Shown here: positions 1 to 64,000 of the stretch, piece by piece | How positions within the stretch are numbered: position 1 is the first letter of the stretch | Layout: every line of letters begins with the position of its first letter | NCBI GenBank assembly: GCA_965221605.1 | Contig: CBDCSK010000015.1 | Span: forward strand, 595,211 to 659,210 | Direction of reading: 5' to 3' | DNA from: Candidatus Aldehydirespirator sp. | GTDB lineage: Bacteria > Actinomycetota > Acidimicrobiia > Acidimicrobiales > Aldehydirespiratoraceae | Length of the DNA stretch: 64,000 nt | Program-made: the position numbers and the translations under genes | The notes under the pieces: model-generated | What the model saw: only the letters and a program-made list of their open reading frames with translations | What the model was told of the DNA's origin: nothing | Databases searched by the model: none

Positions 1-382
1 GCAGCTCCACGTAGTGGAGGGTGACGACGGGATGGATGACGACCTCGTCGAGGTTGATCGACTTGCGCACGACCGGCCGGTGGACCTGGCTCTCGGCCGG
101 AACGTCGATCACTGCGTTGGCCAGCACGACGGCCTGGCAGCCCAGGCGGCAGCCGTCGGCCAGCGGCCGCCGGCCCCGGTAGCTCAGCTCGGTGGGGCCG
201 GGGCTCGACAGCACCTGGGGGTCGGTGGGGGAGATCTGGCAGCGGCCGCACAGCCCGCGGCCCCCGCACACCGAGTCGAGGTCCACGCCGCCGGCTCGGG
301 CCGCGTCCAGCACGGTGGCCCCGGCAGCCACAGAGGCGCGTATCCCCGAAGGATTGAACACGACGCTGTGCATGTCTTGCAT
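1..382 (-). CDS. Corrinoid activation/regeneration protein, N-terminal plant-type [2Fe-2S] ferredoxin domain (RACo-like); runs off the window
   Basis: My own minus-strand translation from ATG 382: MQDMHSVVFNPSGIRASVAAGATVLDAARAGGVDLDSVCGGRGLCGRCQI..LGCQAV, a ferredoxin-type Cys pattern. The start lies 2 nt after the stop of the upstream methyltransferase. The ORF is not in the supplied track because it is truncated by the window edge. Confidence 0.6.
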   Translation of the reverse strand, partial: MQDMHSVVFNPSGIRASVAAGATVLDAARAGGVDLDSVCGGRGLCGRCQISPTDPQVLSSPGPTELSYRGRRPLADGCRLGCQAVVLANAVIDVPAESQVHRPVVRKSINLDEVVIHPVVTLHYVEL

Positions 383-384
383 TG

Positions 385-1275
385 CTATGCCCCGCGGCGA
401 CGCCCGCCCCGCCGTCTCAAGCCGGCCGCGTCAGGATCCCGGTGCTCCGCGATCCACCGGGCGCAATCCCGGTCGTGCCCGGCCAGCACATCGGCGGCCA
501 GAACCGCGTTCTTCACCTCCGGGTGCAGAGGATTCATGATCGCGGAGGTGAGCCCGGCCGCCATGGCCATCGAGAGAAAGGTGCCGGTGATCATGTGGCG
601 GGCCGGCAGGCCGAAGCTGACGTTGCTCGCACCGCAGGTGGTGTTGACCCCGAGCTCCTCCCGCAGCCGCCGAACCAGCTGGAACACCTGGCGTCCGGCT
701 GTACCCATGGCGCCGATCGGCATCACAAGCGGGTCCACCACCACGTCGGCCGCGGCGATTCCGTGGTCGGCGGCCCGGTTGACGATCTTGCGGGCCACCT
801 CGAAGCGCACGTCGGGGTCCTCGCTGATGCCGGTCTCATCGTTGGAGATCGCGACCACCGCGGCGCCGTGGCGGGCCACCAGCGGCAGCACCCGCTCAAG
901 CACCTCCTCCTCGCCGGTTACCGAATTGATGAGCGGCTTGCCCTCGTACACCGCGATGCTGGCCTCGAGGGCCTCCACGATCGAGGAGTCGATGGACAGG
1001 GGCACGTCGGTCACGCTCTGCACGAGCTTGACCGCCTGGGCCAGCAGGGCAGGCTCGTCGGCGAGGGGTATCCCCGCATTGACGTCGAGCATGTGGGCTC
1101 CGGCTGCGGCCTGGGCGAGAGCGTCGGCCTCGACCCGGCTGAAGTCACCGCTGCGCATCTCCTCGGCCAGCAGCCGGCGTCCCGTCGGGTTGATGCGCTC
1201 GCCGATCATCACGAACGGGCGGCCGAAGCCGATTACCACCTCCTTGGTGGCCGAACTGACGACCGTGTCGGTCAC
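385..1275 (-). CDS. Methyltetrahydrofolate:corrinoid methyltransferase (pterin-binding domain, MtrH/AcsE/MetH-like)
   Basis: In ORF 385..1470. The pterin-binding signature is IGERINPTGRR..MLDVNAG..LSIDS..LINSV..NVSFGLP. I chose GTG 1275 (VTDTVV) as the start because it overlaps the upstream stop as GTGA; the Arg-rich N-terminal extension was discarded. Confidence 0.8.
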   Translation of the reverse strand: MTDTVVSSATKEVVIGFGRPFVMIGERINPTGRRLLAEEMRSGDFSRVEADALAQAAAGAHMLDVNAGIPLADEPALLAQAVKLVQSVTDVPLSIDSSIVEALEASIAVYEGKPLINSVTGEEEVLERVLPLVARHGAAVVAISNDETGISEDPDVRFEVARKIVNRAADHGIAAADVVVDPLVMPIGAMGTAGRQVFQLVRRLREELGVNTTCGASNVSFGLPARHMITGTFLSMAMAAGLTSAIMNPLHPEVKNAVLAADVLAGHDRDCARWIAEHRDPDAAGLRRRGGRRRGA

Positions 1276-1679
1276 CGGGCGTCCCCCCCGGACTCGGCTG
1301 GATGGTCCCGAGCCGGCGGGTCTTGGCCGTTGCGCTCGGGATCCCACCCGCCGGTCCTGACGAACTCGTCGAGGCGCTGCCGGGGGAAGGCCTCCTCCAG
1401 CTCGGTCGCGACCGCCATGGCGGCGCTCTCGGGATCGGCGGCATCGCCGGGGATCACCGTCCGGCGCCACTCGCCCACGTACTGGGAGGCCTGGGTCTTG
1501 CCGGCCACCATGGCGGCCCGGTCGATGGCTCGCTGGAAGCGGCGGGGCAGGATGCGTTGCACCCGGTTCTCGCCCGAGCCGCCGTTGACCTGGGCGGGGA
1601 TGTCGCGCCAGCTGATCAGCACGAGGCTCCCGTCGTCGCTGCGGCGCCTGCGGCCGCCGCGCCGGGCCGAGCCACTCAT
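1272..1679 (-). CDS. Small accessory protein of corrinoid methyltransferase operons (unknown function)
   Basis: C-terminal 135 aa of ORF 1272..2042, starting MSGSARRGG...SWRDIPAQVNGG. ATGA overlap with the upstream gene and GTGA overlap with the downstream gene indicate translational coupling. Confidence 0.5.
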   Translation of the reverse strand: MSGSARRGGRRRRSDDGSLVLISWRDIPAQVNGGSGENRVQRILPRRFQRAIDRAAMVAGKTQASQYVGEWRRTVIPGDAADPESAAMAVATELEEAFPRQRLDEFVRTGGWDPERNGQDPPARDHPAESGGDAR

Positions 1680-2298
1680 GCCGCCTCGGCGCCGGCCAGC
1701 CTGACGATCTGTCGCTCGAGCCCGCCTATGCCGGTGAAGATCCGCTCGCAGCGAAGACCCAGACGAGCCGCGGCCTGCTCGGCGGCGCGAGCCAGACCGT
1801 CGTCGTCGGTCTGGGCCAGGTGGACCACCCGGGTGTAGTTGCCGAAGTACATCTCGAGCAGCTCGGGGTGCGCCGAGATGCCGAGGCCTTTCATGATGAG
1901 GCGGTCGAAGTGCCTGACCAGGTAGTCGGTGAGGTAGAAGGTGCCCGGCTCGGCGTCCTGAAGGCCGGCGAAGACGTCCGCACCGGCGTACATCTCGTAG
2001 CAGTGGGGGCCGCCGAGGCGCTCGACGCCCTCCTCGGAGCACACCCGGTCCAGGAGTCCGCCGGTGCCGCAGTCCATGTAGCCCACGAGGATCGTGCGGT
2101 ACGCACCGGTGGTCTTGGCTGCCCGGACCCGTCGCCGGACCGCCTCAGGGATCTGCTCGGGGCGGTTGTGCAGGATGGCGGGCAGGCACTCGACCTCGAT
2201 GTGCTCACCGCCGTTGCGGGTCGCCACCTCCCGCAGCTCGCGGACCAGCGCGCCGCAGCCGATGACGAGAACGGGTGACGGCTTCCTGGGCCCAGGCG

Positions 2299-2302
<4 letters not shown>
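1676..2302 (-). CDS. DUF1638-like protein (commonly linked to corrinoid methyltransferase systems)
   Basis: C-terminal 208 aa of ORF 1676..3259 (MTPGPRKPSPVLVIGCGALV...YMDCGTGG...). ATG at 2302 overlaps the stop of the corrinoid protein gene by 4 nt. Confidence 0.65.
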
Positions 2303-3015
<713 letters not shown>

Positions 3016-3075
3016 CCGGCGCAGCCCTCCACGTCTCGTTTGTTGGGCCCCGCTCGACGGACCACACCCCATGTG

Positions 3076-3110
3076 GTTCCGTACTGTGGACCAGTCCCAC
3101 GATACGGAAC
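3076..3110. other. Long imperfect hairpin in the intergenic region between the divergent corrinoid operon and leuS
   Basis: GTTCCGTACTGTGG (3076-3089) pairs with CCACGATACGGAAC (3097-3110): 14 positions with 1 mismatch and 1 GU. A competing helix, GGACCACA (3059-3066) with TGTGGTTCC (3072-3080), overlaps its 5' arm. Confidence 0.4.
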
Positions 3111-3186
3111 GGACTGTACCACGGTTCGCGGTCAGCACAAGCAACCTGGGCCCGAGAAAATCCGCACCGATTAGCGGACGCTCTAG

Positions 3187-3247
3187 CACTCCCGCTCTTG
3201 TTCGCTGCGCTCACGGGCCGCTCGGGCCACGGCCTCGTCCGTATGAG
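3187..3247 (+). repeat. Interspersed ~60 nt intergenic repeat, copy 1 (other copies at 14003..14063 inverted and 16648..16692 partial)
   Basis: CACTCCCGCTCTTGTTCGCTGCGCTCACGGGCCGCTCGGGCCACGGCCTCGTCCGTATG is near-identical to the reverse complement of 14003-14063. Confidence 0.8.
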
Positions 3248-3289
3248 CCGGAATCGCACCCCTGCGCTCGGCCTCTAGCCTGTGCCGTC

Positions 3290-6121
3290 ATGCCCGAGTC
3301 CGTTCCGGACGGCGACACGCCCCCGCATCGCTACAACGCGGCGCTCGCGGCCGAGATCGAGGCCCGCTGGCAGGCCCGCTGGGAGGCCGACGGCATCTAC
3401 GAGACGCCCAACCCGTCGGGGCAACTGGCATCGGACCAGGGCCCCGACGGTCCGAAGCTCTTCATCATGGACATGTTCCCGTACCCGTCGGGGTCGGGCC
3501 TGCACGTGGGCCATCCCCTGGGCTACATCGCCACCGACGTCTACGTCCGCTTCAAGCGGATGGCGGGCTTCAACGTGCTCTACACCATGGGCTTCGACGC
3601 GTTCGGGCTCCCGGCCGAGGAGCATGCCCGCCAGACCGGCCAGCACCCCCGGACCAACACCGAGGCCAACATCGACAACATGCGCCGCCAGCTCGACCGG
3701 TTGGGGCTCGGCCATGACAAGCGGCGGGGGATCGCCACCACCGACGTCGACTACTACCGCTGGACCCAGTGGATCTTCCTGCAGATCTTCAACTCGTGGT
3801 TCGATCCCGACGCCGGCCGGGCCCGTCCCATCTCGGAGCTGATCGACCAGCTCTCCTCCGGGGCGCGCCGGGTGCCCGACGGCCGACCCTGGAACGGCCT
3901 GAGCGAGGCGGAGCAGCGGGAGCTGGTCGACAGCCACCGCCTCGCCTACGTGGCCGACGCTCCGGTCAACTGGTGCCCGGCGCTGGGGACGGTGCTGGCC
4001 AACGAGGAGGTCACCAACGAGGGGCGGTCCGAGCGGGGCAACCACGAGGTGTTCAAGCGCCCGCTCAAGCAATGGATGATGCGGATCACGGCCTACGCCG
4101 ACCGCCTGCTGGAGGACCTCGACCGCCTGGACTGGCCCGAGTCGGTCAAGACCATGCAGCGCAACTGGATCGGCCGCTCCGAGGGCGCGTTCGTCGCGTT
4201 CCCGGCGGCGAGGTCGCCGAAGGGGCCCTTCAGCGACCTAGAGGTGTTCACCACGAGGCCCGACACCCTGTTCGGCACCACCTACATGGTGCTGGCGCCG
4301 GAGCATCCGCTGGTGGAGAGGCTGACCGCGGAGGTCTGGCCCTCGGGCACCCCCGGCTCCTGGACCGGCGGCGCGGCCACGCCGTCCGAGGCGGTGGCTG
4401 CCTACCGGGCCCGCGCCTCGGAGATGAGCGACGCCGACCGCAGCGACTCCAAGTCGGGCGTCTTCCTGGGCGCTACGGCCCTGGTCCCGTTCACCGACAG
4501 CCGGGTGCCGGTGTTCATCGCCGACTACGTCTTGATGGGATACGGCACCGGCGCGGTCATGGGCGTTCCAGGCGAGGACCAGCGCGACCGCGAGTTCGCC
4601 GAGGCGTTCGGGCTGCCGGTCGTCCGCACCGTGCAGCCGCCTGCCGACCATCCCGAACATTTGGCCTACACCGGCGAGGGGCCATCGATCAACTCCCGGT
4701 TCCTCGACGGACTCGACGTCGAGGCGTCCAAGGCCCTGGTCCTGGAGCGGCTCCAGGAGGCCGGGCTCGGCCGTCCCACCGTCAACTACAGGCTGAGGGA
4801 CTGGAACTTCAGCCGGCAGCGCTACTGGGGCGAGCCCATACCGATCGTGTTCGACGACCACGGGCCGGTCGCTTTGCCCGCGGACATGCTCCCGCTGGAG
4901 CTTCCCGAGTTGACGGACTGGGCGCCGCGGGCACTGGCCCGGGACTCCGAGCCGGAGCCGCCGCTGGGCCGGGTGACGGAATGGGTCGAGACCGACCTGG
5001 ATCTGGGCCGGGGCGTGCGTCGCTACCGGCGCGAGCTCAACACGATGCCCCAGTGGGCCGGGTCGTGCTGGTACTACCTGCGCTACCTGGACCCCCGCAA
5101 CGACGGCTGCCTGGTGGATCCCGACGTCGAGCGCTACTGGATGGCCGACCCGGAGGCCGGCGGGGTCGGCGGGGTGGACCTGTACGTGGGCGGCGTCGAG
5201 CACGCGGTGCTGCATCTGCTGTACGCCCGGTTCTGGCACAAGGTGCTGTTCGACCTCGGCCATGTGAGTGGTCTTGAGCCGTTTAAGCGTCTCGTGAACC
5301 AGGGCTACATCCAGGCCTACGCCTTCAAGGACGGGCGGGGGATCTACGTCCCCGCCGACGAGGTGGACGGCTCGCTGCAGGAAGGGTTCACCCACGAAGG
5401 GCAGCCCGTCACCCGCGAGCTCGGCAAGATGGGCAAGTCGCTGAAGAACTCGGTGACCCCCGACGACATGTATGCCTCCTACGGGGCCGACACCCTTCGG
5501 CTGTACGAGATGTTCATGGGCCCCATCGACCAGGACCGGCCCTGGGAGACCCGCTCGGTGATCGGCTCCCAGCGAGTGCTGCAGCGGGTCTGGCGCAACA
5601 TCCTCGACGAGGAGACCGGAGAGCTGCGGGTCACCGAAGGCGGGGCCGACGACGAGTTGCTGCGACTCCTGCACCGCACCATCGACGGGGTGCGCTCCGA
5701 CATGGAGGGCATGCGCTTCAACACCGCCATCGCCAAGCTCACCGAACTCAACAACGAGCTCACCAAACGGGGCTCGGGCGCGCCCCTTCAGGTGGCCGAC
5801 GCGATGGTCCGGATGCTGGCACCGCTGGTGCCGCACTTCGCGGAGGAGCTGTGGCACCTCCTGCACGGCGACGCCGCCGCCTCGGTCACCCAGAGCGGGT
5901 TCCCGGAAGCGGACCCGGCGCTGCTGGTCACCGACACAGTGGAAGTGCCCGTGCAGGTCAACGGCAAGGTGCGGGGCCGGGTGACGCTGGCGGCCGACGC
6001 CGGCGAGGAGACCGCGGTGGCCGCGGCGCTGGCTGAACCCAATGTGGCTGCCCATGTGGGCGGACGCGAGCTGCGCAAGCAGCTCTACGTGCCCGGCCGC
6101 ATGATCACGCTCGTGGTGTGA
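3290..6121 (+). CDS. leuS: Leucyl-tRNA synthetase
   Basis: In ORF 2972..6121, starting at [17 protein letters not shown]. Class I motifs HVGH ([16 protein letters not shown]) and KMGKS ([11 protein letters not shown]); length and architecture typical of bacterial LeuS. Confidence 0.95.
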
Positions 6122-6188
6122 GCCCGCCGAGGCCCGAGCCTGTGGTACGGCACACCGCGGCCAACAGGCGCGCGCCCAGGCCCGTGGC

Positions 6189-7394
6189 GTGAGCCTGCGT
6201 CCTCGGCGGCTGTCGATCTCGCAGGCTCGCCGGGTGGCGCTGGCAGCCCAGGGATTCTGCGACCCCGCGCCCACCACGCGGGTGGATCGCCGTCACCTGC
6301 GCCGGATGATGGGCAGGCTCAAGCTGCTCCAGCTCGACTCGGTGCCGGTGGTGGTCCGCACCCAGTACCTGCCACCGTTCTCGCGTCTCGGCTGCTACGA
6401 CTCGTCCCTGCTGGATCGGATCGCCTACACCGACGACGAGTGGTTCGAGGCATGGGCCCACGAGGCCTCCCTGCTCCCCGTGGGCGACGAGCCGCTGCTG
6501 CGCTGGCAGAAGCAGCGGGCCGAGCAGGGCGACACCTGGAAGAACCTGGCGGATCTGGCCCGAAGCGAGCCCGGCTACCTGGCCGAGGTGCTGGCCCAGG
6601 TGACCGAGCGCCCGCTGACCGCGGGCGAGTTGGCCGATCCCCGGCGCCGCGACGGCGAATGGTGGGGGAGCCGGTCGCTGGGCTCGATTGCCCTCGACTG
6701 GCTGTTCCGCATCGGGGCGGTCGGGATCCGGCGCCGGGGCAACTTCGTCAAGGAGTTCGACCTGCTCGAGCGGATCGTCCCGCCCGGCGTGCTGGCCAGG
6801 CCCACGCCGGGCGCGGAGGAGGCCCAGCGCGAGCTGCTGGTCCGCTCGGCCCAGGCGTTGGGAGTGGGCACCGCCACCGACCTGATCGACTACTACCGCC
6901 TGCCGGTGCGGGAGGGCAGGGCCCGGCTGGGCGAGCTGGTCGAGGCGGGCGCCGTCAAGACGGTGGCAGTGGAGGGCTGGAACGAGCCCGCCTTCATGCA
7001 TCCCGAAGCCCGCCTGCCGCGGTCGGTGGATGCGCTCACGGTGCTGTCGCCGTTCGATCCGATCGTGTGGAACCGGGCCCGGGCCCTGCGGCTGTGGGGC
7101 TTCGACTACCGCATCGAGATCTATGTCCCTGCGGCCAAGCGCGTCTACGGCTACTACGTGCTGCCCGTGCTCGACGGCGAGCGTCTGGCGGCCCGCCTCG
7201 ACGTCAAGACCGACCGGTCCGGGAACACCCTGCAGGTGTTGGGCGCGTTCGCCGAGCCCGATGCCGATCACGGAGCCCTAGCCGAGCGGCTCCGACCCCA
7301 TCTCAACGAGTTGGCCCGCTTCGTCGGCGTCGACGACGTGAGCTACGGCTCCCGCGGCGACCTCGCAGCCGCTTTGCGACCCGCCGGCGGGTAG
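6189..7394 (+). CDS. Winged-helix DNA-binding protein of the YcaQ/AlkZ family (DUF1006; interstrand-crosslink DNA glycosylase family)
   Basis: 401 aa, GTG start. Family-typical LQLDSV...FEAWAHEAS...FDYRIEIYVPAAKRVYGYYVLP motifs. Confidence 0.75.
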   Translation: MSLRPRRLSISQARRVALAAQGFCDPAPTTRVDRRHLRRMMGRLKLLQLDSVPVVVRTQYLPPFSRLGCYDSSLLDRIAYTDDEWFEAWAHEASLLPVGDEPLLRWQKQRAEQGDTWKNLADLARSEPGYLAEVLAQVTERPLTAGELADPRRRDGEWWGSRSLGSIALDWLFRIGAVGIRRRGNFVKEFDLLERIVPPGVLARPTPGAEEAQRELLVRSAQALGVGTATDLIDYYRLPVREGRARLGELVEAGAVKTVAVEGWNEPAFMHPEARLPRSVDALTVLSPFDPIVWNRARALRLWGFDYRIEIYVPAAKRVYGYYVLPVLDGERLAARLDVKTDRSGNTLQVLGAFAEPDADHGALAERLRPHLNELARFVGVDDVSYGSRGDLAAALRPAGG

Positions 7395-7531
7395 AGGATC
7401 TTGGCTCGGGCGGGGTCGAGGTCGGTGGTCTCAACCTCCTCGGCGATTGGCTCGATGTCGGCATCGGTGAGCACACGCCCCGTGCGGGTGCGGTAGGTCC
7501 TCGGCTCTGTTGGTTCGATCGGTTCGGTCAT
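7313..7531. repeat. Left copy of a ~220 bp diverged direct repeat bracketing the 7.5-11.8 kb island
   Basis: Aligns by eye with 11763..11984 at roughly 80-85% identity with a 9-nt indel. Covers the last ~27 codons of the ycaQ-like gene plus the convergent small ORF. Confidence 0.85.
7343..7531 (-). CDS. Small RHH/CopG-antitoxin-like protein (paralog of 11793..11984)
   Basis: 62 aa, core EPRTYRTRTGRVLTDADIE..EVETTDLD..AKILYPP. The differences from its paralog are mostly synonymous in this frame. Its 3' end overlaps the ycaQ-like gene in antisense by 52 nt. Confidence 0.5.
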   Translation of the reverse strand: MTEPIEPTEPRTYRTRTGRVLTDADIEPIAEEVETTDLDPARAKILYPPAGRKAAARSPREP

Positions 7532-7598
7532 CGGTGTGGCCGTCTTCTGGCCAAAGCGGTTCGAGCCTTCGAGGACACGCTGGGGTTCGCGCAGGCGC

Positions 7599-9473
7599 TC
7601 AGTTGTCGCTGAGGCGGCGGTGCTTGGCCAGGCCGGCCTGCAGCAGCTTCTGAGCGTCTCGGGCGCCGAGGTCTAGGAAGCCGTCGGGCCAGTCTTCGCT
7701 GAGTCCGCCTAGCGGATTGACGTCTGAGGGTCGGAAGGATGTGTGTCCATTGTCGTCTCGCTCCGCAAACACGATCCGGACCAGTTCGCCGATCCTCCCG
7801 CTCTCGGCTTCGGCGGCGCGGCGCCTCAGCCTGTTGACGAGATGCTCGCTGTGGGTTTCGACGATGATCTGTCGTCCGCTGTCGACGCAAGCAAGCAGGA
7901 AGTCTGCGAGGCGCATCTGAAGTGCCGGATGCAAGTGCAGTTCAGGCTGCTCCAACAGCACGATGTCGCCCGGCTCGGCCAGCAGACAGACCGTGAGCAC
8001 GGGCAGGACCTGACTGACGCCGACGCCGACTGACGTGAGATCGACTTGGCGGTCGAGGTCGGTCGGGCGCACCTCGATGCTGACACCGGCGCGACCTCTT
8101 GCCTCCACGGTGACGTCCTCAACTACCTCCAACTCCCGCAGCCAATACTGCAAGCCGTCCACTAGGTCCGCTTGTCCGAGCCCGGGCACATCGACCGACT
8201 CCGTGCCGTGCCATTGGAGCACCTGCGACAGGTGCTCCCCGGCAGCGCCGACATCGGGACGGCCGTCATCACCGAAGTCGAAGTATGGCCGCGGCTCCTG
8301 TCTGAGCGGTCCTAGGTACCGAACACGGTCCTGGAGCAGCGTCGCAACTTCTGATCTCAACGCTCCTGCTATGTAGTGATTCGCTTGCTCATTCAAGACA
8401 GGATCCTGGAGCCACGCGTCTTCCTTGCATTCCTGGAGAAAGAGCCGGGCGATCCTGAGATAGTCGACTACTGGCATAGCACTGTACGGATCAGAGATTG
8501 AGGTGTCGTCGCTTGAGGTGTCGTCGAAGCGCAATTCTCCAGCCTCAGCTATAGACAGCCCAAGTGCGTAACCATCCTCATTGTCACGGTCGCGTGCTCG
8601 ATCCTGAATCCGTTCAACTAGCGGGTTCACATCTGCTTGGTCAAGAGTCACTGAAGTCTCGTGTGGCAGCATGTCTGCCTTTTGATCCGATTCCTGCTGT
8701 GAGAAATATGCTCGGTTACGATAGAACTTCTGACGCAAACCGTGAGCGTCATCTTCATTTGGTGGGTCTAGATGTCTCTTCACTAGGTCTCCAAATGTCG
8801 AGGTACGCGGCATGGTGATGGTTGCTACAGCACTGCGAATATCGCGAATGCCGGGATGAACAAAGGACCGTGCTGCAGGGTCGTAGGCGTCTGAGCCGAC
8901 AGTGTCCCTGAGCGCATCCAAGAACTCCTCGCGCCGTTGAAGTTCGTGTTTGACATCTCCTGCGCGGTCATGACCCCAGTGCCCCGCGTAATGATCCCAG
9001 TACCTCTGAACGTATTTCTCCCAGACAGCTCGCAGCCAATGCGTTGCACAGAACAGCAGCGCAGCATCAGACACTCTGAACTGGTTGACAAGAATCTGTG
9101 CATGGCCACGATCAGGTCTTGTATCTGGTTCTGCGACTTGGAGCATCAACCGGGACTGAGTCTTGACGTCGCTGCTGTCCTCGCTATGCTCCGTGGACTC
9201 GAGGCCCGCCTGTATAGAGATCGGACCGTGTGCGCCGACTGTGCGTACATCGTCGAATGTGCCGAGCTTCACCTTGGTGCCGTTTAGCGGGACTTCGATT
9301 CCGGTCTTGTACGCTTGGGCGGTTTGAGACAGGAATCTGATCGACTGCAGGAGTGAACTCTTGCCCGAGCTGTTCATGCCTATCAACACGGTGAGGGGCT
9401 TGAACTCAACCGCACTGTCGGCGATCGACTTGAAGTTCTTGAGTTCGAGGGATCTCAGCGGGAATGGGTGCAT
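7599..9473 (-). CDS. ABC/SMC-like AAA ATPase (AAA_15/AAA_21 type with DUF3696-like C-terminus)
   Basis: 624 aa. Walker A is GMNSSGKSS near the N-terminus; C-terminal LLEQPELHLHP (Walker B/D-loop) and ETHSEHL (H-loop). A long insert lies between the ATPase halves. The central part (about 8350-9400) is visibly lower in GC than its surroundings. Confidence 0.85.
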   Translation of the reverse strand: MHPFPLRSLELKNFKSIADSAVEFKPLTVLIGMNSSGKSSLLQSIRFLSQTAQAYKTGIEVPLNGTKVKLGTFDDVRTVGAHGPISIQAGLESTEHSEDSSDVKTQSRLMLQVAEPDTRPDRGHAQILVNQFRVSDAALLFCATHWLRAVWEKYVQRYWDHYAGHWGHDRAGDVKHELQRREEFLDALRDTVGSDAYDPAARSFVHPGIRDIRSAVATITMPRTSTFGDLVKRHLDPPNEDDAHGLRQKFYRNRAYFSQQESDQKADMLPHETSVTLDQADVNPLVERIQDRARDRDNEDGYALGLSIAEAGELRFDDTSSDDTSISDPYSAMPVVDYLRIARLFLQECKEDAWLQDPVLNEQANHYIAGALRSEVATLLQDRVRYLGPLRQEPRPYFDFGDDGRPDVGAAGEHLSQVLQWHGTESVDVPGLGQADLVDGLQYWLRELEVVEDVTVEARGRAGVSIEVRPTDLDRQVDLTSVGVGVSQVLPVLTVCLLAEPGDIVLLEQPELHLHPALQMRLADFLLACVDSGRQIIVETHSEHLVNRLRRRAAEAESGRIGELVRIVFAERDDNGHTSFRPSDVNPLGGLSEDWPDGFLDLGARDAQKLLQAGLAKHRRLSDN

Positions 9474-9476
9474 GAT

Positions 9477-10355
9477 TCAGGCAGCTTTCGCGAGCACTTG
9501 GGCGCCAAGCGCCGAGAGTGTCCTGTCGAGTGTCGGCCGGAGCGCTGTGAACGCTGCCATTCCGATGTCGCGGCCTAGACACTCAACCCAGTGGTCCGGG
9601 TTCATTGTCTCGGGCGTTAGCTCTTGGAACTCCGTCGTGACGTGGCGTGTGGCTACGAGATGGATCGTCTCGGCCAGTCGCAGGTGTTCACGCGGGGGTG
9701 TGGCTGGCTCCGGTGACTCGCCGTAGGTCTGGGGATGCAGCCGTTCGGGCTCAAGCAGCCAGGGGTCGTCATCGTCGAGCAGTGCAGCTGTGCAGTCGTC
9801 CGTGAGGGTTCCCCACTCGGCGACCTCGTCCTCCTTGAAGTGCCAGCGAGGGTCGGTCGGTCCGGCCAGGGGAAGTCCGGCATACGCGCCTTCGACTGTT
9901 CGGTCTCGGTCGACGACTATGTCGCCGATGGCTTGCAGCACGGACTCCGTCAGGGCGCCTACCCGCTCACGCAGTTGCAGTAGCCAGATCGGGCCACGCA
10001 CGTAGCACTCGACTACCAGCGGGTGGGGCAGGTCCGAGTCGTCGCTTGCGATCACCGCGTCGGTGTCGGTTGCGAGTTCGGGCCATGGATGGGCGAGCAT
10101 CATCTCGGCTACATCGCGCTGGGCGTCGACGCGACGGACGACGGCAAGCCGCCTACGACCCCCCATCCACGGCAACGGCTTGACCAGGCGGATATCGCCG
10201 CGGGCGATGGGCTGGGCGGCGCGGGCCGAGCCGATCGTCCTCTGATGGGGTGGTCGGTTTGTCAGCGCCTCCTTCACGGCTGCGAGGCCAGTGGCGCTCG
10301 GATCGTTCGCTGCCTCGCTATCGGGGCGCTCGGTCTCGCCCGGCGGGGGCGTCAT
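9477..10355 (-). CDS. Hypothetical protein (possible MazF/PemK-like beta-barrel near the N-terminus; unknown acidic C-terminal domain)
   Basis: 292 aa. ATGA overlap with the upstream gene and a 3-nt gap to the ATPase gene. The segment GDIRLVKPLPWMGGRRRLAVVRRV resembles the first strands of MazF-fold proteins (weak). Confidence 0.55.
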   Translation of the reverse strand: MTPPPGETERPDSEAANDPSATGLAAVKEALTNRPPHQRTIGSARAAQPIARGDIRLVKPLPWMGGRRRLAVVRRVDAQRDVAEMMLAHPWPELATDTDAVIASDDSDLPHPLVVECYVRGPIWLLQLRERVGALTESVLQAIGDIVVDRDRTVEGAYAGLPLAGPTDPRWHFKEDEVAEWGTLTDDCTAALLDDDDPWLLEPERLHPQTYGESPEPATPPREHLRLAETIHLVATRHVTTEFQELTPETMNPDHWVECLGRDIGMAAFTALRPTLDRTLSALGAQVLAKAA

Positions 10356-11359
10356 GCCGAGGCCTCCTCAAGGTTGGCGCTCGCGAGTTCTAGCAGCAGT
10401 GCGGCGGCCTCATCCCGCAGCGGCTCAGCCACGCGGTCGGCGAATGTGGCATCTGTACGGTCGAGCACGGCCTTCTTGCGGCCCGCGACCCAGGGTCGTG
10501 ATCGTCCGAGCCGCTCGGCGATGGCGTTGTCGGACTGGCCTTGCGCCTTGCAGACGAGCACCGTCAGGTCCTGAGCAGTCATCGACTCCACGAGATCCTG
10601 CACCGCCGATTCCATGTCTTGTCGCTCGATTCTGTCGGTGGCGTCCGGGACGCTTGAGGCTCTTTCGGCCAAGTCGTCGCCCTCAACAGATACAAGGGAC
10701 GCTGGAAGCCATGCTGCAAGGAGAATCCTGAAGACTCTGGCTAGATCGGCTTCGAAGACGCCACCGGCTTCGTCGATCACGGCAAGCAGTACCTCTTGTA
10801 GCGCACCCGGCGAATACGCCATCGAGGCCCGCTCTGCGCCCTCGCGTTCGACAAGCCTTGGAACTCGGTGGGCGGCCGCCGCGGCGGCACGCAGTTCCGC
10901 GTCGTCCAATGTTCGAGGCACGCCGGGCACGCCGGGCTCGTCGGCCCGGGTGATCCACTGCTGTCCCTTCTCGAATTGCACCCTGAACGGTGGCTGAGAG
11001 GCCATCTGGCGGACCCGGCCCATCAGCCGGTCGACGACGGTCGCGGAGCGACGGCGCCACAAAGCTCGCTTCACGTTGCGGGTGAGCAGTCTCCGGACAT
11101 CTTCAGCGCTGTCGGCCACCGTGAAGATGTAGTCGATCTGCCCCTCCTCGATCAGCAACTCCGTGGCCGTCTGCTGAGCGAGCTCTTCGACGGAGGCGTT
11201 GTCCCACGGCGCGCCCTGGTTGTACTCCGCGGGCCGGTAGCGCCGCCCCACCATCCCCGACAGTTCGACGGTCAGGGCCCAGATGAGCGGACCGATCCTC
11301 TCCTCTTCGTACTCCCGGCGCAGTTCGCCGAAGCCGATGGGCCGGCCCGCCGGGGTCAT
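10352..11359 (-). CDS. Sigma-70 region-4 / LuxR-type HTH protein
   Basis: 335 aa. C-terminal LTVLVCKAQGQSDNAIAERLGRSRPWVAGRKKAVL fits the region 4.2/LuxR HTH pattern. ATGA overlaps at both ends. Confidence 0.55.
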   Translation of the reverse strand: MTPAGRPIGFGELRREYEEERIGPLIWALTVELSGMVGRRYRPAEYNQGAPWDNASVEELAQQTATELLIEEGQIDYIFTVADSAEDVRRLLTRNVKRALWRRRSATVVDRLMGRVRQMASQPPFRVQFEKGQQWITRADEPGVPGVPRTLDDAELRAAAAAAHRVPRLVEREGAERASMAYSPGALQEVLLAVIDEAGGVFEADLARVFRILLAAWLPASLVSVEGDDLAERASSVPDATDRIERQDMESAVQDLVESMTAQDLTVLVCKAQGQSDNAIAERLGRSRPWVAGRKKAVLDRTDATFADRVAEPLRDEAAALLLELASANLEEASA

Positions 11360-11733
11360 GGCCTCATCCTCCTGCGAACCTCGACGAGCAGCGACGAATC
11401 CTCTGGTTCCTCGCAGGAGTAGGACTCGTCGTTCAGGTGCTCAAGGTCTACGGCCACGGGAACGGCCAGTATCACCCCACCGCGTTGGTTGATGCTGCAC
11501 GGGTCCGGTGGGTCGTGGCGATGGGCGTCATGTCTAAATCCGCCGGGCTTTGTCGAGCGCGGGAATAGGACTGCGTCTGGACCGAGGCGCGTGGCCAGCA
11601 TCACCGGCCGGTCCTTCCCTCGGTCGAACGGCCTACCCCGCCTTGTTAGAGCCTTGTCTCCGGGCACGCAGAACCACGACCCAATCGGGTACTCGTAGCC
11701 GAGTTGCGCTCGCACCGCATCCCACCCTCGCAT
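11356..11733 (-). CDS. Putative PemK/MazF-fold toxin-like protein
   Basis: C-terminal 125 aa of ORF 11356..12042, from MRGWDAV. GSWFCVPGD...GKDRPVMLATRLGPDAVLFPRSTK resembles the MazF pattern (G..v.v....RPvlVl...v.v.P.T). The start is uncertain. Confidence 0.4.
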   Translation of the reverse strand: MRGWDAVRAQLGYEYPIGSWFCVPGDKALTRRGRPFDRGKDRPVMLATRLGPDAVLFPRSTKPGGFRHDAHRHDPPDPCSINQRGGVILAVPVAVDLEHLNDESYSCEEPEDSSLLVEVRRRMRP

Positions 11734-11762
11734 CAAAGGCAGTCCCCGGGTGCGGGAGAACG

Positions 11763-11984
11763 GGCCCGCTTCGTCGGCGTTGACGGCATGAGCTACGACT
11801 CCCGAGGCGGCCTCATGGCCGCCTTGCGACCTGCCCGGCGGGAATTCGGCGGGTAGAGAATCTTGGCTCTGGTGAGATCCAGGTCGGTGGTCTCCACCTC
11901 TTTGGCGGTTTGCTCGATGTCGGCATCGGTGAGCACGCGCCCAGTGCGGGTGCGATAGGTCCTCGGCTCTGTGGACTCTGTCAT
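11763..11984. repeat. Right copy of the ~220 bp direct repeat bracketing the island
   Basis: See 7313..7531. Contains a relic of the ycaQ-like 3' end (..RFVGVDGMSYDSRGGLMAALRPARREFGG*) on the plus strand. Confidence 0.85.
11793..11984 (-). CDS. Small RHH/CopG-antitoxin-like protein, first gene of the island operon (paralog of 7343..7531)
   Basis: 63 aa from MTESTEPRTYRTRTGRVLTDADIEQTAKEVETTDLD. Preceded by an AT-rich promoter-like tract. Confidence 0.5.
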   Translation of the reverse strand: MTESTEPRTYRTRTGRVLTDADIEQTAKEVETTDLDLTRAKILYPPNSRRAGRKAAMRPPRES

Positions 11985-12027
11985 ATGGGTGGACGCTGCC
12001 TCGGAAGATGGCTGAAGTACATACACA

Positions 12028-12057
12028 TAAATACATGAACAATTACCAAGAATACAA
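12028..12057 (-). promoter_or_regulatory. Candidate sigma-70-type promoter for the island operon
   Basis: Minus strand reads TTGTAT (12057-12052), an 18-nt spacer, then TATTTA (12033-12028), inside a strongly AT-rich tract (12010-12060) in an otherwise GC-rich context. Confidence 0.3.
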
Positions 12058-12108
12058 CCTTCATTCTCTTGGTCCTGGAATCGATGCGCCGCGGCTAGCG
12101 TTTAGGCG

Positions 12109-12444
12109 ATGAGCGTTGCCGTTGAGCCTTCCGATCTGGCGTCGGTTGCGGCCGACCATGGGCCGACGGCCTTCGTGCTCACGGTGGGCGACGACGGGCG
12201 GACCCGGGTCATTCACGTGAAGGTCGACATTGACGCAGAGGGCGTTGTCCGGACCGTCGTCGGCAGGGGAGCGGCCGCCAACGCAGTGGCCCGGCCGGAT
12301 GTGGTCTTGCTGTGGGCGCCCGCGGCCGATGGCTTCAGCCTCATCGCCGACGGGGTGGCCTCGGTCGACGGTGAGCCGCGGCCCGACACGCCGGTGACCA
12401 TCGAGGTCTTCTCGGCGGTCAGGCACCGCCCCGCCCCGGTCTGA
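12109..12444 (+). CDS. Pyridoxamine 5'-phosphate oxidase-family (split-barrel) small protein
   Basis: 111 aa. Pattern TAFVLTVGDDGRTRVIHV...IEVFSAVRHRP is typical of the PNPOx-like family. Confidence 0.5.
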   Translation: MSVAVEPSDLASVAADHGPTAFVLTVGDDGRTRVIHVKVDIDAEGVVRTVVGRGAAANAVARPDVVLLWAPAADGFSLIADGVASVDGEPRPDTPVTIEVFSAVRHRPAPV

Positions 12445-12454
12445 GCCGGCTCCC

Positions 12455-12955
12455 ATGTCGTTCGTGATCAGGCGGCCGGCCGCCCGCTGCGTGCTGCTCG
12501 ACGGTGCCGGGCGGATATTCCTGATCCGCTCGGAGGATCCGATCGACCCTCACAAGCCGGAGTGGCTCGAGATCCCCGGCGGGGGCGTGGACTTCGGTGA
12601 GGACTCGGCGGCGGCCTGCAAGCGGGAGCTGCACGAGGAGACCGGCATCACCGACGTGCAGATGGGGCCCTGCGTCTGGACCCAGTATGTGGAGTACACC
12701 TTCTGCGGCATGCGCTTCGAATCGAGCGAGCGCATCCATGTGGCCTGGTGCGACGGGGGCGAGTTCCGGCCCTGCGGGCTCGAGGCGCTCGAGGCGGCGG
12801 CTTTCATCGACGCCCGCTGGTGGACACTCGACGAGCTGCTGGCCAACCGCGAGCCCACCGTTCCCGCCCGGCTGCGGGAGTTCCTCCCCGCGCTGGTGGC
12901 CGGAGATCTGGCTGATCCGCCCGTCGACATCTCGCCCGACCTCCCGGCCTCCTGA
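12455..12955 (+). CDS. NUDIX hydrolase
   Basis: Nudix box GGGVDFGEDSAAACKRELHEETGI (GX5EX7REUXEEXGU). Confidence 0.85.
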   Translation: MSFVIRRPAARCVLLDGAGRIFLIRSEDPIDPHKPEWLEIPGGGVDFGEDSAAACKRELHEETGITDVQMGPCVWTQYVEYTFCGMRFESSERIHVAWCDGGEFRPCGLEALEAAAFIDARWWTLDELLANREPTVPARLREFLPALVAGDLADPPVDISPDLPAS

Positions 12956-13003
12956 CGGTTACTGGACCGGGGCCACCAGTCGTCGTCGGCGACTTGGCTG
13001 GGG

Positions 13004-13264
13004 CTACCAGTCGTCGGCCCGGTCGGCCCGGTCGGCCGCCCGCACGCCGTAGCTGATGATGATCGACGGCAGCAGCAGCACGGAGCCGACCAGCAGCGAG
13101 ACGGTTGCGACCGTGGCCGGTGCGGTGGTGAAGCCGGTCGCCAAGCCCACCGCGAACGCGGCCAGCGACAGGCCGTACAACCCGTATCCCGCCCGTTTGC
13201 CGGTGGCCGACCAGCGGGCCAGCTGGCGCCGACGGGCCAGGACCGGATCGTTGGGGTCCGTCAT
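13004..13264 (-). CDS. Small membrane protein (two predicted TM helices)
   Basis: 86 aa from MTDPNDPVLARRRQLA. Hydrophobic stretches GLYGLSLAAFAVGLATGF and VATVSLLVGSVLLLPSIIISY. ATGA overlap with the upstream gene. Confidence 0.5.
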   Translation of the reverse strand: MTDPNDPVLARRRQLARWSATGKRAGYGLYGLSLAAFAVGLATGFTTAPATVATVSLLVGSVLLLPSIIISYGVRAADRADRADDW

Positions 13265-13923
13265 CGGGCCGTGCCCCGGGCCGACTCCGACATTGGCAGG
13301 TCGTCGGTGTGGTACAGCCAGCAGTGAACGCCCCGGTAGCGGGCCTCCTCGTGCTCGAAATTGGTGCGATTGGGCGTGAACACCGCGATCTCGAACACGG
13401 ACAGTTCGTAGGTCTCTCCCACGAAAGCCTCGAACTGCTCGTAGCACACTCGCAGCGCGAAGCCGCGAACGGCGTCGTCGCCCGGGTAGACGGTCGGATG
13501 GGCCGCGTCCAGCTCGAAGGTGTGGTACACCTCGGCCCAGTGGGACTGATCGCAGCCGACCCGGGCCGTGATCGCCAGCCGGCGGCCCGATTGCAGTCCC
13601 TCCAGCCGGTTGAAGCAGTCGCCCTCGACCAGGCTGTACTCGCTGATGATCTCACCGGGGATGTCCAGCGGGTCTATCGGCCCCAGTTCGTCGGGTTCGT
13701 CCGTGCTCTCGCTTCCGCCGGAGGGGGCGGACTCAGAATCCTCGACGGTCCCGCTCTCCGCCGGCAGCCCCACCACGTCAGTGGCGGCCGCGTTGTCGGA
13801 TGCCGCTACGGCTGCGGCCGGGTCGAACACCTCCTCGACGGCCCGTTCGGGCCCGCCGCTGCAGGCGGCCAGCAGAGCAACGCCGGCGACGACGCCCGCC
13901 AGGTGGCCCGGAGCAAGTCCCAT
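13261..13923 (-). CDS. Secreted lipoprotein (septum-formation-family-like Cys-rich domain)
   Basis: Lipobox LLAAC at residues 17-21, a low-complexity acidic linker, then conserved Cys/His pattern (GDCF...VGCDQSHWAEVY...CWLY). Confidence 0.65.
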   Translation of the reverse strand: MGLAPGHLAGVVAGVALLAACSGGPERAVEEVFDPAAAVAASDNAAATDVVGLPAESGTVEDSESAPSGGSESTDEPDELGPIDPLDIPGEIISEYSLVEGDCFNRLEGLQSGRRLAITARVGCDQSHWAEVYHTFELDAAHPTVYPGDDAVRGFALRVCYEQFEAFVGETYELSVFEIAVFTPNRTNFEHEEARYRGVHCWLYHTDDLPMSESARGTAR

Positions 13924-14002
13924 TCAGACGGAGGCTAGGGGATGGTGACGGTCATCTCGCCCGATCTCCCTAGAGGCCGAGCGGATAGGCGGGACAACGC
14001 GG

Positions 14003-14063
14003 CCCATACGGCGCGAGGCCGTGGCCCGAGCGGCCCGTGAGCGCAGCGAACAAGAGCGGGAAT
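14003..14063 (-). repeat. Interspersed ~60 nt intergenic repeat, copy 2 (inverted)
   Basis: Its reverse complement matches 3187-3247 with only a few mismatches. It lies between the divergent lipoprotein and aquaporin genes. Confidence 0.8.
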
Positions 14064-14122
14064 GACACCGCTGCGACGCGACAGGCTCTCGCCTATCCGC
14101 GTGGCCCCTACAGTGATGCGCC

Positions 14123-14782
14123 GTGCGGTTGAGGGCACTGTTGGGCGAGTTCATCGGGACGGCCTTCCTGCTCGCGGGCGTAGTCGGCTCGGGCATCATG
14201 GCCGAACGTCTCAGCAGCGACATCGGCGTGGTGCTGCTGGCCAACGCGGCGGCCACCGCCGGGGTGCTGCTCATCATCATCTACATGTTCGCTCCGGTCT
14301 CGGGAGCGCACTTCAACCCGGTGGTGACGCTGACCGAGGCCGCCCTGGGCGACCGGCGCTGGGCCGAGGTCCTTCCCTACATCGTGACCCAGGTGGCCGG
14401 CGGGGTGTTCGGCACCGTCCTGGCGAACCTGATGTTCGATCTCGACGCGGTGAACATCTCCACCAAGGCCCGCGACGGCGCCCATCTGTGGCTGGCGGAG
14501 GTGGTGGCCACCTACGGCCTGGTGCTGGTGGTGTTCATGCTCGTGCGCAGCGGCCGCTCGCAGCTGGTGGCCGGGGCGGTGGCCGCCTACATCGGCGCGG
14601 CCTACTGGTTCACGTCGTCCACCTCCTTCGCCAATCCTGCGGTCACTGCGGCCCGGACGCTGTCGGACACCTTCGCCGGCATCGATCCCGCTTCGGCGCC
14701 GATGTTCGTGGTGATGCAACTCGCCGGCGCCGCGCTGGCCTGGGCCACGGTACGGCTCATGTACCCGACGGCAGCCCCGTAG
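14123..14782 (+). CDS. MIP/aquaporin family channel
   Basis: 219 aa, GTG start. Two NPx boxes (HFNPVVT and FANPAVT) and six hydrophobic segments. Confidence 0.9.
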   Translation: MRLRALLGEFIGTAFLLAGVVGSGIMAERLSSDIGVVLLANAAATAGVLLIIIYMFAPVSGAHFNPVVTLTEAALGDRRWAEVLPYIVTQVAGGVFGTVLANLMFDLDAVNISTKARDGAHLWLAEVVATYGLVLVVFMLVRSGRSQLVAGAVAAYIGAAYWFTSSTSFANPAVTAARTLSDTFAGIDPASAPMFVVMQLAGAALAWATVRLMYPTAAP

Positions 14783-14819
14783 AGTGGCAGGGCTGAACCC
14801 GCATTCCGAGGGGAGCCCG

Positions 14820-16013
14820 ATGACTGAGGTGGGGTTCGCCGCCTTCGATGCCGACAACCACTACTACGAGGCGACCGACGCCTTCATCCGCCACGTCGAC
14901 CCCAGGATGCACAAGCGGTGCATGCAGTGGGCCACCGTCGACGGGCGCGAGCGCCTGCTGGTGGCGGGTCGGGTCAACCGCTTCATACCCAACCCCACCT
15001 TCGACCCGGTGGCCCGGCCCGGCTGTCTCGACGACTACTTCCGGGGCCGGATCGCGGCCGCCGACATGCGCGAGGCCTTCGGGAAGCTCGAGCCGATCTC
15101 GGCCGCCTACCGCAACCGCGACGCCCGCATCGAGTTGCTGGACGCGCAGGGTCTGCGGGGCTGCTTCCTGTTCCCGACGCTGGGCGTGGGGATGGAGGCC
15201 GCCCTCGAGCACGACGTGGACGCCCTGACGGCGGCCTTCGGGGGCTTCAACCGCTGGCTGGCCGACGACTGGGGGTTCTCCTACCGCGGCAGGCTCTTCG
15301 CGGCCGGGTACCTGACGCTGGCCGACCCCGACTGGGCCCTCGACGAGCTCGACTGGCTGATCGCCAACGACGTGCGAGTGGTCAACGTGAGGCCCTCGTC
15401 GGTGCCTGACGGCGCCGGCGGCCGGCGGTCGCTGGGCCACCCCGCCCACGAGCCGGTGTGGCAGCGGCTGAACGAGCACGGCATCACGGTGGCCATGCAC
15501 TCCGGCGACTCCGGGTACGGCTTCGTGCTGGAGCACTGGGGCGTCAACAGCGAGTTCGAGTCGTTCCGGTACAACGCCCTCAAGAGCCTGATCACCTACT
15601 CGCCCATCTCCGACGCGCTGGCCTCTCTGCTGGCCGAGGGCGTGCTTAGCCGGCACCGCAACCTGCGGGTCGCGACCATCGAGACCGGCTCGGAGTGGGT
15701 GTGGCCCTTCGCCAAGAAGCTGACCAAGACCTACAGCCAGCAGAGCCACGCCTTCGAGGAGGATCCCCTGGAGGTGTTCCGCCGCCAGGTGTGGGTGTCC
15801 CCGTACTACGAGGACGACCTGCTGGCGCTGCGCGACCTGATCGGCGCCGACCACATGCTGTTCGGATCGGACTTCCCCCATGCCGAGGGCCTGGCCGACC
15901 CGGTGTCGTTCGTGGACGACCTCGACGGCTTCAGCGACGACGAGATCGAGTTGGTGATGCGCACCAACGGGCTGTCGCTCACCGAACGGGCCGCGGTCGG
16001 GGCGGCCCGCTAG
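14820..16013 (+). CDS. Amidohydrolase-2 family metal-dependent hydrolase
   Basis: In ORF 14784..16013. ATG 14820 is preceded by GAGGGGAG. N-terminal FDADNHYYE and C-terminal LFGSDFPHAEG motifs are typical of PF04909-type amidohydrolases. Confidence 0.8.
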   Translation: MTEVGFAAFDADNHYYEATDAFIRHVDPRMHKRCMQWATVDGRERLLVAGRVNRFIPNPTFDPVARPGCLDDYFRGRIAAADMREAFGKLEPISAAYRNRDARIELLDAQGLRGCFLFPTLGVGMEAALEHDVDALTAAFGGFNRWLADDWGFSYRGRLFAAGYLTLADPDWALDELDWLIANDVRVVNVRPSSVPDGAGGRRSLGHPAHEPVWQRLNEHGITVAMHSGDSGYGFVLEHWGVNSEFESFRYNALKSLITYSPISDALASLLAEGVLSRHRNLRVATIETGSEWVWPFAKKLTKTYSQQSHAFEEDPLEVFRRQVWVSPYYEDDLLALRDLIGADHMLFGSDFPHAEGLADPVSFVDDLDGFSDDEIELVMRTNGLSLTERAAVGAAR

Positions 16014-16036
16014 GGGCACCCGGATCCGATCCGGCA

Positions 16037-16651
16037 GTGAGCGCGGCTACGACCGTCGGCGCCGACGGCCGGGTGCGGTGCTGGTGGCCCGGCGACGACG
16101 AGGCCTACGTCGCCTACCACGACACGGAGTGGGGACGGCCGGTCACCGACGACGACCGGTTGTTCGAGAAGCTTTGCCTGGAAGGGTTCCAGTCCGGCCT
16201 GTCGTGGCTCACGATCCTGCGCAAGCGTGAGAACTTCCGGGCCGCCTTCGCCAACTTCGACATCGCCGCCGTGGCCGCCTTCGGACCCGCAGACGTGGAG
16301 CGCCTGCTGGGTGACGCCGGGATCGTGCGCCACCGGGGCAAGATCGAATCGACCGTCAACAACGCCCGCCGGGCCGTCGAGGTGATCGACGAGTTCGGCT
16401 CGCTCGGGGCCTACGTGTGGGGCTTCGAACCGTCCGCGGCGGAGCCGCCGCCGACCGGCAAGGACTCGCTCCCGGCGACCACGCCCGAGTCCGCGGCGCT
16501 GGCCAAGGATCTGAAGCGCCGGGGGTGGAGCTTCGTGGGCCCCACCACCGTGTACGCCTTCATGCAGTCGATGGGCCTGGTCAACGACCACATCGACGGC
16601 TGCTTCGCCCGCTCGCGGTGCGCCGCCATGGCCCGCCCAGGCCCCCACTGA
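16037..16651 (+). CDS. tag: DNA-3-methyladenine glycosylase I
   Basis: GTG start, in frame within ORF 15695..16651. Hallmarks: RCWWPGDDEAYVAYHDTEWG, EGFQSGLSW, GPTTVYAFMQSMGLVNDH. Confidence 0.9.
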   Translation: MSAATTVGADGRVRCWWPGDDEAYVAYHDTEWGRPVTDDDRLFEKLCLEGFQSGLSWLTILRKRENFRAAFANFDIAAVAAFGPADVERLLGDAGIVRHRGKIESTVNNARRAVEVIDEFGSLGAYVWGFEPSAAEPPPTGKDSLPATTPESAALAKDLKRRGWSFVGPTTVYAFMQSMGLVNDHIDGCFARSRCAAMARPGPH

Positions 16652-16692
16652 GGGCCGCTCGGGCCACGGCCTCGCCGTCGGTTCGCGATCCA
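16648..16692 (+). repeat. Interspersed repeat, partial copy 3
   Basis: GGGCCGCTCGGGCCACGGCCTCG plus flanking similarity to copy 1, located directly after the tag stop codon. Confidence 0.6.
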
Positions 16693-16746
16693 GGCTGAGA
16701 AGGTGCGAGGCTCCGATCGGATGCGGCTTGTGGGCTGAAGCGGGGT

Positions 16747-18030
16747 TCAGGGGCCGAGGAGGGCGGCGGGCACCACCGCGATGCCGTCTCGCCGGCGGTA
16801 GGCCTCCGACCCGGTGGTGACTACGACCGCGTCCGCCAACTCGCTGCTGATCTCGTGTCGCAGCCAGTGGAGGTGCCGCACGTCGTGATCCTGGACGACC
16901 TGCGACAGCTTCGCTTCGACGGCGACAACGCGCCCGTCGTGGCCGGTGACGATGAAGTCGATCTCGCGCTTGCCGCCCCACTGGCGCAGATGGCCGACCG
17001 ACGCCTCCGCGAGTTGCGCGTAGACCCTCAGGTTCAACGCCACCAACGACTCGAACAAGGCGCCTAGCAGCGTGCCGTGGCGCGGCACCGATGGCCCGTT
17101 CGACCTCCCGTCCAGCAGCATGTCGGCATCGACTCGAAGGAGCTGGGCGGCTAGGGCGGGGTCGGCCATGAAGTGTTTGGGTCCTGTAGTAAGTCGGGCG
17201 AGTTGGTTGCGAGTGGGTGCCCAAGCAACAAGCGGGTCGACGATGTAGAGCCTCTCGAGGGTGTCCAGGTACGGCGTGGCCGCCTTGCGGCTGGGCTTGT
17301 CGCCCTGGCCGCTGGTGGCGGCGTCTCTGATCTTCTCGAACGATGCGGTAGTGCCCGTGGCCGCTGCATAGGCCGCTAGCCAGCGACGCAGCGCGCTGGG
17401 ATTACGGATATCGCGACCCGACTCCGCAATGTCGCGTTCGACAATCCGGTTGACGTAGCCGCCGAGCGAGGCCCGCCGCGCCGGCGGCGACAAGCGGCGC
17501 GTCGCAGGGAAGCCGCTCTTGAGCACCTCCTCCACATAGTCCGCGAGGCGCGCCTCGGTGCGCCCGGCGATTTCCGGGCGTTGCCCGCTCAGCAGCGCGC
17601 CGAGGCTTACTGTCGTCTTGGCCCACAGTTCGGTGTCGCGTCTCTCGCACAGCGCCAGAGGCCGCATCCTTACCCCTACGATGCGACCCGCGCCGCTGTG
17701 GGTGGGCAGGGTTGCCGGTGGTGCCGAGCCGGCCAGCAGGAACCTTTCCGGCTCCGGGTTGGCGTCCACGGCCCTGCGGACCAGGTCCCATATGGCGGGC
17801 AGTCTCTGCCATTCATCCACCGCCACGGGCGGAGGCGCTTCGATCACGCGTCGCGGGTCGGCTGCGACGGCCTCGCGAACGGAGGCATCGTCGAGGTCGA
17901 AGCGCGAGGATGCTCGCCTCAGTGCGGTCGTGGTCTTGCCGACAGCCCGCGGACCCTCTAGGCAGATGGCGGGCAGTTCGGCAAGCTCGTCGAGTTCGTC
18001 GTCGACGATCCGCGGCCAATACTCGGTCAT
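16747..18030 (-). CDS. AAA_14 / DUF4143-type ATPase (paralog 1)
   Basis: 427 aa. Walker A GPRAVGKTT, Walker B-like VAVDEWQ. C-terminal KREIDFIV....AVEAKL (DUF4143-like). Similar architecture to 43071..44363 and 45137..46390. Confidence 0.85.
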   Translation of the reverse strand: MTEYWPRIVDDELDELAELPAICLEGPRAVGKTTTALRRASSRFDLDDASVREAVAADPRRVIEAPPPVAVDEWQRLPAIWDLVRRAVDANPEPERFLLAGSAPPATLPTHSGAGRIVGVRMRPLALCERRDTELWAKTTVSLGALLSGQRPEIAGRTEARLADYVEEVLKSGFPATRRLSPPARRASLGGYVNRIVERDIAESGRDIRNPSALRRWLAAYAAATGTTASFEKIRDAATSGQGDKPSRKAATPYLDTLERLYIVDPLVAWAPTRNQLARLTTGPKHFMADPALAAQLLRVDADMLLDGRSNGPSVPRHGTLLGALFESLVALNLRVYAQLAEASVGHLRQWGGKREIDFIVTGHDGRVVAVEAKLSQVVQDHDVRHLHWLRHEISSELADAVVVTTGSEAYRRRDGIAVVPAALLGP

Positions 18031-18132
18031 CCCGGCCTCGAATCGGGGTGCTCGTTGCCGTCGTCGCTCGCGGCCGACGCCTGGCGAAGCAGCCCAGATC
18101 CCTCGAGGGTACTGTCGCTCACACTCCTAGGG

Positions 18133-18215
18133 TACAAGTCCTCTCGTCTCCAGAGTGCAATTTCTCATACCGCTAGGATGCAGTTTCTCGTAGTTCTAGG
18201 ATGCAATTTATCACG
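18133..18215. repeat. AT-rich array of 23-bp-phased TGCA-core direct repeats in the intergenic region 5' of ATPase paralog 1
   Basis: Cores at 18133 (TACA), 18156, 18179 and 18202: GTGCAATTTCTCA / ATGCAGTTTCTCG / ATGCAATTTATCA. Confidence 0.7.
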
Positions 18216-18299
18216 AGTCTGGGATACTGAGGGACTGGTCACAGGGGGTGGACGACGGCGTTGACGACGGCGGTCGCGGCTTGATCGGTCTGGTGGTCC

Positions 18300-20987
18300 A
18301 TGTCTCCTCCGGCGAGGAAGGTAGCCGGTTCCCGTAGCGGTGTCCGCATGCGCGAGACTGCGTTGCGGCGATTGGGGAGGCAACCGATGGAGACACTCCT
18401 GGGAGCGCGGTCGGGAACCGCCTACGGCGACGGGTGGGTGCGCAGCGCCTGCACCATCTGCATGAACCGGTGCGGGATCCTGGCCCACGTCAACGAAGAC
18501 GAGGTGGTCGACAAGATCCTCGGCGACCCCGAGAACCCCCACAACCACGGCCGCACCTGCGCCAAGGGCGACGCCGGATTCGAGGGCCTCACCGACCCCG
18601 ACCGCATCACCACCCCGCTGCGGCGCACCAACCCCGACAAGGGCGTGGGCGTCGATCCGGGGTGGGTGCCGATCGGCTGGGACGAGGCCCTCGACGAGAT
18701 CGCCGGGCATCTGCGCGACACGATCGCCGACGACCCCGAGAAGATCCTTTACACCAGTTTCGACATCTACCACCTGCGGGGCGCGCTGGCCGCGTCGTGG
18801 GTGACGGGGCTGGGGATGCCCGGCTACTCCACCTGGTCGGCCGCCATCTTCTGCGGCAACAACGTGCACGGCATCCTCTACATGAACCAGAACGCGTTCG
18901 AGAGCAACCCCGACCCGATCTACAGCCGCTACATCCTGAACTTCGGGGCCCAGTTCGGCTCGGTGGTGCACTACGACACCATGAACTCCACCCACGAGCT
19001 GTCGGTGCGCCGCTCCGACGTGCGGATGGTGTCGGTCGACCCGGTGTGCTCCTCCGCGGCCGCAGTGGCCGATGAGTGGGTGCCGATCCGCCCGGGCACC
19101 GACGCCGCGCTGATCCTGGGCATGGTCGACCAGCTCATCAACGAGCTGGGCATCTACGACGCCGAGTTCCTCAAGGACTTCACCAACGCCGCCTACCTGG
19201 TGGGCACCGACGGGCGCTACCTCCGCGATCCGGGCACCGGCAAGCCGCTGGTGTGGGACGAGGCGAACGGTGCCCAGCCCTTCGACGCCGGCACCGGCAA
19301 CGCCGCGCTCACCGGCGTCTACGACGTCGACGGCGCCGAGGCCCGGCCCGGCTTCCAGATGCTGGCCGACCACGTGCGCTCCTACACGCCCGAGTACGTC
19401 GAGTCGATCACGACGGTGCCGGCCGAGACGGTCCGGCGGCTGGCCAGGGAGTTCGGCGAGGCGGCCTGCATCGGCGAGACCATCACCGTCGACGGCGTGG
19501 AGTTGCCCTACCGCCCCGCCACCGTCGCCTGGTACCGGGGCCTGTCGGCTCACAAGCACTCGATGCTCAACGGCATGGCCATCATCCTGCTGCCGACCCT
19601 GATCGGCGGGATCGACGTGCCCGGCGGGCTGCTGGGCGACCCGTGGGGGCTCATCGGCAAGGTCAAGGACCTCGAGTACACCTCCAAGGCCAGTGACGAC
19701 GGGCTGATCTCGCAGGGGTTCATCGGCGGCGGCCGGGTTGGCGGCCTGTACCCGCCCCGGCCGACCGGTCCGCCCAAGACGACCGAGATGTGGGAGCTGC
19801 TGCCGTGCGCCCCCTACGGGACGGTGTTCTCGCTGCTCAACTCCGAGCATCCCGAGCTGTTCGGGGCGCCGCCGTTCCCGTCGATGATGATCAACTTCCA
19901 GTCCAACATGATGAAGAGTTCGGGCCCGCCCGAGGTCGTGGAGAGGTTCATCAAGCGGATCCCGTTCGTGGCCGCCATCGCCCGGCGCTTCGAGGAGACC
20001 ACGCTGATGGCCGACATCGTGCTGCCGGACGTGCACTACCTGGAGCGGATGACGCCGCTGGTGTACCAGCATCTGGCCTCGGGCGACTCGCGCCATGCGG
20101 CCTACGGAGCCAAGCCGGTGGTGCAGTCGAGCATCGAGGGCCCGGTGCCCGGCGAGCCCTTTGTGGACGCCATGCAGATCTACCTGGAGCTGTTGAAGCG
20201 GGCCGACCGGCTGCCGCAGTTCAACGAGGCGTTCAACAACATCGCCAAGATGCGCGAGCCCTACCGGCTCGACCCCGACGCCAGCTACTCGTACTTCGAG
20301 ATCTGCGACCGGTGGCTGCGCAACACGCTGGGCGACGACAAGGGCCTCGACTGGCATCTCAGCGACGGGCTCTGGACCGAGGACAAGACCGTGGAGCAGA
20401 AGTTCCCCCGGCCGTTCTTCGACGCCAGGGCGCAGGTCTACTGCGAGTTCATGGTCGACACCAAGGAGAACCTGGAGAACACCGTCGAGGAGCTGGGAAT
20501 CCCGTGGGAGACCGGCGACTACCAGCCTCTGCCCGACTGGAAGCCGGGGCCGGCCTACGAGCGCACCGCGCCCCACGACCTGTTCGTGACCAACATGAAG
20601 GTCCCCAACCACGCCCTGTCCCACACCCACAAGAACTCGATCCTGTCCACCCTGTCGAACCGCCACAACGACCTGAAGTCGGTGTGGATCAACCCCGGGA
20701 CCGCCGAGGCCCGGGGCATCTCCCACGGCGACCTGGTGGAGATCGAGACCTCCGGGGGCCGCAAGCAGACGGCCACCGCCCGGGTCACGCAGCTGGTGCA
20801 TCCCGAGGTGCTCGCCACCCAGGGCTGCGGCGGCGGCTGGAGCAGCGGCAGCAGCGGCGACGAGGTCAACTTCAACGCGTTGTTGAACATCGACGTCGAG
20901 CACATCGACTTCGTGTCGGGCGCGCTGGACTGCGCCATCGCGGCCGACGTGCGAACCGTGCCCGCCGGCCGGGGAGGGGCACGATGA
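18300..20987 (+). CDS. Molybdopterin (bis-MGD) oxidoreductase catalytic subunit, DMSO reductase/PsrA-like family
   Basis: 895 aa. N-terminal FS0 cluster motif CTICMNRCG...GRTCAKG (CX2CX3C...C). Size and domain order are typical. The start is uncertain (18300, 18348 or 18387). No twin-arginine signal is evident. Confidence 0.9.
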   Translation: MSPPARKVAGSRSGVRMRETALRRLGRQPMETLLGARSGTAYGDGWVRSACTICMNRCGILAHVNEDEVVDKILGDPENPHNHGRTCAKGDAGFEGLTDPDRITTPLRRTNPDKGVGVDPGWVPIGWDEALDEIAGHLRDTIADDPEKILYTSFDIYHLRGALAASWVTGLGMPGYSTWSAAIFCGNNVHGILYMNQNAFESNPDPIYSRYILNFGAQFGSVVHYDTMNSTHELSVRRSDVRMVSVDPVCSSAAAVADEWVPIRPGTDAALILGMVDQLINELGIYDAEFLKDFTNAAYLVGTDGRYLRDPGTGKPLVWDEANGAQPFDAGTGNAALTGVYDVDGAEARPGFQMLADHVRSYTPEYVESITTVPAETVRRLAREFGEAACIGETITVDGVELPYRPATVAWYRGLSAHKHSMLNGMAIILLPTLIGGIDVPGGLLGDPWGLIGKVKDLEYTSKASDDGLISQGFIGGGRVGGLYPPRPTGPPKTTEMWELLPCAPYGTVFSLLNSEHPELFGAPPFPSMMINFQSNMMKSSGPPEVVERFIKRIPFVAAIARRFEETTLMADIVLPDVHYLERMTPLVYQHLASGDSRHAAYGAKPVVQSSIEGPVPGEPFVDAMQIYLELLKRADRLPQFNEAFNNIAKMREPYRLDPDASYSYFEICDRWLRNTLGDDKGLDWHLSDGLWTEDKTVEQKFPRPFFDARAQVYCEFMVDTKENLENTVEELGIPWETGDYQPLPDWKPGPAYERTAPHDLFVTNMKVPNHALSHTHKNSILSTLSNRHNDLKSVWINPGTAEARGISHGDLVEIETSGGRKQTATARVTQLVHPEVLATQGCGGGWSSGSSGDEVNFNALLNIDVEHIDFVSGALDCAIAADVRTVPAGRGGAR

Positions 20988-21649
20988 CCCGGTGGGGCAT
21001 GGTGATCGACGCGGCTCGCTGCGTCGGCTGCCAGGCCTGCACCGTGGCCTGCAAGACCGAGAACCAGTCGCCGCTGGACGCCTGGTACGCGCCGGTGGTC
21101 GAGTGGGAGGAGGGCGAGTTCCCCGACGCCACCCTCAACTACCTGCCGGTGCTCTGCAATCACTGCGAGGACGCGCCGTGCGTGACCGCCTGCCCGTCGG
21201 GAGCGCTCACGCGCCGCGACGACGGCATCGTGATGGCGGACGAGGACGTGTGCATCGGCTCGCGGGCCTGCATGACCGCCTGCCCCTACGGGGCGCTGCA
21301 CTTCTTCGAGGACCGCGGCACGGTGGCCGTGGAGGGCGCCGGTGCCGAGGCCTCGCCCAGCGTGCCCGAACGCTACGCCCACCAGCGGCACGTCCGCGGT
21401 GCGGTGTCGAAGTGCACCTACTGCGCGCACAAGATCGACTTCGGCCTCGAGAACGGCCTGGAGGTGGGGGTGCATCCCCTGGCCACGCCCGCCTGCGTGG
21501 TCACCTGCCCGGCGGAGTGCCGGATCTTCGGCGACCTCGACGACCCTGACAGCAACGTCAGCCGCTACCTGGCCGGCCACGGCGGTGGCGAAGTGCTCAG
21601 GCCCGACGCGAAGACCCTGCCGAGCAACCAGTACGTGGGGCTCCCATGA
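20984..21649 (+). CDS. 4Fe-4S ferredoxin-type electron-transfer subunit (PsrB/DmsB-like)
   Basis: MTRWGMVIDAARCVGCQACTVACK, CNHCEDAPCVTACP, CIGSRACMTACP, CTYC...CVVTCP. ATGA overlap with the catalytic subunit gene. Confidence 0.9.
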   Translation: MTRWGMVIDAARCVGCQACTVACKTENQSPLDAWYAPVVEWEEGEFPDATLNYLPVLCNHCEDAPCVTACPSGALTRRDDGIVMADEDVCIGSRACMTACPYGALHFFEDRGTVAVEGAGAEASPSVPERYAHQRHVRGAVSKCTYCAHKIDFGLENGLEVGVHPLATPACVVTCPAECRIFGDLDDPDSNVSRYLAGHGGGEVLRPDAKTLPSNQYVGLP

Positions 21650-22659
21650 CTGCGGTCAGCCCGACGCCTGGGGGAGGTACCGGTCCCCAGAACGTGTTCA
21701 TGGACCAGTTCAACCTGGAGGCCCGCACCCAGCGGGTGTGGGACATCAACCACGCCATCTGGTTCACGCTCATGGGCGTCGGCGGGGGAGTGTTCCTGGC
21801 CGGGCGGATCCTGAACCTCACGGAGGGGCTCGGCTACCTGCTCGGAATCCCCACCGTCGATGTGGTCAGCTTCCTGGCCATCGCGGTCGGCGGGGCGATC
21901 CTGGTCGCCGACCTGGGCCGGCCCCTCCAGGCGTGGAGGGCCTTCGTCAACGTGCGCACCAGCTGGATCAGCTGGGGGGCGTGGTCCGATCTCATCTTCC
22001 TGGTCGTGGCCGGCCTGCTGGTGCTGCCCGCGCTGAGCCTGGGCGGGTCCGAGCCGTTCTCCGGGTTGGCGTGGGATCCCCACGGCGGCGACGGCGGAGG
22101 CCTGGCTCTGGAGATCGTGGCCGGGGTGGCCGCCGTGGTGGTGATGACCTACGCGGGGGCGGTCCTGGCCCGGCCCCGGGCCATCCCCTACTGGAACTCG
22201 CCGGCGGTGCCGTTGCAGTTCCTGCTGTCGTCGGCGGCGATGTCGGTGGCCGTCGTGATGCTGATCGAGGTGATCGCGGGCGAGCCGGTGAGCGCGGGCC
22301 AGATGGTGCTGCTGGCCGTGCTGACGGCGGCGCTGCTGGTCGCGGTGGTGGCGCACCTGCTGACCCGCACCGCGGAGCCGGGCAAGCGGGAGAGTCTGGA
22401 GCGGCTGCTGAGGGGTCGGTACCGGGGCCTGTTCGCCGGCTTCGTGGTTGCTGCGGGCACGGCCCTCCCGCTGGTGCTGGCGGTCGTGGGCGCGGCCTCC
22501 TCCGGCGCTCGGGACGCCTTGGCCGTGCTGTGCTTCCTGCTGCTCGTGCCGGGCGGGTTCTGGCTGCGGCTCATCACCCTCAGGGTCGGGATCTTCCCGC
22601 CGGTGCACATCCCGTCGGGACGCGGTCCGCGTTCGGTGGCATCGACGGCCGGAGGCTGA
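21646..22659 (+). CDS. NrfD/PsrC-type integral membrane quinol-interacting subunit
   Basis: 337 aa, about 8 hydrophobic helices. ATGA overlap with the FeS subunit gene. Confidence 0.8.
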   Translation: MTAVSPTPGGGTGPQNVFMDQFNLEARTQRVWDINHAIWFTLMGVGGGVFLAGRILNLTEGLGYLLGIPTVDVVSFLAIAVGGAILVADLGRPLQAWRAFVNVRTSWISWGAWSDLIFLVVAGLLVLPALSLGGSEPFSGLAWDPHGGDGGGLALEIVAGVAAVVVMTYAGAVLARPRAIPYWNSPAVPLQFLLSSAAMSVAVVMLIEVIAGEPVSAGQMVLLAVLTAALLVAVVAHLLTRTAEPGKRESLERLLRGRYRGLFAGFVVAAGTALPLVLAVVGAASSGARDALAVLCFLLLVPGGFWLRLITLRVGIFPPVHIPSGRGPRSVASTAGG

Positions 22660-22663
22660 CGCC

Positions 22664-23176
22664 ATGGCCATGACCGCGGCCGCGCTGGACGCGGCCCACG
22701 ACGGCCTGCGGGCCGCGGGAGTCGACTTCGTGTCGGGCCTGCCCGACGGCTGGCAGCGGCCCCTGCATGAGCGGGTCGAGCTGGACCCCGAGATCCTCTA
22801 CGTGCCGGTGTGCAACGAGGGCGTCGGGTTCTCGATCTGTGCCGGGGCCTGGCTCGGCGGTAAGAAGCCCGCGCTGATAATGGAGAACAGCGGGATCAGG
22901 GTGGCCTCGGAATACATCGCCCGCATCTCGCTGGGGACCGGGGTGCCGGTCACGCTGCTGTGCTCGTACCGGGGCGACATGGGCGAGACCGAGCACTGGG
23001 GGATCCCCCACGGCATCGTGGCCGAGCCGCTGCTGGCGGCCCTGCGGATCAAGTACCTGGTCGTGCGCCACGTCGAGGACCTGGCCAGGTCGATCGTGCG
23101 GGCCAAGCGCATAGCCGAGGCCCAGCTCCATCCCGCGGCCGTGCTGGTCTCCGGCGACTGCGTGTGGGAGGACTGA
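22664..23176 (+). CDS. TPP-dependent decarboxylase, alpha subunit (sulfopyruvate/phosphonopyruvate decarboxylase family, ComD-like)
   Basis: 170 aa, in frame within ORF 22448..23176. The TPP N-terminal pyrimidine-binding domain pattern includes VPVCNEGVGFSICAGAWLGG. Confidence 0.75.
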   Translation: MAMTAAALDAAHDGLRAAGVDFVSGLPDGWQRPLHERVELDPEILYVPVCNEGVGFSICAGAWLGGKKPALIMENSGIRVASEYIARISLGTGVPVTLLCSYRGDMGETEHWGIPHGIVAEPLLAALRIKYLVVRHVEDLARSIVRAKRIAEAQLHPAAVLVSGDCVWED

Positions 23177-23178
23177 CG

Positions 23179-23841
23179 GTGGCCCTGGACCGCTACGAGT
23201 GGCTGGGACGGCTGGCCGGCCGGATACCCGACGACGCGCTGGTGATGTCCACCTACATCGGCGCGGTGTCGTTCGAGTGGGCCCACCACACCGAGGAGCA
23301 CCACCGCAGCGCCCACCTGGGCCAGATGGGCGACGTGATCGGCCTGGCGCTGGGCCTGGCGCTGGCCCTGCCCCACCGCAAGATCGTCTGCCTCGACGGC
23401 GACGGCTCGGTGCTGATGGAGCTGGGCCAGTTGGTGGCCATGGGCGAGCAGCAGCCCGGCAACCTGGTGGTGTTCGTGGTGGACAACGGCGTCTACGAGT
23501 CGATCGGCTGGAGCAGCCACGGCCGCCGGCCCACCGCCACCGCGGGCCGGGTCGACCTGGCCGCCATCGCAGCCGGATGCGGGGTCCCCTACACCGTGGA
23601 CGTCACCGCCGAGGACGAACTCGACGCCGAGATGGATCTGGCCTTCTCCCGCGACGTGTGCAGCTTCATCAACGTGCGCACCCGGCCGGGTCACTCCCAT
23701 GTGCGCCCCCGCCGCACCGACGGCATCGAGGACAAGTACCGCTTCGTGCGCTACATCGAGCGCCTGGAGGGCATCTGGATCACCGGCGTCCCACCCCAGG
23801 ACATAGCCCTCATGAAGGACCGCGAGCGGAGTCCCATCTAG
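23179..23841 (+). CDS. TPP-dependent decarboxylase, beta subunit (ComE-like)
   Basis: GTG start 2 nt after the alpha stop. TPP-binding motif GDGSVLMELGQL...VVDNGVYES (GDGX24-27NN-like). Confidence 0.75.
   Translation: MALDRYEWLGRLAGRIPDDALVMSTYIGAVSFEWAHHTEEHHRSAHLGQMGDVIGLALGLALALPHRKIVCLDGDGSVLMELGQLVAMGEQQPGNLVVFVVDNGVYESIGWSSHGRRPTATAGRVDLAAIAAGCGVPYTVDVTAEDELDAEMDLAFSRDVCSFINVRTRPGHSHVRPRRTDGIEDKYRFVRYIERLEGIWITGVPPQDIALMKDRERSPI
23746..23822 (+). repeat. 77-bp direct repeat, copy 1 (3' end of the ComE-like gene)
   Basis: GTGCGCTACATCGAGCGCCTGGAGGGCATCTGGATCACCGGCGTCCCACCCCAGGACATAGCCCTCATGAAG recurs at 24502-24578 with about 3 mismatches. Confidence 0.9.
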
Positions 23842-23842
23842 C

Positions 23843-23870
23843 CCCGGACACGGTTGCCTCGTCCGGGTTC
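23843..23870 (+). terminator. Candidate intrinsic terminator after the TPP decarboxylase genes
   Basis: Stem CCCGGAC (23843-49) / GTCCGGG (23861-67), 11-nt loop, followed by TTCTG (weak U-tract). Confidence 0.35.
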
Positions 23871-23980
23871 TGCGCTGACGACACAGGCGAAACCCCAGTT
23901 CTCACCTGGGGCCTAAGCCTCACGCTTGTGAATTCTCGCTCACTATGGCGGAGCGGTCGCGTGGTCGTGAGGCTGCGACG

Positions 23981-24400
23981 TCATGGCCTCGTCTTCGTCT
24001 CCGCGCGCCCGCCGCCGTCCGCCTGATAGTCCCCGACCAGCTCCAGCATGCGCTCCACATAGCCACGCACGCCTGGACGTGAGGCGGCGATCTCGTAATC
24101 CTCCATGTCGCCATGGTGGAAATGGACGTGGAACCTCTCGGCGGCCGTGAACCCCGCTGAAAGGAGCGGGTCGCGGTACTCGTCGGCGAGGCGCGTGGCG
24201 GCGTTCTTGTTGTCGCGGTGGGAGCGGAAGGTCCAGCCGCGTTGTTTGGCAGCCGCGATGACGGCCTGGGTCGCGGCGCCGTAGAGCTTCTCCGCGCCCT
24301 GGCGCGTGTCGCCCGCCGCGAACTCGGCGTCGGACTGCGCAAGGAACTGCCGCGCTTGCGCGGCGCACTCCTCGACAGTGGTCTCATGGGTGAGGGTCAT
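23981..24400 (-). CDS. PaREP1/HEPN-superfamily-like helical protein
   Basis: 139 aa. The pattern AQARQFLAQSDAEFAAGDTRQGAEKLYGAATQAVIAAAKQRGW...SHRD...FHVHFHHGDM matches my recollection of the PaREP1-type family. The upstream region is AT-rich. Confidence 0.55.
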   Translation of the reverse strand: MTLTHETTVEECAAQARQFLAQSDAEFAAGDTRQGAEKLYGAATQAVIAAAKQRGWTFRSHRDNKNAATRLADEYRDPLLSAGFTAAERFHVHFHHGDMEDYEIAASRPGVRGYVERMLELVGDYQADGGGRAETKTRP

Positions 24401-24501
24401 GACAAGTCGTCCTATAGATGATTCACAGATGTTTTCATATGAGTAGGTTACAGTCTGCGTGCAGAGGAAGCAACAGGTTGACAGCGGCCCGTCCGCAGGG
24501 C

Positions 24502-24578
24502 GTGCGCTACGTAGAGCGCCTGGAGGGCATCTGGATCACCGGCGTCCCACCCCAGGACATAGCCCTCATGAAGAGACG
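24502..24578 (+). repeat. 77-bp direct repeat, copy 2 (relic 3' end of the ComE-like gene)
   Basis: See 23746..23822. It would encode ..VRYVERLEGIWITGVPPQDIALMKRREH*. Confidence 0.9.
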
Positions 24579-24646
24579 AGAGCACTAGCGGAGTCGGCCT
24601 ACACCGGCGGCGGCTTGGCGTTTCCCGGCACGCGTGATCTGATACT

Positions 24647-24907
24647 GTGAATACAGCTGATACACGGGAGGAGCAGCCGTTGCCCACCTCGATCCGCCTG
24701 TCGCCCGAGACCGAGGAGCGGATAAGCCTGCTGGCGTCCCTCACCGGGCGCACGAAGGCGTTCTACCTCCGTGAGATCATCGACCGGGGGCTCGACGACA
24801 TCGAGGACTACTACTTGGCGGCTGACGTTCTTGAGAGAGTCCGAATGGGCCGAGAGCGTGTGTATCGCGCCTCGGACGTGAGGGAAGAGCTTGGCTTGGG
24901 GGATTGA
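24647..24907 (+). CDS. relB: RHH (CopG/RelB-type) antitoxin
   Basis: Core TSIRLSPETEERISLLASLTGRTKAFYLREII. An alternative TTG start at 24680 is preceded by GGGAGGAG. The 3' end overlaps the toxin gene start. Confidence 0.7.
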   Translation: MNTADTREEQPLPTSIRLSPETEERISLLASLTGRTKAFYLREIIDRGLDDIEDYYLAADVLERVRMGRERVYRASDVREELGLGD

Positions 24908-25154
24908 CTACACCGAGACGGCGAGGACCCAGCTGGGGAAGCTCGACAAGAACACCGCGCGCCGAGTCATCGACTACATGGACCACCGTGTCACGGAAGC
25001 TGACCCACGCCGCGTCGGCCGGGCCCTTACGGGTCCCCTCGGGAAGCTTTGGCGCTATCGGGTGGGGAGTCTCAGGGTTGTCTGCGAGATCCGAGACGAC
25101 GCCGAGCGCGTGCTGGTGTTGAGGATCGCCAGACGAGATGAGGCCTGTCGATAG
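24891..25154 (+). CDS. relE: RelE/ParE-family toxin
   Basis: 87 aa, TTG start. Pattern L.KLDKNTARRVIDYM...LTGPLGKLWRYRVGSLRVVCEIRDDAERVLVLRIARRDE is typical of RelE/StbE. Confidence 0.8.
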   Translation: MAWGIDYTETARTQLGKLDKNTARRVIDYMDHRVTEADPRRVGRALTGPLGKLWRYRVGSLRVVCEIRDDAERVLVLRIARRDEACR

Positions 25155-25181
25155 CCATTCGCACTCGCATCCGGGTCGGGA

Positions 25182-26399
25182 TCAGGTGACGGTGCGCAGG
25201 GACTCGGCCATGGTGTCGATGATTCGGCCGATCTCGTCGTCGGTGATCACCAGCGGCGGGCACATGGCCAGCGCTTCGTTGATCGGGCGCACGATCACGC
25301 CCCGGCGCAGCATGTCGTTGCGCACGTCCATGGAAGGCCGGTCGAGCACCGCGGCCTGCACTGCGCCGGTGCCGCGGTGCGACGCGATCAGGCCGTCGGC
25401 GGCCAGCGCCTCGAGACCCTCGGTGAGCTTGCGACCCACGTGGTGAGCCCTGTCGACGAGACCCTCGGCCGTGATGATCTCCATGTTCCTGACCGCGGCC
25501 GCGGCCACTGCGGGATGACCGGAGTAGGTGTAGCCGGTGCGCAGCAGGAAGCCCGGCTCCTCGAAGTTCTCGCACACCCGGCGGCTCACGATCACGCCGC
25601 TCAGCGGCAGGTAGCCCGAGGTCACACCCTTGGCGAAGGTCATCATGTCGGGCATCACGTCGAATGTCTGGGCCCCGAACCACTCCCCGGTGCGACCGAA
25701 GCCGCAGATCACCTCATCGAGGATCAGCAGGGCGCCGTGCTGGTCGCACAGGCGGCGCACGCCGGCCAGATAGCCCTCCGGCGGGGGGAAGACCCCGCCC
25801 GCGCCCTGAACCGGCTCGGTGATCACCGCGGCCACCCGCTCGCCGTGCCGGGCGAACGCGGTGGCCATGGCCTCGATGTCGTCGTGGGGCACCTCCACGA
25901 AATGGGGTACCAGGTCCCCCCAGCCCTCCCGGTTCAGCGCGATGCCCTGGGCGGATGTCCCCCCGAAGTTGGTGCCGTGGTAGCCGTTGGTGCGGGTGAT
26001 CACCACCTGCCGGTCGGCCCGGCTGGTGCGCTGGGCGTAGAGGCGGGCGAGCTTGAGCGCGGTGTCGACCGCCTCGGAGCCCGAGCACCCCAGGAACACC
26101 CGGCCGTCGCTGAGCGGCGAGCGCTCGGCGATCATCTCGGCCGCTCGGGCCGCGGGCGGGTTGGTGAACGGGTCGAACGTGTTGTAGCAGGCGAGGTCGC
26201 GCATCTGGGCGGCCACCGCGTCGGCCATCTCGGCGCGGCCATGGCCGATCTGGCAGTACCAGAGGCTGGCCAGGCCGTCGATGTATGAGTTGCCATCGTC
26301 GTCGTAGAGGGTGGAGCCCTCCCCGCGCACGATGTTGATCATGTCGGACTCCGGCTTGGCCGGAGGGGCGAAGGGATGGAGGAGGGCATGGTGGCTCAT
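25182..26399 (-). CDS. Class III (omega) pyridoxal-phosphate aminotransferase
   Basis: 405 aa. GSEAVDTALK, DEVICGFGRTG and TFAKGVTSGYLP (PLP-Lys) motifs. Confidence 0.9.
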   Translation of the reverse strand: MSHHALLHPFAPPAKPESDMINIVRGEGSTLYDDDGNSYIDGLASLWYCQIGHGRAEMADAVAAQMRDLACYNTFDPFTNPPAARAAEMIAERSPLSDGRVFLGCSGSEAVDTALKLARLYAQRTSRADRQVVITRTNGYHGTNFGGTSAQGIALNREGWGDLVPHFVEVPHDDIEAMATAFARHGERVAAVITEPVQGAGGVFPPPEGYLAGVRRLCDQHGALLILDEVICGFGRTGEWFGAQTFDVMPDMMTFAKGVTSGYLPLSGVIVSRRVCENFEEPGFLLRTGYTYSGHPAVAAAAVRNMEIITAEGLVDRAHHVGRKLTEGLEALAADGLIASHRGTGAVQAAVLDRPSMDVRNDMLRRGVIVRPINEALAMCPPLVITDDEIGRIIDTMAESLRTVT

Positions 26400-26487
26400 C
26401 GGACGCGGCTCCTGGAGTAGGGGACGGGCGGAGAAAGTCGGCTCAGCCTAGGAGTGGGGAGAGGGGCGCGCAGCCGGAACGCTCCGG

Positions 26488-27525
26488 TCAGAACACCACC
26501 GTGCCCGCCGACACGACTGCCGTGCCGTCGAGGGTGATGGTGCAGTTGCGCATGGGCAGGTCGAAGTGGCCCAGGGTGTGGCGCCCGGCGGTCTCGTTGG
26601 CCCCGGTGGAGTACAGGAAGTTGCCGGCGAAGGCCCGCAGCTCGGTGCCGTTGAGCTGGGTGCGGTCGTACATCGTGAGAGCGTCCCAGCGGGCCAGCGG
26701 GTTCATGCCCCACCCAACGTGAGAGACGGCGTAGGCGTCCGGATCGTCCCACGCCGCCAGGTAGCTGGCGGTGAGGGCGGCGTCGAGGCCGTCGCCTGAA
26801 ATGTCGGTGACGTAGTCGTCGACGATTCGCATCCGCACCGGCGATTCCAGGTAGCGCTTGAAGGTGAGGTTGACGTCGCCGGCGTCGAGCACCAGCGGGC
26901 CGTTGACCGAACCGGCGGCGGGGAAGCACAGGCACAGGCCGCCGGGCCAGTGGGCGATGGTGCCCGGGCCGTCTGTGAGGCCCCAACTCCCGGCAGTCGG
27001 GGCCTTGGACACGTCGATGGTCAAGTCGGTGCCGGCCGCGGAGGTGACCCGCATTTGGGTGGCCCCTGCCAGCATGGCTGCGCCCTGCTCCACCCGGTCC
27101 CTCAGCGCCGGATCGGGAACGAGTCGCTCCAGGATCTCCGGATGCTCGTCGGAGACCATCAGGATCCGGGCGCCGCCATCGAGGATCGCGCCCAACTCCG
27201 GAGCGTGCAGCAGACCCTCGACGGTGCAGTCGGCCACGAAGGACGACCCGGCCAGGGCGGCCACCGCCGGTCCCAGCCCGCCGATCGCGTCGGAGGCGCC
27301 GGTGGAACGCACCGGCACCGGCACCCTCTGCGGGGGCGTGGTCAGTCGAAGGTGGAGGACCCTCGCACCGAGGCGCTGGAGGGCCAGATCGGCCAGCTCC
27401 ACGTTCACCGGGCGGCTCTGGGACTCCGACAGCACCGCGGCGGTCTCGCCGGCGGTCACCCCGCAGAGACGGAACGTCTCGGCGAAGGCCTCGATCCACT
27501 TGCCCTCTACTCGTTCTTGGAGCAT
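26488..27525 (-). CDS. Aminopeptidase T (M29)/NicX-like family protein
   Basis: 345 aa. Overall resemblance to the 2,5-dihydroxypyridine dioxygenase/leucyl aminopeptidase T family (C-terminal HVGWG...TGAN...HFD). This is family-level recognition only. Confidence 0.6.
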   Translation of the reverse strand: MLQERVEGKWIEAFAETFRLCGVTAGETAAVLSESQSRPVNVELADLALQRLGARVLHLRLTTPPQRVPVPVRSTGASDAIGGLGPAVAALAGSSFVADCTVEGLLHAPELGAILDGGARILMVSDEHPEILERLVPDPALRDRVEQGAAMLAGATQMRVTSAAGTDLTIDVSKAPTAGSWGLTDGPGTIAHWPGGLCLCFPAAGSVNGPLVLDAGDVNLTFKRYLESPVRMRIVDDYVTDISGDGLDAALTASYLAAWDDPDAYAVSHVGWGMNPLARWDALTMYDRTQLNGTELRAFAGNFLYSTGANETAGRHTLGHFDLPMRNCTITLDGTAVVSAGTVVF

Positions 27526-27549
27526 CGTCGGTCCTGCGTCCTCGCTCGA

Positions 27550-28506
27550 TCAGGCGCGGTACTGGACGCCGGGGAGCACGCAGAGCATCTCGTAGACGAG
27601 GTCGGCGGCGATGTGAGCGGTCATCCCCGAGGTGTCGTAGATCGGCGCCACCTCGACGAGGTCGCAGCCGACCAGGTCGAGCCCCCGGCAGCCTCGGACG
27701 ATCTCCAACGCCTGCGGCGTGGTGAGGCCGCCGATCTCGGGGGTGCCGGTGCCCGGGGCGAAGGACGGGTCGAGGCCGTCGATGTCGAAGCTCAGGTACA
27801 CGGGTCCGGCGCCGACCTGGTCGCGCACCTCGTTCATGAGCGGCTCCAGCGACCGGTGCCAGCACTCCTCGATCTGGACCACCCGGAAGCCCTGCTGGCG
27901 GGACCAGTCGAAGTCGTCGGCGGCGTAGCCGGTGGCCCGCATCCCGATCTGGACCACCCGGTCGCAGTCGAGCAGGCCCTCCTCGACCGCCCGGCGGAAC
28001 GGGGTGCCGTGGGCGATGCGCTCGCCGAACATCTCGTCGTTGATGTCGGTGTGGGCGTCCACATGGACCAGCCCGACGGGGCCGTGGCGGGCCCGCATGG
28101 CCCGCAGGATGGGCAGCACGATGGTGTGGTCGCCGCCCAGGGCCACGGTGATGACATCGTGCGACAGCAGCCCGGCGAAGTGGGCCCCTATGCGGTCCAC
28201 CGAGTCGAGCAGGTTGTACGGGTTGGTGGCCACGTCGCCGGTGTCGTCGATCCGCAGGCTGTCGAACGGGGCGGCCCGGGTGGCCATGTTGTAGGGCCGG
28301 ATGAGGACCGACTCGTCTCGGATGCCCCGGGGTCCGAACCGGGCGCCGGGGCGGTTCGAGGTGCCGATGTCGAAGGGAACGCCCACGATGGCCACGTCGA
28401 GGTCGGAGGGCTGCGACCGTCCCGGCAGCCGCATGAACGTGGTGATCCCCGCGAACCGCGGCATCTCGTTGCCGCCCAGTGGCTGCGGGTTGCCGGCCCC
28501 GGTCAC
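27550..28506 (-). CDS. Agmatinase/guanidino-acid ureohydrolase (arginase superfamily)
   Basis: Mn-binding motifs GGDHT, HVDAHTD and SFDIDGLDP. GTG start at 28506, with an alternative ATG at 28464. Confidence 0.9.
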   Translation of the reverse strand: MTGAGNPQPLGGNEMPRFAGITTFMRLPGRSQPSDLDVAIVGVPFDIGTSNRPGARFGPRGIRDESVLIRPYNMATRAAPFDSLRIDDTGDVATNPYNLLDSVDRIGAHFAGLLSHDVITVALGGDHTIVLPILRAMRARHGPVGLVHVDAHTDINDEMFGERIAHGTPFRRAVEEGLLDCDRVVQIGMRATGYAADDFDWSRQQGFRVVQIEECWHRSLEPLMNEVRDQVGAGPVYLSFDIDGLDPSFAPGTGTPEIGGLTTPQALEIVRGCRGLDLVGCDLVEVAPIYDTSGMTAHIAADLVYEMLCVLPGVQYRA

Positions 28507-28594
28507 AGCCCAACCCTAGGCCGTCGAGCGAACTTCAATGGGTTAGCCACCTGTGGGGTGGTTAACTGCTTGAAGTTCGTCGGGCCGGCCGCGG

Positions 28595-29791
28595 CTACGC
28601 CTGAAGATGCGGCCGAAGGCGGTCGAGGATCTCGTCGAGAACCTCGACTGGGGTCCCGAAGTTGAGCCGGATGTGGCCGCCGCCGTTCGTCCCGAACTCG
28701 GTGCCCTCGGACGCGGCCACGCCCGCGTCCGACAGCAGGCGGGCGGCCGGAGCGTCGCCCAGGCCGCAGGCCGACACGTCAAGCCACGCCAGGAACGTGG
28801 AGTCGGGCCGGTGGAAGCGCACGCCGGGGGCCTCGCTCTCGATCCGCTCTGCCAGATGGTCGCGCAGGCCGTGCAGGTGGGCCAGGAGCCCGTCGGCCCA
28901 CGATGCACCGTGGCCCCAGGCCGCGACGGTGGCGTCTATGCCGGTGCGGGCCGCGTGACCGAGCAGCAGCGGCGGGTGGGCCTCGTGCACCCTCCGGCGC
29001 AGCTTCCGGTCGCCGTAGGCCATGACGGCGCAGCGCAGTCCCGACATGGCGAACGTCTTGGCCGGCGAGGTCACGGTCACCACCCGCTCGGCCGCGCCCG
29101 GGATGGACAGCATGGGTGTGAACGGCGCCGACGAGTCGGGGTACACCAGGTCGGCGTGGATCTCGTCGGACACGACGTAGAAGTCGTATTGGTGGGCCAG
29201 CTCGACGACCCTGGTCAGGACCTCGGTGCCGGCCACCCATCCGGTGGGGTTGTGGGGGTGGCACCACAGCAGCACCCGGGCGCCGGGCTCACGGCGCACC
29301 AGATCCTCCAGGTCGTCGGGGTCGAGCGTCCAGCCCCGGCTGGGGTCGTAGCGCATCAGCCACTCGAGCTGGCGACGCCGGGCCGTGGGGCAGATCTGGA
29401 GGAAGATGTGGTAGATCGGCGGCGTCAGGATCACGCCGTCTGTGGGTTCGGCCAGCGCGGTTATCGCCGCGGTGACGCCCTGGAGAACGTCCACGCAGGT
29501 GTGAACGAACCCGGGGTCGGGGCTCCAGCCGTAGCGCTCGCCGGCCCAGCGGGCGAACGCCTCGCCCACATCCTCATCCAGGTCGTGGTAGCCGAAGTCT
29601 CCCCGGTCGATCGTGGCTTGCATGGCGTCGGTGACGGCCGGCGGGGGGCGGAAGTCGTGTTCGGCCACCCACGCCGGCAGAGCCTCCGCGCCGTATTTGG
29701 ACCACTTGGCGTTGCGATTGCCCCGCTTCCGCCCGATGTCCATCGCGGGATCGAAGTTGTCGACTCCGGGGGCAGCCTCGTGTCGATTCAC
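28595..29791 (-). CDS. PatB/MalY-type PLP-dependent C-S lyase (aminotransferase class I/II)
   Basis: GTG start chosen at 29791 (VNRHEAAPGVDNFDPAMDIGRKRGNRNAKW). SPAKTFAMSGLR is the PLP-Lys motif. Confidence 0.85.
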   Translation of the reverse strand: MNRHEAAPGVDNFDPAMDIGRKRGNRNAKWSKYGAEALPAWVAEHDFRPPPAVTDAMQATIDRGDFGYHDLDEDVGEAFARWAGERYGWSPDPGFVHTCVDVLQGVTAAITALAEPTDGVILTPPIYHIFLQICPTARRRQLEWLMRYDPSRGWTLDPDDLEDLVRREPGARVLLWCHPHNPTGWVAGTEVLTRVVELAHQYDFYVVSDEIHADLVYPDSSAPFTPMLSIPGAAERVVTVTSPAKTFAMSGLRCAVMAYGDRKLRRRVHEAHPPLLLGHAARTGIDATVAAWGHGASWADGLLAHLHGLRDHLAERIESEAPGVRFHRPDSTFLAWLDVSACGLGDAPAARLLSDAGVAASEGTEFGTNGGGHIRLNFGTPVEVLDEILDRLRPHLQA

Positions 29792-29828
29792 AGCAAGCGA
29801 CGCTAGCGGCGGCCTGCCGCCCGGCCGC

Positions 29829-30758
29829 TCAGGGAAGCGAGCCGGTGTTGACGATGGGAGTGGTCTGCTGCTCGCTGGTGAGCACCACCAGTAGGTTGGC
29901 CACCATCGACGCCTTGGCGTCCTCGTCGAGGTCCACCACCGACCGTTCGGCCAGCAGCTCGAGCGCCTCCTCGACCATGCCGACCGCACCCTCCACGATG
30001 GTGCGCCTGGCCGCCACCACCGCGGCGGCCTGCTGGCGGCGCAGCATGGCCTCAGCGATCTCGGTGGCGTAGGCCAGATGGTTGAGCCGGGTCTCGATCA
30101 CCTCCACGCCGGCCCGGTCGAGGCGGTCCTGCACCTCGGCGTGAAGGGTGGCCGCCACCGTGTCGGGGTCCGAGCGCAGCGACACCCGGTCGCCCTCGAA
30201 GTCGTCGTAGGGGTACTGGGTGCCCAGATGCCGGATGGCGGTCTCGCTCTGGACGTGCACGAAATCCTCGAAGTCGTCCACCTCGAACACCGCTGCCGCG
30301 GTGTCCACCACCCGCCACACCACCACCGCCGATATCTCGATGGGGTTGCCCTCGGCGTCGTTGACCTTCGACACGCTGGTGGTGAAGTTGTGGACCCGCA
30401 TGGAGATCTTGCGCGACTCCATGCGGGTGAACGGGTTGGCCAGATGCCAGCCGGGCCTGTCGACCGTGCCCTTGTAGCGACCGAACAGGATCAGCACCAG
30501 GGCCTCGTTCGGCTGAACCAGGTACTGGCCGGGCCAGGAGAACACGAAGGCGATGAAGCCGGCCGGGATCAGGAAGACCAGCGGCCAGGCCACCACGGTC
30601 ACGCCGACGATCCCGGCCGCGATCACGATCAAGCCCACTGCGGCGATCAGCACGCCGAGTATTCCGGGACTCGTCCTGGCGGGCCGCGCCGCTATAGCAG
30701 CGGCGAAGGCGCCCGCGGTCGCGTCTTGGGCTTCGGGAACGGCGGTGGAGTCGGTCAT
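29829..30758 (-). CDS. SPFH/Band-7 (stomatin/prohibitin-like) membrane protein
   Basis: Starts at MTDSTAVPE. N-terminal TM helices, then an SPFH core (VQPNEALVLILFGRY...ISAVVVWRV...). Confidence 0.85.
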   Translation of the reverse strand: MTDSTAVPEAQDATAGAFAAAIAARPARTSPGILGVLIAAVGLIVIAAGIVGVTVVAWPLVFLIPAGFIAFVFSWPGQYLVQPNEALVLILFGRYKGTVDRPGWHLANPFTRMESRKISMRVHNFTTSVSKVNDAEGNPIEISAVVVWRVVDTAAAVFEVDDFEDFVHVQSETAIRHLGTQYPYDDFEGDRVSLRSDPDTVAATLHAEVQDRLDRAGVEVIETRLNHLAYATEIAEAMLRRQQAAAVVAARRTIVEGAVGMVEEALELLAERSVVDLDEDAKASMVANLLVVLTSEQQTTPIVNTGSLP

Positions 30759-30831
30759 GCACGCCATCCTGTCACGGAAGCTGCGCCAGTAGCTACCGTG
30801 ACCGCCGGCCCCAGCAAATCGAGGAGCACAG

Positions 30832-31695
30832 ATGAAGTTCGGCATCTCGTTCGCCAACGTGGGAACCTTCACAAAGGGCAAGGGCGCGGCCCTGCTGGCC
30901 CGGTCCGCTGAGGCGGCCGGGTTCGACTCGCTGTGGACGGTGGAGCACATCCTGTACCCGGAGGGCTACGAGTCCGTCTACCCCTACGCGCCCGACGGCA
31001 AGATGCCCGGCTCGGGCCAGAACCCCATACCGGATCCGCTGGTTTGGCTGGGTTACGCGGCCGCGGTCACCTCCACCATCAGGCTGGCCACCGGCATATC
31101 GCTGTTGCCCGAGCGGCACCCGCTGACCTTCGCCAAGGAGGTCGCCACCCTCGACGTCCTCTCGGGTGGCCGGGTGACGCTTGGGGTGGGCATCGGCTGG
31201 CTGCGCGAGGAGTTCGAGGCGCTAGGAGTGCCCTGGGAGCGCCGCGGCCCCCGCACCGAGGAGTACATGGAGGTCATGCGCCGGGTCTGGGCCGAAGACG
31301 ACGTGACCTTCGACGGCGAGTTCGTGTCGTTCAGCCGGGCCAGCTCCAACCCCAAGCCTCGGGCCGGACGGATCCCGATCCACATCGGCGGCCACAGCGA
31401 GGCCGCGGCCCGGCGGGCCGGCCGTGTCGGCGACGGCCTGTTCCTGGCCGGCGGCGACATGGCGCAGCTGCTCGACATCGCCCGCAACACCGCAGCCGAC
31501 TGCGGGCGCGACCCGGAGTCGCTGGAGATGTCGGCCGTCCATCTGGGGCTGTTCGGCGACGATCCGGCGGCCGCGGTGCAGGAAGCCGGGTCGTGGGGAG
31601 TTGAGCGCCTGATGGTTCCGTCGGTGTTCTACTTCCGCAACACCGCCGAGGGCCTGGCCGCCTTCGGTGAGTCGGTGATCGCGGCCCACACCTGA
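30832..31695 (+). CDS. LLM-class (luciferase-like) F420-dependent oxidoreductase
   Basis: 287 aa, MKFGISF... with DSLWTVEH and GRVTLGVGIGW motifs. Confidence 0.85.
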   Translation: MKFGISFANVGTFTKGKGAALLARSAEAAGFDSLWTVEHILYPEGYESVYPYAPDGKMPGSGQNPIPDPLVWLGYAAAVTSTIRLATGISLLPERHPLTFAKEVATLDVLSGGRVTLGVGIGWLREEFEALGVPWERRGPRTEEYMEVMRRVWAEDDVTFDGEFVSFSRASSNPKPRAGRIPIHIGGHSEAAARRAGRVGDGLFLAGGDMAQLLDIARNTAADCGRDPESLEMSAVHLGLFGDDPAAAVQEAGSWGVERLMVPSVFYFRNTAEGLAAFGESVIAAHT

Positions 31696-31756
31696 CCGCT
31701 ACAAGGGCGCTGCTCGCCGCGGGTGCCCCGGCCTCAGGCCGGCACCGGATCGGGGA

Positions 31757-33364
31757 CTAATCTCCCGATCCGAGCGAGGGGTGGTTCCGGCGCTGGTTCT
31801 CCGAGTTGGTCGCCACGACCCGGAAGTCGACGGTGCGGCCTAGGGCTTCGGCCAGCAGATCGGCGCTTCGCCGGGCGGTGAACAGCTCGATGTCCACATC
31901 GTTGCCCTCGGCGACCTCCACATCCACCCGCAGCGTGCGGTCGTCGACGGAGGCATGGACACGATCCACCGACCGCCGGTAGGTGCGGTCCAGGGCGATC
32001 CCGATCCGGAGCAGTCCGGCCAGCACCCGCACCCGGTAGCGGTCCTGTTCGGAGAGGGCCATGTACTCGCGGTGCGAGGACACCGGCTCGCGCTTGCGGT
32101 GGTAGCGGGCCACCAGCGCGATGAGTTCGAGCTCGCCCTCGGTGAAGCCGGCGAGGCGCTCGCTGTGGCGGATCAGGTAGTAGGAGTGCTTGTGGTGCGA
32201 TGAGTGGGCCACGAAGCGCCCGATGTTGTGGAGCAGCCCGGCCGCCTCCAGCACCTCGCTGTCGGCGATGCCGAGGCCGTGCGCGGATGCGGTCTCGTCG
32301 AACAGCTCGAGCGCGAGGTCGGTGGCGTGCTCGGCATGGATCAGATCCTCGTGGTAGCTGCGGGCCAGGGCCAGCACGCTGGACCTTCTCAGGTCGCTGA
32401 GATGGTGGAGTCCGTCGTCGCGGGAGCGGTCCCGGCGGTTGAACCGGTCCAGCAGCAGGCCTTCGCGCAGGGCTCCCGTCGAAACGACCATCGACTCGAT
32501 CTCCAGCGCCTTGAACAGCTGCCTGAGCAGCACGGCGCCCGCGACGATCACGTCGCTGCGGGCCGGATCCAGGCCGCGCACCGTCAGGCGGTCGGCTGGG
32601 CGGGGTCGAGAGATCAGCTGCTTCACAACGCCGGTCAGGTCGGATCGCTCGATGACGGCGTTGGCCGCGGTGCGGAGGGTCTCGCCCCGTCTGGCCGCGC
32701 ACAGATACGCCAGAGAGGCGATGGTGCCCGAGCAGCCCACCGCCACGTCGAATCCCATGCCCTTGGCCTCCCGGGCCACCGGCGCGATGAAGGATCGGAT
32801 GTGGCGGCGGCAGGCCTTCACCGCGCCGTCGCCTATCGCGCCCGACGGGAAGAACCGGTCGGTGAGGCGGATGTGGCCCAGCTTGACGCTGCGGGCCAGC
32901 GCCGCGGCGGTGCCGTTGCCCACGATGACTTCCGTGGAGCCGCCGCCGATGTCGATCACCAGGTGGGACCGGCCCGCGATGGGCACCGCGCTCATCGCCC
33001 CCAGGTGGATCAGCCGGGCCTCCTCCATGCCGGAGATCACCTGCACGGTGACACGGGCCTCGTTACGGGCCCGGCGCAGGAGGTCGCGCTGGTTGTCGGC
33101 CTCACGCACCGCGCTGGTCGCTACTGCCACGACCTCGGCGTCGTGGGCGTCGGCGATGTGGCGGCACTCGACGAGCGCGGCGATGGCCCGGTCGATGGCG
33201 TCGGGCAGCAAGCGCCTCATGTCTGCGCCGCCGCTGCCCAGCCGGACCGGCATCCGCTCGCGGACCACCACTTCGGGCGAACCGCCCGGAACCGGCCGGG
33301 CGATCACCATGTGAACCGAGTTGGTGCCCACATCTATGGCGGCCAACGCCCGCGAGCCCGTCAT
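31757..33364 (-). CDS. Ppx/GppA-family phosphatase with C-terminal HD domain
   Basis: Starts MTGSRALAAIDVGTNSVHMVIA (ASKHA phosphate-1 motif), DIGGGSTE, and C-terminal HNIGRFV..HHKHSYYLI (HD). Confidence 0.9.
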   Translation of the reverse strand: MTGSRALAAIDVGTNSVHMVIARPVPGGSPEVVVRERMPVRLGSGGADMRRLLPDAIDRAIAALVECRHIADAHDAEVVAVATSAVREADNQRDLLRRARNEARVTVQVISGMEEARLIHLGAMSAVPIAGRSHLVIDIGGGSTEVIVGNGTAAALARSVKLGHIRLTDRFFPSGAIGDGAVKACRRHIRSFIAPVAREAKGMGFDVAVGCSGTIASLAYLCAARRGETLRTAANAVIERSDLTGVVKQLISRPRPADRLTVRGLDPARSDVIVAGAVLLRQLFKALEIESMVVSTGALREGLLLDRFNRRDRSRDDGLHHLSDLRRSSVLALARSYHEDLIHAEHATDLALELFDETASAHGLGIADSEVLEAAGLLHNIGRFVAHSSHHKHSYYLIRHSERLAGFTEGELELIALVARYHRKREPVSSHREYMALSEQDRYRVRVLAGLLRIGIALDRTYRRSVDRVHASVDDRTLRVDVEVAEGNDVDIELFTARRSADLLAEALGRTVDFRVVATNSENQRRNHPSLGSGD

Positions 33365-33502
33365 CGGCGGGGAATCCTCACGGCAATCTCGACCGCTTGC
33401 AACCTCGGGCCGTGGTTCCCTCGGCCGCCGGGCCTCTGGGGTACGGTTCGACACCCGCAATGCCTGAGCGGTGCCCAGCGGGCCGGCGCGGGCGGATCGG
33501 TG

Positions 33503-34324
33503 TCAGGCGGTGGCCAGCGGACGGTCGGGGTCCGACCCCCAGGCCGACCACGACCCCACGAACAGCCGCCCGTCGTCGAGCCCGGCGTGGCGGATGGCGA
33601 GCAGGTCGTGGCAGGCCGACACGCCGCTGCCGCAGTAGGCGACCACCTGCCGGTCGGCGGCGCCGGCCCGCTCGTAGCGTTCGCGCATCTCGGCCGCGGG
33701 CAGCAGCCGCCCGCCGCTCAGGTTGTCGCCGACCTGCATGCTCACCGCTCCGGGGATGTGCCCGAATCGGGGATCGATCTGGTTGGGTTCGCCCCGGTAC
33801 CTCTCCACCGAGCGGGCATCGATCACCAGCGACTCCGGATCGACCCTGGCCTCATCCACCTCGTCGATGGTGGCGAACCGCTCGGCGGGCCAAGGGCGGG
33901 CGGTGAAGGTGGCCGCACGCCACGAGGGTGCCTCGGTCTCGAGGTCGCCCTCCCACGCCCCCAGACCACCGTCGAGCACGGCGGCGGGAGCGTCCAGGCA
34001 GTCGAGCATCCACCACAGCCGCGAGGCGATGACCCCGCCCACATCGTCATAGGCGACCACCGCGGTGCCGTCACCGATGCCCAGGCGGCCCATGGCCGCG
34101 GCGAAGTCATCGGGGGACGGCAGCGGATGGCGTCCCCCGGCGCGGGTGGGCGGGCCCGAGAGGTCGCTGTCCAGATCGACGAAACGGGCCGCCGGTATGT
34201 GTCCCCGGTCGTAGGCCTCGCGGCCGGAGCGGCCGTCGAGGTACCACCGCACATCGGCGACCACGACCTCATGTGAGTGGCCGGCCAGCCACACCGCGTC
34301 GACCAGAGGTCCGAGTCCGTCCAT
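33503..34324 (-). CDS. Thiosulfate/3-mercaptopyruvate sulfurtransferase (tandem rhodanese)
   Basis: Two rhodanese domains. Active-site loop YCGSGVSA. The ATG overlaps the upstream stop by 1 nt. Confidence 0.9.
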   Translation of the reverse strand: MDGLGPLVDAVWLAGHSHEVVVADVRWYLDGRSGREAYDRGHIPAARFVDLDSDLSGPPTRAGGRHPLPSPDDFAAAMGRLGIGDGTAVVAYDDVGGVIASRLWWMLDCLDAPAAVLDGGLGAWEGDLETEAPSWRAATFTARPWPAERFATIDEVDEARVDPESLVIDARSVERYRGEPNQIDPRFGHIPGAVSMQVGDNLSGGRLLPAAEMRERYERAGAADRQVVAYCGSGVSACHDLLAIRHAGLDDGRLFVGSWSAWGSDPDRPLATA

Positions 34325-35019
34325 CAACTGCTCTCCCGACTGCTGCCCGGCGCCAGGTCCGCCGCCGACAGTACCTCGCGCACCATGTCGGCGATCTCGG
34401 CCGGGTGGGTCCTCATCAGCCGGTGGCGGCCGTCGGTGACGGTGCGGCGCCGCACGTCGGCCAGCTTCCGCTCCATGTAGTCGTTGGCGCCGACGAAGGC
34501 CTTGTCGCGGCTGCCCACGATCAGCCCGACGGGGATGGTCACCTCGGACAGCCGGTCGATCACCATCGAGTCGGTGTGGAGGCTGGCGGCGGCGGCCACC
34601 CGGGGGAGGTCGAAGCGGGGCATGGCCAGGTGGACCTGGTCGTTCCAGTCCTGCATCGAGGCCGCGTCGCGGAACCCGGGGCCGGTGGCCACCAGCACCA
34701 GCCCCCGGAGCACCCCGGGCCGGGTGATGCAGTGGGCCAGGCCCAGGTAGCCGCCCAGTGAGTGCCCGACGTACACCGCCGGACCGGTCCCGGCCAGCAC
34801 GGCGTCGATGGATGCGAGCAGCGCCTCGCGCTCGTAGGCGGGCTTCTCGCTCGGGGCGGGTGAGCGGCCGTGGGCCGGAAGGTCCACCGCGGTGCAGGTG
34901 CCGTCGGCCCGCAGGTTCTCCACCGTGGTGTCCCAGACGGTCGAGTCGTTGGCGAATCCGTGCACCAGCACCACCGCGGGCCCGGTGCCGCTCGTGGTGG
35001 TGTGCAGCTGGGTGGTCAC
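34324..35019 (-). CDS. Alpha/beta-fold hydrolase
   Basis: GTG start (VTTQLHTTTSGTGPAVVLVHGF). Nucleophile elbow GHSLGG. GTGA overlap with the upstream CDF gene. Confidence 0.8.
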   Translation of the reverse strand: MTTQLHTTTSGTGPAVVLVHGFANDSTVWDTTVENLRADGTCTAVDLPAHGRSPAPSEKPAYEREALLASIDAVLAGTGPAVYVGHSLGGYLGLAHCITRPGVLRGLVLVATGPGFRDAASMQDWNDQVHLAMPRFDLPRVAAAASLHTDSMVIDRLSEVTIPVGLIVGSRDKAFVGANDYMERKLADVRRRTVTDGRHRLMRTHPAEIADMVREVLSAADLAPGSSRESS

Positions 35020-35930
35020 GAGCCGGTGGGGATGTCGGGCTCGACGTACATGGGGCGGGCGATGGGCACCGCGGCCCGGGTGTTTTCCTCGACGCGGTTG
35101 ATGGCGGAGACGAGGTCGGCGGCGGTGTAGGCGGGGTCGAACGAGACCTTGGCTGCCACCAGCAGCTCCTCGGGGCCGATGTGCTGGGTCCGCAGGTGGA
35201 TCAGGCCGGTGACTCCCTCGGTCGACTCGATGGCCCGGCGGATCCGGTCGGTGTCGGCCCGGGTGGCGCCCTCGCCCAGCAGCAGGCTGCGCATCTCCAG
35301 CGCCAGCACCACCGCGATCAGCCCGAGCAGCACGCCGATGGACAGCGTGCCGATGCCGTCCCACACCGGCGCGTCGAAGACCTCTGCGATCACCAGCGCC
35401 CCCAGGGCCAGCACCAGGCCCAGCAGCGCGCCGAGGTCCTCAAGCAGCACCACCGGCAGCTCCGGCGTGCGCGAGCGGCGCACGAAGCTCACCCAGGAGG
35501 CGCTGCCGCGCACCCGGTTGGATTCGATCACCGCGGTCCGCATGGACAGGCTCTCGAGCACGATGCCCACGCTGAGCACCGCGAAGGCCCACGCCGGCGA
35601 GTTGATCTCGTGGGGGTGGCGGATCTTCTCGATCCCCTCGTACAGGGCGTAGAGGGACCCGATGGCGAACAGCACCAGCGCCACCACGAAGGACCAGAAG
35701 TAGCGCTCGCGCCCGTAGCCGAAGGGGTGCTGCTCGGTGGCGTCGCGGCGGGCCAGCCTTCCCCCCAGCAGCAGCAGGGCCTGGTTGCTGGTGTCGGCGA
35801 CGCTGTGGATGGCCTCGGCCAGCATCGACGACGCCCCGGTGAACACGAAGGCCACGAACTTGGCGATGGCGAGGCCGAGGTTGGCGAAGAAGGCGGCCAG
35901 TATCGCCTTGGTCCCTCCGCCGGCAGCCAT
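35016..35930 (-). CDS. Cation diffusion facilitator (CDF) family transporter
   Basis: 304 aa from MAAGGGTKAILAAFFANL. Motifs SSMLAEAIHSVADT and HPFGYGRERY; six TM helices plus a cytoplasmic domain. Confidence 0.9.
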   Translation of the reverse strand: MAAGGGTKAILAAFFANLGLAIAKFVAFVFTGASSMLAEAIHSVADTSNQALLLLGGRLARRDATEQHPFGYGRERYFWSFVVALVLFAIGSLYALYEGIEKIRHPHEINSPAWAFAVLSVGIVLESLSMRTAVIESNRVRGSASWVSFVRRSRTPELPVVLLEDLGALLGLVLALGALVIAEVFDAPVWDGIGTLSIGVLLGLIAVVLALEMRSLLLGEGATRADTDRIRRAIESTEGVTGLIHLRTQHIGPEELLVAAKVSFDPAYTAADLVSAINRVEENTRAAVPIARPMYVEPDIPTGS

Positions 35931-36047
35931 GGGGCCGAAGGCTAATGGCGCGTCGGGCGACCTCCCGCGCACCGGGCGGGTCCTGACCTCGGCGGGCGGC
36001 ATGATCGTGCGGGGAATCAGGGGCGGGGCCGATAGTGTCTCGGCCGC

Positions 36048-36509
36048 ATGGCCACCGTCTTCGCATCCCCCGACGACCTGCTGGGCGCGGTGGGGGAACA
36101 TCTCGGTCACAGCGACTGGGTGACCGTCGACCAGCCCCGGATCGACGTGTTCGCCGAGGCCACCGGCGACCATCAGTGGATCCATGTCGACCCGGAAGCG
36201 GCCGCGGCCGGACCTTTCGGGGCCACCATCGCGCACGGCTACCTCACCCTGGCGCTCACCAACCAGATGCTGCCGGAGATCGTGCGGGTGGAGAACATCT
36301 CGATGGGAATCAACTACGGCGTCAACCGGGTGCGCTTCCCGCAGCCGGTAGTGGTGGGATCGAGGCTGCGGGCCTCCGCGACCCTGACAGCCGCGGACGA
36401 GCTGCCCGGCGGGGCCGGCGTGCAGACCGTGATCACGATCACGGTGGAGATCGAAGGCCAGGCCAAGCCCGCTTGCGTAGTTGAGTCGGTCAGCCGGTTC
36501 CTGCGCTGA
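36048..36509 (+). CDS. MaoC-like (R)-specific enoyl-CoA hydratase/dehydratase (hot-dog fold)
   Basis: 153 aa. FAEATGDHQWIHVDPE...ATIAHGYL motif. Confidence 0.85.
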   Translation: MATVFASPDDLLGAVGEHLGHSDWVTVDQPRIDVFAEATGDHQWIHVDPEAAAAGPFGATIAHGYLTLALTNQMLPEIVRVENISMGINYGVNRVRFPQPVVVGSRLRASATLTAADELPGGAGVQTVITITVEIEGQAKPACVVESVSRFLR

Positions 36510-36564
36510 GGATTGCGGCGGAGTCGTGTCGGCATCTCCCGCTGCACAATGCCGTGGTGTGGGG

Positions 36565-38520
36565 ATGGTGCGCCTGACTGGGCGAGTCGCCGCGACCGTG
36601 CTGGCCGTGCTGGTGCTATGGCCGGCTGTCGCGGCTGCGCAGGACTCCGACTCCAGCGCCGAGGCGAACCCCGGCGCTGAGACCGGAGACGACACCGGGG
36701 CCGGGGCCGCACCCGAACGGACGGCGTGCTCGGAACCGCTCGAGGTCTTCGAAGTGCTGTGCCAGGGCTACGCGCTGCTGTCCGAGCACTACGTGGACGA
36801 CGTGCCCGACGAGGACTGGGCCTCGGCCGCGGCGCGGGGGGTGCGCGAGGCCGGACTCGCCCCCCGCGGCGAGGAAGCGGCGCCGGCTTGTGCGCTGCCC
36901 GCGCCCGCGTTCGAGCAGGTCTGCGTGGCGATCGACGCCGTGGGCGACACCGGGGCTGCGGTCTGGGCGGCCTCAAGGGCGATGTTCGCTTCCCGCGGGG
37001 ATCCCCAGAACTTCCTGATGACCCGCTCGGAGTACGAGCATTTGCTAACTGGCCTCGGGGGCGGGGCTCCCTACGTGGGTATCGGCATCAGCCTGGGCCT
37101 GCTGGACGGCGCTAAGCCCTGCCACGCCCTCTCCGAGAGCTGCCGGCCGGCGGTGGCCGAGGTGTACGCGGGCAGTCCGGCCGAGCGGGCCGGGCTGATG
37201 GCCGACGACATCCTGGTGTCGATAGACGGCTACGTCCCGGCGGGTCCGGTGTGCGGTCTGGGCGGCCTTCATCCCCTTGAGCAGGGGAGCGCGGTGAGGG
37301 TCGTCGTCGAACGCAACGGCCGGCAGAGGTCCCTCGCGGTCGATGTCGAGCCGGTGCACATCCCGACGGTCGACGGCCGGACGGTGGCGGGCAGCATCGG
37401 CTATCTGCGGCTCAGCTCGTTCGGGTCGCGCACCGACGAGTTGGTCGAGCGGGAGCTCCGGGCCCTGATCGATGCCGGTGTCGACAGCCTGGTCGTGGAC
37501 CTGCGGGACAATCCCGGGGGCTTCCTGCAGACCGTCATCGACATCGCCGGCATGTTCCTCGAGAACCGGCAGGTCGTCATACAGGAGGTGTCCAGACGGC
37601 AGACACTGTTGCACCTGGTCAGCGGGCAGGGTGCCCGCCCGGACCCGCCGGTGCTTCCCATAACGATGGTGGTGGACGCAGGATCGGCCTCGGCGTCGGA
37701 GGTCCTGGCGCTGGCCCTGCGGGATCACGGAAGGGCCACAGTGGTCGGCGCCATCACCTTCGGCAAGAACACGGGACAGATAACTCAGCCCCTGCTGTCG
37801 CGTGATGGCACGCTGCTGGGGGGCGCCCGCGTGACCGTGTTCAGGTGGCTGGGTCCCGACGGTGGGAGTGCTGCGGGAGGCATCCAGCCCGATGTCGAGC
37901 TCGATCTCGCGGCCTGCTGGCATCCGATCGCGCTGGCTCGGCAGGTTGCGGCCGCGGCCGGGCTGCCGGGCGTCCTGCCGGCCGACATCGACCTGGAGGG
38001 CGAGCGCTACGACGCAGTGAGGGCCCTCACCGCTGACGGGGTCCTCGCGGGCACCGGATGCGCGCCGGGCCTCTTCTGTCCCGGCGATCCCATCCCGCGC
38101 TGGATGATGGCGGTGTGGCTGGTGCGGGTCGTGGACGGCCACGACCCCGAGCCGGTCATTTCCTCGAGGTTCTCCGATGTGGATTCCGGCCAGTGGTGGG
38201 CCGCGCACGTCGAGCGCCTGGCGGAGATCGGCGTCACCGCCGGCTGCGCGACCGGACCGGCTGAGTACTGCCCCGACGATGCGGCGACGCGGGCCGAGAT
38301 GGCCACATTCCTCAGACGGGCCTTCGCTGTCGACCCGGCCGTCCCCCAGGGGTTCGTCGATACCGGCGGCAGCGCCCACGAGGCCAACATCGACGCTCTG
38401 CACCGCGCCGGGATCACCGCGGGCTGCTCGACCGAGCCGCTGCGCTTCTGCCCGCAGCAGGACACCACCCGGGCTCAGATGGCGTTGTTCCTCGAGCGGG
38501 CCCGCAACCGCTTCAACTGA
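36565..38520 (+). CDS. Secreted S41 (C-terminal processing) peptidase with PDZ domain and C-terminal SLH-like repeats
   Basis: Signal peptide MVRLTGRVAATVLAVLVLWPAVAAAQ. PDZ (GSPAERAGLMADDILVSIDG). S41 core (DLRDNPGG...GSASASEVLA). Three C-terminal repeats of the type F.D......H...I..L...G...GC. Confidence 0.85.
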   Translation: MVRLTGRVAATVLAVLVLWPAVAAAQDSDSSAEANPGAETGDDTGAGAAPERTACSEPLEVFEVLCQGYALLSEHYVDDVPDEDWASAAARGVREAGLAPRGEEAAPACALPAPAFEQVCVAIDAVGDTGAAVWAASRAMFASRGDPQNFLMTRSEYEHLLTGLGGGAPYVGIGISLGLLDGAKPCHALSESCRPAVAEVYAGSPAERAGLMADDILVSIDGYVPAGPVCGLGGLHPLEQGSAVRVVVERNGRQRSLAVDVEPVHIPTVDGRTVAGSIGYLRLSSFGSRTDELVERELRALIDAGVDSLVVDLRDNPGGFLQTVIDIAGMFLENRQVVIQEVSRRQTLLHLVSGQGARPDPPVLPITMVVDAGSASASEVLALALRDHGRATVVGAITFGKNTGQITQPLLSRDGTLLGGARVTVFRWLGPDGGSAAGGIQPDVELDLAACWHPIALARQVAAAAGLPGVLPADIDLEGERYDAVRALTADGVLAGTGCAPGLFCPGDPIPRWMMAVWLVRVVDGHDPEPVISSRFSDVDSGQWWAAHVERLAEIGVTAGCATGPAEYCPDDAATRAEMATFLRRAFAVDPAVPQGFVDTGGSAHEANIDALHRAGITAGCSTEPLRFCPQQDTTRAQMALFLERARNRFN

Positions 38521-38590
38521 CACCGGGTTCCCGCCGCGGGGCGGGTACGACTTCAACTGACACCGGGTTCCCGCCGCGGGGCGGGTACGA
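38511..38590 (+). repeat. Perfect 40-bp tandem duplication spanning the peptidase stop codon and a GC hairpin
   Basis: CTTCAACTGACACCGGGTTCCCGCCGCGGGGCGGGTACGA occurs twice (38511-38550 and 38551-38590). Each unit contains the hairpin CCCGCC-GCGG-GGCGGG (38530-38545 and 38570-38585). Confidence 0.9.
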
Positions 38591-38628
38591 CCACGGGAGC
38601 GCCGTTCGCGGGCCTCTAGCCTGGGTGG

Positions 38629-39588
38629 ATGGCCAAGCGCAAGCGTCGGGTCGCCGCCGGAGTAGGTGCGAGCACGGTCCCGCGGTCGGATCCGCCGGTG
38701 CGGCCGGGGCTGGTGAGCTCCCAGCGGCGCGTGCCGGCCGGCATCGAGCGCCCGCCCTACGCGCTGCTGCCCGGCGGGGAGCCCGATCCTCCCACGTCGT
38801 CGCTGGCGAGGACTCCTGACGAGCTGGGCGCCATGCGCCGGACCGGGGCGCTCGCGGCCGAGGTGCTGATCGCGACCTGCGAGCAGGTGCGAGCGGGGAT
38901 GGCCACCGACGCCATCGACCGGTTCGTGCACGAGGCCGCGCTGGCCGCGGGCGCCTACCCGAGCCCGCTCGGATACCGGGGCTATCCGAAGTCGGTGTGC
39001 ACCTCGGTGAACGAGGTGATCTGCCACGGGATCCCCGACTCGCGCCGGCTGGCCTCTGGCGACATCGTCAACATCGACGTCACCGTGTACCGGGAGGGCG
39101 TCCACGGCGACACCTCGGTGACTCTGATGATCGGCGATGTGGACGAGTACTCCCGGCGGCTGGTGACCGAGACCCGTACCGCGCTGTACGCGGGCATCGG
39201 GGCGGTGCGGCCCGGTGCGGTGGTGTCGGACATCGGGCGGGCCATCCAGACCCACGCCACCAGGCACGGCCTCGGCGTCGTGCGGGAGTTCATCGGCCAC
39301 GGCGTCGGCACCGAGTTCCACTCGGGTCTTCAGGTGCCCCACTACTACGACCGGCGCAACTCCACGGTGCTCGGAGAGGCGATGACTTTCACCATCGAGC
39401 CCATGCTCACGCTGGGCTCGCCCGAGGCGGCGATGTGGGACGACGGGTGGACCGCGGTGACCCTCGACGGCCGCCGGACCGCCCAGTTCGAGCACACCCT
39501 GGCCTGCACCGCGGACGGCGCCGAGATCCTGACCCGCACCGCCTCGGGCGAGTGCGCCCACGACCTGTTCGCCGGACCCGTCGGCTAG
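38629..39588 (+). CDS. map: Type I methionine aminopeptidase (with N-terminal extension)
   Basis: VCHGIP-type motif (EVICHGIPD), DIVNIDVT, HGD, HGVG, EPM. Confidence 0.95.
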   Translation: MAKRKRRVAAGVGASTVPRSDPPVRPGLVSSQRRVPAGIERPPYALLPGGEPDPPTSSLARTPDELGAMRRTGALAAEVLIATCEQVRAGMATDAIDRFVHEAALAAGAYPSPLGYRGYPKSVCTSVNEVICHGIPDSRRLASGDIVNIDVTVYREGVHGDTSVTLMIGDVDEYSRRLVTETRTALYAGIGAVRPGAVVSDIGRAIQTHATRHGLGVVREFIGHGVGTEFHSGLQVPHYYDRRNSTVLGEAMTFTIEPMLTLGSPEAAMWDDGWTAVTLDGRRTAQFEHTLACTADGAEILTRTASGECAHDLFAGPVG

Positions 39589-40727
39589 CCCCGGGCCGCC
39601 GGCGGTGGACGGCGCAGGCGGCTGCGGTCCCTATTCTGCGGGTACGGGCGCCGGGCCTGGTATGGCAGTCGTGGCTGGCCCTGGGCGTCGGTCGGGGGCG
39701 GAGCGGGCTCAGGCAGTGCCGACGGGGGAGGGGTCAGGCCTCGGCGGGCGTAGGTGCCGACCGCGAAGTCGGGATCGCGGCGCAGGCGTTGGATGAGCCC
39801 GAGGCGGCGGGGGTCGTTGGCGTCGACGACGATTGACTCTGACACGTCGGTGATCCCGTGCACCGCGGCCACCTCCTCGGCGGCGATCAGCGAGCAGCGC
39901 CGGGCAGCTTCGATCATGCAGTAGACGAACTCCGGTGTGACCTTGGACAGGCTGGCTGCCGAACTCTTGGCTCCGGTGTAGGTGCCGACGACTCGCCACG
40001 GCGAGACGTCCCCGGGATCGAGGGGCGAGATGGCGCTGTGGAAGCGCTGCCGGGCCGCCTGGGGCAGGCATTCGAGCAGGTGTTGGATGTGATGGCCCTG
40101 GGTGCCCCGCTCGGGGTACTGGCCGCACACGCCCCGGGTGTAGGCCTTCAGGGCGGTCTCGACCGCGGCGTGGGAGTCCTCGCAGATCTCGATCATCCGC
40201 CGGAACCGGCTGCGGTCCCAGCGGTCGGCCTGGCCGTGGAGGAGCGCATCGAACTCGTCGTGGCATGGGGTCAGCGCGTTGAACGCCTTCAGGAGGGCGT
40301 CTTCGAGCGCGCTGAGGTCCTGGTGGGTCTCGTCGGCGTCGGTGGTGGGCATCGGCGTGTCCTTGTCCCAGTCGATTTCCTGGTTCGGGGGCCGGTCCAC
40401 CAGCGCCACGGCGCCTTGGTGAATGCCTGCTTCGAACGATGTGCGCATCCGGGTGCGCTTGCGCCATTCGGGACGGTCGGTGACGAACACGTCGGTGGGA
40501 TGTCCCGAGGCTTCACGGGCGGCTACCTGGGCCTCGTAACTGAGCTTGCGGCGCCCGGAGTAGTCGCCGAGGTCGTCGAACACCGCCACGAGGTCGATGT
40601 CGGATGAGGCGGCCGCCGTGCCGTCGGCCACCGATCCGAACAGCAGCACCCGCGCCGCGTCCATCCGTACGAGCGCTAGAGCGGCCCGCTCAGCGTCGCC
40701 GCGGGTCGGTGCCGCTGTGCTCGACAT
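39585..40727 (-). CDS. Nucleotidyltransferase (MNT-type) domain fused to a helical HEPN-like domain
   Basis: N-terminal LFGSVADGTAAASSDIDLVAVF (GS...DxD pol-beta NTase motif). A helical C-terminal half and a Pro-rich tail. ATG 40727, with an alternative GTG at 40742. Its stop shares the palindrome CTAG with the convergent map stop. Confidence 0.65.
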   Translation of the reverse strand: MSSTAAPTRGDAERAALALVRMDAARVLLFGSVADGTAAASSDIDLVAVFDDLGDYSGRRKLSYEAQVAAREASGHPTDVFVTDRPEWRKRTRMRTSFEAGIHQGAVALVDRPPNQEIDWDKDTPMPTTDADETHQDLSALEDALLKAFNALTPCHDEFDALLHGQADRWDRSRFRRMIEICEDSHAAVETALKAYTRGVCGQYPERGTQGHHIQHLLECLPQAARQRFHSAISPLDPGDVSPWRVVGTYTGAKSSAASLSKVTPEFVYCMIEAARRCSLIAAEEVAAVHGITDVSESIVVDANDPRRLGLIQRLRRDPDFAVGTYARRGLTPPPSALPEPAPPPTDAQGQPRLPYQARRPYPQNRDRSRLRRPPPAARG

Positions 40728-40821
40728 GTCAGCAGGATACACGATGATCAGTGAGAATCTCAGACATACTCATGCTAGCGGTCGACCAAGGCTGAATTTG
40801 CTATACCAGATTGGTAGAATC

Positions 40822-41046
40822 ATGGGCATGGACCTCAACATCAAGGGACTCGACGACGATGTGGGCAGGCGGCTGCGTGAGCAGGCCGAGGCCGCGGGGC
40901 TCTCGGTGCAGCAGTACGTGCGCGACCATCTGACGCGAGTCGCCTCGCGCCCTTCCCCGGCCGAGGTCGTCCGCGGCGCCGAGCCGATGACACGCGCCGA
41001 GTTCGAGGCCGTCCGGCGACGCCTGCGCGGGACCGATGGCCGATAG
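40822..41046 (+). CDS. vapB: RHH-type antitoxin (VapB/FitA-like)
   Basis: MGMDLNIKGLDDDVGRRLREQAEAAGLSVQQYVRDHL. Overlaps the downstream PIN gene by 11 nt. Confidence 0.7.
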   Translation: MGMDLNIKGLDDDVGRRLREQAEAAGLSVQQYVRDHLTRVASRPSPAEVVRGAEPMTRAEFEAVRRRLRGTDGR

Positions 41047-41410
41047 TGTCGTCTGCGACGCCGGGGGCGTGCTGGTGGCTTGCGGCGCCATCGAGGGCGC
41101 GGCGCCGCGGGCGATGCAGGTCCTTGCCCTCGACTGGTCGGCCCTGACCATCGGGCGCTTCCTGGCGGCCCGCCACGAGGGGCGACCAGAGGTGATCGAG
41201 GTCGAGACCGGGCTCGCGCTCCTCAGCGTCTACGAGTGGTTCCCGGTCCGCACGTTCGTTGTCGACACGATCACCCGAGCCGGGCTCGATGCCCACGACG
41301 CCCTCGACTCGTGGTCGGCGCTCGTGCTGGCCGAGAACCTCGAACTGCCGCTGTTCACCGCCTCCGACGAGATCGCCAGCGACCGAATCGAGATCCTCCG
41401 CCCCTGGTGA
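41036..41410 (+). CDS. vapC: PIN-domain toxin (VapC-like)
   Basis: 124 aa. N-terminal acidic residue in VVCDAGGVL and C-terminal LVLAENLELPLFTASDE, typical of PIN. Confidence 0.7.
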   Translation: MADSVVCDAGGVLVACGAIEGAAPRAMQVLALDWSALTIGRFLAARHEGRPEVIEVETGLALLSVYEWFPVRTFVVDTITRAGLDAHDALDSWSALVLAENLELPLFTASDEIASDRIEILRPW

Positions 41411-41454
41411 CCCCGACCGGCGCCGGAGCCTTCATCGGCTTCGGGCATCGCCAC

Positions 41455-41540
41455 GGCTGCGGCAATGGAGGCGGATCCTCGTCCTCGATGATCGGCCCTG
41501 ACCATCGCGCGCCCCCTGTCGGCCGGCCACGATGGGCAGC
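41455..41540 (+). pseudogene. vapC-paralog pseudogene, 5' fragment (interrupted by IS982)
   Basis: GATCGGCCCTGACCATCG...CACGATGGGCAGC aligns with vapC 41146-41190. Continuity resumes at 42581. Confidence 0.6.
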
Positions 41541-42580
41541 TAGACGAGTAGTTCCAAGGGGTGCGGGGGTGGTGGTGGGTCCGCGTCGTTGGGTTTGAGG
41601 GTGTCCAAGATCTGGGCTGTCAACAAGCCCCGATCTTGGAGGATCTCGGCATGAACCCGGACTTGGACACCCTCGCGACTGCACTGTATGTGCGGATCGA
41701 CGATTTGTTGGCGGCGAACCCGCAGTGGGCGCCGCTTCGGCCCGCGGTGGGGATCGCGCCTGCGCTGTCGGACGCGGAGCTGGTCACGCTGGCGGTGCTT
41801 CAGGCGCTGCTGGGCTTCGACTCTGAGGCCCGCTTCGTCCGCTACGCCAGAGCGCACCTGGGGCCGTGGTTCCCCTATGTGCCCCAGCGCAGCGGCTACA
41901 ACAAGCGGCTGCGCCGGGCCGGCGAGATGATGCGCCACGTGATCGCGGCGCTGGCGCGGGAGTGCCCGATGTGGCACGACGACGTGTGGCTGGTGGACTC
42001 CACGCCTGTCGAGTGCGGCCGCAGCCGAAGCACCCAGCAGCGCTCCGACCTCGCAGGATGGGCCGCCTACGGCTACTGCGCCTCGCACTCGCGGTGGTTC
42101 TGGGGGCTGCGCCTGCACCTCATCACCACACCGGCGGGACTGCCGGTCGCGTACGCGCTCACCGCAGCCGGAGACGACGAGCGCGACACCTGCCTCGAGA
42201 TGATCGCCAGAGCCGGGATCGCCCGGGCGGGCCAGACTCTCATCGCCGACAAGGGATACCGCTCAGCAGCCTTCGAAGCCGCCCTCAACGCCGCCGGCGT
42301 CACACTCATCCGGCCCGCCGCCAAAGGCGAGCCGCCCCGACCCGGGCGACAGTTCCTGCGCCCGCTGCGCCAGATCATCGAGTCCATCAACCAGACCCTC
42401 AAAGCCCAACTCGGCCTCGAACGCCACCACGGCCGCACCAGACCAGGCGTCGCCGCGCGCGTCCTGCAACGGCTCCTCGCCCTCACCGCAGCAATCTGGC
42501 ACAACCAAACCACCCAACAACCCGGCCCCGCCCGCAGCCTCACCGCCTACGACCACTAACCCCTTGGAACTACTCATCTA
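41541..42580 (+). mobile_element. IS982-family insertion sequence (1040 bp)
   Basis: 22-bp terminal inverted repeats: TAGACGAGTAGTTCCAAGGGGT (41541-41562) and ACCCCTTGGAACTACTCATCTA (42559-42580), 1 mismatch. A single transposase ORF lies inside. Confidence 0.85.
41651..42559 (+). CDS. IS982-family DDE transposase
   Basis: 302 aa from MNPDLDTLATALYVRIDDLL. DSTPVECGRS...GYCASHSRWFWGLRLHL...IADKGYRS pattern. Confidence 0.85.
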   Translation: MNPDLDTLATALYVRIDDLLAANPQWAPLRPAVGIAPALSDAELVTLAVLQALLGFDSEARFVRYARAHLGPWFPYVPQRSGYNKRLRRAGEMMRHVIAALARECPMWHDDVWLVDSTPVECGRSRSTQQRSDLAGWAAYGYCASHSRWFWGLRLHLITTPAGLPVAYALTAAGDDERDTCLEMIARAGIARAGQTLIADKGYRSAAFEAALNAAGVTLIRPAAKGEPPRPGRQFLRPLRQIIESINQTLKAQLGLERHHGRTRPGVAARVLQRLLALTAAIWHNQTTQQPGPARSLTAYDH

Positions 42581-42710
42581 GCCGCGATCGAGGTCGAGAC
42601 TGGGCTTGGCACTCCTCAAGCGTCTACGAGTGGTTCCCGGTCGGCACGTTCGTCGTCGACACGATCTCCCGGCTCTCGTGCGTCACGGTCCACCAGCCGA
42701 GGGGCGAGAT
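42581..42710 (+). pseudogene. vapC-paralog pseudogene, 3' fragment (frameshifted)
   Basis: GCGATCGAGGTCGAGACTGGG...TCTACGAGTGGTTCCCGGTCGGCACGTTCGTCGTCGACACGATC aligns with vapC 41194-41270, with a 1-nt insertion. Confidence 0.6.
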
Positions 42711-42851
42711 ATGACGGACATGCCGATGTGGGTCCAGGCCGCCGTGAACGACGAGCGGCGCAAGCTCAGGGAGAACCTGCGGTTGCAGGTGCCGGCTGAG
42801 AGGGCAGAGGCCAAGATCGGGCTTCGAGTGTGCGGCGGACTCCCGGAATAG
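42711..42851 (+). pseudogene. Truncated paralog of the RelE/ParE-like gene at 46799..47080
   Basis: MTDMPMWVQAAVNDERRKLRENLRLQVPAERAEAKI then diverges and stops. The first 36 residues are about 85% identical to 46799. Confidence 0.55.
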
Positions 42852-42958
42852 TCTCGGAGTTACACGCCACAACCATGGCCACATACCACGCTCAATGAAG
42901 CTGGGAGCCCGCCACACGGAACTGCAATGGCAAGTCGATCCGAGTTGGTCCTCGCCCC

Positions 42959-43040
42959 TGCAAAGTGCCCGGCAATGGCCCTGCAATATGCTCGCTATAG
43001 ATCCTGCAATATGCTCGGCAATTTATCTGCAATATGCATG
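42959..43040 (+). repeat. 23-bp-phased TGCA-core direct repeat array upstream of ATPase paralog 2
   Basis: TGCA cores at 42959, 42982, 43005 and 43028 (CTGCAAAGTGC / CTGCAATATGC x3). One extra out-of-phase unit at 42923. Confidence 0.75.
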
Positions 43041-43070
43041 CTGATCATTTGGTGAAGGTATGATGAGCCT

Positions 43071-44363
43071 ATGTCATCGGCCTCCTTCGGACAGGCGGGA
43101 CCGCTCACTCCGGACGGCTACCTAACGCGGGTCGCCGATGTCGTGGTGGGACGGGCGCTGGCGATCTCCCCGATCGTCGTGGTGGAGGGTGCCCGCGGCA
43201 CCGGCAAGTCGTGGACCGGCCTTCGCCATGCCCGCAGCCAGATCCGGCTCGACCGCGACCCCGGCGCCGTAGAGGCCGCCTCGCTGCGGCCTGGCGCGGC
43301 CCTGGAGGGCGACCGGCCGCGACTCGTCGACGAGTGGCAGCTCGCTCCGGGCCTGTGGAACTTCGCCCGCCATGTTGTGGACGCCGAGTCGGGCCGGGGC
43401 CGCTTCATCTTCACAGGATCGGCCCATCCGCCCGACGACCGCACCCGTCACTCCGGCGCGGGCCGCGTGGTGCGGGTGCGGATGCGGCCCATGTCGCTGG
43501 CGGAGTCGGGCGAGTCGTCGGGCGAGGTGTCTCTCGGCTCGCTGCTCGCCGGCGGCGACTGCTCGGCGGGGGCTTCTGCCGCCACCGTCGATGACGTGGT
43601 GGAGGCGCTGTGCCGGGGCGGCTGGCCTCGCCATCTGGGGATGGCGGTGGCGGACGCACAGTCGCTGTGCCGCGCCTACCTGCAGGAGGTTGCTCGGGCA
43701 GACATCGGCCGGCTGGGGCGGTCGCGGCACCGGCCCGAGGGCGTTCGGAGGCTGCTGTCCTCGCTGAGCCGCAACATCGCGACCGCGGCCGCGGCGAGCA
43801 CCCTGTCCGACGACATCGCCGGTGACGCCTCGCCTTCCCGGAACACGGTGGCGGAGTACCTGGAGGCGCTCAGGCGGGTGTTCGTGGTCGAGGACCTGCC
43901 GGCCTGGGCGGTGCACCTCAGGTCGCGGGCGCGGTTGCGGCGGTCTCCCAAGCGTCATCTGGTGGATCCTTCGCTGGCGGCGGCGACGCTGCGGGCTGGA
44001 CCTGAGCGCCTGTGGCGTGATGTCGGCTATCTGGGTCAGGCTTTCGAGTCGCTGGTGGTGCGCGATCTGCGGGTGTACGCGGAGGCGAACGACGCCGACG
44101 TGTGGCACTTCCGCGACAGCAACGGCCACGAGCTCGACGCCGTGGTGGCGCATGGCGACGGCCGCTGGCTGGCCGTGGAGGTCAAGCTGGGTTCCGGGGA
44201 GCGGCTGGACGAGGCCGCCCGGTCGCTCACGCGGGCCTGTGAACAGATCGACCCATCCAAGGTGGGCGAGCCTGCCAAGAAGCTGGTGATTACCGCCGCC
44301 GGCTACGGCTACGAGCGCCCCGACGGCGTGACGGTGCTGCCCATCACCGCCCTCGGCCCGTAG
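43071..44363 (+). CDS. AAA_14 / DUF4143-type ATPase (paralog 2)
   Basis: 430 aa. Walker A GARGTGKSW, LVDEWQ, C-terminal HELDAVV...AVEVKLG. Confidence 0.85.
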   Translation: MSSASFGQAGPLTPDGYLTRVADVVVGRALAISPIVVVEGARGTGKSWTGLRHARSQIRLDRDPGAVEAASLRPGAALEGDRPRLVDEWQLAPGLWNFARHVVDAESGRGRFIFTGSAHPPDDRTRHSGAGRVVRVRMRPMSLAESGESSGEVSLGSLLAGGDCSAGASAATVDDVVEALCRGGWPRHLGMAVADAQSLCRAYLQEVARADIGRLGRSRHRPEGVRRLLSSLSRNIATAAAASTLSDDIAGDASPSRNTVAEYLEALRRVFVVEDLPAWAVHLRSRARLRRSPKRHLVDPSLAAATLRAGPERLWRDVGYLGQAFESLVVRDLRVYAEANDADVWHFRDSNGHELDAVVAHGDGRWLAVEVKLGSGERLDEAARSLTRACEQIDPSKVGEPAKKLVITAAGYGYERPDGVTVLPITALGP

Positions 44364-44857
44364 CCCGCCTCGGCTGAGCCGGGAGAACGCACGACGATCC
44401 TCCGGCTCGTCGTCCCTGCCACCCGCCCGGGTCCGTGGCCTGCGGCCGTGGCCGTGGTCAGATCCGAGATGTTGGCGTTGATGACGCCAGCGGTCTCGAG
44501 CGCGACGATGAGAGCAGTCAGCTTCAGGCCCAGTTCGTCGATCTTCTCTTCCAGCTCCTCTATCTTCGTGTCTTGGGCCGCGAATCTGTCGTCCATCTTC
44601 ACTTCGAGACGCGTGATCCTGTCGTTGGTGTCGCTGATCCGTACGTTGGTGACGGTGAGCGAGAAGCCCAGCAGCACGACCACGACGGCGCCGAGTATGG
44701 CGGGCAGGGGGTCCTCCACGAGCTTGGCCCATGTGCTCGGCCTCACCGCCGGGGCGGATCCGGCCGGGGCAGGTTCCGGCAGTGTCGGTCGGGGGTCGGC
44801 CATAGGGTCGTTGTGTGGTTGCGGTTGGAGCGTCGCTGGTGGGAGGGATGCGGTCAC
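44309..44857 (-). CDS. Membrane-anchored coiled-coil protein (hypothetical)
   Basis: TM helix LPAILGAVVVVLLGFSLTV followed by the heptad-like ITRLEVKMDDRFAAQDTKIEELEEKIDELGLKL. The last ~18 codons run antisense through the ATPase 3' end, so the true C-terminus is uncertain. Confidence 0.45.
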   Translation of the reverse strand: MTASLPPATLQPQPHNDPMADPRPTLPEPAPAGSAPAVRPSTWAKLVEDPLPAILGAVVVVLLGFSLTVTNVRISDTNDRITRLEVKMDDRFAAQDTKIEELEEKIDELGLKLTALIVALETAGVINANISDLTTATAAGHGPGRVAGTTSRRIVVRSPGSAEAGYGPRAVMGSTVTPSGRS

Positions 44858-45011
44858 GGTGCCTCGCTTGAGGGGGCGGCGCGTGGCTCGGCGCTGTCGT
44901 GTGTGGATGACTGCCGCGTAGCCCGGCAGCGAGGCACAGTAGATGAAAATACACTACAACCTATGTTGTGTCAACTTTGTCGAGCCCGTCCGCACCCCTG
45001 CTCACAGTAGT

Positions 45012-45116
45012 TGCGGATAGCCGATCACAGGAATTGCAAACTGTTGGTTCAATATGTTGCAGATCGCTGATTCCAAGAGTTGCAGATTGCTGGTATGAAT
45101 ATTGCAGAATGCTGGT
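45012..45116 (+). repeat. 23-bp-phased TGCA-core direct repeat array upstream of ATPase paralog 3
   Basis: Cores at 45012 (TGCG), 45035, 45058, 45081 and 45103: TTGCGGATAGCC / TTGCAAACTGTT / TTGCAGATCGCT / TTGCAGATTGCT / TTGCAGAATGCT. Confidence 0.75.
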
Positions 45117-45136
45117 GATAGCCCTATTGTGCGACT

Positions 45137-46390
45137 GTGGAATACCGGCCCAGGATCGTCGATGGCATGATCGCGCAACGGCTGCAGGCCGCTCCGACCG
45201 TGGTGATCGAGGGAGTCCGCGGATCGGGCAAGACGGAGGCGGCGCGACAGCAGTCCCGCAGCGAGGTGAGGTTCGACGTGGACAGTCACGCCCGGGCCCT
45301 CGCCGAGATAGACCCCGCGGCCGTGATCGAAGGCCCGGAGCCGCGGCTGCTCGACGAATGGCAGCACGCCCCGGCCGTCTGGAACCACGTTCGCCGAGCC
45401 AGTGATGAGGGCCGCCGGCCGGGACGGTTCATCTTGACTGGCTCGGCAGTCCCGAGCGACGACGCCACCCGGCACAGCGGGGCCGGCCGCATCTCCCGGA
45501 TCCGCCTGCGTCCCATGACGCTCTTCGAGACGGGAGACTCCACCGGCACGGTGGGGCTGGGCAGCCTGTTGTCCTCGGGAGGTGCCGGGGGCCGGGCCCG
45601 GGAGGCGGGCCTCGCCGATCTGACCGAGGCTCTGTGCCGCGGGGGATGGCCCGCCAACCTCGGATCGGGCCCGGCCGCCGCCCAGCAGTACGTGCGGGAC
45701 TACCTCGACGAGATCCACAGGGCCGATGTTGGCCCGCCGGGCGGCCGCGGGCGCGACCCGGCGGGAATGCGGCGGCTGTTGAGGTCGCTCGCCCGCAACA
45801 CCGCGACCGAAGCGTCCCAAGCGACGCTGGCCGCGGACGCGGGCGGCGAACGGCCGCTGCACCGCGACACCGTCCGATCGTACCTCGATGCCCTCGAACG
45901 AGTGTTCGTGGTGGAGGACCAGCCCGCGTGGTCGGTCCGGCTGCGCTCGAGGTCGCGCCTGAGGCGGGCAAGCAAGCGCCACCTCGTCGACCCGTCGCTC
46001 GCGGCGGCGGCGCTGCGAGCCGGTCCGCACCACCTCCAGCGGGACCTGGAGCTGCTCGGACTGCTGTTTGAGTCGCTCGTGGTGCGCGACCTGCGGGTGT
46101 ACGCGGGAGCATGCGATGGCGAGGTCTTCCACTACCGCGACAACACTGGGCTGGAGACCGACGCGGTGGTGGAGACTGCTGGCGGGGCCTGGCTCGCCGT
46201 GGAAGTCAAGCTGGGCGGCGAGCGGGCCATCGAAGCCGCCGCCCGCAATCTGGTCGGGCTGCGCTCCAGGGTCGATACCGCCGCGGTTGGCGAGCCGGCC
46301 AAGCTGATCGTCATCACCGCCGTCGGCGGCTACGGCTACGACCGTCCTGACGGCGTCGCCGTCGTCCCCATCACCGCCCTCGGCCCGTAG
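45137..46390 (+). CDS. AAA_14 / DUF4143-type ATPase (paralog 3)
   Basis: 417 aa, GTG start. Walker A GVRGSGKTE, LLDEWQ, C-terminal LETDAVVE...AVEVKLG. The final residues and about 30 nt of 3' flank are shared with paralog 2. Confidence 0.85.
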   Translation: MEYRPRIVDGMIAQRLQAAPTVVIEGVRGSGKTEAARQQSRSEVRFDVDSHARALAEIDPAAVIEGPEPRLLDEWQHAPAVWNHVRRASDEGRRPGRFILTGSAVPSDDATRHSGAGRISRIRLRPMTLFETGDSTGTVGLGSLLSSGGAGGRAREAGLADLTEALCRGGWPANLGSGPAAAQQYVRDYLDEIHRADVGPPGGRGRDPAGMRRLLRSLARNTATEASQATLAADAGGERPLHRDTVRSYLDALERVFVVEDQPAWSVRLRSRSRLRRASKRHLVDPSLAAAALRAGPHHLQRDLELLGLLFESLVVRDLRVYAGACDGEVFHYRDNTGLETDAVVETAGGAWLAVEVKLGGERAIEAAARNLVGLRSRVDTAAVGEPAKLIVITAVGGYGYDRPDGVAVVPITALGP

Positions 46391-46420
46391 CCCGCCTCGG
46401 CCGGGCCGGGAGAGTTCCGT

Positions 46421-46693
46421 TCACGGCGCGGGGCGCCCCGCCGCCGTGCTGGGGCTCGACGCAGTGTCGTCGAGTGGGACCGCAAGCGACGGATCGTCCA
46501 GGACCGACTCGATGCGAGCCAGCAGATCAGGATCGCCCCACACGGCCTGCTCGGCCTCGCTGAGGTCGCCCGGCAGGGTCGTCGCGGCGGCGCGGTCGGC
46601 CTCGCAAGCGGGGCGATCAGAGCCTCTGGATTCGCTCGGGTCTCCTGTGCCAGCGACAGCAGTGGGTGATTGAGGTGCGGATTCATGTATCAT
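46421..46693 (-). CDS. Hypothetical small acidic protein
   Basis: 90-aa ORF divergent from the RelE-like gene, with an AT-rich shared upstream region. No recognisable motif. Confidence 0.25.
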   Translation of the reverse strand: MIHESAPQSPTAVAGTGDPSESRGSDRPACEADRAAATTLPGDLSEAEQAVWGDPDLLARIESVLDDPSLAVPLDDTASSPSTAAGRPAP

Positions 46694-46798
46694 AATGCAC
46701 TCCCATTACTACTGGTCATCTTAGATGCATCTAGTGTATCGGAGGATACCGCCTCCCGGCGCTCCTGCGCCAGCATCCAGCAACTGAGGGGGCGAGAG

Positions 46799-47080
46799 AT
46801 GACGGATGTGCCGATGTGGGTCCAAGCCGCCGTGAACGATGAGCGGCGCAAGCTCAGAGAGAATCCGCGGCTGCGGGTGCTGGCTGAGAGGGTGGAAGCG
46901 AAGATCGCTGCGATCAGGGACGATCCGGGTCGAGAACGCGGCAACTCCGAAGTATTGCGTCTTCCGCGGCATCCTCCAATTCGGTCGTCGAGGGTCTACG
47001 GCTCCGGCGAGGGCCGCCTCGTGTTGTGGCAGCAAGTCGGCGACAGGGTGCTGATCCTCGGAATCGTGCCCATCGAGTGA
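46799..47080 (+). CDS. RelE/ParE-superfamily toxin-like protein (no adjacent antitoxin recognised)
   Basis: 93 aa after GAGGGGG. The C-terminal pattern RVYGSGEGRLVLWQQVGDRVLILGIVPIE resembles the RelE/ParE beta-sheet core. Confidence 0.55.
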   Translation: MTDVPMWVQAAVNDERRKLRENPRLRVLAERVEAKIAAIRDDPGRERGNSEVLRLPRHPPIRSSRVYGSGEGRLVLWQQVGDRVLILGIVPIE

Positions 47081-47608
47081 AGCGCGGCCAGGCCCGCCGC
47101 GCTGAAGATGCCGTCCAGCGGAGTCGCGGCAGCCGCTCCCGCAGCCGATGACCAATTCACCGAGGTTCAACCTCAGAACCCACCACTTCCGCAGGAGCCT
47201 CCCACGGCGAGACTGTGATGGCAATGGAGAGAGGACCCGTAGGCCCTCTGAGATAGTGAGTTTCCGGCTGCTCTCCACGGCAAGACGAGTCTTCAATGGG
47301 GGAAGGCGCTTAGCCCACTGGGTTCGAAGAGGAAGTGCTCGGAACCGTGTCAGCCTCCGCTCGACTAGGGAGACCCTTGGAGGATCTGGCATCCAGATTC
47401 GTATAAACGACCGCGTGGCGAGGATCCCTGCTAGTCGAGAGTGCCCGCGGTGAGGGCCAATCACAACGCCGACGCTCGGTCGAGGGTTGGTGAGATGGAG
47501 GTTGCGCGACACGAGTTCGGGGTCTATCTTCATGTCATAGTGAGCGTAGTCTTTCACTGCTACGCTACATAGAAATACTAGGAAGAGACTACCTGAAGGA
47601 GACGACCC

Positions 47609-47833
47609 ATGCGAGCCGTTGTCGAGGAACTTGATCTGGAACAGCGTTGTGAGCAGGTGATGCGCATCGAGCACCGTGCAGGTGACGGGGTTGCTTCGTG
47701 GGTAGAGGGTCGGGCTGTCGAGTTCATGCGTATTCGTTGCCGACGCGTCGAGGAGTCTGACGACGGGCCGCACCATAGACGAGCGGTATCCGACGTGGAG
47801 GGAGGGTCGCGGACGGGCCCCCCGCGTAGCTGA
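47609..47833 (+). CDS. Possible small ORF upstream of the cas operon (hypothetical)
   Basis: 74 aa. ATG preceded by GAAGGAG at -14 to -8 and an AT-rich tract. No family recognised; composition is only moderately protein-like. Confidence 0.2.
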   Translation: MRAVVEELDLEQRCEQVMRIEHRAGDGVASWVEGRAVEFMRIRCRRVEESDDGPHHRRAVSDVEGGSRTGPPRS

Positions 47834-47942
47834 TGTCTGTGCGGCAAGAGAGTCTGGGACCCAGTGCCTGTCACACCGTCGCGCGATGATCGAACCCGTG
47901 GCTCGGACAGCCAGTTCGAGCTTCCAGCGAAAGGAGCCATGA

Positions 47943-49190
47943 ATGGATGAACTCACGATTGAGCGGCTCACTGAAGCCGTGGCGGGCGGAGCGGTCGCGC
48001 TCCGGTCGATCATGCGGCTACAGCCTGCTGATGGCCCGGGAGGCAAGGTCTTCCCGCCCACCTACGCAGTGGCTGACTCGGCAGAGAACAAGTACGCCGT
48101 TGAGGACCGCCAGGTCGGCGACCGGGTGGCGACGACGGTGCTGCTCGACTCGGTGGCGTCGCAGGCCAACCGAGCCGAGCTAGCCCTCCTGGATGGCTGG
48201 GAGGAGGGCGAACTGAGCTTCCCTGTGCCCTACGTGGACTTCGCCGGGGAGCCGGGTCTGAGCGACCTGGACCGCATCACCGTGCTCCAGGCACCCCACC
48301 GCCTGGCGGACGCGATCTTCCGGGACAGCTTGCTCGACGGCACGCTGTTCCGGCTCAGCGACATCGGCCGAGCGATCACGGACGCGCGCCCCGGCAACGC
48401 CACCGAGATGTTCCGCTACGCGCCCACGGCCCTGCTGTTCGGGCAGTGGGACTCGACAGGACCGAAGGGTGGTCTCGGATCGAAGTTCCAGCGCGCCTAC
48501 GTCTCGGAGGTCGTCGGGTTGGACGCTGAGACCGGAGTCAAGGTTGGCAGTCGCATCGATCCTCTCCAAATCGAGAAGCTGCCACCTGACAGGGTGGCCT
48601 ACAACCATCAGGACGAGACTCAGGTCTGGACGTTCGACAAGGACGAGGCAGCGAGCGGGACGGGAGGCAGGCCTGAACCCGCCTCGCGCGGCAGTGCGAG
48701 TGGTACCGCTGGACAACCGTCCAAGATCAACCACGGCAACATTGCGCCATCCATCGATTCGCGTGCCGGTGGTGTCACCATCTCGGAGGCTCGTCAGACC
48801 AGCGTGCTGTCTCTGGCGGCACTCCGGCGGCTGCGATTCGCTGGCCACAGTCGTGAGGCTCAGGTGGCAGCTAGGACGGCTGTCGCGGCCTTGGGCGTTG
48901 CGGCCATCACCTATGGCTACGAGGCCGATCACGATCTGCGGTCCAGATGCCTGCTCGTCCCCGAGCACGCTCCAGTCCTTGAGATGGTCGGCAGAGACGG
49001 CGAAGTACCGGCCGCTGTCGGCGTGGATCGGGAGTCCGCTGGGCGACTGCTGTCGGAGGCGTCGGCCCAGGCGGCCCGGGCCGGCATCGGCTGGTCTGAG
49101 GCCGAGATCGTCCTGAAGCCAGCGCCCAAACTGGTCGAGTTGCTGCGCCGCAGCCGCGACGTGGCGGCGCGCGAGCCCGCTGGGGAATGA
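47943..49190 (+). CDS. cas7: Type I-G (I-U) Cas7, Csb1 family
   Basis: 415 aa. AAAGGAG SD. Csb1 hallmarks KVFPPTYA...YAPTALLFGQWDSTG...IAPSI. Confidence 0.85.
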   Translation: MDELTIERLTEAVAGGAVALRSIMRLQPADGPGGKVFPPTYAVADSAENKYAVEDRQVGDRVATTVLLDSVASQANRAELALLDGWEEGELSFPVPYVDFAGEPGLSDLDRITVLQAPHRLADAIFRDSLLDGTLFRLSDIGRAITDARPGNATEMFRYAPTALLFGQWDSTGPKGGLGSKFQRAYVSEVVGLDAETGVKVGSRIDPLQIEKLPPDRVAYNHQDETQVWTFDKDEAASGTGGRPEPASRGSASGTAGQPSKINHGNIAPSIDSRAGGVTISEARQTSVLSLAALRRLRFAGHSREAQVAARTAVAALGVAAITYGYEADHDLRSRCLLVPEHAPVLEMVGRDGEVPAAVGVDRESAGRLLSEASAQAARAGIGWSEAEIVLKPAPKLVELLRRSRDVAAREPAGE

Positions 49191-49193
49191 CCG

Positions 49194-50954
49194 ATGACCG
49201 TCATAGAGGTGAGTTTCCTCACCGGTCGCTATAGCGCTACGGCGCACCACGATCGCCAAGAGCCCGAGTGGCCCCCACACGGTGCCCGGCTGTTTTCCGC
49301 GATCGTTGCTGTTTGGGCGGATTCCGACCCTCCCGAGGCGGTCGAGCGCGCCGCGCTTGAGTGGCTGGAAGCGCAGCCTCCTCCGCGCATCACAGCACCG
49401 GAGGCAGTCCGCCGCCGTGTGGTCAGCCACTTCGTGCCTGTCAACGACGCCGCCGTCGTTCCTGCGGCTCAGTACAAGCGTCGGGCGGACGAGGTGGAAG
49501 GTCTCATCGCTCAATGGGAGAACGAACTGGATGCGTCAGGAGGCGAGATCACGAAGAAGATCGAGAGGCTACAGACCAAGATCGACGCGAAGCGCAATGT
49601 CGATTCACTGGTGAGCGGCCCGAGAAACACGAATCCCGACTCCGCTGAGGCTCTGCTGCCCGACGGACGCGTCAAGAAGGAACGGTACTTCCCCTCGGTG
49701 ACGCTGGTAGAGACGGCGACCGGTGGCGCTTCGACGAAGTCCGCTCGCCTCGTGAGCGGCGAAGGCGCTCCCGCGACAGCCACGAAGCGACTTCCAGCGG
49801 TGGTCTATGCGTGGGACGACAGCCCTCCGGTTGGCGTTGCTCAGGCGCTCGACGGTCTCCTGGCTCGTGTCACTAGACTGGGCCACTCGTCGTCCCTGGT
49901 GTCCTGCCGCTTGCGTGATAGTGCGCCCGTCGCCACACACATGCCGGGCAACGGCGCGGAGATGCTGCGATGGGTCCGGCCCGGGCAACTCGTGGCGCTT
50001 CAAGATGAGCATCGGCAGCATCAAGCCATCAGGCCCAGGAGCCTTCCGTTTCGCGGGGTGCGATACAGCGCGACGGTGCTCGACAGCAGCGATTCGGCCG
50101 AGACGGCGACCCCGGCGACGGCAGGTGACTGGATCGTGCTCGAACTGCGGCCGCCCAGGAGCCGGCCCATGACCCGCACCGTTGAACTCACGCGGGTGTT
50201 GCGCAAGTCCGTGCTCAGCCATGTGCCGGACCCTCCGCCGGAGGGAGTCAGCGGACATAGGCACGACGGCAGGCCTACGACTTCACCCCACATTGCCTTC
50301 CTCGCGTTGCCCAACGTCGGTCACCAGCATGGCGACGGCCGGATCATGGGCATGGCCATCTCCCTTCCACACGACTTGGGCGGCGCGGCGCGGAACGCCA
50401 CTCTGCGCGGCATCGGCGCTTGGGAGAGCAAGCGCGCCGACCGGTCAATGCACCTGCAACTGGGACGCAACGGAACTGTCGAGATGCAAAGAGGCCACCC
50501 GCCCATTGCGCTTGTGAGCCTTCGCCCGGAGGTGTGGGCCCGCCCGTCCCGATGGTGGGCGTCGGCCACCCCTGTTGCACTGCCCGCGCATCCCGGCAAT
50601 CTCCGCAGAGCCGATCCCGTGGCCCGAGCGAAGGCTTGGGCGCGGGCCGAGGAGGCCGTCGCGAGGTCGTGTGAGCATGTCGGCCTGCCACGGCCAATAG
50701 ATGTGCGGGTGTCATTCGTGTCGCTCTTGACCGGGGCGCATCCGGCAGGCGACTTCCCCATCTTCAAGCAGGGCCGCCCAGAACACGGGGAAGTGGTTCG
50801 GCGACTCGTCCATGTAGCGGTCGAGTTCGCCGAGGAGGTACGCGGCCCGCTGATGCTGGGGAGCGGCCGATTCTTGGGCTTGGGACTCATGGGGCCCATG
50901 GACGATGACCCCGATCAGCACTCCGAGGACGCCGATGGAGCGAGCGATGAGTGA
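49194..50954 (+). CDS. cas5: Type I-G (I-U) Cas5-Cas6 fusion, Csb2 family
   Basis: 586 aa. N-terminal FLTGRYSATAHHDRQEPEWPPHGARLFSAIVA is typical of Csb2. C-terminal glycine-rich GSGRFLGLGL loop. Confidence 0.85.
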   Translation: MTVIEVSFLTGRYSATAHHDRQEPEWPPHGARLFSAIVAVWADSDPPEAVERAALEWLEAQPPPRITAPEAVRRRVVSHFVPVNDAAVVPAAQYKRRADEVEGLIAQWENELDASGGEITKKIERLQTKIDAKRNVDSLVSGPRNTNPDSAEALLPDGRVKKERYFPSVTLVETATGGASTKSARLVSGEGAPATATKRLPAVVYAWDDSPPVGVAQALDGLLARVTRLGHSSSLVSCRLRDSAPVATHMPGNGAEMLRWVRPGQLVALQDEHRQHQAIRPRSLPFRGVRYSATVLDSSDSAETATPATAGDWIVLELRPPRSRPMTRTVELTRVLRKSVLSHVPDPPPEGVSGHRHDGRPTTSPHIAFLALPNVGHQHGDGRIMGMAISLPHDLGGAARNATLRGIGAWESKRADRSMHLQLGRNGTVEMQRGHPPIALVSLRPEVWARPSRWWASATPVALPAHPGNLRRADPVARAKAWARAEEAVARSCEHVGLPRPIDVRVSFVSLLTGAHPAGDFPIFKQGRPEHGEVVRRLVHVAVEFAEEVRGPLMLGSGRFLGLGLMGPMDDDPDQHSEDADGASDE

Positions 50955-53900
50955 TCTCACAGCCGGTGATTTCGACAGGTATTTCCGGGACGTTCACGGC
51001 CAACCGCCCTATCCGTGGCAGAGTCGCCTTACCCGGAAGGTGCTCGATGAGGGCCGATGGCCCGACGTGATCGACCTGCCTACGGGCGTCGGCAAGACCG
51101 CTGTGCTCGACACGGCGATCTTCGCACTTGCGGCCCGTCCTGACATCTCGCCCCGCCGGATCGTATTCGTCGTCGACCGGCGCATCGTGGTGGATCAGGT
51201 CTATGAGCGCGCCCGGTGCATCAGGGACAAGATCGCTGCGGCGACCGGCGGTGTCCTGGCAGACGTCCAGATGCTCCTGCGCGAGTTGACGGACGCCGAG
51301 CCCCTAGGGGTCGCGGCTCTGCGAGGTGGCGTCCCGATCGATGGCGAATGGGCACTACGGCCCGAGCAGCCGTGGGTGATCGTGTCCACCGTCGATCAGT
51401 TCGGTTCGCGCCTGCTCTTCAGGGGCTACGGCGTCAGCCACAGGATGCGCCCCGTTCACGCGGGCCTCGCAGGCAACGACTGTCTCGTGATCTTGGACGA
51501 GGTGCATCTGAGCCGGGCCTTCGCCGCGACACTGCGGGACGCGTCATCTGACGGTGCGGTGCCCTTGATGCGCTCGGTTGGTGGTGGCTTGCCGCGCCGC
51601 TTCCAAGTCGTGGAGATGTCCGCCACGCCCGCAAGTGAGTCCGGCTGGCGGTTCGAGTTGGAGGATTCGGACCTCGACCAGGCGCAGACGCTCAAGCAGA
51701 TCGCAACGGCCCTGAAGCGGGCGAAGCTGGTTGAGATAGGCGGCACCCGTCCACCGCACGAGTCGGTGCCCAAGAAGGTCTTGGAGATCGTCAAGCAGGA
51801 ATTGCCAGAGGATGAGTCCTTGAACAGTAGTCTTGAACCCGCGCAATTGGGAGACGGCGAGCGAAGCGTGGGCGTCATCGTCAATCGCGTCCAGACCGCC
51901 CGGCTGACCTGCGACACGCTGAGAGAGGCGGGCATCGAGACCTACCTGGTGACGGGCCGAATGCGCCCGCTCGACAGGGAACAAGTCCTGCAAGACATCA
52001 GCGAGAGTGTCGATCCGGATCGGAGCGAGCCGCTGGATCAGCGCACTGTGGTTGTCGCCACCCAAGCGATCGAGGTCGGTGCCGACTTCAGCTTCGACGC
52101 ACTCATCAGCGAGGCCGCCCCCATCGACAGCCTGTGCCAACGATTGGGGCGCCTCGACCGACGAGGCACTCTCGCCGCACGGCGCGGCGGTCCAGCCCGA
52201 TGCTGGATTCTCGGCGTGGCCTCGGCCTTGAACCCCAAGCGTCCCGATCCGGTCTACGGAGATGCCGCGCGGCGCGCATGGGAGGAACTGCAGACTCGCG
52301 CCGCAGATGGCGAGATCGATGTCGGCCCCGGTGCTGGCCTGCTTGCCACTCTTGGTCCTGACGCGCATGCACCGAAGCCGAAAGAGCCCTTGCTGCTTCC
52401 GACCCACATCGAAGCCTGGTCTCAAACCAGCCCTGAGCCCGTCGTGGACCCGCCGATCGCGGAGTTCCTGCACGGCAAGGAGCGACAGCAGGAGCCTGAC
52501 GTTTCTGTCGTGTGGCGCTGGGATCGTACGCCCAGGGCGCTTGAGTTGGTTCCGCCCCGGCCGGCCGAGTTCCTGTCGGTTCCGATCTCCGCGGTCACGA
52601 GGTGGCTCCGCGGCTCCTCGGAGGTGCCAGTGTCAGACACCGCGGTGATGCCTCCGCACGAGGAGGGTCGGAGCGCGGGCCGCGCTCATGGCGACAGCCA
52701 GTCAGCGGTCCTGGCGCGGCAACGAGTGGTGCGCTGGGCGAGACACCAAGGCGCGACGACGGAACGAGTGGAGCATGTCGATGACATCAACCCCGGAGAT
52801 GTGATCGTCGTCGATCCGATGCTGGGCGGCCTGCACAACGGCACCTGGGATCCGACATGCCGCCCCGCCTCTCGGACAGCCGAGTCCAGGGGCGACGATC
52901 CGCCACCGGTTGAGGACTTGGGTGACGAGGCGCAAGTCGTTCACGGAAGGCGAGACGGCGATCTGCGTGGTGTACGGGCAACGCTGCGGCTGGATCAGCG
53001 TCTACGCGAGCGGATTGTGTCTGAGGGTGGGCGACTGCCTCCGGGTCCAGCTGATGAACAGGATGCTGAGTTGCCCCTACGCGGGGTCGTCAAGGACTGG
53101 CTCTCGGAGATGCAGAGCCTGCCGTCTCTTCCCGACTGGATGAAGCGGGTCGTCGGGCACTTCGTTGCCGAAGAACGGTTCGACATTGAGACGGTCGAGT
53201 CCGAATCGGAGTCTCACTACTACGTACTGGTAGGCCGCTCAGTCGATCCGTCCGCTCTCGACGAGTCTGACGACGAGCCGTCCCTTACCGGCACCGAGAC
53301 GCCCCTTCGCTGCCATCTCGCCGGTGTCGGAGCTCGGGCTGCGGACTACGGGTCGCGTCTCGGCCTGTCCACCGAGGTTGTGGCGGACTTGCGTCTCGCC
53401 GGGGAGTTGCACGACCTGGGCAAGGTCGACCCGCGCTTCCAGGCCCAGCTCCACGGCCACGATCCGGTGCGGATGGCTGAGTCGGAAGCCACGGGGGAGC
53501 CGCTGGCCAAGTCGCTCCGGCGTGTTCGCCCGCATCCTCACAAGTGGCCACCGGTCCGTCATGAGTTCAGCAGCGTGGCACTGGCGCAGAGTGACGAGGC
53601 TTTGCTCAAACGTGCTCATGATCGTGATTTGGTTCTTCATCTCGTGGGAACCCATCACGGCTTCGGAAGGCCACTGCCGACGATCAGATCGGACGACAGG
53701 CCTCAGCAGCTGACGGCGGTCGGTTGGCTCGACGACGAGAGGTTCCGCCTCCGCGCTGCCGGCGGGTCTCATCAAGTCGAGGAGAGTGGCGGCCCTGTGT
53801 CCATGACCTTGTCTTCAGACCTCGCCGAGACAGCGCTCGCCCTGGAGATGGCGGACCGGTTCTGGCGATTGCAGGAGCGCTACGGGCATCACGGCCTCGC

Positions 53901-53967
53901 CTGGCTTGAAGCCATCATTCGTCTAGCCGACCACCAGCAGAGCGCGGAGGAGGCACGACGTGGCTGA
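50947..53967 (+). CDS. cas3: Cas3 helicase with C-terminal HD nuclease domain (type I-G architecture)
   Basis: Walker A LPTGVGKTAV, motif II ILDEVH, C-terminal HD (HLAGV...ELHDLGKVDPRFQ...HH). Start chosen at ATG 50947 (8-nt overlap with csb2); alternatives at 50905 and 50935. Confidence 0.9.
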   Translation: MSDLTAGDFDRYFRDVHGQPPYPWQSRLTRKVLDEGRWPDVIDLPTGVGKTAVLDTAIFALAARPDISPRRIVFVVDRRIVVDQVYERARCIRDKIAAATGGVLADVQMLLRELTDAEPLGVAALRGGVPIDGEWALRPEQPWVIVSTVDQFGSRLLFRGYGVSHRMRPVHAGLAGNDCLVILDEVHLSRAFAATLRDASSDGAVPLMRSVGGGLPRRFQVVEMSATPASESGWRFELEDSDLDQAQTLKQIATALKRAKLVEIGGTRPPHESVPKKVLEIVKQELPEDESLNSSLEPAQLGDGERSVGVIVNRVQTARLTCDTLREAGIETYLVTGRMRPLDREQVLQDISESVDPDRSEPLDQRTVVVATQAIEVGADFSFDALISEAAPIDSLCQRLGRLDRRGTLAARRGGPARCWILGVASALNPKRPDPVYGDAARRAWEELQTRAADGEIDVGPGAGLLATLGPDAHAPKPKEPLLLPTHIEAWSQTSPEPVVDPPIAEFLHGKERQQEPDVSVVWRWDRTPRALELVPPRPAEFLSVPISAVTRWLRGSSEVPVSDTAVMPPHEEGRSAGRAHGDSQSAVLARQRVVRWARHQGATTERVEHVDDINPGDVIVVDPMLGGLHNGTWDPTCRPASRTAESRGDDPPPVEDLGDEAQVVHGRRDGDLRGVRATLRLDQRLRERIVSEGGRLPPGPADEQDAELPLRGVVKDWLSEMQSLPSLPDWMKRVVGHFVAEERFDIETVESESESHYYVLVGRSVDPSALDESDDEPSLTGTETPLRCHLAGVGARAADYGSRLGLSTEVVADLRLAGELHDLGKVDPRFQAQLHGHDPVRMAESEATGEPLAKSLRRVRPHPHKWPPVRHEFSSVALAQSDEALLKRAHDRDLVLHLVGTHHGFGRPLPTIRSDDRPQQLTAVGWLDDERFRLRAAGGSHQVEESGGPVSMTLSSDLAETALALEMADRFWRLQERYGHHGLAWLEAIIRLADHQQSAEEARRG

Positions 53968-54886
53968 TTCCGACTGCACGGTGTTGCGGGGCCTACCGGG
54001 GGACAATCCGCTGGGTTTCTTGGCTGCCTTGGGAGTTCAGGTGGCCCTGGCAGCGCAAGGTGACGAACACACCTTGCACTGGACCGACGAGCCGATTCCC
54101 CATCCGGTTGTATCGCCTTCCATCGGGCTAGATTGGATCGCCCGAGCTGCTGTCGGCGTTGCTCAGGAATGGCTCAGTGGCCCGGTGCTGTCAACGAGCA
54201 TAAGTCAAACGCTCAAGATGGATGCGGAGGAAGTTCTGGACTATCTGAAGCGATGTAGAGGTCATGGAAGGAACGGCGTTCTTGCCCTCTGCCTAGTGGC
54301 GGAGGGTAGTCGATATTCGAGCGGGAATGCACTTGGAAAGTCAAAGCCCACTGAGTTCTACTTCACCGCAGCCCGCCAGCAGTTTCTTGCCATGGCGAGA
54401 GAAAGGCTCCAGAGTACGTCTGAGGAACAAATTGTCATGGACATCGTGGCCCCGTGGAAGTATCAGTGCGATGACAACAATTCACTGATGTGGGATCTTA
54501 TCTCTGATAGGCATCATGCGCACAGCTCAGCAGATCCCACCGACAAGACGTTAAACCCCAAAGTGACGAATGCGGGCGCAGAGGCTGTCGCGATTCTCGG
54601 CTTGAGGCTCTTTCCTTGCTTTGGGTCAGACGGATCAATATTGACGACAGCGATTCATGGGAGAGGCAGGAACAAGCGTTTTCTCTGGCCTCTGTGGACC
54701 GTTCCCGCTAGTCCCCGCGCCGTGTCTTCGTTGGTGACACACGTTGCACCTTCGAGTGACGATAGAAGCCGATTGGATTGGTATCACGGATGGGGCATCT
54801 CGCTCGTAATGGAGTCTCAGATTCGAAGCCGCGGACAGGGATTTGGGACCTTCGGGCCGCCTAAGGTTGTCTGGCAGCGTGACTGA
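53960..54886 (+). CDS. Small Cas8u-type large-subunit candidate (Csb3/Csx17-N-terminal-like)
   Basis: 308 aa, GTG start overlapping the cas3 stop. N-terminal LRGLPGDNPLGFLAALGVQVAL resembles Cas8u/Csx17 N-termini. It occupies the large-subunit slot. Its GC is markedly lower than the flanking cas genes. Confidence 0.6.
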   Translation: MADSDCTVLRGLPGDNPLGFLAALGVQVALAAQGDEHTLHWTDEPIPHPVVSPSIGLDWIARAAVGVAQEWLSGPVLSTSISQTLKMDAEEVLDYLKRCRGHGRNGVLALCLVAEGSRYSSGNALGKSKPTEFYFTAARQQFLAMARERLQSTSEEQIVMDIVAPWKYQCDDNNSLMWDLISDRHHAHSSADPTDKTLNPKVTNAGAEAVAILGLRLFPCFGSDGSILTTAIHGRGRNKRFLWPLWTVPASPRAVSSLVTHVAPSSDDRSRLDWYHGWGISLVMESQIRSRGQGFGTFGPPKVVWQRD

Positions 54887-56516
54887 CGTTCCGGAACTCG
54901 TTCCGGCTCGGATGATCAACGAGTTCGAGTACTGCCCGCGGCTGTTCTACCTGGAGTGGGTGCAGTCGCGCTTTGAGCACAATCAGGACACGATGGAGGG
55001 CATATACGTCCATCGGGCCGTCGATGCCGGCGGGGGCAGGATGGGCGAGGCTGGCGATCCGCCGTTCAGGAAGGCCAGGTCTGTCGAGCTGAGCTCTCAG
55101 CGGCTCGGGCTGATAGCGAAGGCCGACATCGTCGAGCAGCGGGACGGCAAGGTCGTGCCCGTCGAGGTCAAGAGGGGCCGTCCGCCTCTGCACGGGCCCG
55201 CCTGGATGCCCGAGAAGGTGCAGCTTTGCACGATCGGGCTCCTGCTGCGCGACAACGGCTACCAATGCGCGGAGGGTCAGATCTACTTCGCCGAGACCCG
55301 CAAGCGGACCACGATCCCCCTCGACGACATGCTGGTGGCGCACACGCTCCAGCTCGTCGAGCAGCTCCGCGAGGTCGCGTCTGATCCCCGTGCCCCGCCG
55401 CCGCTGGTGGACAGCCCGAAGTGCCCGAGATGCTCGCTGGTGGGCATCTGTCTGCCCGACGAGACGAACCTCCACGCAGGCCGGAGCATGGCTGCTCCCC
55501 GCCGTCTCACGCCGCGCGACTCGGCGGCGCGTCCGCTGTATGTGACCGAGCAGGGCGCCCGGGTCGGCATCCGCTCCGGCCGCGTCGTGGTCAGCAAGAA
55601 CCGCGAGGAGCTCCAGCAGCTCCGCCTCATCGACGTCTCGCAGATCTCGCTCTACGGCAACGTCCAGGTGAGCAGCCAGATGATGCGGGCCGCGTTCCGC
55701 GAGGGGATACCGGTCTGCTGGTTCTCCTACGGAGGGTGGTTCCAGGGCATTGCCGAGGGGCTGCCGTCCAAGCATGTGGACCTACGCCGCCGCCAGGTAG
55801 CGATCGCGGCTCAAGCGGGCCTGCCGATCGCCCAGTCGATGATCGAGGGCAAGCTGCGGAACTCGCGGACATTCCTGAGGCGCAACGCCCGCTCCGACGT
55901 CAAGACGGTGCTGGAGCAGCTCAAGTCGCTGGCTGACGCCGTGGGCAACAGCGAGTCGATCGAGAGCTTGTTGGGAATGGAGGGCACCGGTGCCCGTCTG
56001 TACTTCTCGCGGTTCTCCTCGATGATCCGCGACCAGAGCCTGGGGCACTTCGACTTCAACGGACGCAATCGACGACCGCCCAAGGATCCCGTCAACTGCC
56101 TGCTGTCGTACGTGTATGCGCTCCTCACGAAGGATCTGACCGCGGTGGCCATCGCCGTCGGGTTCGACCCGTACCTGGGGGTCTTTCACCGGCCGCGGTT
56201 CGGCCGGCCGGCGTTGGCGCTGGACCTCGCTGAAGAGTTCCGCCCGCTGGTCGCCGAGTCGGTGGTGATCAACGTCATCAACAACGGCGAGATCAGCGAG
56301 AGGGACTTCCTGACCCGGGCCGGAGGGGTCGCGCTCACCCAGGACGGCAGGCGATCGGTGCTCGCCGCCTACGAGCGAAGGCTCGATACCGAGGTCACTC
56401 ATCCCACGTACGGGTATCGGATCACCTATCGGCGTGTCTTCGAGGTCCAAGCCCGTGTGCTGGCCGCCCATCTGCTGGGGGAGGTCCCCTGCTACACCCC
56501 CTTCATGACCAGGTAG
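54879..56516 (+). CDS. cas1: Cas4-Cas1 fusion protein
   Basis: N-terminal RecB-like Cas4 (INEFEYCPRLFYLEW...CPRCSLVGICLP Cys cluster) followed by Cas1 (YVTEQGARVG...GMEGTGARLYF...DLAEEFRP). The GTG overlaps the upstream stop (GTGACTGA). Confidence 0.9.
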   Translation: MTDVPELVPARMINEFEYCPRLFYLEWVQSRFEHNQDTMEGIYVHRAVDAGGGRMGEAGDPPFRKARSVELSSQRLGLIAKADIVEQRDGKVVPVEVKRGRPPLHGPAWMPEKVQLCTIGLLLRDNGYQCAEGQIYFAETRKRTTIPLDDMLVAHTLQLVEQLREVASDPRAPPPLVDSPKCPRCSLVGICLPDETNLHAGRSMAAPRRLTPRDSAARPLYVTEQGARVGIRSGRVVVSKNREELQQLRLIDVSQISLYGNVQVSSQMMRAAFREGIPVCWFSYGGWFQGIAEGLPSKHVDLRRRQVAIAAQAGLPIAQSMIEGKLRNSRTFLRRNARSDVKTVLEQLKSLADAVGNSESIESLLGMEGTGARLYFSRFSSMIRDQSLGHFDFNGRNRRPPKDPVNCLLSYVYALLTKDLTAVAIAVGFDPYLGVFHRPRFGRPALALDLAEEFRPLVAESVVINVINNGEISERDFLTRAGGVALTQDGRRSVLAAYERRLDTEVTHPTYGYRITYRRVFEVQARVLAAHLLGEVPCYTPFMTR

Positions 56517-56520
56517 GACT

Positions 56521-56820
56521 ATGGCCGCTGGAAGGACGCGCTATTTGGTGAGCTACGACATCAGCGACGCCAAACGGCTCAGGCAGGTGCACAAGACCAT
56601 CAAGGCCTATGGCTGGCCGATGCAATACAGTGTCTTCATCTGCGATCTCGATTCCGTCGAGCTGCTGGTCCTGAAGCAGGAGGTGGGTACGATCATCCAC
56701 CACGGTGAGGATTCCGTCGCCTTCGTGAATCTCGGTCCTCCAGCCAACCGGGGCCGGGAGTGCTTCGACTTCATGGGGATCCGGTCGGAGCTCCCGACCT
56801 CTGGTCCCACGATCATCTGA
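56521..56820 (+). CDS. cas2: Cas2
   Basis: 99 aa. YLVSYDISDAKRLRQVHKTIKAYGWPMQYSVF is the typical Cas2 N-terminal beta-alpha motif. Confidence 0.9.
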   Translation: MAAGRTRYLVSYDISDAKRLRQVHKTIKAYGWPMQYSVFICDLDSVELLVLKQEVGTIIHHGEDSVAFVNLGPPANRGRECFDFMGIRSELPTSGPTII

Positions 56821-56990
56821 TGCGAGCGCTAGGTTGAGCCCCCGAGTCCCAAGGACCGCTCGAAGCCTTGCGGCGCAAGGCAAACCGCAGCTTGACAATT
56901 CACCGAACGGACCTTCGAAGCCCTTCGCTTCTTGCACCGCTCGCAAGGCTCCGCGAAAGGGGAGTTCAGAGACCCCGAATCAAGCAAGCG

Positions 56991-57340
56991 GTTTGGCCGG
57001 GCAATTGCCCGGCCCTCCATTGAAGGGACGACTTCGCGCTTGGAGAACAGACGACCGGGCGCGTTTGGCCGGGCAATTGCCCGGCCCTCCATTGAAGGAT
57101 GACCGGAGCCGCTGCCAGCGGGTTTGGCCGCAATTGCCCGATTGAAGGCTGCCATTCTCGCGTTTGGCCGGGCAATTGCCCGGCCCTCCATTGAAGGCAC
57201 CCCCAGATGGACGCGACGCTGCGAAAGCTGCTGGTTTGGCCGGGCAATTGCCCGGCCCTCCATTGAAGGCTCGCCGGCCTCGACAGGGTCGCCTCCGCGG
57301 TGGGGTTTGGCCGGGCAATTGCCCGGCCCTCCATTGAAGG
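56991..57340 (+). CRISPR. CRISPR array, repeat family A (36 nt: GTTTGGCCGGGCAATTGCCCGGCCCTCCATTGAAGG), 5 intact plus 1 internally deleted repeat
   Basis: Intact repeats at 56991-57026, 57063-57098, 57162-57197, 57234-57269 and 57305-57340. Degenerate 27-nt repeat at 57122-57148. Spacer lengths 36, 23, 13, 36 and 35 nt. Confidence 0.9.
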
Positions 57341-57353
57341 ATGGTCCTGGGAT

Positions 57354-57462
57354 GCCCGGCCCTCGGGCCGGGCGAGGATTGAAACAGGCGTGGATCCTGT
57401 TGTGGCTTCCATCGATCCGAAGGTGCAGCGCCCGGCCCTCAGGGCCGGGCGAGGATTGAAAC
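57354..57462 (+). CRISPR. CRISPR array, repeat family B (core GCCCGGCCCTC(A)GGGCCGGGCGAGGATTGAAAC), 2 repeats
   Basis: Cores at 57354-57385 and 57430-57462, differing by one loop nucleotide. About 40-44 nt lie between them. Only 13 nt separate the last A repeat from the first B core. Confidence 0.8.
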
Positions 57463-57606
57463 TCGGTCGCCTTGCATGACTTCCTGCCGGCCTCACTTTG
57501 GCTCGGTCGCGAACGTTGGCAGAAGAGAAACTGATCACCGCCAGCCGCTTGATCCAGTCGCTTATACTTTTGTCTTAGAAACTGTAAACACACTCGGGAA
57601 GTCACC

Positions 57607-59385
57607 ATGACCTTTCAGTTTCTGGGGCCCGACCCGCTGGAGCACCAGATCACCGAGACGCTGCGGCGCCTGTCCGAGGGGCGACCCCCGGCTCAGATCG
57701 AGAGCGCCCGGGTAGATGTCAAGGAGGAGCCGGGACGGCGCCAGGGCCGACGCGCGGTCCCCGGCGCGGAGAAGAACGAACGGGCGGCTGCCTATCTCGC
57801 CGGCGAGATGGCCTGCATGGCGAACACCGCCGGGGGCGGTGCGATCATCCTGGGAATCGCCGACGACGGCCAACGCATCGGCACCGTGCTCGACGCCCAG
57901 TGGCTGCGCGGCCGCATCTTCGAGCTCACCCGGAGGGAACTCACCGTGGACGTGCGCGAGGCCGTCCTTGACGGCTGCCGGATCCTGGTGCTCGCAACTC
58001 ACGAGGCAATTGCGCCTGTCCGTTACAAGGGGCGCATCAGGTGGCGCGTCGATGACAGCTGCGTGGAGGTCGACGCCTCGACATGGCACTCAGGCCGGCT
58101 GCATCGCACCGGGTTCGATTGGTCGGGCCAGCCGTCCGGCCACACGTTGGAGGACGTCCGGCCGGTTGCCGTGGAACTGGCGAGCCGATACCTGCGGTCG
58201 AGGGCAGGCCCCTCAGACTTGGAACTGGCGGAGGCTGCGCCGCCCGACCTGATCCGCCGGTTGAACCTGGTCGACGGCGAAGGCAGGCTCAGCAACGCCG
58301 GCAGCCTGCTGTTCGTGGCCACCCCCTGCATCGGCATCGACTACATGCGACGAGACGTGAGTGGCGGTGACAGCCGGCACCGGGTCCGTGGCTCGGGTCC
58401 GCTCCTTGAGCAGATCTTCGAGGCCGAGAGGGCCGGTGAGTCCGCCAACCCCACGTTCCATGTCGCACACGGGTTCGCTCACGGCCAGATGCGGGTGATC
58501 CCACCGAGAGCGCTGCGGGAGGCGATAGTCAACGGCGTCGTCCACCGCGACTGGTTGTCGCCGCAGCCCACCACGGTGGAGCACGTGGGCGAGACGCTGA
58601 CCGTCACCTCTCCGGGCGGCTTCGTCGGCGGCATCGGCCCCTCGAACATCATCTCCCATCCAGCGGTGCCGCGGCACCGCCGCCTGGCCGAGGCTGCGGC
58701 CTCTCTCGGCATCGCCGAACGCCAGGGCATCGGCATCGCGAGGATGACGCGCGACATGCTCGCAATGGGCCGGCCCCGGCCGGTGATCGAGGAGATTGCG
58801 GGACCCTACGTGCGCGTCACGCTGCTGGGCGGCGAGCCCGACCCGGAGATGGTCCGCCTGGTATCGGACATCGTGCCGCCAGAGCTGGCGGGATCGGTGG
58901 ACGCGCTGCTGCTGATCGACGAGTTGTGCGCCCGGGGCTGGGTCGATGCCGACGCGGGCGCCGCGCCCCTTCAGCGTTCGGTCGTCGAGGCCTCGGATGC
59001 GATCGAGCGGCTGGCGGCGGCCAGGCTCGGCGACGCGGGCGATGCGAGCGGTCGGCGACCGCTGGATCCTGCGCCGGGTGTGATCGCCGCCGTCACCGGC
59101 GCTCCGGCTGGCAGACACCCCGCGTACCGTCTCAGCGACGGGTCGCGGCATCGGATCGGCCACCGCTGCGCTCGGCTCCAATCGCCCGAGGGCCGAGACG
59201 AGCTCATCCTCGATTGGGCCAGAGGCCGGGGGCGGGTCTCGAGCACCGAGGTGGCCGACCTGATCGACGTCAGCGTCCCGACCGCTGGCCGCAGGCTCGC
59301 CGCCCTAGCAGCGGACGGGCTGCTCGCACCGTCCCGTCCGAACGGCGCCGGCCGAGGCTTCCACTACCTGCCATCGCCCGACTAG
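57607..59385 (+). CDS. AlbA_2 (Schlafen-like divergent AAA) plus HATPase_c_4-type putative DNA-binding/transcriptional regulator
   Basis: 592 aa. N-terminal VDVKEE...AGEMACMANTAGGGAIILGI (AlbA_2 pattern), central REAIVNGVVHRDW, C-terminal wHTH-like (STEVADLIDVSVPTAGRRLAAL). Confidence 0.7.
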   Translation: MTFQFLGPDPLEHQITETLRRLSEGRPPAQIESARVDVKEEPGRRQGRRAVPGAEKNERAAAYLAGEMACMANTAGGGAIILGIADDGQRIGTVLDAQWLRGRIFELTRRELTVDVREAVLDGCRILVLATHEAIAPVRYKGRIRWRVDDSCVEVDASTWHSGRLHRTGFDWSGQPSGHTLEDVRPVAVELASRYLRSRAGPSDLELAEAAPPDLIRRLNLVDGEGRLSNAGSLLFVATPCIGIDYMRRDVSGGDSRHRVRGSGPLLEQIFEAERAGESANPTFHVAHGFAHGQMRVIPPRALREAIVNGVVHRDWLSPQPTTVEHVGETLTVTSPGGFVGGIGPSNIISHPAVPRHRRLAEAAASLGIAERQGIGIARMTRDMLAMGRPRPVIEEIAGPYVRVTLLGGEPDPEMVRLVSDIVPPELAGSVDALLLIDELCARGWVDADAGAAPLQRSVVEASDAIERLAAARLGDAGDASGRRPLDPAPGVIAAVTGAPAGRHPAYRLSDGSRHRIGHRCARLQSPEGRDELILDWARGRGRVSSTEVADLIDVSVPTAGRRLAALAADGLLAPSRPNGAGRGFHYLPSPD

Positions 59386-59477
59386 CCAAGACGCCGGCGG
59401 CTGAGCCGTCCGGCTCGCTACCACGCGCCCGGGCGCTCGCTCGGGCTCCCGGGCTTGAAGTCGCGCGGTCTCGGCAT

Positions 59478-59822
59478 GCAGGAGGTGGCTCGCGCCGACA
59501 TCCCCCGCCTGGGCCGCACGACGCACCGGCCCGAGGCGGTGCTCGGGATGCTGGCGTCGCTGAGCCGCAACATCGCCACCACGGCCGCGGCCACCAACCT
59601 CTCCGAGGACATCGCGGGGGACGGCGCCCCGTCGCGCGCGGCCGTGGCCGCGTACCTGGAGGCGCTGAGACGGGTGTTCGTTGTGGAGGACCTGCCCGCC
59701 TGGGCCGTCCATCTGAGGTCGAGGGCGCGGCTCGAAGCCGCCGCGAGGTCGCTGACGAGGGCTTGCGACCAGATCGACACGGCCCGGGCGGGCGAGCCGG
59801 CCAAGAAGCTCGTGATCACCGC
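59478..59822 (+). pseudogene. Decayed DUF4143 ATPase paralog (lacks the P-loop domain; internal ~110-codon deletion)
   Basis: QEVARADIPRLGRTTHRPEAV...VFVVEDLPAWAVHLRSRARL joins directly to EAAARSLTRACDQID..GEPAKKLVITA. It is collinear with 43682-43945 plus 44210-44300 of paralog 2. Confidence 0.75.
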
Positions 59823-59850
59823 TCGTTCCTCCGGAGCCAAGCAACAGGTC

Positions 59851-59900
59851 CGCAAGAACAAAATGTTCCGCAGAAACAAAACATCCCGCAGAGAGGCGGC
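59851..59900 (+). repeat. 18-bp-phased direct repeats upstream of the AAA/wHTH ATPase gene
   Basis: CCGCAAGAACAAAATGT / CCGCAGAAACAAAACAT / CCGCAGAGAGGCGGCTA with CGCA cores at 59851, 59869 and 59887. The tract is AT-rich. Confidence 0.6.
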
Positions 59901-59956
59901 TAGACTGATGCCCGGCAGTCGTCCGTCCGTGGGCATAGCAGGAGGTTCGCCTAGCT

Positions 59957-61102
59957 GTGCGCTCTCCCAATCCGTTCTCCCCGTCGTTCGGAATCAGCCC
60001 ACCTGTCCTGGCGGGGAGACGGGACGTTCTCAACAGCTTCGACACCGTGTTCGACAGCGTTCGCAGCCCCAGCTACGCCACGCTGCTCTGGGGCCTCCGG
60101 GGCACAGGGAAGACGGTTCTGCTGAACGCGGTCGAGGACCGCGCCAGATCCGAGGGCTGGCTGGTCGTCTCGGCTGCGGCCGTCGGCCGCCGGGGACTGG
60201 TCGACCAGATCCGCCGCAAGGCGTCGAGGCTGCTCGCTTCGCTTCGGAGCGAGCACGAGGGTCCGCCGCGGCGCGCCGTCACCGGCGTGTCGATCATGGG
60301 CACGGGAGTCCAGGTCGAGGGTGCGCCTGCGTCGGATCATGCCGAGCCTGCGACCGCCGACCTGGAGACGACCCTGGCGGCGTTGGGGGAGTTGCTCGCT
60401 GAGCGCGGCACGGGGCTGCTGGTGACGATCGACGAACTGCATGTGAGCGAGACCGACGAGATCAGGGAGTTCGGCAGCGTCTTCCAGCTTGTGTCGCGCC
60501 GGGCGGAGCGGCCGGTGGCGTTCGTGGGCGCGGCGCTGCCGGAGTTGGAGGACCGGCTGATGGCCGGTGATGCCAGCACGTTCCTGCAGAGGTGCCTCCG
60601 CCACGAGATCGGCAACCTGCGCCCGTCGGAGGCCGCGGTCGCGCTGCGAGAGCCGATCGAGGAGGCCGGCGGCCGAATCGGCCACGACGCGCTTCAAGTC
60701 GCGGTGGAGGCTTCCAGGGGCCAGCCGTACCTCGTGCAGCTGATCGGCTCGTACGTCTGGGACGACGCCGAGGACCTGGCCCGAGGAGTGACCGCTCACG
60801 AGGCCCGCCGCGCCATCGCCGATGCGACCGAGCAGTTCGGCCGACATGTTCACGGCCCGGTGTGGAATCGCCTGTCGGACCTCGACAAGAGGTTTCTGGC
60901 GTCGATGCTTGCCGACTCTTCGACCAGCGCGATTGCCGACATCGGCCGGCGCTGGGGACACAGCCCCCGCAGCCTCAGCACCTACCGCCAACGCCTGCTC
61001 GCCTCGGGGCTGATCACCTCCATCGGCCGCGGCCGGGTGGCCTTCGCAGACTCCACGGTGCGCCGGTATGTAGAAGCTCAAGCAGTCGTGGAGGGCTGGT
61101 AG
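59957..61102 (+). CDS. AAA-type ATPase (ORC/Cdc6-like or AAA_16-like P-loop) with C-terminal winged-helix domain
   Basis: 381 aa. Walker A GLRGTGKTVL, Walker B LLVTIDELH. C-terminal LDKRFLASMLADS..IADIGRRWGHSPRSLSTYRQRLLASGLI. Confidence 0.75.
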   Translation: MRSPNPFSPSFGISPPVLAGRRDVLNSFDTVFDSVRSPSYATLLWGLRGTGKTVLLNAVEDRARSEGWLVVSAAAVGRRGLVDQIRRKASRLLASLRSEHEGPPRRAVTGVSIMGTGVQVEGAPASDHAEPATADLETTLAALGELLAERGTGLLVTIDELHVSETDEIREFGSVFQLVSRRAERPVAFVGAALPELEDRLMAGDASTFLQRCLRHEIGNLRPSEAAVALREPIEEAGGRIGHDALQVAVEASRGQPYLVQLIGSYVWDDAEDLARGVTAHEARRAIADATEQFGRHVHGPVWNRLSDLDKRFLASMLADSSTSAIADIGRRWGHSPRSLSTYRQRLLASGLITSIGRGRVAFADSTVRRYVEAQAVVEGW

Positions 61103-61219
61103 CCGGGGGTCGGCGTGGGCGTTGCTATTGTGAGTTGTGATGTGTTTTGATGGTCTCCCGGTTGTGGGGCGGAGCGCCGGGGGGTAGTGTCGCCTGTGGC
61201 GAATCGGAGGTGCGCGCCT

Positions 61220-61933
61220 ATGGGTTCGATTGTGACGGGGCCTCCCAAGGTGGAGGTCTACTATCCGGAGGGGCCCCAGGTGCCGGAGGGGAATCTGCCG
61301 ACGCGGCGGCGCATGGAGTTGGTGATCGCGCTGCGGCACTGGTTCGACCGGCGCGGCGACGCCGGGGCGTGGGTGTGCTGTGACATCAACGTCTACTACA
61401 AGCAGGGCGACCCCAAAGTGGTGGTGGCGCCCGACGTGGCCGTGGCGTTCGGGGTGGACGCCGCCGCGCAGGAGACCGAGAGCACCTTCCGGGTGTGGGA
61501 TGCGGGCGCGGCACCGTGCTTCGCGCTGGAGATCGCGTCGCCGTCGACGGTGCGCGCCGACCTGCATGTGAAGCCGGCCAAGTACGCCGATTTGGGGGTG
61601 GAGGAGTACTGGCGGCTCGACCCCACCGGCGGGGAGCTGCTGGACCCGCCGCTACAGGGCGAGAGACGCGAGTCGGGGCGCTGGGCAGGGATCTACGTCG
61701 CCGCCGAGGCCGGCGGCGGGCTGCGGGCCCGCAGCGGCGTGCTGGGCCTGGACCTGTGCTGGCAGCCGCCCAAACTGCGGCTGTGGGACATCGCCGAGGG
61801 CGTGTGGCTCCCCGACCCCGACGACGACGTCTCCGCCCGGCTGGCCGCGGAGAGACGGGCGTCTGCCGCCGAGGCAGAGCTCGCCGAGATTCGAGCCCGC
61901 CTCCGCGGCACCCTCGAGGAGCCCAGCGAATAG
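61220..61933 (+). CDS. Uma2-family (DUF820) PD-(D/E)xK endonuclease-like protein
   Basis: ATG 61220 after GGAGG. Motifs VAPDVAV...ALEIASPST...KPAKYADLGVEEYW. Confidence 0.75.
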   Translation: MGSIVTGPPKVEVYYPEGPQVPEGNLPTRRRMELVIALRHWFDRRGDAGAWVCCDINVYYKQGDPKVVVAPDVAVAFGVDAAAQETESTFRVWDAGAAPCFALEIASPSTVRADLHVKPAKYADLGVEEYWRLDPTGGELLDPPLQGERRESGRWAGIYVAAEAGGGLRARSGVLGLDLCWQPPKLRLWDIAEGVWLPDPDDDVSARLAAERRASAAEAELAEIRARLRGTLEEPSE

Positions 61934-62048
61934 GCGCGTGCCGACCGTATCGCCGTCGTGGGCGCGGCCAGCGGGCGATGCGAATCTCGGCCCCTGAAGT
62001 GGCTGACGGCCCGGCTGAGACCTGGCTACGATCGATGACGGTGGCCCG

Positions 62049-63260
62049 ATGCCTGAGCCTCCGGTGAGCGAGCAGAGCATCTGGCGGGTGCTGCGCGACC
62101 TCGTGATGCCGGTATATGTGCCGTCGGTGGCCGGGACCCTGGGCATCGGGATGCTGGTGCCGGTCCTGCCCCTCTACCTGCGCGACCTCGGCATGAGCTT
62201 CAGCGAGGTGGCCGTGGTCCTGGGTGCGGTCGGGATCGGCGCCATGATCGGCGGCATCCCCTCGGGCTCCATCATGGCCCGCCACGACGAACGGGTGCTC
62301 ATGGCGATCTCCGTTGTCGTCATGGCGGCTACCACCGCGGTGTTCGGTCTGACCGCGGCCCTGGCTGCGCTGGTGGCGCTCAGGCTCGCCTACGGCGTGG
62401 GCAACATCGCACTCCGGCTCGCCGTCCAGACCTACGTTGCGGCAAGGGTGGGGGCGGGCGCCCGAGGCCGGGCCCTGTCGTTGATCGGAGGGTCGTTCCG
62501 GTTCTCCCTGCTCGTCGGACCCCCTCTCGGCGGCTATCTGGCCGACACCATCGGCTTCGCCTGGACGTTCCTGGTGACCGGAGTGGTCACTGCCGCGGGG
62601 CTGGCCGGAGCGGTCGACCGCAGCTGGACCAGTCTCGGGGCCGGTCCGCCAACCGTCGAGCGGGTCCCGCTGTTCGCGGCCCTGTGGCGCCACCGGGGGT
62701 TGCTGGCCAAGGCCGGGACGGCATCGGGCCTTGTCATTGCGGTGCGTCAGGGCCGCTACGTGGCCCTGCCGCTGATCGCGGCCGAACTGGACTTGAGCCT
62801 GACCGCCATCGGGGGGCTGCTCGCGATCGGAACCGGGGCCGACCTGCTGCTGTTCCCGGTCTCGGGCTATCTGATGGACCGCTACGGGCGGCTCCACGCC
62901 ATCGTCCCGTCGTTCCTTCTGGTGACGGTGGGACTGGTGATCCTCGGCCTCGCCGGCACCGCGGCCGAGATCGCGCTCGCCGGAGCGGTGATGGGGGTAG
63001 GCAACGGGATCGGCGCGGGCACGATGCTCACCATGGCCAGCGATCTGGCCCCCGGCGAGGCCCGCGGTCAGGTGCTGTCCGGGCTGGCCGTGCTGCAGGA
63101 CACCGGCAGCCTTCTCGGTCCGCTGATCGTTGGCGTGGCCGCCGACGCGGCCGGCGTGGGGGCCTCGGCCTTCGCGCTGGCGGCCGTCATGGTGCTGGCA
63201 ACCGTCTGGCTCGTGGTCGTCGTGGGCGAGACCCGCGACACGCAGGCGGTCGGGCCCTGA
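62049..63260 (+). CDS. MFS transporter
   Basis: 403 aa, about 12 hydrophobic helices. MFS loop motif GYLMDRYGR. Confidence 0.85.
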   Translation: MPEPPVSEQSIWRVLRDLVMPVYVPSVAGTLGIGMLVPVLPLYLRDLGMSFSEVAVVLGAVGIGAMIGGIPSGSIMARHDERVLMAISVVVMAATTAVFGLTAALAALVALRLAYGVGNIALRLAVQTYVAARVGAGARGRALSLIGGSFRFSLLVGPPLGGYLADTIGFAWTFLVTGVVTAAGLAGAVDRSWTSLGAGPPTVERVPLFAALWRHRGLLAKAGTASGLVIAVRQGRYVALPLIAAELDLSLTAIGGLLAIGTGADLLLFPVSGYLMDRYGRLHAIVPSFLLVTVGLVILGLAGTAAEIALAGAVMGVGNGIGAGTMLTMASDLAPGEARGQVLSGLAVLQDTGSLLGPLIVGVAADAAGVGASAFALAAVMVLATVWLVVVVGETRDTQAVGP

Positions 63261-63277
63261 GTCAGGGCGCTCCGAGG

Positions 63278-64000
63278 CTAGGCCCCGCGGTCGGCCAGTT
63301 CGCCCTCGACCCGCAGGTTGGGGATGATGCGGTCGAGCCAGCGGGGCAGCCACCAGTTGCGGGCCCCGAGCAGTTCCATGGTGGAGGGCACGATCAGCAT
63401 CCGCACCAGGGTGGCGTCGATGGCGATGGCGGTGGCCAGCCCGAGGCCGAAGAGCTTGATGACCCGGTTGTCCTCGAGCACGAAGCTGCCGAACACCACC
63501 ACCATGATGGCCGCGGCCGCGGTGATGACCCGGGCGGTGGCGGCCAGGCCGTCGGCCACGGAGTTGACCGCGTCGCCGGTGCGCTCGTACTCCTCCTTCA
63601 TGCGCGACAGCAGGAACACCTCGTAGTCCATCGACAGCCCGAACAGGATGGCGAACAGCATCATCGGGATGAACGGCTCGATCGGTGCAGGCTGGATCCC
63701 GGTCACGTCGGCCAGCCATCCCCACTGGAACACCGCCACCGCCACCCCGTAGGCCGCCCCGATCGACAGCATGTTCATGATCACCGCCTTGAGCGGCACC
63801 ACCAGCGAGCGGAACACCGCCATCAGCAGCAGGAACGACGCGCCCAGCACGGCCGCGAAGAAGACGGGGATGCGGCCGGCGAGGTAGTCGGAGATGTCGA
63901 TGTTGAAGGCCACCTGGCCCGCGACCAGAGCGTCGAGGTCGGTGCCGTCGAGGGCCCGGGGGATCACGTCGTCGCGCATCCGGTGCACCAGGTCCTCGGT
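63278..64000 (-). CDS. MMPL/RND-superfamily membrane transporter, C-terminal part (continues beyond the window)
   Basis: Pattern AILFGLSMDYEVFLLSRMKEEY...ATAIAIDATLVRMLIVPSTMELLGARNWWLP is typical of MMPL C-termini. The reading frame is open to the window edge. Confidence 0.8.
   Translation of the reverse strand, partial: TEDLVHRMRDDVIPRALDGTDLDALVAGQVAFNIDISDYLAGRIPVFFAAVLGASFLLLMAVFRSLVVPLKAVIMNMLSIGAAYGVAVAVFQWGWLADVTGIQPAPIEPFIPMMLFAILFGLSMDYEVFLLSRMKEEYERTGDAVNSVADGLAATARVITAAAAIMVVVFGSFVLEDNRVIKLFGLGLATAIAIDATLVRMLIVPSTMELLGARNWWLPRWLDRIIPNLRVEGELADRGA

Follow-up and report, generated by a model that had tools for sequence, protein, structure and literature searches.

A candidate ABC-ATPase-controlled conflict cassette with two predicted MazF-fold proteins in uncultured Acidimicrobiia

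Introduction

We take the class of conflict systems controlled by an ABC ATPase to include Menshen, PARIS, Septu and Gabija. In PARIS (AriA-AriB), an ATPase scaffold keeps an RNA-targeting effector in check until a trigger has been detected. Menshen consists of NsnA-NsnB-NsnC (Millman et al. 2022 as cited in Li et al. 2025, PMC12065111). The paired DUF3696 tails of NsnB are predicted to clamp the N-terminal inactive-nuclease-fold domain of the effector, an asymmetric arrangement that has also been observed in Septu and PARIS (PMC12065111).

Here we describe a cassette in a 64-kb stretch of DNA (the whole of which is called the window below) that encodes an ABC ATPase, two predicted MazF-fold proteins and a putative DNA-binding protein, a combination that matches no described anti-phage or toxin-antitoxin system. 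The cassette resembles Menshen in that its ATPase is of the NsnB type, with a DUF3696-like tail, GxG in place of SGG and an amide for the Walker B Glu, and in that it too combines the ATPase with a DNA-binding protein and with another that carries a nuclease-fold domain at its N-terminus. However, it carries neither a ParB-DUF262/ParBDB protein nor an inPIN-plus-toxin NsnC. Instead, it has two MazF-fold proteins and four genes with the ATPase gene last, and the ATPase bears a hypervariable insert of ~280 aa. Like AriA, the ATPase is an AAA_15/21 ABC ATPase (AriA HMM 8e-31), and the logic that we propose is modelled on the scaffold-effector scheme of PARIS, although the DUF4435/TOPRIM protein AriB is missing, the AriA match is far weaker than that to NsnB, and the components are more numerous. 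Septu (PtuA-PtuB) and Gabija (GajA-GajB)/OLD nucleases use ATPases of the same superfamily, but their HNH protein (PtuB), fused TOPRIM and UvrD-like helicase have no counterpart here. Because NsnA, NsnC and an HNH or TOPRIM partner are all absent, the cassette is not Menshen, PARIS, Septu or Gabija.

Results

The locus comprises the following features, with positions given in the window.

6189..7394, plus strand: AlkZ-like DNA glycosylase gene, left edge of the variable site
7313..7531, no strand: left copy of the direct repeat, made up of small_L and the final 82 nt of AlkZ
7343..7531, minus strand: small_L, 62 aa, ORF, second small-gene copy
7599..9473, minus strand: NsnB-like ABC ATPase (AAA_15/AAA_21), 624 aa, assigned from Pfam, PADLOC and motifs
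7602..7781, minus strand: C-terminal tail of the ATPase (residues ~565-624), DUF3696-like, 'GGLSEDWPDGFLD...'
8349..9188, minus strand: central insert of the ATPase (residues ~96-375), hypervariable and low-GC, delimited by GC dip, GC3 and indels
9477..10355, minus strand: p292, 292 aa, ORF, predicted MazF-fold N-domain plus helical C-domain
10352..11359, minus strand: p335, 335 aa, ORF, C-terminal HTH protein
11356..11733, minus strand: p125, 125 aa, ORF, cassette gene 1, small predicted MazF/Kid-fold protein
11763..11984, no strand: right copy of the direct repeat, made up of small_R and a displaced remnant of the AlkZ 3' end
11793..11984, minus strand: small_R, 63-aa orphan, ORF between the AT-rich tract and p125
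12010..12075, minus strand: AT-rich tract preceding small_R and the cassette
12109..12444, plus strand: p111, right edge of the variable site, gene conserved in relatives

The five minus-strand reading frames that an initial annotation had grouped into one operon, the last four joined by ATGA overlaps or a 3-nt gap, are present in the sequence. The p125/p335 and p335/p292 junctions are 4-nt overlaps and a 3-nt gap separates p292 from the ATPase gene, while small_R is spaced 59 nt from p125. The functional unit, however, is four genes (p125, p335, p292 and the ATPase), not five. These genes are found together outside the window's genome, with their order and coupling kept in more than 13 loci of Acidimicrobiia MAGs (same order and overlapping stops and starts in L002-L009, L042/43, L044/45, L046-49, L069 and L130-132) and in at least five genomic contexts. 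Orthologs of p125 precede p335 at all cassette loci. Values of dN/dS between 0.14 and 0.40 across the four genes indicate purifying selection, and their GC3 is 0.66-0.77 versus 0.86-0.93 in neighbouring genes. The family is limited to one class of uncultured bacteria, and no relatives were found in phage genomes.

The cassette is an accessory, mobile operon with presence/absence polymorphism. In the window it lies between p111 and a gene whose proposed AlkZ-like identity holds (Pfam AlkZ-like, 6.5e-53), and we surveyed the occupancy of this AlkZ|p111 site in 35+ relatives. Close relatives show empty, small-gene-only, intact-cassette or decayed-cassette states; the empty, intact and decayed states are interleaved on the AlkZ tree. 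When the site is empty, p111 directly follows AlkZ at a distance of 15-76 nt, and in other relatives the site carries PemK and HipA modules. Both an empty site and a single copy of the repeat unit, anticipated in the initial annotation, occur among relatives. Pseudogenised cassettes are frequent (L001, L010, L012, L062 and L064). Outside the window's clade, cassettes are flanked by housekeeping genes, with no recognisable defence islands.

The ATPase had been described as a generic Septu/PARIS/Gabija-type enzyme, but its closest named relative is Menshen NsnB, and it is a member of the NsnB clade. It matches AAA_15 (1.5e-28) and AAA_21 (7.3e-24) in Pfam, and NsnB (3.8e-69), HEC-03B (3.1e-51), PDC-M55A (2.1e-38) and AriA (8.3e-31) in PADLOC. 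The families of p125, p335 and p292 have no Pfam, PADLOC, NCBIfam or PHROG match, in keeping with the earlier impression that no described gene set corresponds to this one. The motifs of the ATPase (Walker A GMNSSGKS, YLGPLR, the GVGVSQ signature, Walker B LLEQPE and H-loop ETHSEH), whose conservation was seen across 11 orthologs, include EQ in Walker B, where canonical ABC ATPases have DE. The GxG signature, the amide for the Walker B Glu and the conserved LGPLR are all features that it has in common with NsnB-type proteins (PMC12065111). By sequence, the nearest proteins of solved structure are an OLD-family ATPase and a retron-associated PtuA, both weak matches confined to the Walker A and signature/Walker B segments.

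Two regions of the ATPase deserve separate mention. In the alignment to the NsnB HMM, residues 347-612 correspond to profile positions 107-344, and the central insert is not represented in this profile of 345 positions. The low-GC segment noticed initially was confirmed by both measures used: GC is 0.52-0.59 at about 8200-9400 versus ~0.70 in the flanks, and GC3 is 0.52-0.54 in the insert versus 0.76-0.77 in the rest of the gene. Relative to the closest orthologs, the insert has 52-64% amino acid identity and an omega of 0.33-0.43, compared with 80-91% and 0.13-0.19 for the remainder, and across orthologs it has big indels and lacks any conservation that can be aligned. It is a candidate sensor or specificity module. 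The proposed DUF3696-like C-terminus falls below the Pfam threshold (E 0.017, 15.8 bits versus a cut-off of 22, residues 565-601), but is supported by the NsnB HMM alignment, which extends to the end of the profile, and by a weak match to DUF3696 recorded for the L132 ortholog. Within this tail, S592-D601 is invariant in 11 orthologs.

Predicted structures and their comparison with the PDB bear out the earlier guesses that p125 and p292 are MazF-like, and assign the MazF fold to p125 and to the N-terminal half of p292. For p125 (AF2 model, pLDDT 86), the top PDB matches are all MazF/Kid (probability 0.9-0.98, TM about 0.55), with a weak E of about 0.1. Alignment to the MazF seed with hhalign gives E 6.5e-4 and places R42 on the catalytic Arg, and where MazF has its catalytic Arg and Thr, the pattern 'RPVVLA ... 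PRST' retains Arg and Ser/Thr. For p292 (AF2 model, pLDDT 83, pTM 0.75), the predicted MazF-fold domain spans residues ~50-160 and is joined to an alpha-helical C-terminal domain (~170-292). This model has 39 PDB matches at E<=1e-3, all of them MazF (best 5hkc, E 4.9e-5, TM on target about 0.7), and its matches in a viral library are PemK-like proteins. The MazF seed aligns at E 2.4e-4 with R69 on the catalytic Arg, but the Thr/Ser catalytic position is not conserved, so p292 may not be a nuclease.

Both proteins nevertheless differ from MazEF/Kid-Kis (PemK). Pfam PemK_toxin recognises 0 of their 118 homologs, no MazE/Kis-type antitoxin gene is adjacent, and both proteins are encoded within an ATPase operon. 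Furthermore, p125 has an insertion with His-His-Cys-Cys residues (H68, H71, C79 and C107) that are invariant or near-invariant, and in p292 a helical domain of 120 aa is fused to the fold. None of 44 p125 homologs has a Pfam match, and among 86 p292 clusters none is named or has a Pfam domain. The dN/dS values are 0.22-0.31 for p125 and 0.32-0.40 for p292.

The only assigned part of p335 is a C-terminal HTH of the sigma-70-region-4/LuxR type (about residues 235-300); the N-terminal ~230 residues have no recognised fold. Weak profile matches are to HTH_23, sigma-70 and an IS630 HTH, and profile comparison with the PDB picks up nothing but a response regulator of the LuxR type and region 4 of SigF (E 0.03-0.1). 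Alignment to ECF sigma factors with hhalign covers only region 4, region 2 not being detectable. None of the 111 p335 clusters is named or has Pfam domains. With dN/dS of 0.14-0.21, p335 is the most conserved and slowest-evolving cassette protein.

Discussion

We favor, with a probability of roughly 0.55, the interpretation that the cassette is a previously undescribed ABC-ATPase-controlled conflict system (anti-phage/abortive infection) with RNase effectors; it is a credible candidate for a new defence-type module. The NsnB-type ATPase would oligomerise, and its DUF3696-like tail would hold one or both MazF-fold proteins inactive. The likeliest adaptor or effector would be p292, encoded immediately upstream of the ATPase, and the likeliest active endoribonuclease would be p125. 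The fast-evolving low-GC insert may recognise an invader-derived trigger, whereupon a nucleotide-dependent rearrangement would release or activate the MazF-fold RNase(s). Because Walker B is EQ rather than DE, this rearrangement may need ATP binding and not rapid hydrolysis. The released RNase(s) would cut host and/or phage RNA and cause growth arrest. Finally, p335 might bind DNA via its HTH and either autoregulate the operon or, by analogy with NsnA in Menshen, sense nucleic acid, although evolution as slow as that of p335 would be unusual for a sensor. In favor of this reading are the coupling and conservation of the four genes in several contexts, the mobility of the cassette, the NsnB-type motifs, tail and insert of the ATPase, the predicted MazF folds with their aligned catalytic residues, and the predicted NsnB clamp as a precedent. 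Against it stand the slow evolution of p335, the housekeeping flanks outside the window's clade, the weak E-value of the p125 structural match, the failure of PemK_toxin to recognise either MazF-fold protein, the missing Thr/Ser catalytic position in p292, the restriction of the family to one class of uncultured bacteria and the lack of relatives found in phage genomes.

It is possible, but rather unlikely, that the cassette is instead a selfish addiction module of the toxin-antitoxin type with no dedicated anti-phage role. In such a module p125, and perhaps p292, would be MazF-type toxins neutralised by p335 (an HTH antitoxin/autorepressor) and/or the ATPase, and the cassette would persist and move because its loss is costly. 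The MazF folds of both proteins would fit, as would an HTH protein encoded directly after p125 with a 4-nt overlap; in higBA and mqsRA, the antitoxin is encoded after the toxin. The hotspot also otherwise holds classical modules of this kind (PemK, HipA and BrnT-like), and other cassette loci offer no defence-island context. However, a 624-aa NsnB-type ATPase with a hypervariable insert plays no part in classical type II systems, and the characterised ATPases of this type are all in defence systems (PADLOC matches; PMC12065111). Partners of 335 and 292 aa are also far bigger than typical antitoxins, and the ready decay of the cassette speaks against strong addiction. The two readings are not mutually exclusive, since many toxin-antitoxin systems act in abortive infection.

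Comparative data already contradict the original proposal of a five-gene unit, which would have a small RHH-like protein as its antitoxin or regulator and the 220-bp repeats as scars of its insertion, and we consider it very unlikely. In its favor, small_R lies between the AT-rich tract and p125, some relatives have one small gene and nothing else at the site, and the small-gene frame is under purifying selection (dN/dS of 0.23 between small_R and small_L versus about 1.0 in the other two frames). Moreover, the N-terminal motif 'YRTRTGRxLTDADIE' links the family to RHH antitoxins, longer homologs adding RHH_1 after it. Only this motif survives of the RHH-like label, as profile searches found no RHH domain in the small protein. 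No counterpart of small_R lies upstream of p125 at other cassette loci, the closest intact relatives L042-L045 among them, and the small gene is missing from all cassettes outside the AlkZ|p111 site. Where a cassette occupies that site, the small gene may lie only to its left, only to its right or be missing, and the repeats are not a simple scar of cassette insertion. The natural partner of the small gene also lies elsewhere: in relatives it comes second in a two-gene, BrnT-like module, following with a 4-nt overlap a ~81-aa gene with weak BrnT_toxin and DUF4258 matches. This likeness to BrnT-BrnA concerns the small gene only, and the two copies in the window lack both an RHH domain and a toxin partner.

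The repeats themselves are real (82-89% identity, one 12-nt indel, blastn E 1e-59), with only two copies in the window. Each unit spans the complete small gene and the final ~82 nt of AlkZ, and therefore a second small-gene copy, not listed as a gene in the initial annotation, is present at 7531-7343. This copy, small_L, is convergent with AlkZ and overlaps its 3' end; it is 74% identical in amino acids to L042:15268-15468 at the same position, and, by position, is orthologous to the one copy that L042/L043 have. In the right repeat, AlkZ residues 366-399 match 11734-11835 at 65% identity (tblastn), with protein-level similarity reaching 11734, and L062 is built in the same way. The upstream copy is unique to the window's genome, the only one in which the duplication is seen. 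The small gene is a lineage-specific paralog outside the conserved cassette, and it belongs with the 220-bp repeats to the chromosomal hotspot, not to the system.

A housekeeping or stress-response module, composed of a sigma-like regulator, RNA-processing enzymes and an SMC/RecF-like ATPase, would be consistent with the housekeeping-gene flanks in several lineages and with purifying selection on all four genes. This is highly unlikely given that the cassette is patchily present among close relatives, has decayed repeatedly, is atypical in composition and occurs in several insertion contexts, and given that no sigma region 2 is detectable in p335. Least probable of all is a divergent Menshen in which p335 and p292 are NsnA and NsnC diverged past recognition: the ATPase matches the NsnB HMM best, a canonical Menshen operon (L011) is the nearest relative found outside the family, and a DNA-binding component with an effector bearing a nuclease-fold N-domain is formally analogous, but no partner gives a ParB-DUF262/GmrSD_N signal (the control, L011 NsnA, gives 2.3e-24), the p292 N-domain is predicted to be MazF-fold and not PIN-like, the ATPase gene comes last versus A-B-C order with an extra fourth gene, and the ~280-aa insert is absent from NsnB.

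The AT-rich tract is probably a promoter region. The tract described initially as promoter-like is present, but no sigma-70 consensus promoter scored on the cassette strand; by eye, it looks like the AT-rich stretch that precedes the BrnT-like/small-gene module in L060 and L068.

A four-gene cassette conserved in relatives

At the 3' end of a ycaQ/AlkZ-like gene, the initial annotation placed a five-gene operon with an RHH-like first gene, bracketed by direct repeats, and proposed it as a candidate defence module. The features concerned are the following.

6189-7394, plus strand: AlkZ-like DNA glycosylase gene (AlkZ)
7313-7531: left copy of the direct repeat
7343-7531, minus strand: small_L (62 aa)
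7599-9473, minus strand: NsnB-like ATPase (624 aa)
9477-10355, minus strand: p292
10352-11359, minus strand: p335
11356-11733, minus strand: p125
11763-11984: right copy of the direct repeat
11793-11984, minus strand: small_R (63 aa), paralogous to small_L
12109-12444, plus strand: p111

ORF analysis recovered all five proposed reading frames at exactly these coordinates, on the minus strand. The p125/p335 and p335/p292 junctions each overlap by 4 nt, and 3 nt separate p292 from the ATPase gene. The flanking gene is indeed AlkZ-like, and both the AT-rich tract and the GC dip within the ATPase gene are present. A promoter and terminator scan of the window returned none on the operon strand. One public gene call, P0198 (226 aa; 11356-12042, minus strand), fuses p125 to an upstream stretch that crosses small_R in another frame; because homologs are 125-140 aa long and dN/dS in that frame is about 1, the extension is an annotation artefact.

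Although these observations stand, the interpretation attached to them is supported only in part. Co-occurrence outside this genome holds for four genes and not for five. By tblastn and ORF analysis, loci recovered with the ATPase (L002-L009, 30-58% identity) keep the order p125, p335, p292, ATPase gene, with stop codons overlapping start codons; closer relatives recovered with p335 (L042/43, L044/45, L069) do the same, and a small gene precedes p125 in none of these cassettes. The finding is better scoped as a four-gene cassette (7599-11733) accompanied by a locus-specific, duplicated orphan small gene. All four cassette genes are under purifying selection relative to their closest intact orthologs (dN/dS 0.14-0.21 for p335, 0.22-0.31 for p125, 0.32-0.40 for p292 and 0.25-0.30 for the ATPase), and their GC3 of 0.66-0.77 is well under the 0.86-0.93 of neighbouring housekeeping genes.

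At least five genomic contexts carry the cassette: the AlkZ-p111 junction, an epimerase-glycosyltransferase junction (L005, L006, L009), a heme-biosynthesis cluster (L048), a nitrile-hydratase region (L046) and a position adjoining SbcCD-like genes (L130). Three of these loci also bear second handles (L049 is L006, L131 is L005 and L132 is L009). The second of these contexts is itself a recurrent site, lying between an NAD-dependent epimerase gene and a gene for a family-2 glycosyltransferase of about 1030 aa in three Acidimicrobiia MAGs, two of them labelled Aldehydirespiratoraceae. In the closest intact relatives (L042:13973-15157 and L043:5201-6385), an extra 394-aa gene separates the ATPase gene from the small gene; this extra gene has no Pfam match and is not found in the window.

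The window belongs to a chromosome of the Acidimicrobiales (class Acidimicrobiia), and the taxonomic range of the cassette is narrow. Close relatives of the window proteins all come from Acidimicrobiia MAGs, several of them labelled Candidatus Aldehydirespirator. An exact-sequence look-up of the window ATPase returned no record, and tblastn of p292 against phage genomes gave no match. Some cassette contigs are assigned to other phyla (L069, labelled Bryobacterales; P0033 and P0223, labelled Chloroflexota) and look mis-binned; the AlkZ of L069 is 85% identical to that of the window, with the same synteny.

An insertion hotspot between AlkZ and p111

With AlkZ as probe we obtained 80 loci, and the state of the site was scored in about 35 relatives whose AlkZ is at least 78% identical to that of the window. 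The majority are empty, p111 following AlkZ after 14-76 nt, and these include the relative with the highest AlkZ identity (L050, 90%). Four others contain a small-gene module only (L060, L067, L068, L076). An intact cassette occupies the site in the window, L042/43, L045 and L069, and a decayed one in several relatives (L001, L010, L062, L064). The empty sites and the sites with a single copy of the repeat unit anticipated in the initial annotation are therefore found. Since these states are interleaved on a neighbour-joining tree of AlkZ, the cassette is a presence/absence polymorphism at a hotspot, mobile and prone to decay.

The same junction in other relatives holds canonical PemK/MazF toxins and HipA/HipB modules (hotspot contents at L055:11254-11619, L062:11327-11692, L064:12231-13508, and L001:7810-9800 and 10900-11700). 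The junction (window 7394-12109) is variable in this clade, and elsewhere it contains nothing or metabolic genes (CobW, WD40, Fe-ADH). When the p111-p125 intergenic region was aligned between relatives, divergence was too great for insertion breakpoints to be placed. No integrase or transposase gene was found in or beside the cassette, and no tRNA or Rfam element that might be an integration target.

An NsnB-type ATPase with a variable insert

In Pfam the window ATPase matches AAA_15 and AAA_21, with DUF3696 at a sub-threshold E of 0.017; a weak DUF3696 match is also on record for the ortholog in L132. Its best PADLOC model is NsnB of the Menshen system (E 3.8e-69, the alignment reaching profile position 344 of 345), followed by HEC-03B, PDC-M55A and AriA. 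PtuA, GajA and Old are weak: PtuA HMMs reach 1e-14, and NCBIfam PtuA 44 bits against a cut-off of 500, while the GajA and Old HMMs match the ATPase motifs only.

An alignment of 11 orthologs shows an invariant Walker A motif (GxNSSGKS), conserved YLGPLR, GVGVSQ signature and ETHSEH H-loop motifs, and an invariant C-terminal tail, GGLSEDWPDGFLD. Canonical ABC ATPases have D-E at the Walker B position where the window ATPase has E-Q, and a Glu-to-Gln change there classically blocks hydrolysis and not ATP binding. The Walker B motif (residues 505-511, about 7941-7961) reads LLEQPE in 10 of the 11 orthologs and EHPE in L008.

A literature search yielded a single DUF3696 paper bearing on this ATPase, the Menshen survey (PMC12065111), in which NsnB is described with a GxG signature, with EN replacing the DE of Walker B, and with a DUF3696 helical tail that, by prediction, clamps the effector NsnC at its N-terminal domain. 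These derived features (GxG signature, Walker B deviation, DUF3696-like tail) recur in the window ATPase, which differs from NsnB in an extra central insert of about 280 residues (residues ~96-375). This insert is hypervariable in sequence and length across orthologs, has a GC3 of 0.52-0.54, and evolves faster than the lobes (amino acid identity 52-64% versus 80-91%; omega 0.33-0.43 versus 0.13-0.19). The nearest recovered relative outside the family, L011, is a canonical Menshen operon, with a GmrSD_N protein, a 350-aa NsnB bearing DUF3696, and a third gene.

MazF-fold partners and a region-4-like protein

None of the three partners p125, p292 and p335 has a significant match in Pfam, PADLOC, NCBIfam or PHROGs, which is in keeping with the initial annotation, where the combination was not recognised as a described system. 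Their homolog clusters (52 for p125, 86 for p292, 111 for p335) are all unnamed or 'hypothetical', none with a precomputed Pfam domain.

The MazF-like N-terminus guessed for p292 is upheld by its predicted structure. Modelled with AlphaFold2 from an alignment of 74 sequences (pLDDT 83), p292 comprises a beta-barrel N-domain and a helical C-domain, and its residues ~50-160 have 39 Foldseek matches in the PDB at E<=1e-3, all of them MazF (best E 4.9e-5, TM on target about 0.7); the viral library returned PemK-like proteins. The corresponding guess for p125 (pLDDT 86) is borne out less strongly. Its ten best PDB matches are MazF/Kid, with TM 0.41-0.55 and a probability of 0.47-0.98 that is at least 0.84 for eight of them; with E at about 0.1-1.0, the match is weaker than that of p292.

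At the sequence level, PemK_toxin (PF02452) was matched at E<=1 by none of 74 p292 homologs and none of 44 p125 homologs, nor did any other Pfam family appear consistently; the PemK genes in L055 and L062, our positive controls, score about 1e-26. No usable match came from sequence and profile searches of PDB sequences with p292 and p125. As hhalign detects no relationship between p292 and p125, they are not recent paralogs.

For catalytic residues, hhalign was run against a small MazF seed of E. coli, B. subtilis and Kid sequences plus one MazF from L001. At probabilities of only 28-44%, it places p125 R42 ('RPVVLA') and p292 R69 on the catalytic arginine R25 of B. subtilis MazF, and p125 'PRST' in the region of the catalytic threonine T48, where p292 has no conserved Ser or Thr. 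In 44 homologs of p125, H68, H71 and C79 are invariant and C107 is at least 90% conserved (H-x2-H-x7-C-x27-C, about 11413-11532), all within an insertion relative to MazF. This pattern suggests a putative metal site, which may be for zinc.

In p335 only a C-terminal sigma-region-4/LuxR-type HTH was found, and sigma region 2 was not detectable. The region-4 likeness has E 0.03-0.1 in a profile search of the PDB, and NCBIfam ECF scores 15.6 bits (cut-off 42.9). We reject p335 as a bona fide sigma factor, as hhalign to ECF sigma factors such as RpoE/SigW covers region 4 alone (residues 234-306).

Relation to named systems and possible function

The cassette is not Menshen, PARIS, Septu, Gabija, ABC-3C or canonical MazEF, since defining components of each were searched for and not found. 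The ATPase is of NsnB type with a DUF3696-like tail, as in Menshen, but the NsnA expected upstream of NsnB (ParB-DUF262/GmrSD_N with ParBDB) is missing: p125, p335 and p292 have no GmrSD_N/DUF262 at E<=0.1, whereas the NsnA of L011, the control, matches GmrSD_N at 2.3e-24. NsnC, with its inactive-PIN-like N-domain and C-terminal nuclease or toxin, is absent from its place downstream of NsnB, where nothing cassette-related follows the ATPase gene; p292 differs from it in having a MazF-fold N-domain and a helical C-domain. AriB of PARIS, a DUF4435/TOPRIM-OLD nuclease, is lacking, with no PADLOC or Pfam match in any partner, as is the HNH nuclease PtuB of Septu, with no HNH or PtuB match. Unlike Gabija and OLD, the ATPase ends in a DUF3696-like tail without a fused TOPRIM, and the operon has no GajB helicase. 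No MC1-8 or CTD/effector family of ABC-3C matches p125, p335 or p292, the sole MC6 match (E 0.084) being a spurious one on AlkZ. Our literature search found no described system pairing an ABC/AAA_15 ATPase with MazF, nor this gene combination.

The best-supported reading is an ABC-ATPase-controlled conflict system, in a variant not described before. The NsnB-type ATPase would sense through its fast-evolving insert, its DUF3696-like tail would gate the MazF-fold effector or effectors, and p335 would bind DNA as a regulator or a sensor. Our data show the conserved four-gene architecture, its mobility and decay, the clade of the ATPase and the folds, and from these we infer complex formation, RNase activity, trigger and phenotype. 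The chief alternative is a toxin-antitoxin-type addiction module with no dedicated defence function, which overlaps with the conflict-system reading. The MazF fold is there (p292 ~50-160, more weakly p125), but PF02452 sequence membership is not, and an adjacent MazE-type antitoxin gene, which type II MazEF modules have, is likewise lacking: no AbrB or RHH gene adjoins p125 upstream in the cassette loci, and small_R, the candidate for that role, has no RHH domain and is lineage-specific.

The conflict-system reading may be taken further, to a four-component anti-phage system in which the ATPase insert would sense infection, the DUF3696 tail would gate a MazF-fold RNase effector pair, and p335, as a DNA-binding subunit resembling sigma region 4, would link the complex with DNA or transcription. 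We give this system a probability of about 0.35; p125 and p292 would possibly form a pseudo-heterodimer, with a zinc site in p125.

Candidate defence systems have already been catalogued in large number, and what is new here is a pairing of ATPase and MazF fold without precedent, together with three families that lack annotation. If the proposal is true, these would be the first MazF-fold nucleases placed under an ABC ATPase instead of a labile antitoxin. The ABC-ATPase defence logic of Menshen, PARIS, Septu and Gabija would then extend to MazF-fold effectors, creating a link between ATPase-gated immunity and the largest RNase class of toxin-antitoxin systems and defining p335, p292 and p125 as protein families that have no current annotation. 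Acidimicrobiia, the source of the cassette, are uncultured bacteria that abound in the sea and in sponges, and to our knowledge next to nothing has been learned of their immune repertoire. The AlkZ-p111 junction, which is empty, TA-filled or cassette-filled, offers a natural experiment on the gain and loss of such modules.

The small gene and the direct repeats

The direct repeats (7313-7531 and 11763-11984) are real, being 82-89% identical with one 12-nt indel and occurring just twice in the window. They do not mark the cassette wherever it occurs; in relatives it has a single small-gene copy beside it or no small gene, and we accordingly reject the simple reading of the repeats as attL and attR of the cassette.

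The repeat unit consists of the whole small gene and the last ~82 nt of AlkZ, so the left copy holds a complete second small gene (7531-7343), convergent with AlkZ and overlapping it. Between the two small-gene copies dN/dS is 0.23 in the small-ORF frame and about 1.0 in the other two, and thus both encode protein. Relative to the cassette, L042 and L064 have the small gene towards AlkZ, L062 has it towards p111, the window has it at either end, and L001, L010 and L069 have none. From these varied positions, the repeats mark recombination in the overlap of the AlkZ 3' end and the small gene at the hotspot. A displaced remnant of the AlkZ 3' end accompanies the small gene in L062, as it does in the right repeat of the window, and this shared feature suggests that insertion took place into the 3' end of AlkZ. 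Candidate origins of the repeat are integration of a circle with a diverged copy of the segment, or duplication followed by differential loss.

In the small-gene-only loci and L062, the small gene is the second of two genes, overlapping by 4 nt a first gene of about 81 aa (L060:5082-5324, minus strand; also in L062, L067, L068 and L076) with weak matches to DUF4258 (E 1.6e-3) and BrnT_toxin (E 4.4e-3), both below cut-off. The window lacks this partner gene, and both of its small copies, each under purifying selection, are therefore orphans. The AT-rich tract that precedes small_R looks similar, on visual comparison, to the AT-rich region preceding the two-gene module. An exhaustive HMMER search gave 21 representative homologs of the small protein, mostly of 50-130 aa, with the motif YRTRTGRxLTDADIE, which in longer homologs stands before RHH_1 domains; the window small proteins have no RHH domain. 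The pair looks like a toxin-antitoxin-like module whose 'antitoxin' has an RHH-antitoxin leader motif and no RHH domain. Two long proteins, P0256 (977 aa) and P0265 (956 aa), each contain five to seven tandem matches to motifs of this type.

Follow-up and report, generated by a model that had tools for sequence, protein, structure and literature searches.

Direct-repeat arrays of 23-bp period precede DUF4143 ATPase genes across bacterial phyla

RESULTS

DUF4143 genes of the window

The window (the whole 64-kb stretch of DNA that was analysed) holds three genes for DUF4143-family ATPases, p1, p2 and p3, and the remnant of a fourth (Table 1). A sequence-only reading of this DNA had named p1 and p2 as DUF4143 ATPase paralogs, and both proteins indeed match Pfam AAA_14 (E = 3e-10 and 1e-11, respectively) and DUF4143 (E = 6e-32 and 6e-33), with 56% identity to each other. 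The p3 protein, 35-38% identical to these two, was assigned to the family not by Pfam but by its full-length tblastn alignment to p1 and p2 and by the PADLOC profile PDLC04790, which detects all three. The window paralogs adjoin a type I-U/I-G-like CRISPR-Cas locus, and homologs elsewhere adjoin restriction and toxin-antitoxin genes.

The same reading had called the ATPase family uncharacterised, which needs amending: it is now the PADLOC defence candidate PDC-S01, yet still a candidate only (PMC12988326). PDC-S01 corresponds to the COG1373 family and is reported as the fourth most common prokaryotic defence candidate, with ~39,000 instances (PMC12988326); archaea hold a quarter of its genes, roughly 10,000. 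DUF4143 has been assigned as a PD-(D/E)XK nuclease (PMC3424549). Among 55 sequences, G31-K32-T33 and D73-E74 (Walker A and B), E312 and D342 are invariant, and E356-x-K358 is nearly so.

An AF2 model of p2 (pLDDT 90.3) has an AAA+ domain at residues 1-150, a lid at 159-196, a winged helix at 208-283, with its recognition helix at 243-255, and, in its C-terminal part, a PD-(D/E)XK nuclease at 304-411. The best PDB fold match was 2qby_A, archaeal Orc1/Cdc6 on origin DNA (E = 9e-6, probability 1.00, TM-score only 0.28-0.31), followed by ORC, DnaA and the STAND proteins CED-4, NLR and Avs5, with STAND and clamp-loader scores similar to that of 2qby_A. The modelled protein joins an Orc1/Cdc6-like AAA+-lid-winged-helix module to a PD-(D/E)XK nuclease; with a TM-score as low as about 0.3, the likeness to Orc1/Cdc6 would be one of architecture, not of close homology. 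Searched by sequence, PDB gave a sole, marginal match, to the HTH regulator Cmr (E = 0.009), and the NCBIfam search of the protein returned nothing.

Table 1. Genes, repeat arrays and promoter-like elements of the window
Feature	Position	Strand	Description
p1	43071..44363	+	AAA_14 + DUF4143 ATPase, predicted nuclease, 430 aa; PADLOC PDC-S01 (E = 2e-66)
p2	45137..46390	+	AAA_14 + DUF4143, 417 aa; PADLOC PDC-S01 (E = 3e-70)
p3	16747..18030	-	Third DUF4143-family ATPase, 427 aa; PADLOC PDC-S01 (E = 1e-78)
Fourth paralog, remnant	59461..59844	+	Keeps just residues ~188-282 and 371-416, having lost its N-terminus and array
Array 1	42958..43049	+	Four 23-nt units, box CTGCAAwrTGCyCG plus variable spacer; 5' of p1
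Array 2	45011..45124	+	Five units, the first degenerate (TTGCGG), box TTGCArAyTGyTGG; 5' of p2
Array 3	18121..18213	-	Three good units (GAkAAAyTGCAyyCTrG) and one degenerate; 5' of p3
Isolated box-like copy CTGCAATGGCAAG	42922..42934	+	36 nt 5' of array 1, out of phase; read directly from the sequence
-10-like hexamer TATGAT	43059..43064	+	Ends 6 nt before p1 ATG
-10-like hexamer TATTGT (putative)	45125..45130	+	Ends 6 nt before p2 GTG

Repeat arrays of the window

Arrays of direct repeats precede p1, p2 and p3, each unit consisting of a conserved 14-16-nt box and a variable spacer. Array 1 is as first described, with four TGCA cores (42959, 42982, 43005 and 43028) inside CTGCAA boxes that start at 42958, 42981, 43004 and 43027, a spacing of 23/23/23; its final unit stops 21 nt 5' of the p1 ATG. 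An extra TGCA at 42923 belongs to the out-of-phase box-like copy. Array 2 had been read as five units, of which four are good (TTGCA boxes starting at 45034, 45057, 45080 and 45102, spacing 23/23/22), while the first, at 45012, is degenerate and has TGCG, not TGCA; the last box ends at 45115, 21 nt 5' of the p2 GTG. The two arrays originally reported are thus both real, but the window holds three, the overlooked one being array 3, whose good units begin at 18212, 18189 and 18166 on the minus strand.

In the whole 64 kb, three TGCAR set exactly 23 nt apart are found at just three places, against 0.00 expected from 100 shuffles; the third place, 18156-18206, is the one 5' of p3. Arrays 1 and 2 stand in AT-rich islands, as had been noted (GC 0.45-0.50 vs a window mean of 0.685), and within the window the own box of each array is confined to that array. 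The sequencing runs found for the locus, low-depth DNA reads of one sample, revealed neither transcript ends nor length variation in the arrays. A 14-nt inverted match between arrays 1 and 2 was discarded as a mere reflection of the palindromic TGCA core.

The 23-bp period across homologs

The sequence-only reading had proposed a comparison with homologous genes, and phased arrays proved strongly enriched upstream of them. Among homologs from other genomes, 66 of 78 upstream regions had lag 23 as their strongest periodicity, vs 23 of 1205 control tiles; the share was 18/18 for homologs on viral contigs, and of the strong lag-23 arrays found at 80 loci, 42/49 lie directly 5' of a paralog. Distant plasmid homologs (n = 23, 23-50% identity) came from seven phyla (Actinomycetota, Bacteroidota, Chlorobiota, Bacillota, Pseudomonadota, Deinococcota and Campylobacterota), and the best lag was 23 in 10 of them and 22 in about 5; this sample is bacterial, as the plasmid searches yielded bacteria only and no archaea. 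A register-free 12-mer analysis gave a spacing of 23 in 101/121, 36/47 and 14/32 successive pairs. About 15% of the close homologs, and roughly one in three of the distant homologs, have no clear array. The arrays are associated with the DUF4143 gene family across phyla.

The phasing stood up better than the TGCA core of the first description, which is specific to some lineages; what is conserved is the 23-bp period together with a loose C-Y-G-n-A-A-A-n-T-G-n-A-G-K box. Box and period are not diagnostic by themselves, since AAACTGTAGG-N13-AAACTGTAGG was found in metagenome contigs at 16 loci (about 8 distinct elements), none near a DUF4143 gene; among these are likely plasmid iterons beside a weak Rep-like match, a 23-nt satellite and others.

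Private boxes, orientation and covariation

Within arrays, identity runs at 0.64-0.84 over positions 1-14 of the unit and falls to about 0.35 over positions 20-23. Between orthologs the boxes are retained and the spacers are not, a footprint-like conservation; in the arrays orthologous to array 1 (loci L001-L006 and L008), for instance, it is the CTGCAAT-TG box that is kept. Among paralogs of one genome the boxes differ at at least 6 of 14 positions, whereas units differ from their own consensus by 1.9. Over 447 kb, own-box matches numbered 119 inside arrays and one outside (forward; none in reverse), with 1.2 expected, and neither on the 3' side nor within 2.5 kb was an inverted box copy present. 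The units are without exception direct repeats in a single orientation relative to the gene, and the family consensus fits better in the gene's orientation for 39 of 48 arrays. We found no conserved neighbour gene other than further paralogs.

Box divergence follows the divergence of an AAA+ loop (106-125), of the lid and of the winged helix (236-253) more closely than that of the nuclease core, a covariation that is suggestive only, with partial r of at most 0.31 and confounding by phylogeny. In some homologs (Runella, Moraxella and Azotobacter plasmid 2) a palindrome over the promoter takes the place of the array, centred in Moraxella on TATAAT; this layout is the classic one of autorepressors.

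Promoter geometry

The start codon lies about 35-48 nt past the start of the last unit, and TANNNT beginning 19-37 nt past that start was counted 24 times vs 2.1 expected (11-fold). Before p1, the position of TATGAT suggests a leaderless transcript, and the arrangement recurs at four other loci (L001, L007, L020 and L062). For p2 the putative hexamer has a counterpart in the ortholog at L062, a TATTGT 7 nt before the GTG, and since the last box of array 2 (TTGCAG) lies 17 nt 5' of the -10-like hexamer, it would double as a -35-like element, as happens in p2-type arrays alone. The suggestion that the repeats might be duplicated -35/-10 promoter variants fails, as internal units have no hexamer pairs; conservation forms a single contiguous 14-nt box, and the boxes of most lineages resemble neither hexamer.

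In low-GC homologs, near-consensus predicted promoters begin 0-8 nt after the last box (for example TTGACA-17-TAATAT at L133 and TTGCAA-17-TATAAT at L126), and high-GC promoters have no recognisable -35. The last unit abuts or overlaps the predicted -35 region of its own gene. At loci of low GC, the centre of the last box falls near -49, which leaves the -35 hexamer itself uncovered; this predicted position would also suit an activator. Array 3, about 114-136 nt from the p3 ATG, departs from the usual geometry.

DISCUSSION

A probable cooperative operator for the gene's own product

The arrays, with their exact period, polarity, position and private boxes, are probably cooperative operators, bound head-to-tail by the product of the adjacent gene and serving its autoregulation, probably its repression. 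The product of the gene 3' of an array would dock there in cis, with one protomer held on each 14-16-bp box by its winged helix, possibly aided by a loop of the AAA+ domain, while the 23-bp register would come from ATP-dependent head-to-tail contacts of neighbouring protomers. As 23 bp amounts to about 2.2 helical turns, successive protomers would spiral round the DNA instead of lining one face. With the promoter-proximal unit abutting or overlapping the -35, the gene's own transcription would be set by how 3-6 units are cooperatively occupied, and tight negative feedback on a potentially toxic nuclease would be the most likely outcome. We propose that the private box of each paralog would prevent cross-regulation between paralogs of one genome. 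Three points favour the ATPase itself over a partner protein as the binder: (i) there is no conserved neighbour, (ii) the boxes are private to paralogs, and (iii) the protein has a predicted Orc1/Cdc6-like winged-helix module.

Other readings of the arrays

Two readings in which the nuclease is the controlled activity are each unlikely, if not negligible. In the first, the array would be an assembly or storage platform, a stretch of the cell's own DNA on which the ATPase-nuclease is nucleated into an ATP-dependent helical oligomer, the nuclease being held inactive or primed until infection displaces or activates it, with any effect on transcription secondary. The fold does resemble initiators and STAND sensors that act as DNA- or ligand-triggered oligomers, the genes are located in defence islands, and the arrays reach 70-140 bp upstream, more than a simple operator needs; moreover, a period that is non-integral in helical turns and is kept exactly across phyla suggests oligomer geometry and not simple same-face operator spacing. 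Yet the 3-6 sites per gene would hold just a few molecules, regulation is the simpler explanation of a constant position at the promoter, and the palindromic variants resemble ordinary operators. In the second, to which we give the same low credence, an Orc1/Cdc6-like immune sensor-nuclease would have in its private array not only an operator but its cognate DNA ligand, on which it forms an ATP-dependent helical oligomer of one protomer per 23 bp, and the complex with self DNA would gate both expression and nuclease; formation or disruption of this complex might be triggered by an anti-defence protein, altered supercoiling or phage DNA. If that were true, a large share of bacteria would carry an 'iteron-gated' single-gene defence system.

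More doubtful still is binding of the boxes not by the ATPase but by some other host factor, for example a nucleoid protein or a global regulator. A loose consensus common to many lineages would be in keeping with such a factor, as would the indirect nature of the case for DNA binding by the ATPase. A shared factor sits badly, however, with the divergence of boxes between paralogs of the same genome and with their confinement, there being no copies elsewhere in the window and only a chance-level count in the 447-kb flanks; nor is there a conserved partner gene, and a single factor that recognises such varied boxes from Bacteroides to Acidimicrobiia is improbable.

We regard as very improbable that gene and array form a replication or mobility module, with the repeats as iterons of an Orc1-like initiator's origin or as transposase-type sites at the end of an element. 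The predicted fold and the iteron-like repeats beside the gene would suit such a module, many homologs are plasmid-borne, some on plasmids without a typed replicon (Collinsella pCaero1 and Spartinivicinus pB), and genes are gained and lost between relatives, with remnants at 59461-59844 in the window and at loci L001 and L055. Against it, three arrays lie within 64 kb of chromosome and single chromosomes can hold four paralogs; most host plasmids have a typed replicon of their own; the units keep one orientation, unlike ORB pairs; the inverted copy is missing from the 3' side and its surroundings; and a nuclease domain would be unexpected in an initiator. The earlier suggestion of iterons finds no support in its replication sense, as no Rep protein or origin features accompany the three arrays. 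Transposon ends of the Tn7 or Mu type were likewise rejected: no inverted matching sites lie at another end, and own-box copies do not exceed chance outside the arrays over 447 kb.

Least probable of all is action at the RNA level by a repeated motif in a 5' leader, for although a promoter 5' of the array is conceivable, -10-like hexamers and full sigma-70-like predicted promoters are found 3' of the arrays, shuffled sequence folds just as well (z-scores +1.1, +0.2 and -0.9), Rfam had no match to the window arrays (gathering threshold) or to eight plasmid loci (E up to 0.1), and the predicted fold is that of a double-stranded-DNA binder.

Likeness to known systems

A cooperative operator beside the gene of its own binder would have several partial counterparts. 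(i) In the iteron-Rep modules of pPS10, R6K, P1 and F, strictly phased direct repeats of ~17-22 bp adjoin the gene of their binder, their sequence is private to the replicon, and cooperative binding feeds back on the binder's own promoter. The arrays share with these the tandem phased repeats beside a gene and the private sequence. Iterons are bound by a WH1-WH2 Rep and form part of an origin that also has an AT-rich unwinding element and DnaA boxes; here, by contrast, the adjacent gene encodes an AAA+ ATPase and predicted nuclease, the period is 23 bp, one chromosome carries several arrays, and the arrays showed no origin features. (ii) Archaeal Orc1/Cdc6 (PDB 2qby), the best structural match to the AAA+-lid-winged-helix part, likewise has sites that adjoin its own gene, and its two-part DNA contact, by winged helix and AAA+ element, would fit a 14-16-bp box with weaker flanks. 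ORB elements, however, are usually inverted and flank an unwinding region, whereas the arrays are direct and of one orientation, and Orc1 is without a nuclease domain, while most of the DUF4143 family is bacterial, and its genes occur in multiple copies and in defence islands. (iii) In ParR-parC of plasmid R1, arrays of short direct repeats lie immediately 5' of, and overlap, the promoter of the binder's operon, much as the present repeats lie upstream at their own promoter, and a cooperative helical nucleoprotein complex autoregulates that promoter; there, the repeats recur every 11 bp and are bound by a ribbon-helix-helix protein, and the system serves partition, for which it has a separate motor protein. 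(iv) In STAND regulators (MalT; SARP/AfsR), oligomerisation that depends on nucleotide governs cooperative binding at direct repeats next to or overlapping the -35, and STAND proteins are among the fold matches given above. MalT and SARP/AfsR are activators of other genes, with sensor repeats and with different DNA-binding domains and site spacing; unlike the present family, they have no nuclease and no private self-array.

Significance for the PDC-S01 family

Published accounts of PDC-S01 cover prevalence, domains and phylogeny of the protein (PMC12988326; bioRxiv 10.1101/2024.01.29.577857; PMC3424549), and in the literature on DUF4143, COG1373, PDC-S01 and guilt-by-embedding we found no description of an upstream repeat array, so that private 23-bp arrays before its genes would be an addition to what is written on the family. 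The arrays would give a first concrete molecular handle on it: they predict sequence-specific binding of double-stranded DNA by the initiator-like module and supply the exact ligand. In defence assays, cloning a gene with or without about 150 bp of its native upstream DNA may alter the outcome. The arrays also aid annotation, as they fix start codons and orientation and mark decayed copies, and they may offer a natural set of mutually insulated protein-operator pairs. More broadly, they would link defence ATPase-nucleases to the logic of replication initiators and iterons.

Phased arrays upstream of ATPase paralogs

The two phased arrays reported by the sequence-only reading are present upstream of p1 and p2, paralogs that share AAA_14 and DUF4143 domains and are 56% identical to each other. 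Array 1, read in the sequence, has a period of 23 and 3.5 copies according to Tandem Repeats Finder, and a repeat finder puts both of its reported spacings at 23. Array 2 has four good units; the fifth TGCA unit claimed for it, at 45012, reads TGCG and is a degenerate copy. Both arrays do lie in AT-rich islands, as had been said (GC 0.45-0.50 vs 68.5% window-wide). The count of two arrays was too low: three TGCAR motifs at exact 23-nt spacing occur at three places only in the window (shuffles expect 0.00), and the third, array 3, lies upstream of p3, which is 35-38% identical to p1 and p2. Thus 3/3 full-length paralogs of the window are preceded by a 23-nt array.

Table. Features of the window and domains of the modelled p2 protein.
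Feature	Position	Strand	Remarks
p3	16747-18030	-	AAA_14/DUF4143 paralog
Array 3	18156-18206		third TGCAR place
DDE transposase ORF (DDE_Tnp_1)	41561-42559		just upstream of array 1
Array 1	box starts 42958, 42981, 43004, 43027	+	CTGCAA boxes
-10-like TATGAT	43059-43064		ends 6 nt before p1 start codon
p1	43071-44363	+	AAA_14/DUF4143 paralog
Array 2	box starts 45034, 45057, 45080, 45102	+	TTGCA boxes; spacing 23, 23, 22; repeat finder
-10-like TATTGT	45125-45130		ends 6 nt before p2 start codon
p2	45137-46390	+	AAA_14/DUF4143 paralog
CRISPR-Cas locus	47943-57462		type I-U/I-G-like; directly downstream of p2
Cas_GSU0053	47943-49190
Cas_GSU0054	49194-50954
Cas3 helicase-HD	50905-53967
Cas4-Cas1 fusion	54843-56516
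CRISPR array	56984 to ~57462		repeat ~36 nt, GTTTGGCCGGGCAATTGCCCGGCCCTCCATTGAAGG; Rfam CRISPR-DR9 match
Schlafen AlbA_2 + HATPase_c_4 gene	57607-59385		after CRISPR array
Fourth paralog remnant	59461-59844		5' end missing
p2 AAA+ domain	residues 1-150		AlphaFold2
p2 helical lid	residues 159-196		AlphaFold2
p2 winged helix	helices 208-220, 228-236, 243-255; wing 259-283		AlphaFold2
p2 PD-(D/E)XK domain	residues 304-411		AlphaFold2

The period across the gene family

A scan limited to a single genome for each species yielded 80 loci whose proteins are 47-93% identical, mainly from sponge- or coral-associated Acidimicrobiia, and also from Gemmatimonadota, Chloroflexota and Cyanobacteriota. Lags (repeat distances) of 8-40 were scored over 300 nt of upstream sequence per gene; 23 was the best lag in 66/78 upstream regions vs 23/1205 control tiles from the same loci, and its score exceeded the 99th percentile of controls in 63/78. 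Phased arrays therefore recur upstream of homologous genes elsewhere, a positive result for the comparison that the sequence-only reading proposed. Strong lag-23 arrays anywhere in the 80 loci number 49, and 42 of them lie directly upstream of a paralog; the remaining seven comprise artefacts or GC-rich coding repeats, a single array that precedes a gene remnant, and a single orphan.

Distant plasmid homologs (23-50% identity) show a lag pattern resembling that of the close set: the best lag is 23 in Collinsella, two Bacteroides, Prosthecochloris, Lentilactobacillus, Spartinivicinus, Azotobacter, Sulfitobacter, Asticcacaulis and Ruminococcus, while lag 22 is seen in Roseivivax, Agrobacterium, Rhodoferax and Thermus, and weakly in Brucella and Aminobacter. 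A palindrome over the promoter replaces the array in Runella, Moraxella and a second Azotobacter plasmid, and three further plasmid homologs give no clear lag or palindrome assignment. Among low-GC homologs on IMG/VR viral contigs (35-44% identity), 23 is best in 18/18 testable cases. A register-free check, in which the distance between successive copies of the most repeated 12-mer of each upstream region was measured, returned exactly 23 for 101/121, 36/47 and 14/32 pairs in three homolog sets, other spacings being mostly 46 or 22. Across the sampled bacterial genomes, plasmids and viral contigs, a clear array is missing from a minority of homologs. Since lag 23 is common to close, plasmid and viral-contig homologs, the conserved feature is the period and not the TGCA core named in the sequence-only reading. 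Chance or neutral duplication is ruled out by conservation of the array across phyla.

Unit anatomy and box specificity

With arrays set in a common register, identity between units of one array is 0.64-0.84 at positions 1-14, ~0.5 at 15-19 and ~0.35 at 20-23, so the unit consists of a 14-16 nt box and a free spacer. The loose family consensus of the box is C-Y-G-n-A-A-A-n-T-G-n-A-G-K, and lineage types include CTGCAATATGC, TTGCAGATTGCTGG, AAACTGTAGG, AAAGTGGAGT and AATTGGACGG. In leave-one-out comparison 32/48 arrays outscore 95% of column shuffles in their match to the consensus, and 39/48 fit better in gene orientation than reversed; the arrays are thus homologous and polar.

Each box type in the window is confined to its own array. 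Orthologs of p1 (74-93% protein identity) keep CTGCAAT-TG while spacers differ; boxes of same-genome paralogs differ in at least 6 of 14 positions, the figure for a unit set against its own consensus being 1.9 mismatches. Own-box matches number 119 inside arrays and 1 outside across 447 kb of flanks (1.2 expected). The reverse association, from motif to family, is weak: when pairs of AAACTGTAGG boxes at 23-nt spacing were sought in metagenomes, 16 loci (~8 distinct elements) were found, none adjoining a DUF4143 gene, so this motif alone does not identify the family.

We note three other kinds of 23-nt repeat: (i) a satellite of at least 13 nearly identical units (AATAAACTGTAGGCCTCAACACC) on termite-gut-type metagenome contigs (L105:10-295 and L109:4-197), with no ORF downstream and unrelated to DUF4143 genes. 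(ii) A two- to three-unit AAACTGTAGG array at another locus (L108:3538-3570), upstream of a DUF4386 gene and directly downstream of a MalT-like STAND regulator gene (AAA_16 + TPR_MalT + LuxR HTH); this may be an unrelated STAND-type regulator with phased direct-repeat sites. (iii) An orphan array in a relative (L062:5242-5325), with four units of two alternating box types (46-nt superperiod; GTCCAwwTTGTAG), flanked by one ORF resembling an aminotransferase and one for a membrane protein; no adjacent DUF4143 gene was detected.

Position relative to promoters

The start of the last unit usually lies ~35-48 nt upstream of the start codon. The -10-like hexamers at p1 and p2 have counterparts near the start in four relatives (L001, L007, L020, L062), a layout that would be expected of leaderless transcription, a common mode in Actinomycetota. 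A TANNNT starting 19-37 nt after the last-unit start was observed 24 times vs 2.1 expected. At p2 a 17-nt gap separates the last box, TTGCAG, from TATTGT downstream, so that this box is also a putative -35. In low-GC homologs, predicted near-consensus promoters begin 0-8 nt past the last box (TTGACA-17-TAATAT in L133, TTGCAA-17-TATAAT in L126 and TTGATT-17-TATACT in L123, all IMG/VR contigs), and in Bacteroidota a TAnnTTTG element likewise follows the array. From these predicted positions, the array either reaches up to the core promoter from upstream or overlaps the -35 region; array 3, 114-136 nt from the p3 start codon, is off the usual range.

A near-consensus sigma-70-like promoter on the minus strand (44946-44974, TTGACA-17-TATTTT) is directed away from array 2 and faces a minus-strand ORF (44309-44857; 182 aa, no Pfam hit) that holds a 21-nt tandem repeat at 44608-44658. 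This predicted divergent promoter accounts for part of the AT-rich island before p2.

The encoded protein

For p2, the AlphaFold2 model reaches a mean pLDDT of 90.3 and a pTM of 0.91. Its top PDB fold match is origin-DNA-bound archaeal Orc1/Cdc6 (2qby_A, E = 9e-6), followed by ORC, SAMD9, the CED-4 and NLR STAND proteins, clamp loaders, RuvB and DnaA; given the low TM-scores, the likeness to Orc1/Cdc6 is one of architecture only. The Walker motifs are conserved, as are E312, D342 and E356-x-K358 of the nuclease; DUF4143 has been placed in the PD-(D/E)XK superfamily (PMC3424549). All three paralogs match the PADLOC candidate PDC-S01, which PMC12988326 ranks fourth among the commonest defences of prokaryotes and describes as not yet validated; the preprint that is the source of the PADLOC candidates lists them as untested and does not mention repeats.

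Genomic context

The surroundings of p1 and p2, between an IS transposase and the CRISPR-Cas locus, fit a defence island, and the whole 43-60 kb stretch looks like one with gene turnover. The fourth paralog, directly after the Schlafen AlbA_2 gene, is decayed, with an internal deletion and its N-terminus missing. In public runs contig depth is ~50-180 over the transposase ORF vs ~3-8 over the ATPase genes (10-40 times higher), and several variant contigs end at ~42530-42580, which together suggest a multi-copy IS with an edge near 42580. The closest relative of p1 carries a p2-like ORF that has lost a large internal part (L001:3745-4401). Another locus keeps a two-unit array before a C-terminal DUF4143 fragment (L055:3897-4274). 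An array can persist for some time after its gene has decayed. Plasmid copies of the ATPase gene often lie beside toxin-antitoxin, restriction or IS genes, and nineteen homologs lie on contigs classed viral (L120-L138), which may mean that prophages or other mobile elements carry the gene, or that the contigs are misclassified.

Proposed autoregulation and its alternatives

By neighbour comparison, the sole conserved companion of the arrays is the ATPase gene itself. Together with the private boxes, the initiator-type DNA-binding module of the model and the palindromic operator variants, this makes self-binding and autoregulation by the gene's own product the simplest account. In a sliding-window comparison of box with protein divergence (overall protein divergence removed, phylogeny ignored), partial r is highest for residues 106-125, an AAA+ loop (0.31), followed by the lid and by winged-helix residues 208-227 and 236-253 (0.21-0.26), and is about 0 for the nuclease core; this covariation lends self-binding weak support. 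One protomer would read one box, with nucleotide-dependent head-to-tail contacts between protomers fixing the 23-bp register; 23 bp is ~2.2 helical turns, which would give a spiral rather than a same-face arrangement. An occupied promoter-proximal unit would then control access of RNA polymerase. Negative autoregulation is favoured, given near-consensus low-GC promoters, a potential nuclease toxin and palindromic variants on the -10; the array may instead activate, from a site with its centre near -49.

The most interesting alternative, compatible with everything seen, is that the array is an assembly or storage platform for a defence function. Binding of the boxes by a separate host factor is unlikely, as boxes are private to each paralog and no partner gene is conserved. 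Several arrays per chromosome, units that all point one way and the lack of inverted box copies in the scanned flanks speak against both replication iterons and transposon ends; the same findings count against the iteron and mobile-unit readings raised earlier. An RNA-level element is disfavoured by predicted promoters downstream of the arrays, folding z-scores of +1.1, +0.2 and -0.9, and the lack of an Rfam match.

A full-text literature search found no upstream element described for DUF4143, COG1373, PDC-S01 or the PADLOC-candidate source, in agreement with the sequence-only reading. The array would work like iterons, ORBs or centromere-type operator arrays, yet by membership tests it falls in none of these classes. 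The array is attached to a very abundant, experimentally untouched gene family.

Follow-up and report, generated by a model that had tools for sequence, protein, structure and literature searches.

Two CRISPR-DR9 repeats at the end of a type I-G CRISPR array: a probable relic of another array in a fluid defence island of Acidimicrobiia

The CRISPR array in the window (the whole stretch of 64,000 nt analysed here) begins with repeats of a type I-G system and ends with two repeats of a different family, CRISPR-DR9. We consider it probable (about 0.7) that the two distal units are an approximately 180-nt relic of a DR9-family array that became joined to an ordinary I-G array and is carried along as a passive passenger. 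The repeats of the leader side are called A and the two distal repeats B1 and B2.

The type I-G operon and its array

An intact type I-G operon is located directly upstream of the array on the same strand, and all of its scores exceed the NCBIfam cut-offs. The assignment is based on Csb2 and Csb1 together with Cas3g and the Cas4/Cas1 fusion, each over its cut-off, and the profiles of Cas3g and Cas4/1 were covered over their full length. The genes and the leader are:

47943..49190, + strand: csb1 (cas7g), 415 aa; TIGR02570, 68 bits (cut-off 38), and PF09617; length as in L185
49194..50954, + strand: csb2, a Cas5-Cas6 fusion, 586 aa; TIGR02165, 293.5 bits (cut-off 45), and PF09609
50905..53967, + strand: cas3g helicase-nuclease, 1020 aa; TIGR02621, 712.6 bits (cut-off 400), positions 1-854 of 854
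53960..54886, + strand: type I-G 'Cas3-extension family' protein, 308 aa; NF049934, 230 bits
54843..56516, + strand: cas4g/cas1g fusion, longest open reading frame of 557 aa; NF049935, 766.3 bits (cut-off 560)
56521..56820, + strand: cas2, 99 aa; TIGR01573 and PF09827
56821..56990, + strand: leader of the I-G array, 170 nt, from blastn homology to relatives

The database gene call of cas4g/cas1g is 534 aa, which would put its start at 54912, and the database protein is 100% identical over these 534 aa. The product of csb2 is the presumed pre-crRNA endonuclease, a role taken over from PMC9638904. The lengths of the cas genes in the window are those called in L182 and L185, two close strains in which the full operon is called and which carry the same gene set, the 308-aa NF049934 protein included. 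In blastn, the alignment to relatives is continuous over cas1, cas2 and the leader and reaches into the first repeat, at 81-90% identity. Among the open reading frames scanned between 43 and 57 kb, no NCBIfam or Pfam match to Cas8g (Csx17 or Csb3) was found. The I-G operons of the relatives are likewise without a recognisable Cas8g and contain the 308-aa NF049934 'Cas3-extension' protein instead (window 47943-56820). Csb1 is 415 aa long, yet Cas7g profiles match only residues ~25-196. In comparison with L003 and L001, DNA identity was ~70% over the effector genes (47867-54108), 81-86% over the adaptation genes and the leader (54806-57340), and 85-90% over the flanking core genes. This gap between the effector and adaptation genes suggests that the two halves of the cas operon may have mosaic histories.

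Positions 56991-57462 form a tandem run of repeats on the + strand, with five perfect A repeats, one damaged A repeat, a junction and two B repeats:

56991..57340, + strand: native I-G array of five perfect 36-nt A repeats, three full spacers and one damaged A unit
56991-57026, 57063-57098, 57162-57197, 57234-57269 and 57305-57340, + strand: perfect A units, GTTTGGCCGGGCAATTGCCCGGCCCTCCATTGAAGG
57027-57062, 57198-57233 and 57270-57304, + strand: full A spacers
57122-57148, + strand: damaged A unit, with deletions of 2 nt and 7 nt when aligned to A
57341..57348, + strand: A/B junction, 8 nt left over, or 13 nt when B1 is taken to begin with GCCCGG at 57354
57349..57385, + strand: B1, a DR9-family repeat with its 5' five nucleotides diverged; Rfam RF01322, 38.6 bits, E 4e-7
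57386..57424, + strand: single spacer of the B remnant, 39 nt
57425..57462, + strand: B2, an intact DR9-family repeat of 38 nt; Rfam RF01322, 49.7 bits, model positions 1-37 of 37
57463..57521, + strand: DNA between B2 and the resumption of homology to the AlbA_2 gene region of the relatives

The first-pass annotation had described two distinct repeat families in one tandem run, a damaged A unit with 2-nt and 7-nt deletions between spacers of 23 and 13 nt, and an 11-mer common to both families. The coordinates and sequences of both families agree with this description, the alignment of the damaged unit to A reproduces its deletions, and the 11-mer, GCCCGGCCCTC, is present in A and B. The spacers on either side of the damaged unit are truncated, to 23 nt and 13 nt. 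The array has suffered deletions, as the first-pass annotation stated. Hairpin folding gave no fold for the damaged unit. Four small deletions are grouped within 108 nt around A3. One correction was needed. The B repeat had been given as 32-33 nt, but the full-length CRISPR-DR9 alignment extends it to 37-38 nt; with these boundaries the B spacer is ~39 nt and the A/B junction, given before as 9-13 nt of spacer, is 8-13 nt.

The 20-nt palindrome of A occurred five times against 0.04 times expected by chance, and the B 21-mer GGGCCGGGCGAGGATTGAAAC twice against 0 (pattern count). For a match as long as the shared 11-mer, the chance probability at the local GC content is ~0.002, a rough estimate that was not computed by a tool. 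Hairpin energies were -19.1 kcal/mol for A, -21.4 kcal/mol for B1 and -24.7 kcal/mol for B2 (z -4.4). B1 and B2 differ from one another by a loop indel and by the 5' five nucleotides. There are neither intermediates between A and B nor chimeric A/B repeats. The DNA of 57463..57521 held no repeat-like sequence, and the alignment score for a third, decayed B unit after B2 was at chance level.

The two repeat families and their distribution

A search with Cas4/1 provided a set of 80 Acidimicrobiia MAG loci with 62-92% identity, many of them with sponge-associated record names. In ~70 of the 80 loci the array begins ~170 nt after cas2, and most of the other sequences stop within ~700 nt of cas2. 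Nearly all of the consensus repeats recovered belong to one family of 35-37 nt, with the consensus G-T-T-Y-G, an 8-bp stem, a 4-nt loop, the return stem and CCTYCATTG(AA/CG)GS. The A repeat of the window has the features of this family, namely a length of 36 nt, a G5-C24 stem base, the tail C-C-Y-Y-CATTG-(AA/CG)-G and a position ~170 nt after cas2. Across 34 distinct repeats the hairpin was paired in 99.3% of cells, and 7 of the 8 stem pairs were changed on both sides; none of 500 shuffles reached the observed score and no slid register came near it. The window repeat is identical to the repeats of L007 and of L180-L186, the closest strains, whose Cas4/1 proteins are 95-96% identical and whose arrays have 1 to 90 units. 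In the array trailers of the relatives the A repeat decays gradually or is truncated in the ordinary way, with a truncated end unit for example in L009. The A units reached no Rfam family, the best match, DR16, scoring 17.4 bits where 35 are required. The type I-G repeat of M. barkeri ends in ...ATTGAAGC, an A-like tail (PMC10504553). These sequence comparisons indicate that A is the native cognate repeat of the whole Acidimicrobiia I-G clade and ancestral there. The earlier view that the leader-side A is a derived repeat is not upheld, because A is conserved after cas2 in ~70 of the 80 relatives and in the closest strains and has a covarying stem.

In several loci a full I-G operon is followed by a single repeat and no spacer, just after cas2 (L183:3136-3179, L188, L189, L190, L204 and L205). 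Such single-repeat loci were found in Acidimicrobiia and Nitrospira, and sister contigs have 4-90 units; complete collapse of arrays appears to be frequent.

The B units belong to CRISPR-DR9 (RF01322). B2 scored 49.7 bits at 57425-57462 over the full model, above the gathering score of 45 bits, and B1 scored 38.6 bits at 57350-57385 (E 4e-7), below it. The exact 21-nt 3' part of B was found in 40 genome stretches, including long arrays of Dehalococcoidia, with the repeat GTAGCGCCCGGCCTTCGGGCCGGGCGAGGATTGAAAC, and of Rhodocyclaceae/Sulfuritalea. In L102 and L084 a DR9 array directly follows Cas8c/Cas7c/Cas4/Cas1c/Cas2, a type I-C operon. The link of the B ending to I-C and I-G repeats drawn in the first-pass annotation is supported. 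Geobacter carries the type I-G namesake genes. The repeat of G. metallireducens, GTAGCGCCCGCCTACATAGGCGGGCGAGGATTGAAAC, has the same family consensus as B (PMC2700814).

B-like units were absent from the 80 relatives, from 50 array trailers and from 7 loci of close strains, and DR9-like trailers occurred at about the background rate among the 50 trailers lying inside the loci compared. Searches of the 64-kb window with Cas8c and Cas7c from L084 and L102 (tblastn) gave nothing significant and detected no remnant of these I-C effectors; the only window matches to I-C proteins were the I-G Cas4/1 and Cas2. The AlbA_2 gene was also considered as a marker of a former I-C site and was discarded, an array lying beside 0 of 40 homologous loci.

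Pattern scans for an A-like tail followed by a DR9 tail one unit later returned four real hybrids, of which L161 and L163 come from Nitrospira MAGs, and L169 and L173 from metagenome contigs whose repeats are of the same type:

L161:2917-2998, - strand: Nitrospira-type hybrid
L163:4666-4753, - strand: Nitrospira-type hybrid
L169:1374-1442, - strand: Nitrospira-type hybrid
L173:732-810, + strand: Nitrospira-type hybrid

All four arrays share the I-G-type repeat GATTCCACGGC...GCCGTGGCCCCATTGAAGC and end in one or two CRISPR-DR9 units; for L161 and L163, Cas4g/Cas1g and Cas2 were confirmed on the upstream side. The layout of L169 mirrors that of the window: a DR9 unit comes after a truncated spacer and is followed, one spacer on, by a decayed DR9 unit. 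The DR9 unit of L161 follows a full-length spacer and keeps the phase of the array. In L163 an I-E-like repeat, GTGTTCCCCACGCGAGTGGGGATGAGCCG, follows the DR9 unit, and this extra repeat, together with the independence of the hybrids, fits a pattern of stacked relics. The downstream flanks of the four hybrids show no homology to one another. The other Nitrospira I-G arrays examined end without a DR9 unit; DR9 ends are thus sporadic, and this is more in keeping with relics than with something the array requires.

Origin of the DR9 units

The array lies in a variable segment. Relatives keep the core genes up to ~39.6-40.8 kb and the MFS transporter gene near 63.2 kb at 85-90% identity. The segment from 41425 to ~57521 is missing in L124, where a gap of only ~55 nt separates the match to window 40802-41424 from that to the AlbA_2 region, which starts at window position 57558; because the flanks are directly joined in that strain, the intervening 16 kb are variable. 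They contain two DUF4143 ATPases, the I-G module, both repeat families and 59 nt of further DNA, and homology to the relatives resumes at 57522 (L122) or 57558 (L121 and L124). Gene order differs as well. An AAA_16 ATPase gene, which in the window is downstream of the array, is upstream of the I-G operon in L003, L001 and L013; L186 has the order AlbA_2, cas genes and array, IS21 and DUF4143, and the window DUF4143, cas genes and array, B units and AlbA_2. In L185 and L186 the arrays have IS elements next to them. The locus lies in a fluid defence island in which the position of the I-G module varies among strains. The different placement of AAA_16, the different order in L186 and the gap in L124 together indicate that the B fragment lies exactly at a novel junction.

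Several other features of the island were recorded. The array is flanked by genes for an AlbA_2/HATPase_c_4/HTH protein, an AAA_16 ATPase and a Uma2-family endonuclease (57607-59385, 59957-61102 and 61187-61933), which are typical cargo of defence islands and whose order differs between strains. Two tandem paralogous AAA_14/DUF4143 ATPase genes (43071-44363 and 45137-46390) lie within the variable segment, and a 91%-identical copy of the second is found downstream of the array in L186. A conserved element of ~440-580 bp with a 139-aa open reading frame, which had no Pfam match in the strains' gene calls, is located beside I-G loci (window 44408-44983, L182:87-664 and L185:1110-1607). It is present on both sides of the cas-array module in L015 (443-873 and 12010-12472) and in L021 (2197-2638 and 17006-17470), hinting that the module may be bounded by repeats.

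For the order of events, the mechanism of deletion and the persistence of the relic, we infer the following. The DR9 fragment would derive from a CRISPR locus once present in the defence island or from a piece of a foreign array, and illegitimate recombination or deletion would have joined it to the I-G array, truncating one spacer and possibly also the 5' end of B1. By the established mechanism, every new spacer copies the repeat next to the leader; with an I-G leader in front of a B array it is thus B, and not A, that would spread. The A repeats must have arrived together with the I-G leader and cas genes. New spacers, if still acquired, would enter at the leader beside A1, each copying an A repeat, and the B pair may persist because it is heterologous and thereby spared from the repeat-repeat recombination that deletes A units. 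The damage in the A array, with a broken unit and truncated spacers, resembles the damage at the join to B. Deletion and recombination within and between arrays have been reported (bioRxiv 10.1101/2022.05.19.492656, also citing Kupczok et al. 2015). Since intermediates are lacking and no chimeric repeat is seen at the 11-mer, neither a gradual switch nor a microhomology join made the junction; a microhomology join at the shared 11-mer had been considered and was excluded for want of a chimeric A/B repeat. Without I-C genes or pseudogenes nearby, a former resident I-C locus is postulated rather than seen, and no donor array sharing the B spacer was found among ~200 loci compared or in viral and metagenome contigs. 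Two observations run counter to a relic. Both B hairpins are perfect and B2 is near the DR9 consensus, so that decay is below what is expected of an old relic, and the DR9 unit of L161 is in phase as a terminal repeat, which random deletion does not predict. The first-pass annotation had offered a 'fusion of two arrays' as one explanation, and this is supported as a fair description.

Alternatively, B could be co-transcribed with A and processed by the I-G Csb2, so that the B spacer still yields a usable crRNA. B would then either preserve immune memory of a system since replaced or supply the last guide with a proper 3' hairpin. We regard such a functional hybrid as unlikely. The two repeats are alike in geometry, with a 5' flank of 4-5 nt, a GC stem of 8-10 bp and a 12-nt tail containing ATTGAA. 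In both, the GC hairpin of -19 to -25 kcal/mol lies 12 nt from the repeat end. Csb2 of T. sulfidiphilus has its cleavage site 4 nt 3' of the hairpin, so that a handle of 8 nt remains, and its binding is to the hairpin and not to this handle (PMC9638904). Judged from sequence, the 8-bp covarying stem and 12-nt tail of the array would fit such cleavage, with predicted cuts between CTCC and ATTGAAGG in A and between GAGG and ATTGAAAC in B, and a mature B-spacer RNA would start ATTGAAAC-AGGCGTGG. Cross-processing of B by the I-G Csb2 is by this analogy conceivable. The B hairpins are intact and no terminator-like site is present between A6 and the B units. DR9-family repeats are used in Geobacter (PMC2700814), and DR9 ends are kept in the four Nitrospira-type arrays with their unrelated downstream flanks. 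However, the last two bases of the handle differ (AAAC in A, AAGG in B), the B stem is the strand-swapped A stem and therefore differs in sequence from base to loop, and the A6-B1 unit holds a guide of only 8-13 nt. B is also absent from all 87 clade relatives and from most Nitrospira I-G arrays examined and is therefore not needed. The first-pass annotation had proposed protospacer searches; made with the first 24 nt of spacers 1, 4, 5 and B, they found none in viral contigs, and the B spacer had no match in metagenome contigs either, which also counts against its use. Shared spacers and self-targets were not found among the ~200 loci compared or in the window.

It is rather improbable, but a further extension of the same idea, that foreign DR9 trailer repeats in general are not inert, with the I-G Csb2 processing them through the shared geometry of a hairpin and a 12-nt tail and inherited guides staying usable. 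If true, guides from a displaced I-C or DR9 system would survive replacement of the cas module, and the recurrence of intact DR9 units at the ends of I-G arrays in two phyla would be explained. The sporadic recurrence in Acidimicrobiia and Nitrospira raises the question of whether a Cas6-type enzyme accepts a related foreign repeat.

An assembly artefact, in which the B segment and perhaps the broken A unit are chimeric or mis-polished from the array of another organism, is very improbable. The source is evidently metagenome-assembled, the relatives all being MAGs and the window's own protein lying on a contig of 686 kb, the four small deletions fall within 108 nt of one another around A3, and co-resident Dehalococcoidia MAGs have very similar DR9 repeats. 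On the other hand, the B segment is only ~180 nt long with Acidimicrobiia DNA on both sides in a plausible island context, an overlap of 11 nt is too short to drive misassembly, comparable hybrids occur in four independent assemblies of another phylum, and truncated end units are also present in relatives such as L009.

We give still less weight to a regulatory or addiction mini-array, in which B1, the spacer and B2 would be a CRISPR-derived element with a spacer that partially matches a promoter, giving an antitoxin RNA like CreA or a crRNA-like RNA for autoregulation of cas. The layout of two repeats and one spacer, with degenerate repeats, is like that of the CreTA modules described in PMC9458426. 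A seed-type match of the spacer to a nearby promoter was not seen within the window, where no other site matches at least 12 of the first 14 bases of the B spacer, and blast with the full spacer gave only chance matches of up to 11 nt, none near the cas promoter or beside the element. Moreover, the repeats are of another family than those of the resident system, and the element is absent from all relatives.

The least probable explanation, a switch of the repeat or of Cas6 specificity in situ from a first B array to later A repeats, was also put forward in the first-pass annotation and is rejected: B does lie at the older end, and architecture and 11-mer are common to both families, but A, whose stem covaries, is the ancestral repeat of the clade, intermediates are absent, duplication of the leader repeat would perpetuate B, the junction is a truncated spacer and not a graded series, and the arrays of close strains consist of A alone, their decayed trailers included.

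If the B units are a relic, as we favour, the locus would illustrate the rebuilding of CRISPR loci in defence islands: the protected trailer end of a native array can preserve the fossil of another system. For annotation it would be a caution against reading every switch of repeat family inside an array as a switch of specificity.

Comparison with known systems

Like the type I-G systems of T. sulfidiphilus and M. barkeri, the window has the signature genes, a 36-nt repeat, a GC hairpin and a 12-nt tail, and its tail ...ATTGAAGS resembles the M. barkeri repeat end ...GAATTGAAGC (PMC10504553). It differs from characterised type I-G systems by having no recognised Cas8g, a 308-aa 'Cas3-extension' protein and a long Csb1, by having csb1 first, and by a damaged, unusually short array whose last two repeats are from a foreign family. 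The B units share an identical 21-nt 3' part with the CRISPR-DR9 I-C arrays of L084 and L102. Unlike usual DR9 arrays, they are two non-identical copies with no leader of their own and are attached to an I-G trailer. As in degenerate array trailers, the oldest end of the array keeps sequence that is no longer renewed, but here the end units are well-preserved repeats of another family joined through a truncated spacer. In the Nitrospira-type hybrids, 36-nt ...CCCCATTGAAGC repeats are followed by one or two DR9 units, so that these arrays, like that of the window, end in DR9, although they belong to a different phylum and have different stems.
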